The notes under the pieces: generated by a model
Database searches by the model: none
The model's input: the letters and a program-made list of their open reading frames with translations, nothing else
Told to the model about the DNA's origin: nothing
Shown: piece after piece, positions 1-64,000 of the stretch
How positions within the stretch are numbered: position 1 is the first letter of the stretch
Layout of the letters: each line of letters begins with the position of its first letter
Source of the DNA: Camelus dromedarius
Taxonomy: Eukaryota
NCBI RefSeq assembly: GCF_036321535.1
Contig: NC_087447.1
Coordinates: forward strand, 12,586,001 to 12,650,000
DNA: 64,000 bases
Direction: 5' to 3'
Translations under genes and position numbers: made by a program

Positions 1-339
1 AAGGATGTGAAAGGGGCCCTACAGAAGATCTTACAGAAACAGATACTGTAAAGCCATATTACACATCACCCTGTTGCGGAGAAGAAAATACGTTTTCACA
101 TTAATTGTATTGTCAGGTTGCTTAAGCTGTTTTCCTGTGTTAAGGCAGATTGTTTAAAGTGAGGTATGCTTCTTAATCTCTTGGTGTCTTAAATGTGTAT
201 TCATGGGCTTATAGGATGAATCAATATACTGGGGGAAGGCGGTGTCTGGTGAAGTATCAGTACTTGGAATTGGCTGACCTGGGTCTCAGTCTCAATGTCA
301 ATATTTAGCTTTTTCACTCAGTTTTTTTATTTACAAATA

Positions 340-735
340 TTGGTGACTTTGATTGGCACCTGGGCAAACAGACCGGGAGACAGATACTTGCATGCAGGAA
401 GTTGATTGGAGAGCGTTCCCAGGAACAGTATGTGTAAGGGAGTAGGAGAACCAGGGTTGGGTAGAAGTTGAATTGTGATGAAGTCACAACAGAGGACCTA
501 GCCAGTTCCACATAGAACCCTGGGGTTGAGGTGATCCTCTAGATATATTCCAAATTGTGAAAAAAAGGCCAGGTATTTGTAATGCCACAATGACAGGTTT
601 TGGATATGGGTCCCCCACTGGAAGGGGGTATAGTCTTGGGCATGACAATTCCGTGCAGCAAAGATTATTCTAAGAGTGAAACTCAGCTGTGAGATATCAG
701 TTGCCAATACACTTGAGAAGCTGGGGAAATAAATA
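340..735. mobile_element. Old MaLR/ERVL-type LTR remnant (MLT1-like)
   Basis: Motifs TTGCATGCAGGAAGTTGATTGG, GAAGTTGAATTGTGATG and ACTCAGCTGTGAG...AGCTGGGGAAAT resemble a remembered MaLR LTR consensus. Subfamily and ends are uncertain. Confidence 0.45.
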
Positions 736-1229
736 AATCAACCCTGAAAGGCAAATCTGGATGATGTATCACAGCATCTGTTATAAATAGTGACAGTATT
801 CCCCTCACATGGATGTCAGGAGTACCAAATAATACAGTCTTATCGGGTGTTATAGTAACATGAATACCACACCAATAGCAGGGGAATATTTTACTGACTT
901 TGCAAATTGGAATATTTTGAGGGTAGTAATCTCAGAGTTAAAGTACTTTAAAATTTTATCTTTAGCCTTGTCAAAGTTTATATAGTTTTCAATAAACATT
1001 TATCAAATTAAGTTATCTATCTATAGCTTATTATAGTAGGGCTGGGAACCATCAATCTTAGAGCAATGGGGAAAAAAAAGACTTCTTTGATAGTATGGCA
1101 TGTTGAAGAAGGACTAAATAATGATTTAGAATCAGGTAAATGTCTATTTCCTATTTCTGTCCACCCCACTGTCTACTGAAGACAAGAACAGAGAACACTA
1201 GTGCGCCACATGCCCCAGGTGAGACCACC

Positions 1230-1630
1230 TCATCCCTGAAAAGCTTGTGAGAGACCACGAGGGAAGAGACAACTCATCCTGTCCACTCAGAGCAGTTCTA
1301 CGGTCGCCCTACAACCTCCTCTGTCAACTACTAACCATGGTTTCTCTCAAAGACATTCAAAGCTATCATGGCTGGCACCTTCCTTCCTGCTCCCTTTTAT
1401 TCTAACTCGTCCAGTATAATATCTATCCTTTAACTGCTTCTTATCCACCAATCTAAAAAAAAAAAGATATTTTATCATTATTCATCAGTATTCTTATATC
1501 CACATCTCACTGATTGCCCAACTGAGATTCCATGGTCCATTATATAATGACTCATTCTCAATCACTTTCCATTCCATGGTTCTACATTTTCTTCATGTAT
1601 GCATCTGATTGAATCCCAACCAGTTAAACT
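1230..1630 (+). mobile_element. L2 fragment (degraded)
   Basis: Pyrimidine-rich stretch with CATGGTCCATTATATAATGACTC and AATCCCAACCAGTTAAA resembling L2 ORF2. Weak match. Confidence 0.35.
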
Positions 1631-1639
1631 TAATTGTTA

Positions 1640-2535
1640 ACTTCACTGTGTCCTCTACTTAAGCTACTTAGTGCAGTTAGAAAAAACCCTCAGTATTCCA
1701 CTGTCTATTGCTTATCTTTGGGTGGGAGCCAGTGCTGGCTGGGGTTAACTGTGGGTGAGACAGGGTGGGAGCCAAGAAGGGTGCTAGTACTGGATGGGGC
1801 TGCCTGCCAGCTGGGGTGGAACAGAAGCTGGTTTGGAGGATCTGTCCATGGTAGGAGGCTTCCTCAGGAGGAAGGATGTATGATGTTGGTTAGGTTGATG
1901 GAGAGTGACAGAAACAGTCCTGCCAGCTCTGGGCCAGCGAGGTGGAGGGAGAGAAGAAAACAGGTGCCCACCAGCACTTCCATTACTAGGGAGAGTTTCA
2001 CCAGATCCCTGCCCCTCGGGCACATATTGTAAAATTAATCAATGGATCTTCTCATATGGCACAGGCACTTTTCAAGCTGCTGCCTCTGTACTGGGACTCA
2101 GAGTAGTGAGTTTGTTGCAAGCCCTTCAAGACTGAAGTTTCAGTTTCCCACAGCCCTCTGGCTCCCCAGACCTAAGTCCTGCTGGTTTGCAAAGCTAGAT
2201 GTTATGGGGGCTCATCTAGTGCAGATCCCCCAGGCTGGGGAGCAGGATAGGTCCCAGACCCCTCACCCCTCAGACTGGACCTTTGAGGTTGTGATATCCC
2301 CCCTGCTCTGGGTCTCCACACCAGGAGTGTGGGTTCTGACCAGACCATGTCTCTGTCACTCCCACTCATCTCCATGTGGCCTTTTCTCTATATCCTTAGT
2401 TGTAGACAATCTGCTCTGTTGGTCTTCAGGTCATTCTCAGAAATAGGTGTTTTGCTGTGGGTGTAGTTTTGGTGTGTCTGTGGAAGGGCGTGAGCTCCGC
2501 ATCTTCCTACTCTGCCACCTTAATCCAGACTCCTC
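1640..2535 (-). mobile_element. L1 5'UTR fragment
   Basis: Minus strand begins GGATTAAGGTGGCAGAGTAGGAAGATGCGGAGCTCAC, a typical L1 5' end, and continues as GC-rich UTR-like sequence. It explains the spurious ORFs at 1634-2446. Confidence 0.65.
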
Positions 2536-2564
2536 CCCACTCCCCCTCAACAACAACAACAACA

Positions 2565-3075
2565 AAAACTATTAGTGGAAAAACCAGCATGTAATACAAA
2601 CTGAAGATACACAGGTGAGAAAACAAAGTTCCTGATTTCATGAAACTTGTATTCAAACGAGGAAGGCATCGTTGTCTGTGCTTAATTTGTGTGCATGTGT
2701 GCATAGGCATTTGTGTGTGTGTGTGTGTGTGTGTGTGACATAGATATGAGTGGTGCTTTAAAGAAGTTAAAGCAGGCAAGAGAATAGGACTGGTGTCAGA
2801 GATGAGCTCACTGTGGAAATAACACTTGAGCAAGGCCTGAGTAGGGTGAGTATCACATGAATGTCTGTGGAAGAGCATTACACGTACAATTACAGTGAAT
2901 ACAAAGGACCTGAGGCAAGACCCTCTTTGGTTTACAAAAGGAATAATAAAGAAACAAGTATATGCGGACCAGAGTGAGCAAATGAAAGGAAGGAGAGAAC
3001 TGCAAACAGGAAGGTGTTTGGGGGGGTGGGGGATGGCAGATCAGATAAGCCTTGTAGCTGATAAATAGGCTTTGG
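2565..3075 (-). mobile_element. L2 3' region
   Basis: ACACTTGAGCAAGGCCTGAG, AAAGGACCTGAGGCAAGA and CCAGAGTGAGCAAA match antisense L2a 3' motifs. Confidence 0.5.
2712..2737. repeat. (TG)13 microsatellite
   Basis: Read directly. Confidence 0.95.
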
Positions 3076-3415
3076 ACTTTATTTTTTTCATATCACCTTG
3101 TAATAGCTGTTTTCCCCCCACCCCAGACTGACAACTGCATGAAGAAATAAACAAGATTGACTTTGTTGGCTACTATATCAGTACCAAGGTTGCTTCTGCT
3201 ACATAAAACAAATTCACTGAATATTTGTTGAATGAATTAATGAGTGTGGTGTGAATTATATTCCAGTAGAAAGGAGTAGGCATTTTATTTTAAGTGCAAT
3301 TCTGAAATTTAGAGGCAGGATCTAATCAGTCCTGTACCATTTAATTCAATGTTGTGCACAATGGAGGCTCAAGACTGTAAAAGAGATTTTGTATTTCTCT
3401 CAAAGAGTAAGTTAC

Positions 3416-3430
3416 TCCCCAGGGTATAAA
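3416..3430 (+). promoter_or_regulatory. Candidate O/E (EBF) site abutting TATAAA, upstream of the OR5AP-like gene
   Basis: TCCCCAGGGT (3416-3425) overlaps TATAAA (3425-3430), 2.2 kb upstream of the ATG. Confidence 0.3.
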
Positions 3431-4429
3431 TGGTTCATTGGGGAGAATATAGTTCAATTATGTCAGTGAAAAATAAATGAATGTTTTAATTTTGGATTAG
3501 CACATTTCAAGCTTCAGACTTTCTAGTGTTTTGTAGAGATGATTAAATCTCAAGAGCATTGTCACAAACTTAATAGGCTGACCCTCTGCCTCAGATTCAG
3601 AAGCAGCGTTGTTTCTACTCTTTCTGCTCATAGTTAATTAATTAACTATGCCCTAATTCTACCACAGCTGAATTTGTGATGCCACTTCCATTTTCGTCAA
3701 AGCTGTGAATTTCACATTGTAAGGAAGAAAACGTATATTCCTCCAAAACCCCCAAAATAAAACTAAACTAAACTAATAGACACTGCTACTTTCAGGGAAT
3801 ACTTTTTAAGGACAAAAGGTAAGATGATTTAATTTATTTCAAAGTGTTGATATATAGAAAGTTTCCAAGAGGACTCAAAAAATTTAAGATTAAATACCTT
3901 AATTGCAATATGTCTGAAACACTGAATTTAATGGTACCAACTAAATTACTGTGGATTTTTTTAGAAGAGAGAAATTTAGGATGACTAATAACAGATGCTA
4001 ATTTTTTTCAAATATTGAACATGTGTATACACATACATATGTAAGTGTATGTATACATGCCTATGTGTGTGAATATATGTATATGTGGTGTGTGTTTGTG
4101 TGTGTGTATAAAGCAGGAAAATTTAATTAATTTTGTGCAGAAGGAGTGCCAAAATACCTGGCATGTGTGCATGTAAGAGCAAATTATTTTATGCTTTTTC
4201 ATGCACCCACTGAGAAAATGACTGCAATTTTCAGCCTTTATCTACATATACACATCATACACATATGTGTACACATACATACATGTATAGGATCATATAT
4301 ATCATATAGGCTATAATTCCATTTATGTCAGTTTATATGTTTGTTACATATAAAACTTGTATTTGTATATGTATGCATAAAGTAGAGCTTTATAAAACGG
4401 CTGTAAATTTTTAAAAGTGATATTTTGCA

Positions 4430-5340
4430 GGATAACATTTTAGCCAAGTTTAGGGATAGAAAGATCAGTCAAAAGACTATTGCAGTTATGTAGGTGGAAG
4501 ATGATGTTGGCTTGAGCCTTCATGATAGGAATGAAGGTGTTAGGAGGTAGCTGGATTCTCGATACAGATATTTTGAAGATATTTTGACAATAAAATTATC
4601 TTAGAGACTGGTTATGGAGTATGTGAGAAAGAAAAAAGAATGATTTCTATAGTATTTATTTATTTGTATTCAATTTTATCTGAACAAATATGAGTAGAGA
4701 GCTGTCACTGACTTGAGACAGGCAATGCTATATTTGGCATACATTAAAGGAGGTCATGAGCAAATCAGATTTGGGTCATGTTGAGCTACTATTCAATATT
4801 AATGTGGAGATACGAGTCAGTAACTGAATTGTAAGTTGAGTTTGGAAAAGAGGTCAGGGTTGAATATGTACATTCAGGAGTTGTAAGTTTGTAGACAGAA
4901 TTTAAAGTCATGAGACTGAGTAAGATCACCAAGGTAGAGTGTAAGCAGGAAAGAGAAGAGGATCAAGATGTGAGTTCTGAGCAACTCCAACCTTAAGAGT
5001 CAGAGAGAAGAAGAGGAATAAATGAAGACTGAGAAGGATCAACCATATGGTAAGAGGAACACTCAGAGTCTGGTGTCCTGGAAGATAAGAGAAGAAACTT
5101 TTTCAAGGTGTAATTAGCCATCAGCTCTGCCCAATGTTATGGATAGATCAAAACGATGACTGAGAATTGACCACTGGATTTGGCAACATAAAGACTGCAG
5201 ATGACTTTGAAAAGATCAGTTTCTGTGGAGTGATGGGATGAAAGCCTGATTAGCGTGGGTTTAGGAGAAAACAGGAAAAACAGAACTGGATACAGCAAGT
5301 CTATTCAACTGTATCATACATTTAATTGCCAAGGGGAATG
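4430..5340 (-). mobile_element. L2a fragment
   Basis: Many antisense L2 motifs: ACTATTGCAGT, AAAGTCATGAGACTGAGTAAGATCACC, GGTGTCCTGGAAG, GAGAATTGACCACTGGATTTGGCAACA. Confidence 0.7.
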
Positions 5341-5666
5341 CAGAGGAATTGGACGACAGGTAGTGAAGGTAGTATGATCAAGGGAGGAGGAGATAAAATT
5401 TGAGAGGTAGGTTAGGATATAGAAAAATTGGGGTTAATTATCACACAAATACACAAGCATAAATATTCACTTTTAAATAAGTTACTTTAGAGTTTAGTTA
5501 CCTTGTTTTTTGTTGTTGTTTGTCAGTAAAAAAAAAAAAAAAAAGAGGTTTAATACACATGTTCTTAGGATATCTTAGAAGCAATCTGACCTACAGCAGA
5601 GAACAAACTGTTTGATTTCCCTGATATTTTTGTGTAATTCATTTCCTTGGTTTCTTATCTCAGCAA

Positions 5667-6632
5667 ATGAATCATCCATTCGGAGACAAAGGTATGAGCA
5701 ACCATTCAACAGTGACTGAATTTATTCTCTGGGGATTCAGTAATCATCCAGACCTACAGTGTCTTCTTTTTATGGTATTTCTAGTCATCTATATGATCAC
5801 TGTGCTTGGAAATCTCGGCATGATCCTGTTAATCAAGATTGACTCCCATCTCCACACTCCCATGTACTTTTTCCTCAGCAATTTGTCCCTTGTTGATTTC
5901 TGTTATTCTTCTGTCATTGCCCCTAATATGCTAGTAAATTTCTGGGTGGACAACCCAGTCATTTCATTCAATGAATGTGCCACTCAGTTCTTCTTTTTTG
6001 GTTCTTTTGCTGGCATTGAGGGCTTCCTGTTGACCGTGATGGCCTATGACCGTTATGTGGCCATCTGCAAGCCTCTTCTTTACACAGTCACTATGTCCCC
6101 CCATCTTAACATCATGCTGGTGTTGGCCACATATCTTTCAGGCTTTATAAATGCCGCCATTCACACTGGCCTTACCTTCCAACTGTCTTTCTGCCACTCG
6201 AATGTCATCAACCACTTTTTCTGTGACACTCCACCCCTCCTGAAACTCTCTTGTTCTGACACACGTGTCAATGAAGTTCTCATTTTTGCTTTTGCCAGTT
6301 TTAATGAACTGAGCTGCCTCCTGACTATTCTCATTTCTTATCTCTACATCCTCATGGCCATCTTGAGGATCCATTCAGCAAGTGGGAGGTACAAAGCCTT
6401 CTCCACCTGTGCTTCCCATTTGATGGTGGTCACCATCTTTTTTGGCACAATCCTGTTCATGTATCTGCGCCCCAGCTCCAGCTATGCGATGGACCAAGAT
6501 AAAGTGGTGTCTGTGTTTTATACGGTGGCCATCCCCATGTTAAACCCTCTCATCTATAGTCTGAGAAACAAGGAAGTCAAAATATCCTTAGGTAAAATTT
6601 TTAAAACAACCTTTTTTTGCTTCTGTATTTAG
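5667..6632 (+). CDS. Olfactory receptor family 5, OR5AP-like (321 aa, intact)
   Basis: Motifs [29 protein letters not shown] and [28 protein letters not shown] and DKVVSV match the OR5AP subfamily. Splice acceptor (TTCTTATCTCAG, AG at 5662-5663) lies just before the ATG. Met at 5694 is an alternative start. Confidence 0.93.
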
Positions 6633-6733
6633 AATCATCAAAGCATGGGATTTTAGGACTCAGAGGTCACTTAGAAATCACCAGTCCACTTCCATTCACC
6701 CTGGGTCCATTTCATTCTGTAGTGAGGCTTTTT

Positions 6734-6879
6734 AAAATTTTTTTTTTAAATTTTTTATTTTTGGGGGGCAGTAATTAGGTTTATTTATTATTTTTTTAAT
6801 CTCCGGAGGTACTGGGGATTGAACCCAAAACCTCATGCATGCTGGGCAGGCGCTCTATCCCTGAGCTATAACATCCCCC
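6734..6879 (-). mobile_element. tRNA-derived camelid SINE (vic-1 type)
   Basis: Minus strand reads GGGG..TATAGCTCAGGGATAGAGCGCCTG...GGGTTCAATCCCCAGTACCTCC plus an A-rich tail. 13-bp TSD AGTGAGGCTTTTT at 6721-6733 and 6880-6892. Confidence 0.88.
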
Positions 6880-7040
6880 AGTGAGGCTTTTTTCTGATAG
6901 CAGAGTTGGACAAAATGTCCCAGGCATCCTGGGGAATATTGTCACTCTGTATAAATCCCACTTATTCCACAGAGCCTATACTCTTGAAAATAACCAAATA
7001 TCCCATTTCAACTCCCTGTTCAGAGGTATAAAACCCAGTA

Positions 7041-8718
7041 CTGGCATACCTCAGAGATATTGTGGGTTTGGTTCAAAACTACTGCAATAAAGTGAATATC
7101 ACAATAAAACAAATCACATTTTTTTTCTGGTTTCCCAATGCATGTAAGAGTTACATTTATACTATAGTGCATTAGGTGTGCAACAGCATTATGTCTTTAA
7201 AAAACAATGTACATACCTTAGTTAAAAATACTTTATTTGTAAAAAATGCGAACCATCATCTGAGCCTTCAGTGAGTCATAATATTTATTGCTGGAGGAAA
7301 ATATTGCCTCCATGTTGATGACTGCTGACTGATAAGGATGGCAGTTGCTGAATATTAGGTGGCAATTTCTCAAAACGAGACAACAGTGGAGTTTGCCACA
7401 TCATTTGATCCTTCCTTACACAAACAATTTCTCTGTAGCATGCAATCCTGTTGCATAGCATTTTATCCACAGTAGAGCTTCCTTCAAAATTGTAGTCAGT
7501 CCTCAAAAACTCTGCCACTGCTCTATCAACCAAGTTCATGTAATATTCTAAATTCTTTGCTCTCATTTCAACAGTCTTCACAGCATCTTTGCCAAGAGTA
7601 GATTTTATCTCAAGAGACCACTTGCTTTGCTCATCCATGAGAAGCAGCTCCTCATCCGTTAAAGTCTGATCATGAAGTTGTAACAACTCAGTCCCATCTT
7701 CAGGCTCTACTTCTAATTCCAGTTCTCTTGCTGTTTCCACCGCATCTGCAGTTACTCCCCCACTGCAATCTTGAACCCCTCAGAGCTGTGGATCCCTTGA
7801 AGGTTGGGATCCATGTTTTCCAAATTCCTGCTAATGTTGATATTTTGACATCTTCCCAAGAATCACAGATATTCTTAATGNNNNNNNNNNNNNNNNNNNN
7901 NNNNNNNNNNNNNNNNNNNNNNNNNNNNNNNNNNNNNNNNNNNNNNNNNNNNNNNNNNNNNNNNNNNNNNNNNNNNNNNNNNNNNNNNNNNNNNNNNNNN
8001 NNNNNNNNNNNNNNNNNNNNNNNNNNNNNNNNNNNNNNNNNNNNNNNNNNNNNNNNNNNNNNNNNNNNNNNNNNNNNNNNNNNNNNNNNNNNNNNNNNNN
8101 NNNNNNNNNNNNNNNNNNAACATCGCAGAGTAATCATATTTTGAAAAAAAATTAATTTTTTTCCTTAACAGTAGATCTCAACAATGGTCCTAAAATATTC
8201 AGGAAACCACACTGTAAACAGATGTACTGTCCTCCAGGCTTTATTGTTTCATTTATAGAGCACAGGAAGAGTAGATTTAGTATACTTCTTAAGGGCCCTA
8301 CGATTTTTGGAATGGTAAGTGAGCATTGGCTTCAATTTTAAGTCACGAGCTATATTAATCTCTAACAAGTCAGCCTATCATTTGACACTTTTAAGCCATA
8401 GAGAGTGTCTCTCTAGCCATGAAAGTTCTAGCTGACATCTTCTAATATAAGGATGTTTCATCTACTTTGAAAATCTGTTGTTTAGTGTAGTCATCTTCAT
8501 TAATTATTTCAGCTAGATCTTCTGGATCTGGTGTTATTGTAGGGTTATTAACTAACTTAATTCCAGTATTGTTGTTTCTCAAGGAATGGGAAGCCCTAGT
8601 AGAGGGTAAGAGATGGGGAATACTGGTTAGTGGAGAAGTCAGGGTGCACACAATATTGATTAATTTTGCTATCTTGTATGGGAACAGTTTGTGGTGCCCT
8701 GAAGCAATTATAGTAGTA
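7041..8718 (-). mobile_element. Tigger1 DNA transposon, internally deleted and decayed
   Basis: TA followed by TIR-like CTGGCATACCTC at 7041. ORF 7285-7740 (ARELELEVEPED..ELLLMDEQ..EYYMNLVDRA) is Tigger1 transposase C-terminus. 8120-8527 continues the transposase, then jumps to the 5' region (TTGTAGGGTTATTAA) at ~8537. Confidence 0.9.
7881..8118. other. Assembly gap (238 N) inside Tigger1
   Basis: Read directly. Confidence 1.
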
Positions 8719-8769
8719 ATTTTTTGTGTCACAATATTTTTTGTTTCACAATTAATGCTTTTTCTGTCC

Positions 8770-9110
8770 TTCCTAAGAAATTTTTGATTACCTCATGATT
8801 ATAAAGACTTTCTTCTATTTTTCCTTTCCCAAGAGAACTTGTAGACTTAGTATTTACATTTAGTCTTATGATTCACATCAAATTTTTGATTTGGTGTGAT
8901 ATAAGGATTGAAGTTAACTTTTTCTATATAGATACCAATTATTCCAATAACATTCCCCAATGAAATACATTTGTACTTTTGTTCTAAAATCCATTTGCTG
9001 TATATGAGTGGACATTTTTCTGGATTTTCTATTCTGTATCATTAATCTGTTTGTTATCTTTGGATCTGCACATTGTTTTGAGTACTGTAGTTTCTTATTA
9101 ACTCTTAAAA
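8770..9110 (-). mobile_element. Old L1 ORF2 3' fragment
   Basis: TTTACATTTAGTCTTATGATTCA, GATACCAATTATTCCAA and TTTTCTGGATTTTCTATTCTG resemble antisense L1M ORF2 end. Confidence 0.5.
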
Positions 9111-10879
9111 TTTCTTGAAGAAACATGATGTTGTTTCTTCCTTTCCAATCAGTATAACTTTATTATATAGATTAGAACTTCCAGTACAAGGTTTAATCTG
9201 CTATAACTTAAAAAATATAGCCAATTACATAATCACAAAAACACAAGTAACAAACTTACAGTGGCGGTGGGATGTTTCTAACTATATGACTGTTGTGACA
9301 TTTGTGTAGCTAAAGTCATCAGGCGTTCTTTTAGCAGACACACATCAATTGGTCATTGCAATTGGAGCAGAGTGATATTAAGGAAGGAATTAATGTCTTC
9401 AAGTATAATTTAAACACAATTGTCTGAAGGCTTTCTAGAAAATAAAATGAGAATGCATAAAACTCTTTTTTTGAGTTAGCATCATACATTTAGGTAAAGC
9501 CTGTGCCCTCTAATCTTATTCATTGCTATGTATATAAAAAAGGAAGCATCAACTTCTTATTGTGGATTTCTGATCAAGGGATCTCATACTGAAAAATATT
9601 GATACTTTGCCCTTCCAGATCTGAAAAAGCAAATACACTACCTTTAGGCTACCCATTCAGTTACTGTCGAGCAGTCCTATCTCTTGTTGGAAAAAGCTTT
9701 TGTAAATGTCATGATTATTATAATGCTATTATATTTTAAAGTATATCAGAAAACACATACATAAGTACTTTAGGAAAAACTTTCCTTCAAACTAAAAGCT
9801 GACATTCTGCTTAAAGACAGACCAAATCTTCAACTTTTTTTTGTAACACAAGGAATCTCCACATTAAGGGATCAGGAAACGTGAGCTTTATAATTCTATA
9901 ATGAGTTCTAAAATCAAAAAAAAAATTATTATTTCATGGGAATCCTTAAGCAATAGATTTTATTCTTTAAATTGTATTATTTTGTTTGTGCAAAGAATCA
10001 GGATAAAGCACATCAAAGTTGAGATACAGAAATCTTTCCGCCTCAATTTGAAAAATATACGGTACTGCTCAAATCTTCTCTAATGTGATACGTTGGTAAC
10101 AATCTACATTTTTATATTGCTGTGCAGCTTTATCTCACTGGCTGCTTTCTCACAGTGTAACCCATCATTTGGAGATCTAACACAATTAAAGACGCCTCTC
10201 TTGTCTTGGTGAGAGTACACTTTTAATTCGTGTGACTGTGTTGACTGGAATTAGCAGTGCCCTGGAAGATACAGACTAGCAAGGTCATCTCTCGATTCCT
10301 TATTCTCTAACAAACACGGTGCCAAGGAATTGATACTGTTCAAATATTCTTCATTCCACTTTGAAACCTCCTCCTAAATCACCAGCTTTATGAATCATCA
10401 ATTTTATGAATGATCTTGATGCTCGGACCCATCTTTGATTCCTAGAATACTGATGAAATTAAGTCATTAGGGTAGATTGGTTCCAGGATAAGCCCACGAT
10501 GCCCACGCTCCAAAGGACACTTGCCCCAACTTCCTTCCTCCCGTGGCTTATGTCACTTTTCTGTTCTTCACCCTCTGCTCCTCAAATCTTGCATCTCTTT
10601 TATGTTCTTACTTTTCACTCTTATTAGATGACTTTACCTCAGTGTTTATGGAGAAACACTGAAGCCTTCGGATGAGAATACTCTCATGTTTATATACTAA
10701 AAGTATAAAACTTATCTTTTCACATTCTTCTCCTTCCATATTCCATAAAAGTGATGGCTGATTTCTCTATCTGTGTTAACGATCTCAGGCACTAAGTACC
10801 GAACAGAATACACAGATGTTAGGTAGAGATTTTGGCTTCAAAGAAGAATCTGAGGCCTCAAATCATCAAATTAAGGTTA

Positions 10880-11020
10880 TACCCTTGAGAAATAAAAACT
10901 ACTTTAATTGGCTTTTTAAATTTATTTAAAAAATACTCTAGGGAATGTTCCTAAGAAATATATTATAAATCTTCCCACCTTGTTTTGAGAAAATATGGTA
11001 AGTCAGCTTTGACAGGTAGG
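10880..11020 (+). promoter_or_regulatory. Candidate promoter and first non-coding exon of OR5M10-like a
   Basis: CCCTTGAGA (O/E-like, 10882), TAATTG (10905), CTAGGGAA, TATAAA (10964) and donor CAG|GTAGGC (GT 11016). All but the O/E-like CCCTTGAGA are retained in the paralog at 21180-21325. Confidence 0.5.
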
Positions 11021-12039
11021 CCATTTTTCTACATTTGTTCACTAAAAATAAGTTTGTTCTTTTGTGCAGAGGTTAATATCCCACCAATGGAGAAAAAAAA
11101 TCTTTTCTTTCATTGTACTTTATTTTTCTATTCATATGTTAATATTTAATGGCTTCTCTAAAAATTAATTACTATCTGCAGGCTCTTCTGATGTATATGT
11201 GAAAACTAAATAAAATAGCCTTACGGTGCAATTATTAATGCACATTTTTCCCAGTGATATCTTATTGTCAAAAAAAACCAACAAACCGAGACAGTGGATC
11301 CAGCTGGAAACTAAGTCCATGTTTAAACATTATCCTAATGTGCGTCCCTAAACAAATTTCTTTTATATGTTAGTTGCAAAAAAAAAAATGGGGACAAAGA
11401 AAACTTCCACACTTTCTCCAGATACTTGAATTCTTTATTTACTGTTCCATTTCTGCCTTCTCAGAGAGACCTTTGCTGAATGGCCATCTGAAAGCACCCC
11501 ACCTTTATTTTTCTTCATAATGTTTTCTTCGAACTGAAATTCTGTTGTGAATCCTTGGCTATGCGTTTAGTATCTATCCCTTCCCCTACAATATATGCTT
11601 ATGAGGTTGGGGAATTTCTTCACTGCTGTAACCTCTGAACTTAGAACAGAAAAAAAAAATCAATATTTGCAGTGTACATAAATAATGAGTGGGTGGATTT
11701 ACCAAGCAGAGAGAACAATTCTTCATTCTGTACCTTCTTAGCCATATAGCAAAAGATAAATTTACTAATTCAACATCTTCTGAATGCAATTAAGCCAGAC
11801 AAATATGAGTTGCAAGTGAAAATGCTGTCCTGAATGTGTCTTCTGTTTCGTATCTGAAACAATAGTCTATCAAAGCTGGAGGGAACCTAGAAATTCAGCT
11901 CCCTTCATTTGTCCACTTGAATAATACAAATGATCTACTGCTTTTCATACCTCATTTTTATTCCTTTGGCTTTCTTTTTCACAAAATTTGAAAAAAAATA
12001 CCAAGTATGAAGCTCTCCAAGAAGACAGGTATAAATTGT

Positions 12040-12058
12040 ACACACACACACACACACA
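12040..12058. repeat. (AC)n microsatellite
   Basis: Read directly. Confidence 0.9.
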
Positions 12059-12297
12059 AGTAGGACAGAGAGTTTGGAAGTGTGTGTTTGAGATATATAC
12101 AGAAAGAGTTAACACAGAGATGTAAAGTGAAAGTAATTATGGAAACATTCTGATGCATTTGTTGAGAAGAGTAATTTCCACAGAGATAAATAGTTCAAAA
12201 GTAAATGAAACAAGAATGGAATAAATGCAGAGTCTGGGCTGGACAGAATTCTTCATCTTTTTTTGTCAATTTCAGTTTTTTTTCAAGGGACAAGAAA

Positions 12298-13230
12298 ATG
12301 TCTTCCCCAAACCACACTCTGGTGACAGAATTCATTCTCCTGGGACTCACAGACAACCCAGTGTCAGAGAAGACCCTGTTTGGGGTGTTTCTGGTGATCT
12401 ACCTAATCACGCTGACAGGGAATCTGGGCATGATCGTGCTGATCAGGACAAACGCCCACCTCCAAACCCCCATGTACTTCTTCCTCAGCCACCTGTCCTT
12501 TGTAGACATTTGCTATTCCTCCAACATCACTCCAAATATGCTGTACAATTTCCTCTCAGACCAGAAGACCATCTCCTATGCTGGATGCTTCACACAGTGT
12601 CTGCTCTTCATTGCCCTGGTGATCACTGAGTTTTATATCCTTGCTTCAATGGCGTTGGATCGCTATGTGGCCATTTGCAGCCCTTTACATTACAGCTCCA
12701 GGATGTCCACGAGCATCTGCCTCTCTCTAGTCACAGTCCCTTACACTTTTGGCTTTCTTAATGGGCTCTCTCAGGCACTGCTGACTTTCCACTTGTCCTT
12801 CTGTGGCTCCCGTGAAATCAATCATTTCTACTGTGCTGACCCTCCTCTCATGATGCTGGCCTGCTCTGACACCCGAGTCAAGAAGATGGCGATGTTTGCA
12901 GTTGCTGGTTTTACCCTCTCCAGCTCTCTCCTCATCATTCTCCTGTCCTACCTTTTCATCATTGCCAGCATCTTGAGGATCCGCTCTGCAGAAGGCAGGC
13001 ACAAAGCCTTTTCTACTTGTGGTTCCCACCTGACAACAGTCACTATATTTTATGGAACCCTCTTTTGCATGTACTTGAGGTCCCCATCTGAGAAGTCTGT
13101 AGAGCAGTCCAAAATAATTGCAGTCTTCTATAGTTTTTTGAGCCCAATACTGAACCCGTTGGTCTACAGTATGAGGAACAAGGATGTTATCCAAGCCTTG
13201 CAGCAGATGATTAAGAGAAATCTTTCATAA
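12298..13230 (+). CDS. OR5M10: Olfactory receptor OR5M10/OR5M1-like, copy a (310 aa)
   Basis: [51 protein letters not shown] closely matches remembered human OR5M10/OR5M1. True start taken as Met at 12298, after acceptor AG at 12274-12275; the ORF-track start 12205 is intronic. OR5M10 vs OR5M1 cannot be resolved by eye. Confidence 0.9.
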
Positions 13231-13504
13231 AATTGCAGTTTAAGGATATGCTCATTTGTAATGACTAAGTGTCTGTGACAACCTACTGTTTAGAACCTAG
13301 AAATGAGAAACATTGGACTCTGCCTGTTGATAGAGTTCCCAGTTTCCATTTTTGAGGATCAACATCATTTAGTCTGTGGGACATTCCTTTAACTCATAAC
13401 AAAATTCCTTTTGGCTAGGCAAAGAGTTATGTCTCATTCTTAGCAACCAGAATGTTCTCATATCAAGATTTATAATCCTCTTTCAAAATGTGTTTTAAAA
13501 TCAC

Positions 13505-13544
13505 TGCAAAGTACTTACATTTTGCAAAGTACTTACATTTTGCA
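13505..13544. repeat. 18-bp tandem duplication TGCAAAGTACTTACATTT x2.2
   Basis: Read directly. Confidence 0.9.
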
Positions 13545-13674
13545 TAAATAATTGTATGCTTTCTTTTATTTTATAGTTCTGAGAACCACTGTGACTTTCA
13601 GGACCCAGATTTAAACTCAATATTGGTCACTGTGTTAATCAAAATGGTTGATGTATTTGTGGTCTCTCCTTTTT

Positions 13675-14033
13675 ATATATATATTTTTTTTGCATTTTTT
13701 TTTTATTGAAGTATAGTCAGTTTACAATGTTGTGTCAGTTTCTGGTGTACAGCATAATGTTTTAGTCACACAAGAACATGTATATTCATTTCCATATTCT
13801 TTTTCACCGTAAGTTACTACAAGATGTTGAATAGAGTTCCCTGTGCTATACAGTATGGACTTGTTGTTTATCAGATTTTGTGCGAATCCTCCTGTATTTT
13901 AAAGTGAGAGACACTCTGCCAGAGTTCAGCAGGTGTTCTGTGAGATTCAGTGGGTTTGTGGATGTAATTATTGGTGTATTTGTGGGACAGGCTGAGCTGT
14001 GAGTCTCTCTACTCTGCCATCTTGACACCTCCC
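13675..14033 (-). mobile_element. Short L1 derivative: 5'UTR head fused to 3'UTR tail
   Basis: Minus strand: GGGAGGTGTCAAGATGGCAGAGTAG...CACAAAATCTG joined to ATAAACAACAAG...CTATACTTCAATAAAAAAA. Imperfect TSD CTCCTTTTT (13666) vs CTCCTTCTT (14034). Confidence 0.7.
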
Positions 14034-14199
14034 CTCCTTCTTTTTTTAAATATTCTATTTATTTGTATCTATTTGTGATTTAAATTTTTTTATTTTTAAG
14101 TCTTTGGGTGAAACCAACCTCATAAATTCTTTACAGATAGGATAGACCATAAATCAACAGGTTTAAAAATAATCATAAGTAACACTCAATTATAGTTCA

Positions 14200-14380
14200 G
14201 TGCTCACTTTCACATCACTGCATGTTTAATCCTCACAAAGAAATTAGTTAGAAGATTATTGTCTCCATTTATAGCATTTGGAATCCTAGGCACAGCGAGA
14301 TTAAATGACTTACCCAAAGTCACTCAGCCACTTAGCAGTACAGAGGCAAATCCCTTGATTCCAAATTTTCTCTCCTTCCA
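14200..14380 (-). mobile_element. MIR
   Basis: TTTAATCCTCACAA...GGCACAGCGAGATTAAATGACTTACCCAAAGTCAC is the antisense MIR core. Confidence 0.75.
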
Positions 14381-16426
14381 ATTCACACTGCAATGATTAA
14401 ACCCCTTAACACGCTGCAAATGCTGGGATGATAAACTGATGAGCTTATTGCTATACGTGTTCATGGTGATCATGATGAGAGGATATGACTAATAACCCTT
14501 AATGTGGGTTTCCTCTGACATTTCAGGTAAACATGATCATTTGTCATCATTACAGTAGAGTTGTCTCACTGTTTCATGGAAAGCAGACAATTTTGATATA
14601 TGGAAGATCTATTTAGACTGTACTTTATGAATATATAAAATCCCAGATTATAAAAGCACACATGTTTATTACAAATAACTAGACAATGCAAAGAGATGTG
14701 ACAAAATAACTTGTATGAGTGTTATGTCTTAAGCCAAAGGGTTATTTATGTTTGTGTTTTTTATATTTCTTCTCAATAATTTTATACACATATATTATTA
14801 TACTTGATATAATAAAATTGTAATCATGTGCTGTATACAAATTTGAACATTGAGTTTTACTTGATAGTATAAGGTTTATGTTTCAAGCAGACTGTTTTTG
14901 TGAACACCATTTTAATGCAATTAATATTAATAATTAAATCATGCTTAAACTTAATTACAAAAATAATACATATTGATTATAAAAAACAGAGAAATACTGA
15001 AAATATATAAAAATGTGTAACTTTTCCCCTGATATTTTAACCTATTTCCTCCTGCTCTCTTTTAAGCAACCCTTTATTTTCCCACCAATTTGTGATGTTA
15101 CCTTTCATTGTACCCTAAATGAATCCATTTCTATTTCTTCTAATTTTTTTTACCAGTTTGTTTATGTATTTTAAACCAAATTCTTATCACTAATGTAGAT
15201 TTAAAATATATTTTAATTTCTGATAGAAAAATTCCATCTGTATTGTTTTTGCTTCCAAATTCATCTTAGGAGAACACAAATCAGATATTTATAGCTATTC
15301 AATATTTTTACCTAAGATATTATGCATACGAGTGTTCAATCTAGAAAGTATATGCACACATAAACATGAAACTCCAATCTAGCTTTCCATACATTACATA
15401 TCTATTATAAATTATATGACAAATATGGAGAAATATCTTAGTAATATTGTTTTAGTTCGGTCCCCAGGTCTGATGGCAGATGTATGCAGTGAAGCCCACA
15501 GAGATGGGATGGAAGGTGTAGGAGAGTTAAGTTTTTTGGCTGGAAAAGTGGCCCACAGTCAAGGAGAAAAGCATTTAACCTGTGCACTTTAATGTTGTGT
15601 ATTTATTAACTTTTTACACAAACAGTTATTTTTGCACTTTACCTTTTATTAGGTTTCCATTATGCACGTTATTTTTCCACAAAGGTGTCTAAATGCAGAC
15701 TCTTACCCCTAACTATGTTGTCCTTTGCCAGGAATTGTCCTCCAAATACACATTCTCTTCCACTGTGAGTAATTTCAAGACACTGAGAAAAAATTCTATA
15801 TTGATCCAAGTTAAAATATGTCTTAAGTTTTTAAATAATCAGAAGAAAAATTTCCAAGCTTCATTGCACTGGAGAAATTCACAGTGGAAAAATCACTCAA
15901 ATTTGATGGTAAAAGAGACAGCCAATATTTTGGTGAAGTATTTGCCCCAGATAAAGTAAATTAGTAACCGTATTAAGGTATGATAAGCTCATAGAAATCA
16001 TATGAAGTACAAAAACATTATCATATAAATTAATATTGAAGGCTAACTATAAAAATTAATAAAAGCCCCAAATGCTGAAATTAATGAGTAAAATTGTTAA
16101 TAATCACAAATATGAAATATCATACTGTTTTGTGTATCTACATTTAAGAGAGTTCAAAATGACTGGCACTATATACTTTGATTGTGTCAGGAAAAATAAT
16201 ATACAGTTTTTCTGGAAGTCAACTTAATGTTGTGTTTTCAGGAGTCTTAAAAATGTTCTACACTTTTACTTTGTAAGTCCTACTTTAAAAATTTTACTTT
16301 GTAAGTCCTATTTTTTTTTTTAAAATGTGTTGAAGGCATACAAAGAAATGTGGGTAAAATTTTCGTAGTAAGATTTGTTTTATAGCTGAGAAGAAGGAAA
16401 GAAGTGATGTATTAATACAGGCAGCC

Positions 16427-16652
16427 CAGGAGGGTGGGAAGGGATAGACGGGATTTCAAAATGTAGAGTAGATAAACAAGATTATACTGTATAGCACAGG
16501 GAAATATATACAAGATCTTACGGTAGCTCACAGAGAAAAAAATGTGACAATGAATAGATATATGTTCATGCATAACTGAAAATGGTGCTCTACACTGGAA
16601 TTTGACACAACATTGTAAAATGATTATAAACCAATAAAAAAGGTTAAAAAAA
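16427..16652 (+). mobile_element. 5'-truncated young L1 3' end
   Basis: ACTGTATAGCACAGGGAA...CCAATAAAAAA. 13-bp TSD AATACAGGCAGCC (16414, 16653). The paralogous site at ~27724 is empty. Confidence 0.88.
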
Positions 16653-16656
16653 AATA

Positions 16657-16770
16657 CAGGCAGCCTCACTTTGCACGATCTCCTGTAACTGAAATTGGTG
16701 GAACCTGGAAATGGCTTTGCTTTGTGTGGATCTGCATGACCACAGCGCTGTGCAAAGTGGGGTCTTCCTG
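16657..16770. mobile_element. ~115-bp TcMar/Tigger-type MITE (unit 1 copy)
   Basis: Imperfect TIRs CAGGCAGCCTCACTTTGCAC and GTGCAAAGTGGGGTCTTCCTG, with TA on the left. Confidence 0.6.
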
Positions 16771-18790
16771 CATTCAGTACGGTTAGGCATAGACGTATGC
16801 AAATAGAACTGAGGTTGGCTGTATGTAACTAGAAACCCTGGAAAGCTGTGTTGCCTGTGATCAGAGAGGAAAGTTTGAATATTATGTGACAGATTTTGCA
16901 TTAGAATGTGTATAGACAGTAAAATGAAGATTCCAGTTAAGGGAAGGGAAAATCACTTTGCATAGCTCTTTATGGAAAAAGAAGTGTTTGATAAGTTTGT
17001 AATATATGAGAATTAAGGAAACATAAAATTTGTTTTTTATATCCATGTACTGATTTTCCATGATAAACAATTATTTCTTATATAGGCAAGAAAACAAGCA
17101 AACAAAACCTACGTATTTTCAATTCATCCAGATCCCAAGATGCAAAGTTAAAGGGTCTTTATTTATTATTAGAATTTAAATATGAAAGTAGGAAAAAGCA
17201 GAGGTTCAAAACCTGTTCTATAAAAGTGTTGAACCAAATGGTCATCCATGTGTCCTCTAATTCAAGCTTCTATTATTTTCCCCCTTAAAACTGTTGTGCT
17301 TCTGAATAGGTTGAATTTCTTCAGTTGTAAACAAAGCTATAATTTTATATTTGTTAAGGAGGTGATGGGGCAAGTAAATCATTCTCTATCCATAGTGTTT
17401 TAATCTGGAAAACAAAATTTTTCTTTCATTCAGAAGTTTACTTCTTAAGAGAAAATTCATCCAAAAAGTTTTTTTTCATCTCCTCAAGCTTAAACATCAT
17501 TATCAGTTTCCTAGCATACAATGACATTGAGATGAAGTGACACAAATTAATGCTGATTTCCAATAAATAATGTCGATGGATCAATGTTTTCTGTGTTGAA
17601 TTTATATCTACTCACATATTCACACATGTACCCAATGGAATGAACACTCTCGATAGATTGAGCTTTACTGAGGATGTAGGAAAATTTGAGTACTCAGTTG
17701 TTGGTAATTTCACACATCACTACATCCAAAAAAGAAAGAAATATAAAGAGAAGGAAAAATAAAACTTTAGAAATCTACCTTAATATAGTATATGATCAGA
17801 AATAATAACTTTCATATTAAAGAATTTCTTAAGGAAGGAAAAAAAAAAACTCCCTAAATTTTAAAAGGAGGTAATGTCATAAAATGTCACATATCAATGT
17901 CAAGTTATATTATGCTTGTCAATAAAGACCAGTTTCAAAAGAATATCCGGCGATCTGGAACATGCTTATGCTGCTATTTTGTTGTAAAACACTAAAACCA
18001 AATCTTCATGTGCACTTGAGCAGCTGCTAAGTCAAAAAAAACTCTTTGTGGGAAGACAAGAAATGAAAGGTAATATGTAACCTGTAAGAACAGTTACTAA
18101 TGTTGTAGGGACAGATGATATAAAACCCTTCTCTAAAAAAGGAAAATTCTGAATCAGAAGCAAGTATCCGTTATTGAGAAAGGAATCTGTATTGGTTAAA
18201 AGAAACCAATGAAATAAACTGTGGGATCATTAAAAGATGTACACTATCAGGTTCTTTGCTGAAATAATGAAACACATACAGTTTTATATTCCAGAGAAAT
18301 AGACTAAGAAATGTACCAAAAGTGCAGTAAAAAATGATCAAAATTTGAGATTTGAGTTTCTTTTGAGAAGATAATCAGTTTCCAGGAAAGGGAACTATGT
18401 ATATATCCTATGAAGGTAAATCATTTTCATATTCATAAAATGCATTGCAATACACTTGACTTTGCTGGTAAGAGTGGCTCAGCCAGGCTTAAATATTGCT
18501 GACCTAGGAAGTGAAAGGAAGAAACTTTATGCTAACTAATCTACCGGAGTAAGTTCTTGAGTGAGACTAAAACAATGACTCTGCTTAAGCGTAAACAGCT
18601 CACTTCTGTTGCTGTGTTTCCATCAACCGTCATTTCCAAACAATTTTCTCCTTCATTGTTTCCATTAGACTCTTACCTGATCCCAAACTCTGCAAATATA
18701 TATATTGTATGACTGTTATCCCAGAGAATTGCATTCAGGCAGACCTACAAGGGATAATTTTGTATTGTTTTTGAGACTTTTTTTTTCCCC

Positions 18791-19436
18791 CCATTGGGAG
18801 CCTGTTGAAATAGAATTTTTCTCCATTATACCAAGGTTTCTCACAAATATTCTTCTTAAAGCCTGTTTCACATCCTTGTTCCTAAGGCAATGGAGAAATG
18901 GATTCAGCCTGGAACCCACAAAAATACAAATGCTACCACAGTTTTTACTTGCTCAACAAATCACTCATTTAGTGGTCGTGGATACATGCCTCTATAAAAC
19001 ACACTGACAGCTGTCAGGTGGGAGCCACAGGTGGGGAAGACTTTTCTCTGCCTTTCATTGGAATAAACCTTCATAATGGTGATAAAAATGAAATGCAAGA
19101 GATGAGTATGATAAGGAGGGAACCTGTGAGGTTAATCCCTGTGGACACAAACAGGGCAGTTTGCTTTATATAAGTATCAGAACACATCAACATTAAGAGG
19201 GCTGGTCAGCACAGTAGAAATGGTTGATGGCGTTGGGTCCTCAAAAAGATAAGTGAGAGGTCAGTATTACCTGCACGGTGGCCACCATGGACCCCCAGAG
19301 GTAGGGGAGAGTGACCAGGCAAATGCAAAATGGCCTGCACATTCTGCTGTTGTAATGTGGGGGACTGCAGATGACCATGGGCTGACCATATCCACGGCAC
19401 TGAGCAGGTAAGACTCAGTGAGGAGCAGAGTCATGA
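18791..19436 (-). pseudogene. OR5M13-like pseudogene, 5'-truncated and heavily decayed
   Basis: Homologous to 30026-30690. Reads [13 protein letters not shown], has an in-frame TGA at 18961-18963 and frameshifts, and keeps [13 protein letters not shown]. Homology stops at about TM3 (~19436). Confidence 0.88.
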
Positions 19437-19504
19437 ATGTTCAGAAAGAACTCTCCTAAGTGTTTCTTTTGCCCACTCCAATGTACTACTTACAGCTCCT
19501 CATC

Positions 19505-19625
19505 TAAGCCCTTTTCTCCCCCTCCCCCTTCCCTCCCCTTCTCCCTCTTCCTCGCCTCCTCCTTCCTCTGTCTTCCCCTCATCTCCTCCTCCCCCTCCCC
19601 TTCTTTTTTCTCCTCCTCCTCAATC
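19505..19625. repeat. CT-rich low-complexity tract
   Basis: Read directly; lies next to the pseudogene truncation point. Confidence 0.8.
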
Positions 19626-19924
19626 TTCTTCCAGGCTTTCTTGATACTGGAAACAAGTAAATGAGTGGTGATCAGAGATAAGCCAGCTAGCCTTCTGAAT
19701 TCCATTCTTGATGTAATTGTTTAAAAAAAAACAAAAAACTGTTCAGGTGAAGAATGGGCTTGAAGAAAACCTGAGCTTTCAATGCTTAGCTTCTGACTTG
19801 CTTTAATATAACTAGGAAGACTCCTGATAGCATTGTGCCTCTGTTGTTGTGTATTAAGAGTACCTCAGTATTACACTTCCAGTGAACAATTGGATCTGCT
19901 TGACTTCGATGAAAGTGAAACTTA

Positions 19925-20880
19925 CCTTTAAATCAATTTTGGTGAGGTAAATTTACTTAGAGTAAAATGTAGAAATTTTTAATGTAGTTGGACAAATGTG
20001 CACAGCCATACAATCATAAATCAAGTTTTCAAGGCTACTATGCAGGTAGGGAGAGGGCGTGGGAATAGGGTGCAAAAAAAAAAAAAAAAAACACACACAC
20101 AAAACTCACTTTCAGTGAGATTCTGATATTTTTAGTTGAATAAATACTCCTAGGATTTTTGTAAGCCTTCAGTTACTATCCAGAATTCTGAAAAGTTAAT
20201 TTCAAGTTTCACCAGTGTTTTCATGGGAGAGCAGACTTTGGGAGGCCATCACACTTCATTCAGAAGTTGAACTCCTTTTAATACAATGGTTTTGTGATTC
20301 ATTTAAGTTATATTAGTACTTTGTTCATTTTTTTATTTCTGTGTAGTATTCTATTATATGGGTATATCAGAATTTGTTTATCTATATATCTGCCAACATA
20401 TGTTTGAGTTTCTTTGTGAATATATGCATTCTTTGTTCTTGGACAAAACCCTAATACTTTCTAGGTCTTACTTGTATAAGGGACTAAAACACTTTAAGTA
20501 ATTTTAGAAGAAAAAACTAGTTTTCCAAAGAAGCTGAATTATTTTACACTCCATCAAGTGATGTATTATGACAGTTAATTTAAATTGTCATTGCCAATAT
20601 TTTGGCAATCTTTTTAATTCTTTAATTGATGGGGTTGTGAAGTGGTATATCTAGGTAGTTATAATTTACATTTTTTTGACAATTATAAATATTGAAATTC
20701 TTTTCATATGGTTATTGGAGATTCATATTTTCTTTTATGAAGTATCTGTTCACATCTTAGACTTGTTAAAAATTGGTCTGGTTGTATTTTGATCAGTGAG
20801 TAGTGGAGGGTCTTTATGTATTCTGAATAGAAGTGCTTGTTAAAATTACTGAATATGAGCGTTTTTTTCCTAATCTGTGG
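19925..20880 (-). mobile_element. Old L1 (L1ME/L1MC-like) fragments with a nested L1 5'-end piece at ~20030-20275
   Basis: TTTTGGTGAGGTAAATTTAC..., GTAGTATTCTATTATATG, GTGAAGTGGTATATC and TGAATAAATACTCC...GAATTCTGAAAAGTT resemble antisense L1. Confidence 0.55.
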
Positions 20881-21179
20881 CTTTCCTAGACTTTCTGCTC
20901 CTCAGATCTCTTCCACACTTCACATTTCTACTTCTCATTTTCATCAGGTGACCTCATCTTAGTGTTTATAAAGAAACAAAGCTTTTGGTTGGAATTCCCT
21001 CTTCCATACTATAACCTAAAAACTAAACTTCTCTTTCTTCATCCCATGGTGCTAAAATTAATGGCTAATTTCTCTGTCTATGCTAAAGATTTCACACACA
21101 GTATGAAGCACTGTAAATACGTTATATAGTGATATTGACCTCAGAGGAGAACCTAGCTCCCAAAGCATCAAATTGTCAT

Positions 21180-21325
21180 TACGCTTTTGAGAATCAAAGA
21201 CAATTTTAATTGTTTTCTAGGATGATTTTTAGAATAGTCTAGGGAATACACTTAGGAAATACATTATAAATCTTCCCGCATTGTTTTTTTGAAAATATAG
21301 TAGGTCCGCTTTTACAGGTAGGTCA
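21180..21325 (+). promoter_or_regulatory. Candidate promoter and first non-coding exon of OR5M10-like b
   Basis: TAATTG (21207), CTAGGGAA, TATAAA (21265), CAG|GTAGGT (GT 21318). Conserved with 10880-11020. Confidence 0.5.
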
Positions 21326-22296
21326 TTTCATACATTTGTTCACTAAATATATGTTTTGTTCTTATGTGTGGAGTTTAATATTTCACCGTGTGGAAAACTT
21401 GCATCTAAAAGTACCTCACCCTTATTTTTCTTCATTTTTTTTTGTACTTGCTTCTAACTGACATCGTGTGATGTATCTTTATCTGTGTGTTTAACATCTA
21501 TTCCTTCTCCTACAATATATGCTCCATGAGGTTGGGGGATCTGTTCATTGCTGTAACACCAGACACTAAAACAGGAAAAAACAATTCAATCTCTGCAGTG
21601 TAAATGAATAAATGAGTGTGTGAATTCACACAGAGCAGAGAGAAAAAATCTTCGTTCCATAGCTTCTTAGCCATATGTTGAGATAAAATTCACCAATTCA
21701 GCATCCTCTGAATGAAATCAAGCCAGACAGCAATGCGGCTCAGGTGAAAATGCTGTACTGAACATGAATCTTCTGTTTTGTATCTGAACATTAGTCTATC
21801 AGAGCTGCTGACATCCTAGAAATTCAAACTCCTTCATTTGTCCATTTGAGTGATGCTAATGACCTGATGCTTTTCATAACTGATTTTCATTCTTTTGCCT
21901 TATTTTTCCCCACAAAGTTTAAAAAAATATCAAATGTGAAGTTCTCCAAGAAGACAGGTATAAATGTATGAATATATGTATTAAAATATGCAATATTCTT
22001 AGAGTATATCCATATACAGTATTATTTAGTATTAATAATGAATTAATCATATATATATATACTGAAGGGAGAGAAAGAGAGAGCTTTTGCTATAGAAAGG
22101 GAGACAGCAGTAACCCAGAGATACAGGAAAAATGTTTGTGTAGAAATTCTGATGTATTTGTTGAAAGAAAAGCCTGATTTCTACATAGATAAATAGGTCA
22201 ATGAGTAAATATAAAATGGATGGAATAAATGCAGAAGCTGCATCAGACAAAACTCCTCACTTTCTTTGTCACTTCCAGTTTTCAATGGTTAAAAAA

Positions 22297-23244
22297 ATGT
22301 CTTCCCCAAACCACACTCTGGTGACAGAATTCATTCTCCTGGGACTCACAGACAACCCAGTGTCAGAGAAGACCCTGTTTGGGGTGTTTCTGGTGATCTA
22401 CCTAATCACGCTGACAGGGAACCTGGGCATGATCGTGCTGATCAGGACAAACGCCCACCTCCAAACCCCCATGTACTTCTTCCTCAGCCACCTGTCCTTT
22501 GTAGACATTTGCTATTCCTCCAACATCACTCCAAATATGCTGTACAATTTCCTCTCAGACCAGAAGACCATCTCCTATGCTGGATGCTTCACACAGTGTC
22601 TGCTCTTCATTGCCCTGGTGATCACTGAGTTTTATATCCTTGCTTCAATGGCGTTGGATCGCTATGTGGCCATTTGCAGCCCTTTACATTACAGCTCCAG
22701 GATGTCCAAGAGCATCTGCCTCTCTCTAGTCACAGTCCCTTACACTTTTGGCTTCCTTAATGGGCTCTCTCAGGCACTGCTGACTTTCCACTTGTCCTTC
22801 TGTGGCTCCCGTGAAATCAATCATTTCTACTGTGCTGACCCTCCTCTCATGATGCTGGCCTGCTCTGACACCCGAGTCAAGAAGATGGCGATGTTTGCAG
22901 TTGCTGGTTTTACCCTCTCCAGCTCTCTCCTCATCATTCTCCTGTCCTACCTTTTCATCATTGCCAGCATCTTGAGGATCCGCTCTGCAGAAGGCAGGCA
23001 CAAAGCCTTTTCTACTTGTGGTTCCCACCTGACAACAGTCACTATATTTTATGGAACCCTCTTTTGCATGTACCTAAGGCCCCCGTCTGAGAAGTCTGTA
23101 GAGCAGTCCAAAATAATTGCAGTCTTTTATACTTTTTTGAGCCCAATGCTCAACCCATTGATCTACAGTTTACGGAATAAGCACGTGATCCGTGCCATGA
23201 AGCAAATGATTAAGGGAAATACCTTTCATAGAATTGGACTTTAG
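22297..23244 (+). CDS. OR5M10: Olfactory receptor OR5M10/OR5M1-like, copy b (315 aa, intact)
   Basis: Same family motifs as copy a, with canonical [18 protein letters not shown] and a full tail (TFHRIGL). Acceptor AG at 22277-22278. An in-frame ATG at 22285 could add 4 aa. Confidence 0.92.
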
Positions 23245-25179
23245 CCGTCTGTTTGTTTGTGATTACTAAGTGTCTGTAATAACATAGTGATTCCCTCCAA
23301 AAGAAAACCTAGTCTTTTATAGTCATTATTTGCTTGTCTTCATAAAATCTCCTTAAAATTAATACCTTCAAGACAAATTATTTTAATAAAAATTTTAATG
23401 TTGAAATGAAAATATAGTTTCTTTAGTGAAGAACCTCTGAAAATAAATTGAGTAATATTCAGTAATTCCGTATAACAATTTAACACATTTACTTACTTGA
23501 ATGTAAATATAATTAACTCATTCTAATGGTAACATTAGAAATTCATCTCATTTGAATTTAATAGTCTACAGAACTACCATGAGGCTCTAAACTGAGTGAT
23601 TAAGTTTTACACTTCATTTTTTTAGAAATGTTATGAGCTAATTTATTCTTCAATCTGTGATATAGAACAATGGCTCCAGTGCCTGATTAATCTCTAGATT
23701 CACCTTGGGGAAATTTTAAATATATGGATCTCCCAACGCTTTAAACTTTAATTTAATTTTTTCCCCAGCTCACATCATAGATATCCTGAGAAACTTTTTG
23801 TCCATTTGTAAATATTGGGTTCTGCTCCTCAATATTGAAAATAAATTATCAACGTCTCTATGAGTTTCCAGGGATATGGATCCAATTCAGGTATCAAAAA
23901 GTACAATGGTATTCTAGGTGTACTTTTAATGTAGTTGCTCTGACTCAGGTCTAATTTATCAAGAGTCAATAGAGTCTATCAATTGGTCTGTAGATCAGAA
24001 AATTGCCTTGAAACAATATACAAATGAGTAAGCGTTTACCCACCTCTCTGGAAGAAAACACCCAATGTTTACTTTGGTTTATAAATCTATCTGTGAAACA
24101 TTATTTTCTAGATAAGACTATGCTAGTAGTTCTCAAATTTTCAATTGAGAAAAGCAATAGTATAGAAGCGTATATAAAGAGATACATGATTCATTCACAT
24201 TGTACGTGCATTAGTGGTCAACCAGATGATTGCATATTGAAACATTGATTTAACTTTCTTTACACTGCTTTAAATGTTTGTATTCTAATATTGTGCACTC
24301 TGTTTTTAACTAAGACCACAATACTAAATGCTTGTATGAAATCAATTTCTAAATTTACTGTAATGTGTTCAAATTAGTTTCCAAAAAATCATCCAGGTGA
24401 ACTGCAGTTTTAGAAAATTGAACTTCATTCTCAAGTCTCAGTTGATTGAATAAGGCTGATCCTAGTGAATATGTCCACTATAGATAAATAAATATAGGGA
24501 CAGATGTGAGAAAGTAACATTTACCAGTGATATGTCCTAAACCAAAGGACAATTTCTGTATATATTTTGTTAAATTTTTTCAATAAATTGATATGCTTAT
24601 ATATTCTTTTAATTAATAAGACACAATTGGAATAATATGCCATATTCCAGTTTGAATATTAATTTTCACTTGATAGTATAATGTTTATATTTTCATACAG
24701 ACTAAATTTTTAGTGAACGTAATTTTTAATATAGTATAATACACAGCATCAAATTACACTTGAACTTAATTATAAAAATATTACTTTTCAATTGTAGAAA
24801 AGAAAATTGAAAATACTGAAAGATATTTCAATTTTGGAATAAAGTTTAGTTTCAATTTTGAATAAAAGCACAATTTATTTGTAATCTCTTATTAAAAGAG
24901 ACCTTCTCTCGGCATCTGATGTTTTTTTTTCATTTGTTTATTTCAGAAACCATTATTCTGTCATATTTATCCTGGTTATTTTTACAACTGTCATATATAT
25001 CTATGTATATATCTTTCTGATGTTTCTTTAGGATAGATTCCTAAATGTGGAAATGCTGACTTAAATGCTAAATTTTTCTATGGGTAAATTTTTCTCTAGA
25101 AGGCATCAACCATGTACACTTATGACTAGTAATGTTTGAGAGTAAACATTTCACTGTATTTTTCTTTTTCCTTTTTTCT

Positions 25180-25925
25180 TTTTTTAAATTGAATCATAGT
25201 TGATTTACAGTATTATATTAGTTTCAGGTGTACAACATAGTGATTCAATGTTTTTATGGATTATACTCCATTTAAAGTTATTGTATATGAGTTCATTAGT
25301 GTCTTCTTTTTTCTTTCTTTAGAGTCCACATATGAGTGATATAATATGGTATTTTCTTTCTCTTTCTGGCTTAACTTTACTTAGAATGATGATCTCCAGG
25401 TCCATCCACGTTGCTTCAAATGGCATTATTTTATTCTTTTTTATGGCTGAGTGGTATACAAAATAGAAACAGACTCGCAGACATAGTAAACAATCTTATG
25501 TTTACTGGTGGAAAAGACGATGGGAAAGGATAAATTTGGGAGTTTGAGATTTGTAAATATTAACTACTATATATAAAAATAGACAAAAAACCAAACTTCT
25601 TCTTTACAGCACAGGAAACTATAGTCAATATCTTATAATAACTTCTAGTGAAAAAGAATATGAAAATGAATATATGTATACATATGTATGACTGGGGCAT
25701 TGTGCTGTACACCAGAGATTGACACATTGTAACTTGAATATACTTTAATTCAAAAAAAATAAAAAAAGAAAGTGATGGTAAAATCTTCACTATATTCCTT
25801 ATAATGTAAAATATATTTTTATAACTTATTTTATGCATAGTAGTTTGTACCTCTAATCTCATACCCATGTCTTGCTCCTTCCCCTGTCCTTTTCCCATTG
25901 GTAGCCACTAATTTGCCTTCAGAAT
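25180..25925 (-). mobile_element. L1 3' end, host of a nested insertion
   Basis: TTGAATCATAGTTGATTTACAG...ATACTCCATTTAAAGTTAT resumes after 25768 as ...CTATATTCC...TAGTAGTTTGTACCTC...GGTAGCCACTAATTTG. Confidence 0.7.
25284..25768 (+). mobile_element. 5'-inverted (twin-primed) L1 3' end
   Basis: 25284-25452 is antisense L1 3'UTR; 25453-25768 is the sense continuation with a poly(A) tail. Imperfect TSD AAAGTTATTG vs AAAGTGATGG. Confidence 0.72.
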
Positions 25926-26614
25926 CTCTCTACTTTGTTACATTCATTCATTGTAACTTCATTAATGTTAGAAAATAGTATTTAAGATTATTAGCTTCTC
26001 TGTTGTCTCAACTGAAATTCTTAGGAAAGGAATTTTTTAAATTGGAAGAAATGAATTCAAATATATATATTTAACCAGTAAAGGACATACATCAGTTATA
26101 TATTTTCACAGCCATATTTTACAGAAGTATCTTGAATATTTGAGATACAATGTTGTTGTATGTTGTAATATTACATATAACCCTTTTCTCACATTTTAAC
26201 CCACTTCCTGCTGCTATTTATTAAGCAATGCTTTATTTTCCCACTAATTTGTGATGCTACTTCTCTGTACAATGAATGAATCTTTTTATTTCTTCTTTGA
26301 CCAATCTATAAGTATTTTAAGTTAAATTCTTGTAATTTATATAGATTTAAAACACGTTTTAATTCCTAGTAGAAAAATTCCATATTCATTACTTTTCCCT
26401 TTCAAATTTATCTCAGGAGAATACAAACCAGATATTTCTAGCTATCCAATATTTTCAACCCAGAAATTATGTATATAGTGGTTCAATTTATGAATTATAT
26501 GCATACATATACATAAAAACAAACAATTGAATATGGCCATATACATGATAAATATTTACTGTAAATTACTGGAAAATGTTCAAACATATTTTAGTATTTG
26601 TAGTATTGCTATAG

Positions 26615-26782
26615 ACCTACTGTATAGCACAGGGAACTGTATTCAATTTCTTATAATAACATATAACGGAAGAACATCTGAAACGAAAATACATATGTAT
26701 AACTGAATCACTTTGCTTCAGACCTGAAGCTAAGATTGTAAATTAACTACATGTCAATAAAAAATTTTTAAAAATTAAAATA
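26615..26782 (+). mobile_element. 5'-truncated L1 3' end
   Basis: CCTACTGTATAGCACAGGGAACT...CAATAAAA. 15-bp TSD GTAGTATTGCTATAG (26600, 26783). The paralogous site at ~15440-15465 is empty. Confidence 0.88.
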
Positions 26783-27728
26783 GTAGTATTGCTATAGTTC
26801 AGTCCCCAGATCCAAAGAGATGTATGGAATGGAGTCTTCAAGGAGGGCGGCTTAAGGATGAAATGTTACAGGTGACTTAATTTTTTTTTTGCCAGAAAGG
26901 TGGTGGCCTATAAATGAGGAGGAAATCATGTAACCTTGGGGCATTAATGCTGTTTATTTTTCAACATTTCTAAAAACATTTATTTTTGCACCATTCCAGT
27001 GTCCATAATGTAACATAGTTTTCCAACAAAGATATCTAAATACAGACTCCTATTCCTACTGGAATTTCCTTTTGCTAACAGCTGTCCTTCTAAAGAACTG
27101 ACATGCCCTGCATACCCTCAACTGTGAGTCACTTAGTCACTGAAAAAATTCCGTGTTGATCAGAATTGAAATAAATATGAAATATTTCAGCAATGTGAAA
27201 GGATGTCTCTCAGCTTAATAGCAGTGCAAGCAATTCACAATAAAAGTCACTTGAATTTGATCATAAAATAATTTAAAATTATCAGCACCCAACAAGTTGA
27301 CAAAAGGTTTTGCCACAAATAAGATAAAGTAGAGACAGTACCAAAATATAAGTTCATAGAAATCATTCAAATAACAACATGTTGAAGGCTATGAATAGAA
27401 AATTGATAAAAATTTCAAAATTTTAACATTAGTGAGTAAAACTGTTGGTAATAAAAATATGAATTAAATACTGCTTTGTGTATTATATTTAAGAGAGTTC
27501 AAAAAGACTGGCACTTTGGTACATTGGTAATGTCAGGAAAAATAATAATACATATTTTTTTCTAGAAATTAATTTAGCATTATGTTTTTAGGAGTCTTAG
27601 AAATGGACGCTTTTACTCAGTCTACTTTTCAGCATGTGCTGAAGGAATAGTAAGAAACGTGGGGTGAAGATTTTCATCATAATGTTAGTTTTATAGTTGA
27701 GATAAAAGAAATCATAGATACATTAATA

Positions 27729-27844
27729 GAGGCAGACCTCACTTTGCACGATCTCTTGTAACTGAAACTGGTGTAACCTGGAAATGTGTCTTTGCTTTGC
27801 ATGGATCTCTGTGACTGCAGCATGTTCAAAGTGAGGCCTGCCTG
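27729..27844. mobile_element. ~115-bp TcMar/Tigger-type MITE (unit 2 copy)
   Basis: TIRs GAGGCAGACCTCACTTTGCAC and GTTCAAAGTGAGGCCTGCCTG. Paralog of 16657-16770. Confidence 0.6.
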
Positions 27845-28221
27845 CATTTAATACACAGTTAGGCACAGACATGCGCAAATAGAACTGAGGCCCGCTCTAT
27901 GTAACCAGAACCCCTGGAAGGTTGTGCTGGCTGTGATCACAGAGGAGAGTTTAAATATTATGTGACATGTTTTGCACTAGAATGTATACAGACATTAAAA
28001 CGAAGAAGTTCCCAATTAAAAAAAGGACAATTCATTTTATATAGTATTTTTATGAAAAAGGAAGGGTACTTCAATATATACATTATGATAATTTTGTAAA
28101 ATACTAGAGTTAAGCAAAAATTAAAACTCATTCTTTTTATCTTATGCACCCATTTTCCATGATAAACAATTATTGCTTTATAAGCAAGAAAACAAAAAGT
28201 CCATATTTCCAAACACATCAA

Positions 28222-28374
28222 GGGGGAGAGGGTACAGCTCAGTGGTAGAGTGCGTGCTTAGCATGCACGAGGTTCGGGTTCAATCTCCAATATCTCCAGT
28301 AAAATAAATGAATAAATAACCTACTTACCACCCCCACTAAAAAACGGGAATAAAAAGAAATTAAAAAAAAAAAA
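28222..28374 (+). mobile_element. tRNA-derived camelid SINE (vic-1 type)
   Basis: GGGGGAGAGGGTACAGCTCAGTGGTAGAGTGCGTGCTTAGCATGCACGAGGTTCGGGTTCAATC (A and B boxes) plus an A tail. Absent from the paralog at ~17120. Confidence 0.9.
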
Positions 28375-30025
28375 CAAACTATCTATATCCCAAGATATAA
28401 AATTAAAGGATCTTTATTTATTAATGTTAGAATTGGAATATGAAAATAGAAAAAAAAACAGAGGCTCAAACTTGTTCTATAAAATTGTTGAACTGGATGG
28501 TCACTCAGGGTCCTTCTAAGTCAAGCTTCTATTATTTTTCTTTAAAAATATTGTACTTCTGGATAGGCTAAGCTCTTCAGAGGTCATCAAATCTATCTTT
28601 ATGTGTCTGTTAGGAGTGAGTGATGAGGGCCACTGACTGTCAATTTCTCTACCTACAATGTTTTAATCTGGAACCCCAATTTTTCTTTCATTCAGAAGTT
28701 TCCTTCTCAAGAGAAAGTTCCTCTGAATAAAGGCTCTTTTCTTCTTGAGATTAAAGATCACTATCATTGTAGCTAGCACACTATAAAATTGAGAAAAAGT
28801 GAAATAAATAAAAGTTGAGTTCCAACAAATTGTATCTGATGCATGAATGCTTTCTGCATTGCATTTATATCTGCAATATTCACACATGCACACAATCAAA
28901 TGAGACTCCCAAGACTATTAAGGATGTGGGGTAACTAGAGTTTTCATTGGCTGGTGTTGCTTTCTTATGAAATAAATGAAAGAAATATAACGACAATGAA
29001 TAAAACTGTGGATATCTTAATATAATAACTGATCACAAGTAATAACTTACAGATGTAAAGATCTTCCTAAAGAGGGAAAAATAAAACCCCTTAATTATTA
29101 AAACAAGGTGGTGAACTATATATGTCATATCAGTGTTGTTATATTATGCTTTTAAATAAAGATCAGTTCCAAAGAATATCAAGCAGTGTGAAATATGCTT
29201 ATGCTACAATTTAGTTGCGAAACACTAAAACCAAATTTTCATGCATATTAAACTAGCTGTTATTTTAAAATTGTTTGTGGCTAGAAATGAACTGAAAAGT
29301 GATGTGTAAAAAACTGATGTGTACAATTGTTAATATTGTAGGGACAAGATGATATAAATATCTTATTAAAGAAATGAAAATTCTAAATCAGGAATGGATA
29401 TCTCCTATTAATAAGGGTGTCTGTTTTGTTTAAAGAAAATGAAACTAATCATTGGGTTATTAAAATGTAAAATATCAGGTTTTTGGCTGAAAGAATAAAC
29501 ATATATGGGTTTCCATTCAAGCAAAGTAGACATAAAAATTCATCGAAGGTTCATTCAGAGCAAGCATAGAAAATTAGAGAAATGAGATTTTTCTCAGAAG
29601 ATAATCACATTTCATTAAGGAATATACGTAAGATATACCAGGGAAGAAAATCAGTTTCTTATTGAGGAAATTTACTACGATGTGCATCACTTTGCTGGTG
29701 AGAGCAGCTCAGGGATGCTCCATGTTGGTGACCTAGGGAGTGAAAGAGAGAACTTCTCTGCTAACTAATCAAGTGGAAATGAGTTCTTGAGTGACGCTAA
29801 AACCGTGAACAGCTGAATCGTAAACAGCTGACTTCTGCTGTTGTGTTTCTTGCCCACCATCATTTCCACACAACTTTGCCATTCTGTTTCCATAGGCTCT
29901 CACTCGATCCCAAGCTCTGCGTGCATCTAAACTATGATTGCTGTTCCAGAGAGTTGCATCCCAATGTTGGCAGAACCAACAAAGCATACTTTTGGATTGC
30001 TTTTGAGATTCTTTTTTTTTTTTTT

Positions 30026-31009
30026 TCATTGGGAAACAGTTATAATAGGGCTTTTCCCCATCGTACCAAGGTTTCTCATAAATACCCTTCTCAAAGCCTG
30101 TTTCACATCCTTGTTTCTCAGGCTGTAGATAAATGGATTCAGCATGGGACTCACAAAAATACAAAACACTGAGACAATTTTCCCTTGTTCAACAGATTGC
30201 TCGTTTGCTGGTCTCAGATACATGCAGAACAGGGACCCATAGAACATAGTGACAGCTGTCAGGTGGAGCCACAGGTGGAGAAGGCTTTGCGCTGCCCTTC
30301 AGTGGAACGGATCCTCGTGATGGTGATGAAAATGAAAACATAAGAGATGAGGATTATAAGGAGGGAACCTGTGAGGTTAATCCCGGCAGACACAAACAGG
30401 GCGGTTTGCTTTATGCAAGTGTCAGAACACGTCAACGTTAAGAGGGCTGGGTCCGCACGGTAGAAATGGTTGATGACGTTGGATCCACAAAAGGACAAGT
30501 GAGAGGTCAGTATCACCTGCATTGTGGCCACCATGGACCCCCAGAGGTAGGGGAGGGTGACCAGGCAGATGCAGAGTGGCCTGGACATTCTGCTGTTGTA
30601 ATGCAGGGGGCTGCAGATGGCCATGTACCTGTCGTAGGCCATGGCACCAAGCATGTAATACTCAGTAAGGAGCAGGGTCACAAAAAACAAAACACTGGGC
30701 CAGACACCCCGTGTAGGAAATGGTCTTCTTCTCAGATAAGAAGTGCACAAGCATCTGAGGAGAGACATTCGTAGAATAAAACATATCTACGCACGCTAAA
30801 TGGGTGAGGAAAAAGCACATGGGGGTTTGCAGCTGGGGAGTGAATCTGATTAATAAAATCATCCCAAGGTTCCCGGCCAGGGTGACGAGGTAAATCAGGA
30901 GGAAGACCCCAAAGAAGACGGGCTGCAGGTCTCGGTGAGTGGTCAGTCCCAGCAGAACAAACTCGGTGGCCTCGGTGCCATTGCACTGGGGAAATAGCTT
31001 CATTTTCAT
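30026..31009 (-). pseudogene. OR5M13-like full-length pseudogene (two frameshifts)
   Basis: Three ORF pieces (30662-31009, 30259-30768, 30026-30247) tile a complete OR. There is a +1 T in the run at 30682-30687 and a -1 C at 30265-30266, plus PMY>PMC and HFYC>HFYR substitutions. Confidence 0.9.
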
Positions 31010-31759
31010 ATTCTCTATTAAGAGAAGAATAATTTTTCACATGTAAAAAAGAGAAATGAGTTGTGTGCAATTCAAGAATAGATAAAAATGAATCAGCACC
31101 CCAAAAAACTGGTTTTGAAAAGAGAGGTTTCAATAAGTTGTTACCTCCTTCAGAGATGGAGGAGTTTCAGCAGGTGCTTCCCGCGGTCGGTGGTGCTGGT
31201 TAAACGGGACAATGTATTTGATAAACATACTTTGAAGTCCATGTACCACCTGTGCTGGCTGCTTTGCAACACCCACCTTACCTCGCCTAACACATCTGAA
31301 TCTGAGTTGGCTCTTTCGTGTCCCTCTTTGGAATCAGAACCTCAGATGCTCAAACATAACTACCACCATTGTCTGACCATGACATCAGTGCTCGATCAGT
31401 GAGGGAGTGGAGGGGGTGACTGGCTTTCTAGAGATTGGTTCTATCATTGCCAGTGCAAGCACACCTGCTGTAACTGGAGTGGCATATACTCCTTGAGAGC
31501 CTCGTTGTGTATTTATTCAGATTCAGTTCTTCCTGGATTTCTTACTTATTCTCCAACAGCAATCAACCTCTTGGGTCCTTTGAATTTCTCTTCATCCCAT
31601 CACCTTTGTTTCAAACCAACAATTGATGGTCTGCATTTTTCTTCCCCCCGTACTCCCTATGATCTCACTGATCTCTTTGTATCCCACAAAATCCCAATTT
31701 ATTTTGTATTATATATTTAATATTCATTGTATTGTATATTTAATATTCATATTTCAGTT

Positions 31760-32555
31760 AACCTCATACCTTTGACTTCCCACCTTCCATCTAAACTAGC
31801 TGGAAATCTCTGCTCTACTTCAGCACCTTGCCTGTTGAATCTTAGAACAGCTTGTCAGCATCTCCTCCACTACCAGTCTGGTCTAAGATGAAATTATCTC
31901 TTGCCAAAGCTACTGTTAATGATTTTTCTCCTTCCAGGTTGAAACTTCCTATCCTCCAACACAAGCCACTGATCTTGTTATAAACATAAATCCCATCCTG
32001 TTAGTGACCTAAAGTGGTTTGCTAACCTTCTATCACACTTGGGCTAAAATCTTCACTTTGTACCGGGATCCACAAGGACTTATGTGATCATTTCCATCAC
32101 TCCAAACACTTCCACCACGTTCCCTTCAGTCCTTTTTTTCCTGCCACAGTGACCTTCTTGGTGTTCCTTGAACATTCCTGCCTCAAGCCTGGGCACACAC
32201 TGGTCCCTCTGCCTAAAATGCTCTCCCCTCAGACCTGTAAGTCACTCATTCCATCACTTCCTTTAGCTTTCCCTTCCAATGGCACCTACTCTGAAAGGCT
32301 GGCCTGACCGCTTGTCTAGGTGACTCCGTTTCACATAGCTCTCTCACCATGAACTGTGATCTATTTTTTCTCATACCATTGATCACTTCTGAAGTTATTA
32401 TTTACTTATATAAATAATTTGTAGTTTCATATTTTGTCTGCCCCTCCCAATTTTAGAATGTTAGGGACTTTCTTTGGGCCACATCCCCAGAATTTGGGCA
32501 AATGTCTGAATCGTGGTCAATGAGCAGGATCCATTAGTTGAATGAATCGATGGAG
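31760..32555 (+). mobile_element. L2a 3' portion
   Basis: ACTACCAGTCTGGTCTAAG..ATTATCTCTTGCC, CCTCTGCCTAAAATGCTCTCCC and a terminal GTTGAATGAAT repeat. Confidence 0.7.
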
Positions 32556-33249
32556 CGAGTAATGTACTCTTTTCCACTCACATCACCTGATTTGTCCTGG
32601 TATGTGGATTTCTTACTCCCCTGATGTTACCAGTGGAGACTGAGTTACTTACTGCAAACGACAATGCAAATCTGCTTTGATCATTACGGAGGGAGCAATG
32701 CTGTCAGTTTTCAATGTAATACTGAATTGAAAAAACCTAACAGAAGCCTTTCCAGATGAGGAAGGAAAGGTGTTCACATATTTTTTCCTTCTCACCTTTA
32801 GCCTTACACTCATCCAAATCCCTTTAAATTTTTCTCTTAAAAATAAATGTCTGAAATCATTAAAGGCATATGGAGTGGGAGTGTATTTTCTTGTAGCAAA
32901 TTTTAAGGTTATAGGCTTGGAGAAGGAAAACAAGTTAAAAGAGAAATATACCTTTAAAATTCCCCGAATTAGCTAAAGCCCCACATCTAAGCCTGCTCTT
33001 CATCTTAGCTGTGTTGGGAAATGCATCTGTAACTAAGGTCTGGAGCGGTGGTAAGGCCTGCCTGACCTCCTGATACATCACAAGTCACCTGCTGTCTTTG
33101 GCAGAAGGAGTCTGGGCTTTGTCTGCTTCCTGTTTGGTCCCAATCTGGCAATTCTTATAGTCACTACTAATTTTATTTTGTGTTCCAAAGAAGAAACAGT
33201 GAGAAAACAAGCAGTATTTCTTATGAGTTCTTGATTTTCAGAACGGTCA

Positions 33250-33445
33250 GACTTACCTGTGGAGAATAGTGATTTCTTAGCCTCCATGAAGGTCCACAAA
33301 TAGGAGGGTTTATATCTGAATGGGATCCAGCCCTGAAGCATTCATCAAGATATCACCCATGGGACGTCATTAGAACTCCCTCCAGAGGTGCTGACGAAAG
33401 TCACATCTTAATGAAGCGGATCTTAATTTATGGGTTAATCATTAG
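33250..33445 (-). promoter_or_regulatory. Candidate OR promoter (O/E palindrome + three TAATGA + TATA + splice donor) for the OR5M13-like gene
   Basis: CCCATGGG (33356-33363). TAATGA or its complement at 33367, 33409 and 33439. Minus-strand TATAAA (33309-33314) and CAG|GTAAGT donor (GT at 33255-33256). Confidence 0.6.
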
Positions 33446-35370
33446 ATGTACACAGTGTCTTTTAGAAAATGCAAAAACACATCATATTGATTTTGATACT
33501 GAAAGTAGTTCTTGGGCAGATAAAAAGCTATTCCTCTCTTTGTACTAAAAGATCTCTGCCATGTGTCTGCGTACCTTATCCTCAGCTGGGATAATGTTTC
33601 CCTCGTCTGAGTGCCCACTGTTGGTTGTCTCTGCCTCTCTTGTGGTCCATGCCTCCTTTCATAACTTTTCTATTTCTTTTAAGGACAGTAATTGTCTAAG
33701 GACAAAATTAACACCAATTTCATCTGCTATCCCCAGTAGCGATCTGTAAATATTTTGAGTGCACATTTAATCTTTAAAGAAGAGTTACTGAATAAAAAAA
33801 TAGTGATGCTAGGCAGAAAGTTGTGAATTCATGGACTTTCGTGTAAACAGTACATTATCCCATTTTTGCGAGTAATCTAAGAACATTACATCTTGTGAAT
33901 TAAAACACAGGAAATCAGTTTTTTGACCCTCAGATCCAACTGAAAGATCAGTTTAAATGAAATTAATTCAAGTAGACATTAGCATAGACCACTTATACAA
34001 AGATATTTTAATTCATGACTCCTGATATATATTAACTCACATAGTATTTCTTCTTTAGGTCTTATCTGCATTAGTGCTTGAAATTAGAGTCAAGTCCTAG
34101 TATTTCTGACCAGATGTATACTAATGCTATTATAAATTAAAAAAATAATGCAATAATATTATAACTTCCATATGATTAAGCCAATCTTCCTCTCCCTAAC
34201 TCCATCTACCATTCATTACTCACATGAAAAAATGTAGATTATTACAGAAAAAAATAAACAGCAATAAGTCTTGCCTTTGGGCCTAGGCATACTAACAATC
34301 CATTAAAAAAAGGATGATGTAAGGCCTTAGGAGAGCTCTCTGAGCCTGGCTGTCCCACACTACTTGCCGGAGGCCTGGCCCTGAATCAGTTTGGTGGGCA
34401 GCCACAGCAAAGTAAACTTTAGGCTCTCTTAGTAGTTCATACTTGGACCTGAGTTAATGCTCCCACAGTTTCTTTCATTTCCATGGGGCATAAACAGCAC
34501 CCAGGTTTCCAAAATTCCACATCTCCCTAATAGAGAAATAGGCAAATAGCTAAAATGTGGTGACTGGTACAGGTGCACCAGCAGAGCTGAGTACCCACAG
34601 CAGACATCCTGGGCCAGGACTCATGATGTAGACAGAGCAGACCTAAGCAGGGTCTGTAATTCCCTGAAGAGCCAAGATGCAGCCGGGTCAGCAGGGAGGG
34701 TCAGCAGGGGAGATCAGCAGGCCCTGTCCAGCCCAGAGGGAACAGTGACCCCAAATTGCACTGGTCCTGGCGGCCGGCAGCAGAGCAGGCGGTAACCATC
34801 CATGTCAGAGACCAAGAGGGACCCGAGAGAAGCAGGAAGGTAATGAGTGCAGATCAAAGCCTCCTTTCCGGTGCCAGGAGGCCTCCTCAGTCACATGAGG
34901 GGAAAGACGAGACTATGAAGGGCTGGCCATTGCCTTGCAGGGAAGGATCCACCAAAAGAGTTTATTTAAATTATTGACTAAGTCCAAAGTTGCTCTTTAA
35001 AAGAAAACCATACTTCACAAGTTCATGTATGTAATTATACCTTGACGTAAGGCCCAAGGTAATATGATTAAAGACATTGGTTCATTAATATTTTTTTCTG
35101 AAAAGATGAGTGAAATATACAAAATTTTTATATACTAGTTCCCATGAACTTGCAAGGAAGAAACAAAAGCTCTTGGGCAAAGATCTTGCAGGTTAGGGGG
35201 AAAAAAGTCCACGTCTCAACAAACCTACTGGACAAAAACTATTTTCAGAATGACAAAATAAAGAATTTGAAATGGATGAAAGCACTCCTATAATATAATT
35301 TATTCATAGTTTATAACACTTGGGCCTAAATACAGGCCACTGTTAAATCCTTCATTAAATATGTTGGTTA

Positions 35371-35438
35371 GAAGAAATTATGTTTCAATGGGTAGTGAAG
35401 AAATTATGTTTCAATGGGTAGTTAAGAAATTATGTTTC
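35371..35438. repeat. 26-bp tandem repeat x2.6 (GAAGAAATTATGTTTCAATGGGTAGT)
   Basis: Read directly. Confidence 0.9.
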
Positions 35439-38137
35439 CTCATTAAAGTGACATATTGGGTTCATTACAGAAATTCGAATTTGCTCACTAATCTTATGAT
35501 AATTGATGTGTTGAGATGGATTTGCAGATGTTTTTACAATCATCTTCAACCTTATAATCTCAGATACATGCCCTTGGTAGTCTCCATTATCTTGGATTTT
35601 CCTAAATTCAGGTTGAACAAATAGAACTAATTGGTTTTATAGTCAATTCACTATTAAAAAGCACACTTTAAAAACTTGTTTTACCATCTCTCTGCTCAGC
35701 TGGATTGGACTCCTGTGGAAGAGCAAAGCACTTCCAGAGATTTTCAAGCTACATTTTCACATTTTGTTTACCCTGTCTGGAGATGGAGCACATGTATTTG
35801 CAACCCTCTTAGCATGACAGCTGGTATCCTCTGCTGAGTGCTTATCAGGTAGCAGCCACGAGTGTGCCAAGTACTGAGAAATGGTTGTACACATGCATTG
35901 CCACGGAAAGACAAAGTTTATTGAACACTTGCAATGTCCTTATGATACAGATATTGTAAAGTATTTCTTACAGATGAAATACCTGAATATCAGAAAAATT
36001 AAGTCAATTATTCCTAGAGCACAGAGCTAGGTTTCGAATCAAATACTGCTGTCTTAGGTATTTCTGGGCTGGCTCTGAAAACACTCCAAAACATAACAGT
36101 AAGTTATGTTTCAGAGTTCTTAAAATTCAGGAATATATGTACATATATTCATTACATATACATATACTTATATATAAACATATGCATTATATAATATACA
36201 TTATAAAATATATTATTATTTCTATACATCCAGGCACAAAGGACTGGTACTAGGCTGACAGTGTGCTGGCAGTGGATGAGATAAAAGGTGGGCAGAGCCA
36301 TTACTTGCTTTTCTTGCATCTTGCAATTCCAGGTCATAGCACTTCATAAAGTTGAAAGTTTTACTTAAGAAATGAATTAATAAAAGTTGGTAAGCTTTTA
36401 AGAAAAGAGACCTCCCAATACTGTCAAAGTAACATTGCAAATTTCTCTGAGGTTACTTTTAATTGCAGGAATTCCTTCCTTCTCTTCTTACCTCTCCTCC
36501 TCCTCCACCTCCTACACTTCCGTCTTCTCCTCCTCTTCCCCATCCTTCTTCTTCTTCTTCCTCATGTGGAAAAATCTGATTCTTTAGATATTTAAAAAGT
36601 CAACAAGGTGACATCTGGCTATGGGAGGTGTGGGAATGAGAAAAGGTCATAAAGGATGATGGAGACTTCTGGAATGCACACAGGTGAAAGGAGTTGCCAC
36701 CTGTGATAAAAAGGGTTGATGCAGAGGTTTTTAAATGACTTTGGAGGGAAAGAGACTGAAGGACATTTCTGGTTTCTCTCCATCGACCCCCACATGCCTA
36801 CTGTGGTAGGGCGAATGGAGGTTGGTGAGATGATGAAAAACATCATTTGCAGCTGCCTGGCTGTCAGCACAAGACATCCTCTTCTCTGTGTGACTGACAC
36901 ACGTGTGTCATCTCAATCAGATGTGCTGATGTGTCATGGCTCTGGAGAGGGAAGCAGGCAGTAAGTTGTCTCACTGCTCTGCTGTGCCCGGGTGACTTCC
37001 ATTCAGAGGAGAGGGGCAGGAAAGCATGTCTAAGCCACGTTCTGAAATCCGGTTTTACCTGCAGTGATGCCAGTAATATTAATATCTGACTCCCCTGGGT
37101 AGTGTTCCGCCGAATCAGGAGCCAGAAGGAGGGTGATTCAATGACCCCTTTAACCTCCAACAATGGTGGAATCAGGAATATCTCAAACTTTAACAAAAGG
37201 AATAATTATTATTATGATAATGACTATTACTGCTCCAACTTCCACTGCGACATTTATTGAGTAACTACTATGTCCCATCTAGCCTGAGTCCGGGACACGA
37301 CATAAAATAAAGTGCTACTCAGATGGTGTAACTGAAGGGAATTTAAGGAAAAGACAGAGAATCAGTGAAAGAAGTGTTAAAGAACTTAGTCAAAGACTTA
37401 AGCACCTGGATGCTGATTGCAGAAGGCAGTTTCCACCGTAACCCTGAAGTGGTCGGGGCGGGGGCAACTGTCTGGAGTCCAGTGAGGACCAGAACCAGGA
37501 AGAGCCCCGGCCGCCTTCTTCTCAACACACAGCCCAGCAGGAGATTCCTTGGAAGGACGCAGCTACTCCAGCACCTTCGTGAGAAACTGGGAGAAAAGGA
37601 AAGGGCAGTTTGGCTACTGTTCTCTTCCTCCCACCTCTGAAGTGCTGGCCAAAGTCAGCTGGAAACAAGACAACAGGTCTGGGTGGGGCAGGCTGACAAA
37701 GGAAGAATCACCAGCATGTTTATATTACCTGAATACCCACAATGTCTCCAATGCTGTGCATTATAATGCCTATTAAAAAATGAAGAGCGATGCTCAGGAT
37801 CAGGAAATAACCAGTTCCAGTTCAACAATAGTTCATTGATCGCCAACAGTTTTCTAGACTCCAAGACTTACTCCCCACACCATGCTCTATTCTACCCTTT
37901 GTAAGAAAGAGAACTTAATAGTTCCCCCAAGTCAAGTCTCCAACTATCGAGGCACTCAGGCATTAATTAAAATAAATAATGAATCCCATTGTTTCAATTT
38001 CAGGAGATTTGATCTCTTGATGATATTGGGGAGTGGCAAAAAAAAAAAAAAAACAACTGTGTTCTCAATCAGGTTATAATTTAAGAAGAATAAAACAGTG
38101 GTGGTTGTTTATAATCTGAACGACCGTCTGCTAGAAA

Positions 38138-38240
38138 TAATTGCACCACGGGGAGCTGGTCCCTCTATGGTTCTGCTATAAACTCCTCTGTTCTTCCCAA
38201 CCACGCTGTCTTTGGGAACCACTCTTCTTTCACAGGTAGG
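38138..38240 (+). promoter_or_regulatory. Candidate promoter and first exon of OR5M12-like
   Basis: TAATTG (38138) abutting CACCACGGGA (O/E-like), then TATAAA (38177) and CAG|GTAGGA (GT 38236). Acceptor AG at 39342-39343. Confidence 0.5.
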
Positions 38241-38836
38241 ATTAGTCATTGTTAAAATCTATTTTATGCTCTAGAAATAAATATTTTAATGAACAAAGAT
38301 GAAACTATGGCCTGAAACATATTCTGATGAATTATATAATATCTTAATTTAAATTCTGCTATTCTTCTAATGATTGTCTTCTCCCCAACCAGGGTGTCTT
38401 TAAATATTTTATTTTTCCCCTAACCTCTCCCTGCTTGAATATTTACTGTCACTGATACGTGTGGTGTTGAGTGCCACAGGCACATTGTTTATGTGCGGCA
38501 TGCTTATCTGTTTTTACACAAAGAGCACGGATTTACTTTTGTGCCCCATGAACACACTCGTGCCCCCAATAATTGGCTATATTTTACAAAGCCACGGATA
38601 TCCTGAGCTGAGTCTTAAGCTTTGGTGATATGCGGGCCACTTGATATAGACAAGAGCAGGGGAAATGGACATGCATTGTAGGGTGAGGGATCGTCTTGAA
38701 AATGATCTTTAGTTTAGAAGGGCTGGTAGACAGATTCCAGTTCTATAAGGATCCATGTCATTTATCAGTGCCACCTCCTTGAGTCCACGTAGCTGTGAAA
38801 ACTTGTGACTGATGCTTTGATACCACATCAAAAGGT

Positions 38837-39003
38837 GTACTGATAGCACAGGGAACTATAATCAATACCTTGTAATAGCCTATAGGGAAAAACAATACGA
38901 AAAAAGAATGTAAATAAATATATATGTGTAACGGGATCACTATGCTGTACACCAGAAATTAACACACTGTAAACTGACTATACTTCAATAAAAAAAATAA
39001 TTA
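38837..39003 (+). mobile_element. 5'-truncated L1 3' end
   Basis: TAGCACAGGGAACTATAATCAATACC...CTATACTTCAATAAAAA. TSD AAAAGGT (38830, 39004). Confidence 0.82.
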
Positions 39004-39368
39004 AAAAGGTATAATAGGAAACAAAGGATCCTAATTTCAAGGAAAAGCAATGTTTAAGGGAAGTATAAGTAAACAATTTATGAAAACTAAATCAGGAAAG
39101 AATAAAAGCTTTCCAAGTATGAAAAGACTTTCAAAACAGGATTTGGAAATGTGACTGCCTATACACAAAGGATCTCTATATTACTTTAGATACTTAAAAC
39201 ATCAATCTCATGCTTGCTATGCTATCTCCTTGTGTTACGTGCATTTACAGGTTGGAGAGAGGAGGAGTAATTATCCGACGACATGATGTGGGTAATGGAA
39301 AAGTGACCGAAGACAAATGCATTTTTATTTCCTTTACTTTAGACCTCGTTTGAAGCTGAGCAAACACA

Positions 39369-40307
39369 ATGCTAAGGACAAACTACACAGCGGTGACTGA
39401 GTTTATTCTCCTGGGACTGACAGATCGGGCGGAGCTGCAGCCTGTCCTGTTTGCGGTGTTCCTAGTCGTCTACCTCATCACGGTAATCGGCAACGTGAGC
39501 CTGATTTTCTTAATCAGAACTGACTCGAAACTTCACACTCCGATGTACTTCTTCGTCAGTCACCTCTCCTTTGTAGATCTCTGTTACGCCACCAACGTCA
39601 CTCCTCAGATGCTGGTTAATCTCTTGTCCAAGAGAAGAACCATTTCCTTGCTTGGTTGCTTTATACAGTTCCACTTTTTCATTGCCCTGGTGATCACAGA
39701 TTATTACATGCTCGCAGTGATGGCTTATGACCGCTACATGGCCATCTGCAAACCCTTGTCATATGGCAGCAAGATGTCCCGACGTGTCTGCCTCTCTCTT
39801 GTTGTTACCCCTTATATTTATGGGTTTGCAAATGGTCTGGCACAGACCATCCTGCTGCTCCGCCTCTCCTTCTGTGGACCCAATGCAATCAACCACTTTT
39901 ACTGTGCAGACCCACCTCTCATGGTCCTGGCCTGCTCAGACACTTACGTCAAAGAGACCGCCATGTTCGTGGTGGCTGGTGCCAACCTCACCTGTTCTCT
40001 CACCATCATCCTCATCGCCTACATCTTCATCTTCTCAGCCATCCTGCGCATCCGCTCAGCAGAGGGGAGGCACAAGGCCTTCTCCACCTGTGGGTCCCAT
40101 CTGACCGCTGTCACTATCTTTTATGGGACACTGTTCTGCATGCATCTAAGGCCCCCTTCCGAGGCATCTGTAGAACAGGGGAAAATTGTAGCTGTATTTT
40201 ATACTTTTGTGAGTCCCATGTTAAATCCTTTGATCTATAGCTTTCGAAACAAAGATGTTAAAAGCGCAGTAAGGAAAGTGATTCAAAAGAAATTGTTTGC
40301 CAAATAG
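39369..40307 (+). CDS. Olfactory receptor OR5M subfamily, OR5M12-like (312 aa, intact)
   Basis: [37 protein letters not shown] and PMLNPLIYS present; N-glycosylation site [11 protein letters not shown] and MHLRPP resemble remembered mouse Or5m12; the symbol is tentative. Confidence 0.92.
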
Positions 40308-42689
40308 AGTAGGCATTTGGTCACAGGTGTGTTAACATATCAATGTTTTCTAACCAATTGGTGAGCATTTTAAGTTAACAAATCACTATCATTGAGTATT
40401 GTTTTGCCTTTTGTAATTCACCTATGAGACTTGGAAGAACGTGTCAAATTATTAGGTTATGTTCAGTTTTGTCTCGGTGTATAAAAAAAAATTCACATAG
40501 AAAGTCAAAGACAAGACCAGATAGCATTGTCATTGCTCTATGCAATCAATAAAGGGCAGATAACTCTACCCATAGTAGTCATACCACTACAAAGTTATAA
40601 AAGACAAAATTACCAGTCATGCTGTAGCAATGACAATTTGGTAGACTTTGAGGGGGCTTAATGATTTCCAAACTCTTTGAAACCACATTTCAACCATAGC
40701 AGGGCAGGGTTTTTTGATTGTTTGGTTGGGCTCTCCTTCTGTTCATAGTATATATCAATAAAGATCTTTGGGATCTCAGGTTATTACTCTAAGAACTATC
40801 ATTCTATGTTAGCACTGGCCCAACAGAATCCTCATTCATCAAGCTTTTTGATGGAAATGCCTGATTTAAGTTTTTTATTATTTCTTTTAATAAAACTGGT
40901 TTTATGGTTTCATTTTTTTTTTACTATGAACTATTACCAGCACACAGCCCAAAATAGAAAAATCCCATAAAGACCACTCTTTCAAGCATATCTAATCACT
41001 GTCAAGTCTTCACACAAGGCTACTTTTGTTCCAGCTACTGTGCACCTCTCCGGTCATGGGCCCCACCGCTCTCTTTGGCGTCTCCTCCTGAGGCACACAA
41101 GTTGGGGACATCTGTGGTGCCGAAAAATCTCTCAGAAAAAATGGGAGTTGAGCAGAGCAGGGGTCTAGCAGTCAATCTAGTTGCTTTTCCCGCTTTTTTC
41201 AGATCTTATCCCTCTGAGTATTTGTCTCATACATACAGCTGAGAGAGTTGTTTGTGTGCTCCCCGCAGAACTCAGGGTAAACAGTAATTTGACATTATGG
41301 AGAATACGACTGAGGCTTGCAATTTGCTTTCTGATCCCCAAGTGTTCCAATTAATCCTGAAAAAGGTGATTCCCAGTGCCACACTCATTCCTGCTGCTCC
41401 TCAGTCCTTCTGAGATTTGCTTTAAGGGCAGGTCCCTGCCTCCCATATCCTGCTAGAAATATGGTTGCCTTTGTGGGCTTAGAGAGGCATCAACGAACTC
41501 CCTCAATCAGAGTCTGAGAAAATAGGTGCCTGTCAGAGCCAGAAGTAAGTCTTTTTGTTTCTATTTTGTTTTCAGTCAAGAGGAGATTGTATTAAAGTCT
41601 CAAACTGATGCCCACAAATTTGTATCTTGTTTGCTCAAAATATATACATGGAATCCTTTCTGTTTTCAGTATCAGGTTAAACTGCAACTGATTTCCTGGA
41701 CAAAAAACTTATTGAAATTCTATTGATCTTTCTGGACAATAGTTTACAGACCTGCCACTAGAGCAAAAGAATCAAGAAAGACAAACATTCTGTTCACCCC
41801 ACACAAATATAAGGACATGTCTTCACACATAGGACAGAGCTGATCCTAATACTAGGCTTCTCATCCTTAGAGCACAGGCATCTAAGAGCCACTTACAGAA
41901 GCAGCTCACCTTTCCTCTGGCCTGACTCAGGCAGCCGGATCAGCTGAGTTTTTCCTTCTCTGTAAACACATACTCTTCATAGTCTTTTTTTTAACCTCTT
42001 TCCACTTGTCAGCACTACTGCTCTACTTCAGTTGGTGATGTCTGGATCCCACATAAGTTTCTAAGCTTGTGAGTCAAAGATATTTCAGATCCAACAGGCA
42101 ATCATTAAGTGACATGTAATAAATGAGATCTTCTGCAAATGAATCCTCAAGTCCAATTTCCTGCCATGTCTTTATAACTTTGAAATTCCTACATCCTGAT
42201 CATTGTTTTTCCATTATTTTCTGTCCTGGTAACCACCACCTCTTCTCTCTCTTTTGGTGCTGAATGATATGAGGAATCTCCTGAGCCGCCTTGCTGCTGT
42301 CATACAAATAGATAGACTTTTTTTCAGAGTATTTCTTGTTAACACTTCTTGCAGAGAAGCCGCAACTAACTGCCTAACTACCAACTCCTGTTCTCCAGTG
42401 GAGGTTGTGACATTTTGGCAGGAAACTGATAGGTAGAGATGAATCAGATTCTCAATGAAGTGAAACATCTGTGTTTTAGGAAACAGCTCACTTATGACCT
42501 TCTGTGCTGCTCTGCGTGAACTCTGTACACACACCCATGCATACAAGTTCCAAAGAAAGGTCACGTGTGGTGTCTTCATATCTTTTTGATATAAATTTCA
42601 TGTTATACGTATTTTACTATAATTTTTATTGAATGAAAGATTCTTTAAATTCTGTAGTGCTTTACAGTTTTCAAAAGTTTCACACATAA

Positions 42690-43135
42690 TTTTGTATAAT
42701 CCCATAATAACCCTTTTCCTCTACCCCATTTTGCCCCTCCCCCTTTCCCTCTCCCCACTGGTAACCACTAGTTTGTTCTCTATAAGTGTCTGCTTTTTTG
42801 TTTTATTCATTAGTTTGTTGTATTTTTTAGATTCTACCTATAAGTGATATCATACAGTATTTGTCTTTCTCTGTTTGACTGACTTCACTTAGTATAATGC
42901 TCTCCAAGTCCATCCATGTTGCCACAAATGGGAACATTTCATTCTTTTTTATGGCTGAGTAATATTCTATTTGCATATGCACTGCATCTTCTTTATTCAC
43001 TCACCTGCAGAGGGACACTTAGATTGTTTCCATACCTTGGCAACTGTAAACAGTGCTGCTATGAGCTTCGGGGTGCATGTATCTTTTCAAATTAGTGTTT
43101 TGGGTATTTTTCTGGATATATGCCCAGGAGTGGTG
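42690..43135 (-). mobile_element. L1 3'UTR fragment
   Basis: CCCACTGGTAACCACTAGTTTGTTCTC, GTCCATCCATGTTG, TTTTATGGCTGAGTAATATTC, ATATGCCCAGGAGTGG. Confidence 0.85.
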
Positions 43136-44014
43136 GTGATGGTTCAGTAATAGTTCTGCTCTTTATTCCTCCTAGAACACTCTTCTTAAAAGAGCTTTGT
43201 TGCTTGCTTTCCTTCTCCTTCAATTTGTTGCTAAAAGAGTCAACTTTTCATGAATTTTGTTAGTATTATTATTAAAATGTGAACTTCCTGTCTTCCAAAT
43301 TCCATTTGAAACACTATGGACTGACTTACAGCACAGCCTGTTCACTAGAATGTGGGTGCCACAAAGGCAGGGGTTGTTGAAGTTTCTGTTCATTTTGTAA
43401 CTGAAGTGCCTAATCACACAATATGCTGAGTACCAAGAAATACTTGTCTTATGAATATCTAGTCTGACGTCCACAAAGACATGAGAAGGAGGCAGGACAG
43501 ATATTATTATTTCCACTTGCAAATGAGAAAATGAAGTGAATCTTGGTTAAGGATCACTGTCTGTTTTCAGTAACTATTATTAGCATATTCAGCAAATATT
43601 AACTAAGCACATAACATTCTTGGTAAAGGAGATATAGGTGCAAAAAAACTTGTCACTATCTTTCTAAAACTTACAATAAAGTAACGTAGAAATGAAGCAA
43701 GAATTGTGCAGGTTTTGAAAAATATTAACCAAGAGTGAACAGACAAAAATAAAAGCATCTGGGGAGAAAGGAGGAGGGAACTCAGGATGGTTAAGTGGTG
43801 AAGGCGAGCTAAAAATCCATCAGGATTGTAATACCACTGGATAAATACAATTGTGATTAATAACTTAAATACTAACCACGCCAAAGTTACTTCTTTTCTT
43901 TGTCAACACATTATGTCTTTACTGTAGACTGTTCTCAAAATACTGCGGGAGAATTCATTTGATTTGATAATTCTTTATTCATTTATTTGACATATATGAC
44001 TGTGCCTTTTTAAA

Positions 44015-44170
44015 GTGTGATTCTAGGAACATCTTCATTAGAGTCTCCTGGATAATTGTTAAATGTGAAGATTCCAGTATCCCACGTGACACTTTCTGAA
44101 ACCAACTTTCTGTCAATTTGCTTGATTAACAAGCTTTCTCAAATAAATGCTTTGTACACTAAAGTTAAAA
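44015..44170. mobile_element. MER5A-like hAT-Charlie MITE
   Basis: TTAGAGTCTCCTGGATAATTGTTAAATGTGAAGATTCC...TTAACAAGC...ACACTAAAGTT. Confidence 0.55.
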
Positions 44171-44574
44171 AAATCCTTAACTCTTCTAAGGATCTGACAT
44201 CACGAAAAGCTCTGTAGGGATACAGAGATGAGTGGAAGTTTGCAAATAATTCATTCTTTCATGCTCATACTATTTTTTTCTTTCCCTTTTTACAATTCAG
44301 TATATAAATATATGCTTAGAAGTCACAGTACAATAATGAACTGGACTTTGTCCCAGGCACTGAAGAACTCATATACGGGTAGAAAGGGGATACATTATGG
44401 GGATATAATGTGCTCAAAATAGAGTATGTAGGGCGTGCATGAAGCAAATAGTAGAGAGGGATTCATTCATACTCATGTACGACAGGGATGGGTTGAGACA
44501 TTCTCAGAAAGGACTGGCTTTTAAACTGAGCCTTACAGGGGAAAAACAGTGCAGGGAGGTAGGGGATATGCAGC

Positions 44575-44760
44575 TCTGGTGTACAGATAGGTAACAGCTG
44601 TAGGTATAATTATGGTTATCTACAGGTACAGCCATAGGTACAGCCTGCAGGTAAGAGAGAGAAATACAATAGTAGATCGGTATATAGACAGCTTAGATAA
44701 TGGCTTAGGTGTAAGTATACTTATCAGTAGGTACAGCCACTGGTACAGGTGAACCTAAGG
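44575..44760. repeat. Degenerate AGGTACAGC-type tandem array
   Basis: Exact AGGTACAGCC at 44624, 44636 and 44729, plus several degenerate copies. Confidence 0.6.
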
Positions 44761-44954
44761 TAAATATAATAGTGCAGTATATTGAGAACGGAAATAATGA
44801 CTCAGTAGAAGTACAGCATCGGGTTACGGCAGTATTTATTTGGGATAGTATCTGGAGGGGGAGAGGAATATCATTTCAATAGTCAGTAATGCGATTTGCA
44901 CCTTCACGTCTGCTTTCATTGCGTTTGTCCCAGGTGCAGGCACAGACTCAGAGA

Positions 44955-45874
44955 ATGCCCATCACCAATGGCAGTGCGATAACAGAATTCATTCTCCTGG
45001 GGCTCACGGATCGCCCAGAGCTCCAGCCTCTGCTCTTTGTGCTGTTTCTGGTCGTTTACCTTGTCACCCTCCTAGGCAACCTGGGCATGGTGCTGGTGAT
45101 CAGACTGGACCCTCGCCTGCACACGCCCATGTACTTTTTCCTCACTAACCTGGCCTTCGTGACTTGTGCTACACCTCGAACGCAACCCCGCAGATGCTGA
45201 CTAACCTGTTGTCAGAGAGGAAGACCATCACTTTTGCTGGCTGCTTTGCACAGTGTTACCTTTTCATAGCACTTCTCCTCACCGAGTTTTACATGCTGGC
45301 AGCAATGGCCTATGACCGCTACGTGGCCATATGCAGCCCTCTGCACTACAGTGTTAAGATGTCTAGGCGTGTCTGCCTTTGCTTGGCCACATTCCCTTAT
45401 GTCTATGGTTTCTCAGATGGGCTGTTCCAGGCCATCCAGACCTTCCGCTTGAACTTCTGTAGATCCAATGTCATCAACCACTTCTACTGTGCTGACCCGC
45501 CACTCATTAAGCTTTCTTGTTCTGACACTTATGTCAAAGAGCTTGCCATGCTCATATCAGCTGGCTTCAACCTCTCCAATTCCCTCACCATCATCCTGGT
45601 GTCTTATGCCTTCATCATTGCTGCCATTCTCAAGATCAAGTCAGCAGAGGGAAGGCACAAGGCATTCTCCACCTGTGGTTCCCACATGCTGGCTGTAACC
45701 CTATTTTATGGGACTCTCTTCTGCATGTATGTAAGACCACCAACAGAGAAGACTGTTGAGGAATCCAAAATAATAGCTGTCTTCTACACCTTCTTAAGTC
45801 CAGTTCTCAACCCACTGATCTACAGTCTGCGGAACAAAGACGTAAAACGAGCACTGAAGAGAGTCCTCAGATGA
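44955..45874 (+). pseudogene. OR5M11: OR5M11 with a single 1-bp frameshift (otherwise an intact 306-aa frame)
   Basis: [12 protein letters not shown]...YGFSDGLFQAI...KTVEESKII...ALKRVLR matches remembered human OR5M11. GTG GAC (VD) is read as GTGAC at 45159-45163. Acceptor AG at 44932-44933. Confidence 0.88.
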
Positions 45875-46049
45875 AATATGGTCACTAAGGTGGTAACACC
45901 TCCAATTTCCAATAAACCATAAATTCTAAATTCTTGGCTCAAATATCTTTGCATTTTATGATGAGTTTTCATATTCTTTATGGATATGCCTCAGATGTCC
46001 TCGGGTCTGAGAGAAAATGAGTTGCATTTATTAGTCTAGGCTCTTACCC

Positions 46050-48145
46050 CTCAATGCTTTGTCCATGGACCAGCATAAATGTGAGATCATGCAGTGTTTT
46101 TCTTTCCATTTGTCTGACTTATTTCACTTAACAGAATGACCTCAAGGATCTTTCATGTTGTAACCGATAGCAGTTTACTTTTATTTTTAGGCTGAATAAT
46201 GTTCCGATGTTGTGTGTGTGTGTGTATGATATCATCTTTATGTATTAATTTATTGATTGGCCCTTAGGTTGTGTCCATGTCTTGGCTGTGATGAATAATG
46301 TTGCAATGAACATGGAGCGAAAACTTCTTTTAGATCATGATTTTATTTCCTCTGGATATACTTCTAGTCCAGAAATGCATTTACTGAAGCATACGCTAGT
46401 TCTATTTTTGAATTTTAAAGACATCTCTGTATTGTTTTTCATAGTGACTATACCAATCTGCATTTCCGTCAGTAATGCGTTCCTTTTTCTCCACATTCTT
46501 TCCAGTACTAGTAATCACTTGTCTGTTTGATACCAGCCATTCTGACAATGTAAACATATATCTAACTGTGATTTTAATTTCCATTCATCTCTTTGAGTGA
46601 TTTTGAGCCCCTTTTCATCTACTTGTTGGCCGTTTGTATGTCTTCTTTTGGAAAAATATTTATTCAGGTCCTTTGCTTATTTTTTTAAAAATTAAATTTT
46701 TACTTTTTAAATTCAACTTCATGGGTTTCACTTTTAGTTTTGTGAATACATGTGATTGCTTCTTAATTATACATGGTTTACAAATATTTTGGTTAAAAAA
46801 ATATTTGCAAATATTTTCTCCCCAAACCATAGGTTTCCTTTTCATTTTGCTGATTGTTTCTCTTCTTGTGCAAAAGCTTTTAAGTTGAATGTAGTCTCAT
46901 GTGTCTAATTATGCTGTTGTTGCCTGTCTTTTGTTGTCATACACAAAACGCCATTGCCAAGACAAAAATTCAGAGTATTTGCACTATGTTTCCTTCTAGG
47001 TATTTCATCATTGCACATCTTATGTTTAAGTCCTTAATCCATTTCAGATTAATTTTGGGGAATGATGTATGTTAGGAGTTCAGTTTAATTCTCTTGCATG
47101 TGGTTGTCCAGTGTTCCCAACACCATTCATTGAAGACACTATCCTTTTCTCATTGAATATTTTTGGCTCCCTTTTCAAAAATTAATTGACCACATATGTA
47201 AGGGTTTATTTCTGGGCTTTCAGTTCATTGGTCAATGTGTACATTTTTAAATGTCTGTCCCATACTGTTCTCATTACTACAGCTTTGTAAAATAATTTGA
47301 AATCAGGGAACCAGGAAGTGTGATGCCTTTGGCTGTGTTCTTTCTCTGTATCCCTTTGACTATTCAGGGTCTTTTGTAGTTCCATATGAGTCTTGGGGTT
47401 GTTTATTCTGTTTCTGAAAAAAATGCCATTGGAGTTTTATAGGGATTGAATTAAATCTGTAGATGGCTTTGAGTAGTATGAACATTTTAACAATTTTAAC
47501 TATTCCAGTCCATGAACATGAGATATCTTTCCGTTTATGTCATCTTCAACTTTTTTCTTCAATGGCTTATTGTTTTCAGTATACAATCTGTTGACATCTT
47601 AAAATTTTTTTCTAAGTATTTTATTGTTTTTGCTGCTATTGTGAGGTTGTTTTCTTTATTTCTTTCTTAAATAGTTCATTGTTAGTATATAGAAATGTAA
47701 CTGATTTTTGCATATTGATTTTATATCCTGCAATAAAAAAGAAATTTTTTTTATTAGTCCTAATAGTTTTTGGGTGGACTCTTTAGGGTTTTATAAGATC
47801 ATATCTGCAAACAGAGACAATTTTATATTTTCCTTTCTGATATTGGATGCTCTTTTTTCTTTCCTAATTGCTCTAGGTCAGACTTCTAGTACTATGCTGA
47901 CTAGGAGTGGTGATACTGGGCACCTTTGTCTTACTTCTGATCTTAGAGGAAAAGTTTTCAACATTTTGCTACTAAGAATGATGTTAACTGTGGACTTGCC
48001 ATGGATGGTCCTTATACTGAGATATATTCTTTCTATACTCAATTTGTGGAGAGTTCTATGTTGAAAGAATGTTGAATTTTGTCAAGTGCTTTTTCTGCAT
48101 CTGTTGAGATGATCATATGGTTTTTATTTTTCATTCTATTAATTG
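46050..48145 (-). mobile_element. L1MA/MB-like 3'UTR and ORF2 fragment
   Basis: Continuous antisense L1 motifs: GAGATCATGCAGTG, TGTGCAAAAGCTTTTAAG, CCATACTG...ACTACAGCTTTGTA, GACTTCTAGTACTATG, CTGCATCTGTTGAGATGATCATATGG. Confidence 0.88.
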
Positions 48146-48299
48146 ATACATCCACTTCTTCACAAAAAAACCTGCTCCCTGTGGAGAAAGTGTATAATTA
48201 TAATAGGGCACAAATGAATTTGAATTTTCTTTTCTAAAATTTGATATGTGTCCTTTATGCAAGTGATTTAACTTCATTTGGTCCGTAATAATAAAAACA

Positions 48300-48677
48300 T
48301 TATAAGATTTTTTAAGCTTTATTTTATTAATATGTAGTTTTCTTGCAATAAAATGTATTCACTATAAGCACAGTTCAATGTGTTTTGACAAATGTGGGCG
48401 CCCATATGACTACCACCACAGTTGAGATACAAAACTTTTCATCACTCCCCACATTTCCTTTTTAGCCCTTTGTGGACAGTTTTTTCCTTGCATATCCAGC
48501 CCTTGTTAACCACAGATCTGCTTTCCTAACTATAATTCATATAAATGAAATCAAAATATGCATAGCCATTTTTATGTAGGTTCTTGTACTTAACAAAATG
48601 TTTTTGGGAATTATCCAGTTGTTGGTTGGGCCAGTAATTTGACATATTTTCTGTTATTGAATAAAATTACATTTTTT
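48300..48677 (-). mobile_element. Old L1ME/MC 3' end, host of a younger L1
   Basis: CACAGTTCAATGTGTTTTGACAAATGT...ACCACCACAGTTGAGATAC; resumes after 49348. Confidence 0.6.
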
Positions 48678-48791
48678 AAAAAAAAAATTGAAGTACATTG
48701 TTGTGTTAATTTCTGGTGTAACAGCATAGTGATTCAGTTATATATATATGTGTATGTGTGTTTGTATGTATATATACATACAAACACACAG

Positions 48792-48836
<45 letters not shown>

Positions 48837-49330
48837 CTCTTCATACTCTTTTTCATGATAGGCTATTACAAGGTGTTGATTATAGTTCCCTGTGCTCTAC
48901 AGTGGGACCTTGTTGTTTATCTATTTTATATATAGTAGTTGTGTCTGCAAATCCCAAACTCCCAATTTATCCATCCACCCCTCTTTAGCCCTTGGTAACC
49001 ACAAGTTTGTTTTCTATGTGTGTAAGTCTGTTATGTTTTGTTAACAAGTGATTTGTCTCATTTTTTTTTTAGATTCCACGTATAAGTGATATAATATGAT
49101 ATTTTTCTTTCCTTTTCTGGCTTACTTCATTTAGAATGATATATCTGCAAGTGCATCCATGTTGCTGCAAACTGCATTATTTTATCCTTTTTATGGCTGA
49201 GTAGTATTCCATTGTATACATATATCACATCTTCTTTATCCAGTCATCTGTCAATGGACATTCCACTTGCTTCTACATCTTGGTTATTGTAAATAGTGCT
49301 GCTATGGACAATGGGGTGTTTATATCTTTT
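48678..49330 (-). mobile_element. Younger L1 3' end nested in old L1
   Basis: TTGAAGTACATTG...GTTCCCTGTGCTCTACAG...TTTTATGGCTGAGTAGTATTCC. TSD GAATAAAATTACATTTTT vs GAATAGGATTACATTTTT. Confidence 0.82.
48794..48834. repeat. (TA)~20 microsatellite
   Basis: Read directly. Confidence 0.95.
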
Positions 49331-50014
49331 GAATAGGATTACATTTTTAAGATATACCATAATCATTTACCCACCCATCTGTTATCATAATCTGGGTTGT
49401 TTCATTAGGTATCAGACTGTCTAAAGTACCAGGCTAATGACAGTGTGATTTCAAGGGCCAAAGACAATTCTTCCTCCAAACTGACATAAACTCACACAGA
49501 ACAGATATGATTATGACAGTTGAAAATCATGACTTTCTACCCTCATAAATGAAAGATGCCTTGTTCTGTCTTCCTCACTTGATCAAGGCACTGTGGATAT
49601 GAAGCTATCACCTATGAGTTACATTGCTAGACTTTTGTGAGTAGAAGTAATCATTTTCTCCATTGTGTTCCTGTTCTACTTTGTAACTAAAATGTTTAGT
49701 GCATCTCACACTATATTCAATATTGTGGCCAAAAAATCAAATAAATTGTGAAGTTGGTATGAGGGTTAGAAGATCATAATAAGTAGTTTAACAGCTCTTG
49801 ACAAACCATAGTGCATTTACCTTTTAATGGAAGAAGCTGCTGCTCAGCTTTAGTCATGTTATTTCCATGCCAGAATGCAAGCCATGGGGAGTCAGATTAG
49901 TTCGATTTAAAAAAAAAAAATTCATAATACTGTAATTCACATAAAATTTGTCAGTTTGAAAACATCATGTGAACAAAAACAAAACACATTTGTGGGTGAA
50001 ATCTTGCTCTATTT

Positions 50015-50475
50015 TTTTCAATAAATTTCCTTAATAAATATTTATGTGGCACTTAGCATGTTTCCATTACTGTACTGAACGCTGTGTATATAGTGAACAT
50101 GAAATCACAGTTTCCTATCCTCTTGGAATTAGTAGTCTGGAAAAGAAAACAAATCTTACCAAAAAAAAAAAAAAAGCACTATATTTACAGTTAAGATTGT
50201 AAGGAATGTCATAAAGAAACAACAAGGTAAGATAAGCTGGAATAATTGTGGTGGTGAGCAGGTTTCATTTGGGTAGAGAAATTGACCTTTAAGTTGTTTA
50301 AATGATGGGTAGGCAAGAGGTTGAGGAAGTCAGGGAGAAACAGTATTCAAGGCAGTGACAAGAGCTGTGGGAATGGCCTGAGTCTGAAAGAGGTTCTCAC
50401 AAGACCAGTAATGGCTAAGCAGACTGACGAGGGTGAGAAAAAAAATCTAGAGGTAGGTCATGGTAAAAGCTTTGA
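50015..50475 (-). mobile_element. L2 3' fragment
   Basis: AATAAATATTTATGTGGCAC..., AAATTGACCTTTAAGTTG, GTATTCAAGGCAG...GGCCTGAG. Confidence 0.55.
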
Positions 50476-50571
50476 TTCAATACACCATGGAAGGATTCAC
50501 GTCTTTTGCCTTCACAATTACACTAATAACTATTTAAGAATATGATTATATCATTTTTATCTTTGTACCTC

Positions 50572-50645
50572 TTCGTAAATAGGAAGAAAATCGAATACTT
50601 CGTAAATAGGAAGAAAAATCGAATAGTTCGTAAATAGGAAGAAAA
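50572..50645. repeat. 27-28-bp tandem repeat x2.7 (TTCGTAAATAGGAAGAAAATCGAATA)
   Basis: Units start at 50572, 50599 and 50627. Confidence 0.92.
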
Positions 50646-51157
50646 GATAGACACACTGTTTTTACTTTTAGCCTGTGTATTTCACATGAGTTCAAGTAAA
50701 TAAAATACTGCTAAATTAGATGCTCACCAGGTTTTCCATAAAATATTACTTTCCAACACTTGGGCCCAACACCTTAAACTCACTCTACTACAATTCATTA
50801 TGATATCATGTCCAAATGATTTTACTCGCCGGGTTTTATCATTTAACCACTTTATTCTAGATATGAAAGTCTATTTAGCAAACATTTACTCAAAAGTAAT
50901 TTTGTAGAAGACATTGACAAAACATGATTCAGACTGGGATGATATCACAGAAACATCCTTGTCTATGAATTATGTAATCATTTTATATCTTTATTAATTA
51001 TTCTATTGATCTTATTAGAATAAGTGGTGATCCATGCATGATGCAGAAACTCCATGAGAATAAACTCCTGATCACCCAAAGTAGTCAGCTCAAAATGATT
51101 ACAAACTGATGAATCCCATTGTGCCAATCCCCAGACTCCAATGAGTATGACTCCACA

Positions 51158-51340
51158 TAATTACTATTTTCCCTGGAGCTTTCTCTTACAGCAACATTAT
51201 AATTATTTCTCCAGAGTGTGTTGAAAATGTTTTAGGGGTAAAAGCTCCCAATTACAAGGTGGGTATAAATCATTCTCAGCAACTCATCACTTGGACCACT
51301 AGTGTCTCAAGAGAGAATCTTTCCTTGGGTCAGGTAGGGA
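51158..51340 (+). promoter_or_regulatory. Candidate promoter and first exon of OR5M5-like
   Basis: TAATTA (51158, 51200), TCCCTGGAG (51170), TATAAA (51264), TTCCTTGGG (51321), CAG|GTAGGG (GT 51334). Confidence 0.5.
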
Positions 51341-54300
51341 TGAAAATTCTGACTTCTGTTCTTGCATTTTCTCTTCTTGTTTCACCTTTGGGTCTTCATC
51401 AGTAGGAGTCTAGTGACAACAAAAACAGCTTTGAATGTGAGCTTAATTTCTTAGCCAATTAAAATTAGTCTTTATGTATTGCTTATTTAGATTGGTCACT
51501 AGAAAATATAACATTTTATTGGAATCGTGTCTTTACACTAATCATTTTCCTTTACAAATAGCATTCTTTCCATTCATTCAATAATTTAACACATTGAATA
51601 ACCATATTACAGTAAGCACTTGACAATCTTATAAACATTTTTAGAATAATATCTGTTGAAAGAATAGTTTTCCCCCTCAAAAATATTTATGGAATAATTC
51701 AAAAGAGAAACAGACAACCTCAAGCAGGAATTATACTCATTCTAGCAAAAAAAAAAAAAAAAAAACCTCATAGAACTTTACAAATCTCTCTCTAAATTAA
51801 TGGGGAGAGAGACATATTAACTAAGAGACACATGACTAGTAATGAGGGTAGGATTTGTAACTACATAAATGAATGTAACACATAATGGGAATTTAAAAAT
51901 TATTTAGTCAAAGTCTGATATTGAATAAATGAGGACTCTGAAGTCCACAGAAAAAAAAATCACTAATAATAAGATAAAAAATCTTTTCTAAATGAAGACG
52001 CACAAGAGTTTTTACTGGTGTACCATTGGCTAGTACAAAGCTACAATGTGTAGCATGATCTATAATTTAGTTTCATGCTTTGTAATCAGGCAATGTACCT
52101 TGCCCTTATATTTGTGAGACGTTGGAAGGGAGAGGTAGGTGGAAGGTGCTGGAGCTCATTATGGTAGAGTAGACAAGGAAGGTGCTCCTTCCAGGGAAAT
52201 TTATATTCACTTGAGATGCATGGCTCCACCAACCACATGACTTACGGACCATTTTCTTCATTGCCTACCTTAAAATATCACTATTTGCCCTGCTATTCTT
52301 GCAGACTTATCTGTCTCAATGACAAATTGAGGTAGTTTCTAGACTGCAACCAAACTTCAGTAGCCCTTACATCTATTTTCTGTGATCCCTTTCTTGGGTT
52401 CAATATCTCCTATTCTCCCACTCAATCCATTTTATGGGACTACAGAATGGTGGCCCTATGCACAGGGGATAACTAGTGACTGTGACAGCAGCTCGTTGTT
52501 ATTCTGCTACATCAGACATTTGCATGTCAATTGAACCCTGAGAAGGGAAAACTTTTCCTCGATAAATATTTAAATGAGTAGCATTTCAGGTACCAGTGAC
52601 ACTTGTAAAGGTGAGCTTTGCACTTTCATTGATTGATTTTTTTGAGGAGGAGAAGAGGAAATTCTTGGAACTCCAAATTTTCACCAAATATTGATAATGT
52701 TGACCAATTTACCATAAATGGCACGTCTCATTTTTTGCTCAGTGATTCCAACTAAATTATGATTAATGCTTTTTTCCTTGCATCTCTACATAAAGAAAAA
52801 AACTGAGTATCAATATCCTTGGGAATCAAATTCATTAGTATAATCAAATCTATGTTTTCTCTTTTAACTAGTTATTTATTATAATTCCAATCCAAAAGAA
52901 AGCAATTTGATATTGGAGAGTCAATGAAAACTAATGTGGAGTTTTATTTCCGTTATAGTTCTTGAAATAAAGAACACAGACTTTAAAAAACTCATTGCTA
53001 CCTACACTGACTTCTAATGACCCAGAGATTTCAAGTTGGACACCAATGTCACAAGAAAAACCCTTTTTAGAAGAGTGTCTGTTTCCCTACCTCCCTAAAG
53101 TTTAATTAATTCTTTGTGTGTGATATTTCTCTTACAGAGATCAAAATATTCATGGCTGTTTTTAAATAGGTTCAGCAATCTCTCCAATAATTTAATATGA
53201 ATTATTCAGTATTGTATGCTGGAAAAGGATTTAGAAGATGAAAGAGTTATGGAAGAAAAATTTTGATACTTACTGCATAAGTATCAAATAAATAAACAAT
53301 ATTTCTAAGTACAAGGGCACTTTGGGTGCAGTAAAAATTAAGTAAGGAGCTAACAAAAGCCATCCCCCCAGCCATTAAACATGAGCCTCTGACACATCCC
53401 AGCAGCACACACTCTTCAAAAGCATAATCTTCAGTTAAATTTCTTTCAAGTATTCCAAAGTCATTCAGATGCTTACTTTCAGTTGGGGGTAAAAAAGGTT
53501 TTAGCTCTAATGCAACTAGCTTGAATTCATCATAGAAATTTCTTATGCCATTAAAGTGGAAGATTTCGTATACTAAGTGTACGTTTTCCAAATGGACTCA
53601 TCGTTCTGGTGAAAGTGTTCTGGAAAGAGCATTTCTGTCATTTATAAATCCCAGTTCTCTGATTATTGTACTTTCCTCCCAAAGGCCAAAGCTGTAGATT
53701 TAAGCCCTGCAAATTACTTCTTTTTCAAATTTACAGGGAATTTTTGTTCACATGCATCACCGTAACATGGATGTAACACACATAAACACGTACATTCCAA
53801 ACAAATTCAAAAACATGCTGCCTTGTATCTGTCAGGGGTATTCACACTTCTCGGCCTTCTACGGGGACTGTCAATTCGTTTGGCTACTTGCCATTTTAAA
53901 ATGTTTTAGTTGACACTAAACATCTACTAAACGTAGATCAGCCCTACGTGGAGATGGGATATTTTCGATTTCTCTTGAAAGCTTTCTGTCTCTGCAGGTA
54001 CTCTTGATCCTATCTAAATGTCCTCCTTACACTTGTCCTTCTAGAAAATTCTTAGTTATCCTTCAAGCCCTAGATGAAAGTTATCATTCTTTGATCCATG
54101 TCCTGATTCCAGAGCACAATTAATTACTGTGTTCAAATCTTGTTATTGAACTAATTACTTCTAACTTTAGTTTTCTCTTCATATATCTCCTTCCCCATGA
54201 AGGCACCAACCAGGTCTTTCAAGTTAAGCACTGTTACCAGTTATCTTTATTTCCCTGGCAAAGTGATTTGCATACACATAGTGTTGACTGCTCTTTATGT

Positions 54301-54996
54301 ACAAAGATTATCTTATTATAATGACAAACTCATACAAGATCATAAAAATATTACAAGATCAAAGTAGGTAACTTCTTGGTTCAATCTCTAGGAACAGCTT
54401 AGATACTGCAAATATAATTGGTGAGTTGTTATTTGAATCTCTGTGGATCAAGCCTACAGATTTCGTTTGTTATGCTCTGGGTAAAGATAGGTTTAAAACT
54501 TGAATTATTGCCAACACTATATTTGATAAGTTTCACATAAAAATAATAATAATGAATTCTGATATCTATTTAAAATTGGATGTGTAAGATCTTGGAACAC
54601 AGGGCCAACATTACCATACAGGTAAAAGTCAACTGGCCTTTGTGTCTGCTGACTCTTTAGTCTGGAATAACCCTCTAGTTTTCTTCAGTTCACTCTTATA
54701 CCCAACCCACTTAACTCACTCTTGTTCTCTGATTGGTTCCCATAGTCATTTCAGTTTTGATTCCTTATCTTATTTATTGTATCATTTATAAAATAACACA
54801 TGAACCCATTGAGGATCCATAATGAAAATATATTCTCCAGACTCCTGGCACAAGAATTTCTCAGTCTATTCTTTCATTATAATCGATATTATCTAAAATG
54901 ATAATTTTATCTGAAAGTGTAATCCTTTCGTTATAATTAATGTCACCTAAACTCTATACTAAGGCTAATTCTCTTTCTCTTGATTAGTTTCTTTTT

Positions 54997-55140
54997 TTTT
55001 TTTCCTTTTTTTTTCTTGGGGGGAGGTGGAGGGAGGTAAGTAGGTTTATGTATTTATTCTTAGAGGAAGTGCTGGGGCTTGAACCCAGAACCTCGTGCGT
55101 GCTAAGCATGCGCTCTACTACTTGAGCTATACCCTCCCCC
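54997..55140 (-). mobile_element. tRNA-derived camelid SINE (vic-1 type)
   Basis: Minus strand reads GGGGGAGGGTATAGCTCAAGTAGTAGAGCGCATGCTTAGCACGCACGAGG..GGGTTCAAGCCCC. 16-bp TSD TGATTAGTTTCTTTTT vs TGATTCGTTTCTTTTT. Confidence 0.9.
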
Positions 55141-56053
55141 TGATTCGTTTCTTTTTATAACTTCTGGGCATTATAAGTCTGTAACGAAGATGGTTGAACT
55201 ATTCATATGTGCTGTTAGAAAATTTAGAGTCAAATTTGTGTTCCAACAATAGCTCAGATTTGCCAACTGTTTTTGTGTGCTGTAAACTCCTTAAACGTTT
55301 TCTGGGATAAATGAAAAATAAATAAATTAATTAATAAGCAAAGAAAACTGTGATCTAAGTTTGGCCACTTCCCTTTTCCTCTATCCAAGTTTCTCTTGCT
55401 TTATTCACACAAACTCTTCTGAGTGAAAATTCCTTCATGACTAATTCATACAGGACTTCATTATTTCCAAATCTGGAGTCTTTATCTTTGGTCTTTTCAC
55501 ACAGGAATACCACAATCTCCTGTATTTTTTGGATATAGTAGTAAAATGGGCCCTGGAGAATTTTCTTCAAATCTCTATAATTTGGAGCTCTCTATTACAG
55601 CAAGTAATGAGTGCAATTCTCAAAGGTCAGACTTCTAAATATGCACACACTGTTAAGAACTGCAAAAGTGTTTTCTATTACATGTCACTGTTTTGTCTCA
55701 AAATGTTCCTGGGATCAATGATAAAGCCCATAATTTTGTAGTAAATCATAAGTGGTGGTTAGTGGTTCAATCGATTTTAAATAAACTTTAGCTCATAATT
55801 CCCTCATTCTCCAACAAGTTGGAGTCACAGGAGCCATTCTCTTTGGGAATCATCTGCACATTATACACTTAGATATTACAGGTTATGACCTTCTTAAAAG
55901 TCCTACTTCCTACAGCTCCTGACTCTGCCTAATAATTGCTATGTGTGAGGGTACTTGAGAGTAGAAGAAAAAGAGAGAGAATGAGAGAGACAAGAAGCAT
56001 ATGATGGACTTCTCATTCACTTCTAAATTTATTTTAATTCATCTAAGTGAACA

Positions 56054-57010
56054 ATGCCTGCACCTAAGAAAATGGTCAGAAGAAATTCCAGCTTAGTGAC
56101 TGAATTTGTTCTCTTGGGATTAACGGATCGTCCAGATCTTCAGCCCATTCTTTTTGTGCTGTTCCTGGTGATCTACTTGATCACTGTTGGGGGGAACCTT
56201 GGGATGCTGGTCCTGATCAGGATAGATTCTCGCCTCCACACCCCTATGTACTTCTTTCTTGCCAGTCTGTCCTGCTTGGATTTGTGCTATTCCACTAATG
56301 TGACTCCCAAGATGTTGATGAACTTCTTGTTAGAGAAAAAAACCATTTCCTATACTGCTTGTTTAGTCCAGTGCTATTTTTTCATTGCCATGGTGATTAC
56401 TGAGTATTACATGTTGGCTGTAATGGCCTATGATAGGTACATGGCCATCTGTAACCCTTTGCTATATAGCAGCAAGATGTCTAAAGGGGTCTGTATTTGC
56501 CTGATTGCTGGTCCATATGTCTATGGGTTCCTTAGTGGCCTGATGGAGACCATGTGGACACACCGCTTGACCTTCTGTGGCTCCAATATCATTAATCATT
56601 TTTATTGTGCTGACCCACCCCTCATCAGGCTCTCCTGTTCTGACACGTTCATTAAGGAGACCTCCATGTTTGTGGTGGCAGGATTTAACCTCTCCAACTC
56701 CCTTCTCATAATCCTCATCTCCTACATCTTCATTCTCATTGCCATCCTGAAGATGCATTCTGCTGATGGTAGGCGCAAAGCTTTTTCCACCTGCGGGTCC
56801 CATCTGGTGGCAGTGACTGTGTTTTATGGGACCCTGTTCTGCATGTATGTTAGACCTCCCTCGGACAAGTCAGTGGAGCAGTCCAAGATCATTGCTGTTT
56901 TCTACACTTTTGTAAGCCCTATGTTGAACCCCATCATTTACAGTCTGAGGAACAAGGATGTGAAACAAGCTTTCCGGAAAGTGATCAGAAGAAATGTACT
57001 TTCGAAGTAA
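56054..57010 (+). CDS. OR5M5: Olfactory receptor OR5M5 / mouse Olfr1030-like (318 aa, intact)
   Basis: [56 protein letters not shown] matches remembered mouse Olfr1030 (Or5m5). All OR motifs present. Acceptor AG at 56046-56047. Confidence 0.9.
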
Positions 57011-60000
57011 AATTACAGTGCATCTTTCTTTAAATATTAAATAAAAGATATTTATGAGAACTGGATACAACTTTAACTGCATTTACAGAAAAGTCAATTT
57101 TAAATCCATGATGAAAATCTATAGTCTAACAACAAAACAGTAAAGACATAGGTATAGAAGACTTACAGTTTTACATGTGACGTGTGAGTGCATTGTGTGT
57201 AAAAGACTGGGCATTATACATGTCGATATGGGGGATCACTTCTCTTTCTTTACACACTTTGGTATTTGTAACTTTATATGTTAATTTTACATTATAAAAT
57301 TTATACATTCTCACAGTAAAACATTCCGTCTCTAGAAGAATATACAGTGAAAGAGTAAAATGTTTCCTTTTCTCTGCCTTACCCTGATCTTCCATTGTCA
57401 CGTCTCAAAATTACTATTAACAATTCCTTACATTTCCAGAAAGCTTCCGTATGTCCACAAACCAGTGTATGGCATGGCCGTATATGTATAACTGTATACA
57501 CAAAATTGTTAATACACATGTTGACTATCATGAGCTAACTTTTAGTAGTTTTAATTCTGTATCATTTACTATGCAGGGGCTTTGATTTAATGGTTTAGAG
57601 GATGTGACCACAGCTGCTGTTGACCTGCTGTCACCTCTGGGAGACAGAACTTAGGATAACAGCCTCGTGTCCATGACTGACATCCATTTATTTCCCTCTA
57701 CCTGTGAAAGTAATTTTCAATAAGACGTCTTCCTCTTTAAGTCCTAACAGGAAACAAGAATCTTCAAATAACTTATTTTTCAGATATTAACTCGTGAAGC
57801 AGGCAGAGAATGGCTGGTACAAAGATTTAGGTCTTGCCTCAGAAGGAATTTTAGCTACTCTAGAGTTTATCAATAACATTCCAGTCTCCTAAAGCCTAAG
57901 GTTTTCATGCCTTCTTTCATCTCTGCCTTTTAAACTATTTTCCAAGATATGACGGGTATTTGCTATTTATCTCATAGTTTAGATTTTACCCACAATTGTT
58001 TTTTGTCACAACTAGTTATCATGAATCCAATTTTAGAATTAATTATGATGACTTATCTGGAAGTATTTTAGTGCTAAAGGATGCACATACAAGTTGATTT
58101 TTTAAGATGTTAACATTTCAGGTGACTTTGAAGCTACATAGCATAGGCAAAGTTGATGAATGTTTGCCAATTTTCTACAATGAGCCAAGTCCTGCTCCAA
58201 GTACCAAGGACACTTCAAGGAGCACTAGGATTGTATAGTTTTGTGAAACTGCAAAGATAAAAATCAATACAATTTGCTAAGTGCTAGAGTATAAGAAAAT
58301 GAAAGGGCTGATGCTCTAGAGGAATCAATTCATTTTGAGTAAATTAAAGATTGTCTCATGAATGTACAAGGCAAGAATCTGTTCATCTTCTGCAAACCTG
58401 CTCCAACATACTCATTGCTCCCAGTACAATGTTATGCCAGACCAGGCAGGGTCTGATCAAAACAAGTGTCAGATGTTACTTTCAAAGGAAAAGGAAAGGA
58501 CACAGAACTGTAATGTCTCCCAATTGACATATTTTTCTCAGTTGTATTTCAAAGCATCCTTTCTCTCTTAGAGCTTATTTTTGCTCAGCATTTCCTGCAG
58601 AATAACATTCTCATATTCATTGACTCTATATTATCCCATACAATTATTTCAACCTTTCTACTACTAGAGCTTGTTATTTAAATAAATTTGAAAGTCAGGT
58701 TGCCTACAAATTCTGTTAAAACACACATACAAATAGGTAACTATTCTTGTAACTTCTAACATTCAATTAATAGTTTGTCAAATTCTACTTAAACAAATAT
58801 CTGGAGATATATTTCTTTTAAGTACACACTCATATAAAGTTATGTAAAATTATTTCAAATGTTAACTCAAGGTCCATGTCTTTATCTTACCACCTAGCTT
58901 GGCTTGGCACCAAATAAAGTTTCCATAATGATTATAATGTTAAAAAAATAAATAAATGAATGTCCATTTTGAAAGGAAACAAAGTGCCTCCATTTTTGCA
59001 TATATAAGAAAACTTTTTTTTGAATGGACCGATAAGTGACTCTGAGGAAGCGTATTAGTTACAAGCCAGCAGTACTGCTCAGAAATACAAGTGCCCCATG
59101 TCACTGGTATTTATGACCGACACTAGCAACATGAAGCCCATGGTTTTGCACACACGCACACAAGTTTCAGGTAAAAGAGGTTTTTCACTGAGTACTTTCA
59201 TGAACTGACTGGCTGGCATTAGACAGTCTATTTTTCAGTTCCTACTTCACTGTGCTGGCCATAGAATACGCATATGCTCGTGACGTACCTTTTCTATTAA
59301 TGAATTATTTCAGTAGACCCTGGGTTTTTACCCCCAAATTAGAGAATCTCCTTATTAATGATAAAGTCTTTCATGAAGAATGTTAAAACCATCTCTTACA
59401 TCCTTGCTCTTCTCTTTTTAAAGGTATATCTGTTGGATTCTACATTATTGAACAAACTAAGCAATGTGATGATGGAAGAATCTAAAAATAGAGAATATTT
59501 GCTATACTTTTCTAAGGAACAATTGTTATGATATGATGGTTTATATTTTTCTTTCCACCTATCTGAAAGATCTTGACTCTAATTGGTAGTTTTTCTAATG
59601 AAAAACTGATCTATGTGTATTTAAAAAAAATAATTGAATGTTCCAGGGAATGATAATACTGTAAGTCTAACATTTTTATTCATATATAATATATTTTATT
59701 GGGAATAGTGGATATCTGAAGAATGCTTAGATTTCGCACTCACACATGCATACATGAAGGAAAGAGAGAGAAATAATAATACTTCCCAAAGATCAGACAC
59801 TGTTTTAATATATGTTGTCTCACTTAATGTGGTCACCAACAGTATTATCTCAGTATTATAGTTTCTATTTTAAAAATGAGCCTACAGAGACTATGGATTA
59901 ATTAACCTAAAATCATATAGCTTAGAAAGGAAGTCCAAATGTATCTGGTTTCAAAGTTACTGATTATTTTTCTTACAATACCATACTTTTTTTGATATAT

Positions 60001-60159
60001 TTTTTGAAGGGAAAAACCATGTCATGAATAAAACTATCCTTTTCTGTCTTCCAAAAACGCTGTTGATTAGGTATTTGCTAGCTGCATGCACCCTGAATGA
60101 TATAATCCACTGTGAGAAAACCTCCTGTTTTATACTCTATAAGCAAATTCTGCCTGTTC

Positions 60160-60385
60160 AGTAAAGTGGGCTTTGTAATCAGATCCTGACTCCATCATTT
60201 ATCAACTAAATTAATAGTTAAAAGCATGAACTCTGGAATCAGATTTACTGAGGAAGTTACTCAACCTCTCTCTGCCTCAGTTTTCTCCTCTATAAGATTA
60301 ATATATGATACTTTCTTATAGGGAAGCTGTGTGGAAGAAATGGTTTAATACATAAAACACTTAGAACAGTGACTGTTACTTAGTT
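60160..60385 (+). mobile_element. MIR
   Basis: TTAAAAGCATGAACTCTGGAATCAGA...AAGTTACTCAACCTCTCTCTGCCTCAGTTTTCTC...ACTTAGAACAGTG. Confidence 0.75.
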
Positions 60386-60650
60386 TTCCCTCAGTAAAAG
60401 CTAACTCATTGCTATTATTAACTAGAAAATTACTTCATCTATTTGAGACTCATTTTCCTCTCACAGATTTCTGTATTTTTCCACTGTTACATTTAACAGT
60501 TTTTAGATATAATACCCTTATAAGTTTGGTTATTTAACTAAAATCTGTGTTCCCAGTGATACTGTAAATGCCATAAGGTCAGATGTAATGTTTGAAAGCA
60601 ATTATTTCTCTATTGCTTAGCCTGGGACAATAGTCTGTGCTCCCTAAAAA

Positions 60651-60651
<1 letters not shown>

Positions 60652-60699
<48 letters not shown>
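60652..60699. repeat. (TAGA)12 tetranucleotide microsatellite
   Basis: Read directly. Confidence 0.97.
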
Positions 60700-60853
60700 A
60701 ATACAGACAATTTTTACAAAGCAGAGAGCATGTCTTACAAAGTGATGGGAACTAGAAAACATGAAACTCACTGATGTAATCTTAAATATGTATAATTTAT
60801 TCATGCATAATAAATCTGTTTTTATTTCTATAAACAGAAGAATTCATCTGGAA

Positions 60854-61360
60854 ATGTACAGAATAAATCAGACAAAAGTGAAGGAATTTAGCTTCCTGAG
60901 GTTGACCAGTTGTCCGGTTTTGCAGCTTGTCTTCTTTGTTTTATTTCTACTTATTTATAGCATCTTTATTGTGGAAATGTTAGGCCTAACTCTGGGGATC
61001 ACGCCCTCATGTTGTCTCTTTGCCAAGCTGCCAACCTCACACAATTTGGTTAACTTTTTATTTAAAAAGATCATTTCCTTCTCCAACTTATCTAAACTGT
61101 ATAACGTGATCACACTCCTGTTAACTCAATATTTTGTTCCCGTTGCCCTCTGTGATAATGACATCCACATAATTACCTGCTTTTCATGTAGTTATAGTTT
61201 TGAGTCCGTTGCCTATGTAAGTGGTTCTGTATAGACTTGTTTAACGTCAGAATTGTTCTCTCCAGAGCTGGCAACATGGAACATCATTATGGCGGCTTGC
61301 CACTTTGTAGCTACTCAGACCAAATAAAATTTTTATTTACCAGAGACCATATTGGAATTA
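60854..61360 (+). pseudogene. Highly degraded OR5-family relic (5' half)
   Basis: MYRINQTKVKEFSFLRLT..LQLVFFVLFLLIY resembles the OR N-terminus and TM1. ITLLLTQYF (TM3) and a SD-like loop remnant follow. No TM6-7 recognisable. Confidence 0.6.
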
Positions 61361-62399
61361 CAGAATATGCCTAGAAGTATAAAGGAGCCTCAAATTTGCA
61401 TTTTTACAAACACATTTTCAATATTTTAAATCTCTGTAAGCCAGAGAAACCTCTCTGCTTTTAAATCTTATAAACATGGCTAGGTAATGATGCCTACTGG
61501 AAAGAATCAATAGCAAAATTAAAATACTATCTCTCTTATATGTTTGTGACTCTTCTTTAAAACTGACAAATAAATAGAAAGAGAACTGTAACATTTGAAA
61601 ATATGAAGAAATCCATAGTTGAATTACTACATAGATGTTTTTTTCCCAGAAGCATAAAGAATCACTATATGAAAAATTTGAAAGGTTCGTATTTGATCAT
61701 GTTTTTATGTATGAAATATTATAAACATGATGTTTTTATTTGTCTTTCTTGATAGGAAGTGATTCCTTATTAAATAACAGAATAAAATCTTATGAATTTT
61801 CAAAGAATGTTCAAACAAGAGTCAAGAATAATAGCTAGGTTATTGACTTACTGCAAATCTTTGGTTCTGAAGCCTTGATTCCTCAGTTTATAAATCTTGT
61901 CTGTCTCACATTCTATAAATAGATGTCGGATGGTAATTCAATTGTTGAATGGATTTTCCTGAGTTTAGCAAATCAGAATGCATGTTTAGGTAGCCATTGA
62001 TTTGGGAATTGCAATATATTTAAAATTTATATTTATTTTGATGGTCTTGGTTTGAGAGATCTATAGAATAAAATGGATTTTTTCCTAGAAGACTTGCTCT
62101 ATTTAATGACCTTAATGGCAGCCTGTTTCACCTGGGCAAGACTATATTGAGGACAAGTTTCATCTTATTTTACATCTCAATTAATAGAAATATCTTAATA
62201 TGCTTGTGGTGACATATTAATTTAACTCAGCTTAAAGTCGTTAAGGTTTATCAAAAGCAAGACACTGTAGTTTTTAAGAATGATTTAATATATGCGTACT
62301 GCCTATAAAGAGTGATGTTTATTTATGGAAAAAAAACCTCACAACTGTTTTACCATGAGACTTCCTAGGATAAGAGAAACTGTTAATGTATTAAAAAAA

Positions 62400-62600
62400 A
62401 TTGTTTTGTGAGCACAGAGGAAGAAAAAATTAATTCTGACTAAGGCTTTTAAGGTAGTTCTTCCGGAGGAGATGACCATAGAGCTGGGCTTTGGAAGTTG
62501 TATAGAATTTCAAAAGGTAGAGGTTGGGTGCAAAAGCATTTTCTAAAGAAAGAGGCAACTGATGGAAGGGAGAATAGCTTGGTTGTGCCTGGGACACCAA
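62400..62600 (-). mobile_element. L2c-like fragment
   Basis: GAGCACAGAGGAAG...GGAGGAGATGACCATAGAGCTGGGCTTTGGAAG. Confidence 0.5.
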
Positions 62601-63395
62601 TTACAGACAAAAAAATCCAGAAGAGGTGAGGCTAAATAGTAAACTGGATCACACGAGGAGTGAAGGGAGAGCTTTGCCAACATAATTAGACATAATTTGA
62701 TATAGGTAGGAACCATCAATACTCTAACCTGAGTAGCACCATGAGGGGCATATAAGGGGCATATAACTTTTTCATTGTTCAACATGTTTTAACATGTTCA
62801 ACGTGAGAGACAAGAATTCTGTGAAGGGCAATGCTTTCTTTTAACCAAGGTAGACAGTGACTGCATAAATGGCCACCATTGTTAATCTTACATTTTTATA
62901 AGCAGGGCTGTCTATTTTGTGTGTGTTAGGAACTAGCTTAACTAGTGTATTTATACAATTTCTTATTTGCTAGGAATAAATGCATGGTTAGAGATAGTTA
63001 AAAAACTACATAGAAAGGTTAGGGTTAATTATATGGGAAGTACTAATGCTCATAATTTGAGAATTTTTATTTCTTCTAAATACTAAACAAAGGAAAGGCA
63101 GAAACTAAAAATTCCATGTGGCTTTTTTTTGCCTCACACATGGTCAGATGTTTACACACATTCTAACATTTCAAATCCTCAAAGAAAGCCCCTGGGACAA
63201 CATCTCCAAGGTGAGAACACTGAGACTTACAGAGGTAAGTTGTCTGCACAATTATAGAGCTTATGTGTACCACAGTTGTGATTTTTCAGATGAAATCTGC
63301 TCAGTTCCAAGACTTATGTGCTGATTTTATGACGTGAATATCAGTATTAAGGAGATCAGAAATATTTCACTACAAAATATGTATTTTTTAAATTT

Positions 63396-63976
63396 TGGAA
63401 AGTGTGGGTTCATCACCAGTTGTGGGTTCTGGCCAGCAGAAGTCCCACCGAGATGGAACGATTTACTCAAGACTGGGGGAAAGTCAAGAGCGCGAGAGGG
63501 AGTCGGGAGCCAACTCTGTGAGCCTCTCAAATCTCTTATATTTATTGAGTACAGTCAGAAGCAGGAAATTAGGGAAGGACAGGGTGGGATCACAATAAGT
63601 ACAAAGGCTTTGTTTGTTGTTGGTGTTTGGCTCAAGGTCAGAAGACCCTTTTTGGGGAATCCTGTTCGTGTTGAGTCTTTCAGCTTATCAGGGCGGAACG
63701 TATGGGAATCAGCTGCTTGACAAGATTTTTCTTGGACTCAGGCGGCTGTGCCTGTCTTAGGTTGCTCCCTCAGGGGATCTTACCTTCTCACCTCTGAGTC
63801 CGCAGCGCAGCTTTTTATAACTTGTTTACCATTCCAGCCCAAGGCTGTTTGGGGGATAGAAGACTAACAGCTGGCATGCCAAGCATTTATAGCCCGGGGC
63901 CTGGGTCATTGTTAAAACCTCAAGGCCATTGCTAAGTGCATCTTCTTTAAGAAGATAAGCGGCTGGGATCCTTACA
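63396..63976 (-). mobile_element. ERV solo LTR (581 bp), probably ERV1-class and young
   Basis: TG...CA ends with 4-bp TSD ATTT (63392-63395, 63977-63980). Minus-strand AATAAA at 63541-63546. CpG-rich relative to the flanks. Confidence 0.72.
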
Positions 63977-64000
63977 ATTTGTTAACCCAATCATGGGCTC

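Follow-up and report, generated by a model that had tools for sequence, protein, structure and literature searches.

Two tandem olfactory receptor (OR) genes of the dromedary are nearly identical over their first 259 codons, five-sixths of the coding sequence, and clearly different in their last codons and in the surrounding DNA. How did this partition arise, and what has kept it? We addressed this question in a 64,000-nucleotide stretch of Camelus dromedarius DNA (assembly GCF_036321535.1, contig NC_087447.1), hereafter the window, which contains both genes, copy A and copy B. Both copies were intronless open reading frames (ORFs) of about 310 amino acids with the 7tm_4 domain and the OR motifs found in class II receptors; copy A contained MALDRY at 118, KAFSTC at 236, and NPL at 286, and NPxxY was also present. 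The Pfam domains 7tm_4/7tm_1 (PF13853/PF00001) came from precomputed annotation of relatives in the protein cluster, into which copies A and B both fell. The nearest named relatives were OR5M10, OR5M10-like, or OR5M1-like proteins from many mammals, with 85–89% identity. Based on these sequence features, the pair was assigned to the class II ORs, family 5, subfamily M (OR5M10/OR5M1-like). In C. bactrianus, C. ferus, and alpaca, copy B lies more than 10 kb from any called neighbouring gene. The features are listed in Table 1.

Table 1. Positions of the genes, duplication units, homogenised tract, and sequence markers in the window.
Feature	Position	Strand	Basis or remark
Copy A, intact OR5M10-like olfactory receptor gene	12298..13230	+	ORF; 310 aa, short A-type tail ending KRNLS
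Copy B, intact OR5M10-like gene	22297..23244	+	ORF; 315 aa, long B-type tail ending FHRIGL
Duplication unit with copy A	10574..19433	.	Colinear with 20894–30680, blocks 67–78% identical
Duplication unit with copy B	20894..30680	.	Colinear with 10574–19433
Homogenised tract, copy A	12295..13074	+	3 nt of 5'UTR plus codons 1–259
Homogenised tract, copy B	22294..23073	+	Same A versus B comparison
Unconverted 3' coding end, copy A	13075..13230	+	ECL3, TM7, helix 8, tail
Unconverted 3' coding end, copy B	23074..23244	+	Tail-tree placement among B-type tails
2-bp deletion site giving the short copy A tail	13221..13222	+	A/B alignment
Variant 1	12423..12423	+	A=T, B=C; both states in both copies across Camelus assemblies
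Variant 2	12710..12710	+	A=C (Thr138), B=A (Lys138); both states in both copies
Dromedary-side B-to-A transfer marker	12745..12749	+	Codons 150–151, Thr-Phe
Variant 3	12756..12756	+	A=T, B=C; private to dromedary copy A

In an ungapped comparison of 12298–13074 with 22297–23073 (offset 9999), exactly 3 of the 777 sites differed, as a first-pass annotation of this DNA had claimed. These were 12423 (T/C, codon 42, silent), 12710 (C/A, codon 138, Thr/Lys), and 12756 (T/C, codon 153, silent). Identity had also been said to fail directly upstream of the ATG, and the alignment agreed: identity began 3 nt before the ATG, the first mismatch was at 12294 (−4), and further mismatches at −7, −8, and −11 were followed by a 4-nt indel at −19 to −22. 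Downstream, our recount of 13075–13221 reproduced the 23 differences in 147 bp given by the annotation. These differences were graded, with 6 in the 74 nt of 13075–13148 and 17 in the 73 nt of 13149–13221. The contrast of 3/777 with 23/147 was significant by Fisher test (p=1.6e-16) and by a max-chi-square permutation test (p<5e-5); because the 3' edge was graded, the single best max-chi-square breakpoint was 13148, not 13074. The earlier description of a sharp tract from the start codon thus held for the 5' edge and not for the 3' edge, which was graded and varied among species. The tract was the sole near-identical part of colinear paralogous blocks that extended over about 9–10 kb. High identity did not run on into these flanks; their strong divergence was as annotated, and the measured identity was 67–78% rather than about 75–80%. 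Overall, copies A and B diverged by 0.39% in the tract, 15% in the tail, and 22–33% in the flanks.

The dS of the tract was 0.011 (2 synonymous differences at about 186 synonymous sites), compared with 0.57 in the tail, where dN/dS was about 0.18. This difference in dS indicated that selection or chance could not account for the tract. The orthologous copies A of camel and alpaca diverged evenly (3.2% in the tract, 3.85% in the tail, and 4.5% upstream), so uneven constraint was not the cause either. At its 3' end, copy A differed from copy B at 24 of 156 sites and from alpaca A at only 6 of 156. A GC3 excess, as expected from GC-biased conversion, was not found in the tract, whose GC3 of 0.64 was within the range of neighbouring ORs (0.54–0.66).

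The two parts of the genes yielded different trees. In the tree of the first 259 codons, sequences grouped by lineage: alpaca A with alpaca B (100/96), Camelus A with Camelus B (96/78), and the hippo copies with each other (99/97). In the tree of the last 51 codons, A-type tails (91/89) and B-type tails (85/89) were grouped across Cetartiodactyla. Copy A joined the 310-aa genes of ruminants and hippo and the pig gene, and copy B joined the B-type tails of alpaca B, camelid paralog C, the hippo 315-aa genes, and peccary. The opposite groupings were rejected by AU tests (p=0.0005, 0.0002, and 0.004). Within one lineage, derived residues were common to both paralogs, namely S23 and T40 in Camelus and T197 and R235 in alpaca. 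A partition like that of the camel pair was also seen between the A and B proteins of alpaca and between the hippo copies, the latter with amino acid differences at 2/259 and 9/51 positions (p=2e-6). These results indicated that the A/B duplication predates the split of camelids from other even-toed ungulates, and that Camelus and alpaca underwent homogenisation separately once their lineages had diverged. The annotated pattern, in which TM1–TM6 are homogenised and TM7, the tail, and the upstream DNA are spared, was supported by the comparison of tract and tail, the orthologue distances, the trees, and the AU tests alike. F83 and I134 were likewise shared between paralogs, but the outgroups vary at both sites.

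We then read the direction of transfer from markers in Camelus, with copy B DNA compared in two dromedary assemblies (the window and CamDro3), the tract edges of C. bactrianus, C. ferus, and alpaca resting on proteins plus copy A DNA, and orthologous copy A DNA located through the neighbouring gene at 5694–6629. At 12423, T was found in window A, C. ferus A, and both CamDro3 copies, and C in C. bactrianus A, alpaca A, and window B. At 12710, C was found in window A and in CamDro3 A and B, and A in window B and in the copies A of C. bactrianus, C. ferus, and alpaca; Thr138 was also present in the B proteins of C. bactrianus and C. ferus. The 12745/12749 state A..T occurred in window A, CamDro3 A, and every Camelus B, and T..G (Ser-Cys) in C. 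bactrianus, C. ferus, and alpaca A. At 12756, T was limited to window A and CamDro3 A, with C in all others. Dromedary A thus carried the B-type Thr138 and Thr150-Phe151, which were absent from C. bactrianus and C. ferus A, and the B copies of the latter two species carried the Camelus-A-derived Ser262, just beyond the dromedary 3' boundary. The markers pointed to later, smaller transfers in both directions: from B to A on the dromedary side (12710, 12745, and 12749) and from A to B across codon 262 in the Bactrian/wild-camel lineage. In few haplotypes, including two of dromedary B, there was also evidence of continuing exchange from shared variants; over about 2.4 kb, the two B haplotypes differed at 2 sites, each of which also distinguished A from B.

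Taken together, with a probability of about 0.9, the sequences suggested an ancient tandem pair in which recurrent two-way interlocus conversion maintains the homogeneity of about 780 bp, beginning 3 nt upstream of the ATG and ending with codon 259. The first-pass annotation was correct in calling conversion over codons 1–259; a single tract from one event was not upheld, since the tract groups by lineage, carries species-specific markers, and has variants shared between copies. The homogenised block also exceeds the typical length of single tracts, and it is therefore probably maintained by several events. In the sequence-dependent model of conversion, both initiation and extension need near-identical DNA. 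One founder event would have set both edges of the block; later events, needing near-identical DNA to start and extend, would begin and end inside it and would halt where mismatch density jumps, so that the edges would stay nearly in place. The start at the ATG is most readily interpreted as the boundary of the founder tract, beyond which later identity-dependent events could not pass. The outcome is a pair of genes with separate upstream regions, different TM7 and C-tails, and a near-identical part from the N-terminus to TM6, which holds most of the predicted odorant pocket.

Selection might instead have set the edges. Conversion would then supply the variation, and selection would keep the pocket part identical and purge any overwriting of TM7 and the C-tail or of the upstream region. 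This would explain why the same partition occurs in camelids and in hippo, and it accords with the absence of the N-terminal-homogenised, distinct-tail pattern from the rhinoceros and horse pairs. The conservation of both tail types across Cetartiodactyla and the dN/dS of the tail also fit this reading, and no B-type state was found in the roughly 60 nt upstream of the copy A ATG in any camelid examined. However, the 3' edge moves, lying at codon 262 or beyond in the B copies of C. bactrianus and C. ferus and, by protein comparison, between about codons 263 and 292 in hippo, and stable edges are already predicted by homology dependence alone. We consider selection-set edges unlikely. An adaptive partition since at least the camel-alpaca split, parallel in hippo, in which selection has used conversion to combine one odorant pocket with two TM7/C-tails and upstream regions, is similarly doubtful; if it were true, a single receptor specificity would come in two versions that differ in regulation and in signalling or trafficking.

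Hybrid genes could also arise by unequal crossing-over or by a recent partial re-duplication. The former occurs in tandem ORs, and a double crossover is indistinguishable from conversion. Nevertheless, each copy retained its own upstream DNA and its own tail, which a single crossover cannot yield; this arrangement held in CamDro3 and, for copy A, in C. bactrianus, C. ferus, and alpaca. Copy number and spacing were identical in the Camelus assemblies examined, and the exchange was two-way with small patches. The probability of this origin is accordingly small.

Near-identical paralogs are a classic source of assembly error, and collapse, polishing, or gap filling might have written one tract over the other. 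In CamDro3, copy A even contained a divergent, frameshifted patch over 11714–12639, exactly across the 5' junction; CamDro3 copy A was therefore rejected as independent support for that junction. The same assembly did show the junctions of the window for copy B and for the 3' two-thirds of copy A. The first-pass annotation had proposed looking for the tract and its three variants in other camelid assemblies, and in C. bactrianus and C. ferus the copy A DNA had the same flank-to-tract junctions, with A-specific flanks adjoining a tract that differed from window A at 5/781 sites. An assembly artefact is thus very unlikely, because other assemblies share these junctions; moreover, the alpaca A and B proteins are partitioned alike, and neither the three A/B differences nor the markers specific to individual species would have outlasted a collapse. 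Strong purifying selection or convergence on the N-terminal part without DNA exchange, conceivable because this part holds conserved OR motifs, was refuted by the homogenised synonymous sites and by the 3.2% divergence of orthologues across the same stretch. RNA-mediated conversion through a processed transcript would fit the start of the tract near the 5' end of the coding exon and has hardly any probability: the roughly 20 nt from the acceptor-like TTTCAG/TTCCAG (by eye) to the ATG contain several mismatches and a 4-nt indel between the copies, and the tract stops inside the exon, short of the exon's 3' end.

That tandem OR genes undergo conversion is textbook knowledge, and the camel pair is a clean, well-resolved case of this well-known process, not a new process. 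In the mouse MOR28 cluster, as Nagawa and colleagues reportedly found in 2002, the coding sequences of paralogs are far more alike than their non-coding flanks, which was ascribed to conversion; compared with that case, camel homogenisation is limited to the first 259 codons, and TM7 and the tail diverge as expected of an old duplicate. The human gamma-globin genes HBG1/HBG2, described by Slightom and colleagues in 1980, are said to be arranged in tandem like the camel pair, with conversion in a 5' block and an unconverted 3' part. Their boundary reportedly lies at a simple repeat, whereas no obvious repeat was seen by eye in the camel alignment at 13040–13080. No publication on conversion in camel ORs came up in our literature searches. 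In primate OR clusters (Sharon et al. 1999, Genomics 61:24; in the references of PMC1794568), non-allelic conversion between paralogs of the same cluster is likewise reported, with mosaic similarity and gene-tree conflict. By comparison, the camel pair is far older, its edges are near-constant in two camelid lineages, and two-way transfers are readable from species-specific markers. Genome-wide studies of non-allelic conversion (Harpak et al. 2017, PNAS 114:12779, listed in PMC10463633; PMC3790853, PMC4467073), reportedly concern short one-way transfers between paralogs, delayed divergence, and shared variants as well. In contrast to these, the camel case is a single locus followed across species, not a genome-wide estimate, and its block is longer than typical single tracts.

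If codons 1–259 are not analysed separately from the tail, orthology calls, gene trees, and dN/dS tests on these ORs will be wrong. Codons 1–259 suggest a young camel-specific duplicate; the tail suggests a duplicate older than the even-toed ungulate radiation. The locus is also a compact natural case for sequence-dependent conversion, with a 5' edge held in copy A of two lineages, two-way transfers, and variants shared between copies. A near-identical pocket combined with separate upstream regions and different tails would roughly double the sensory neurons with that specificity. In copy A, the sequence after the 2-bp deletion, read two bases out of frame, gave F-H-K-I-A-V-stop, which is the tail of the horse and rhinoceros 315-aa genes.

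The OR5M10-like genes copy A (window 12298-13230) and copy B (22297-23244), with intact ORFs of 310 and 315 aa on the forward strand, have relatives in other mammals named OR5M10 or OR5M1-like at 85-89% identity. An ungapped comparison at an offset of 9999 revealed only three mismatches between 12298-13074 and 22297-23073 (codons 1-259, hereafter the tract), at the same positions as listed by the first-pass annotation. The recount from 13075 to 13221 likewise returned its figure of 23 differing bases in 147. It was observed that mismatch density rose stepwise after 13075, from 6/74 nt to 17/73 nt. On the upstream side, A/B identity started at 12295, and the nearest mismatch was 12294 (-4 from the ATG), with others at -7, -8 and -11 and an indel of 4 nt spanning -19 to -22, in agreement with the reported loss of identity just before the start codon. 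The description of the tract as sharp held for the 5' edge, 3 nt before the ATG, but the 3' edge was graded and shifted between species.

Fisher's test (3/777 vs 23/147, p=1.6e-16) and a max-chi-square permutation test (p<5e-5) ruled out chance as the cause of the A/B contrast. Synonymous divergence between the copies was 0.011 in codons 1-259 vs 0.57 in codons 260-308. Uneven constraint was also ruled out, because copy A of the window and that of alpaca were similarly diverged in tract (3.2%), tail (3.85%) and upstream DNA (4.5%). In a gapped alignment, we found that 10574-19433 and 20894-30680 (approximate limits) form two colinear duplication units, and near-identity between them was confined to the tract. 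The flanks were thus far less alike than the tract, as previously noted, although non-coding identity was 67-78% rather than 75-80%. Judging from this alignment, the exact 9999 offset is a coincidence, because adjoining blocks were offset by 9808 to 11342. Inverted pseudogene fragments lay at matching places in both units, indicating that two OR genes were present in the unit before it was duplicated.

For comparison, the A/B protein cluster comprised A-type, B-type and paralog C sequences of C. dromedarius, C. bactrianus, C. ferus and V. pacos. Camelid orthologous DNA was obtained via the neighbouring OR5AP2-like gene (window 5694-6629) with 10-kb flanks, which yielded four loci. In unique flanking DNA, the window differed by 0.33% from CamDro3 (a second dromedary assembly), by about 0.6% from C. 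bactrianus and C. ferus and by 4.1-4.2% from alpaca, which placed it on the dromedary side. Paralog C (P0125, P0130 and P0128), found in camels and alpaca on chromosome-scale sequence other than that of A/B, carried a B-type tail, and its N-terminal part was 18-19 aa from A and B. It seems to escape A/B exchange and serves as a natural control for the divergence that A and B would have reached.

Variant sites, OR-like features of the window and camelid loci compared
Feature	Window position	Strand	Details
Variant 1	12423		A T / B C; codon 42, silent
Variant 2	12710		A C / B A; Thr/Lys138
Variant 3	12756		A T / B C; codon 153, silent
Inverted OR-like pseudogene fragment	18991-19377	-	duplication unit with copy A
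Inverted OR-like pseudogene fragment	30068-30913	-	duplication unit with copy B
OR-like ORF	45164-45874	+	236 aa, TTG start, without TM1-TM2
L001			CamDro3; both copies; gene model fuses neighbour with part of copy A
L002			C. bactrianus; copy A
L003			C. ferus; copy A
L004			alpaca; copy A

The two parts of the genes gave conflicting phylogenies. In the tree of the first 259 residues, A and B grouped together in alpaca (100/96) and in all Camelus (96/78), as did three hippo genes (99/97), whereas the last 51-56 residues separated an A-type group (91/89; camelids, ruminants, pig and the 310-aa hippo gene) from a B-type group (85/89; camelid B and C, the 315-aa hippo genes and peccary). AU tests on the tail rejected a single Camelus A+B group (p=0.0005), and those on the N-terminal part rejected single groups of A-type genes (p=0.0002) and of camelid A (p=0.004). 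The short tail of copy A resulted from a 2-bp deletion; two bases out of frame, the A sequence still gives F-H-K-I-A-V-stop, as in the tails of horse and rhinoceros genes. Because its KRNLS ending is also present in ruminant proteins, and given the tail tree, the A/B duplication would be older than the Cetartiodactyla radiation. The flank identity was compatible with this age.

Derived states were then polarised against paralog C and outgroups. S23 and T40 were common to Camelus A and B, and T197 and R235 to alpaca A and B, which also shared F83 and I134, where outgroups are variable. Such lineage-specific states in both paralogs indicated that homogenisation occurred in Camelus and in alpaca after their split. 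Thr138 and Thr150-Phe151 (12710, 12745 and 12749) were found in copy A of the window and of CamDro3, with Thr150-Phe151 also in every Camelus B, and copy A of C. bactrianus, C. ferus and alpaca had Lys138 and Ser-Cys at codons 138 and 150-151. These sites mark a B-to-A transfer on the dromedary side. Copy B of C. bactrianus and of C. ferus had Ser262. In Camelus A this residue is derived, because alpaca A and the ruminant and hippo A-type genes have Pro262; its presence in B marks an A-to-B transfer extending past the dromedary 3' edge. At codon 40, C. ferus A kept the ancestral Ala, and dromedary and C. bactrianus A had Thr.

The variant sites also segregated between assemblies. At 12423, T occurred in window A, CamDro3 A and B and C. 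ferus A, and C in C. bactrianus A, alpaca A and window B. At 12710, the A copies of both dromedary assemblies and CamDro3 B had C, and the B proteins of C. bactrianus and C. ferus had Thr138; window B had A, as did the A copies of C. bactrianus, C. ferus and alpaca. T at 12756 occurred only in dromedary A. Window B and CamDro3 B did not differ over 1492 nt upstream or over 158 nt of tail and were distinguished only by 12423 and 12710; two random SNPs would hardly both land on A/B-differing sites. Our reading of these two B haplotypes is that A/B exchange is continuing, with no one order of events favoured. The tract A/B distance of 0.39% (Poisson 95% range 0.08-1.13%) was below or close to the local dromedary-Bactrian distance (0.5-0.6%) and about one tenth of the camel-alpaca distance (3.2-4.5%). 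Because C. bactrianus A differed from window B at only 3/781 bases, the ancestor shared by living camels probably had a homogeneous block already, with small exchanges afterwards.

The A-specific states in the roughly 60 nt before the ATG were all common to camels and alpaca, as were most from 13075 on, and in these regions of copy A no B-type state had entered in camels or alpaca. In copy A, the 5' edge has therefore been stable from before camels and alpaca diverged. The 3' edge shifted a little, reaching at least codon 262 in B of C. bactrianus and C. ferus and falling somewhere from about codon 263 to about codon 292 in hippo. Under the sequence-dependent conversion model known from the literature, a founder conversion event would have fixed the block edges, and later events, which require near-identity, would begin and finish within the block and halt where mismatch density jumps. 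The 5' edge would then be where one founder tract stopped, close to the boundary of the coding homology island, and an edge near the start codon would need no special mechanism. Conversion through an RNA intermediate is unlikely, because the ~20 nt separating the acceptor-like site from the ATG are divergent. The tract showed no GC3 excess over neighbouring ORs.

A similar contrast was detected between the hippo 310-aa and 315-aa genes (2/259 N-terminal vs 9/51 C-terminal residues differing, p=2e-6) and between alpaca A and B (5/259 vs 11/51, p=2e-6), and no such contrast in the rhinoceros (26/259 vs 5/51) or horse pair (35/259 vs 10/55). The hippo genes with this partition (P0030, P0040 and P0047) were all on one contig. 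The hippo partition suggests parallel or inherited homogenisation. Together with the alpaca contrast it leaves room for selection on the N-terminal/tail partition, which we consider improbable.

The tract spanned the N-terminus through TM6 (MALDRY at 118, KAFSTC at 236), and the unconverted part comprised ECL3, TM7 (NPxxY at 286), helix 8 and the tail. With the edge at codon 259/260, after TM6, the proposal that TM1-TM6 are homogenised and TM7, tail and upstream DNA are not was upheld. A and B should therefore bind nearly the same odorants but be chosen, and perhaps trafficked or coupled, differently. According to references in PMC1794568, conversion among OR paralogs has been on record since 1999; PMC3790853 and PMC4467073 quantify non-allelic conversion between duplicates well, as does Harpak et al. 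2017 (as listed in PMC10463633). A literature search on conversion in camel ORs found no paper, and the A/B pair is a new, unusually well-resolved case of already known OR conversion.

The tract recurred in other camelid assemblies, a check proposed at the outset: A-specific flanks joined it in C. bactrianus and C. ferus, and CamDro3 confirmed all of copy B and the part of copy A from 12640 on, so an assembly artefact is very unlikely. CamDro3 offered no support for the 5' junction of A because a divergent patch covers 11714-12639 (L001 about 15894-16819), which also accounts for the fused 423-aa GenBank model. The patch contained about 36 substitutions, with transitions outnumbering transversions roughly 2 to 1, and several frame-breaking indels; 13 of its 48 deviating columns, including a 2-bp insertion, matched alpaca A, and its upstream part was A-like. 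It looks like real older A-like sequence, not sequencing error, and apparent candidates are another pseudogene copy introduced by gap filling or a deep haplotype. An insertion of roughly 1.97 kb (L002 18574-20546, L003 about 18602-20573; empty site at window 14246-14260), bounded by a target-site duplication of 12-15 bp (TGAGAAGATTAT), resembles a minus-strand L1 with a truncated 5' end. C. bactrianus and C. ferus carried it, but neither dromedary assembly nor alpaca did, indicating a young insertion of the Bactrian/wild-camel lineage. The TTG-start ORF is probably a truncated pseudogene of the same cluster. The window also contained 238 N at 7881-8118.
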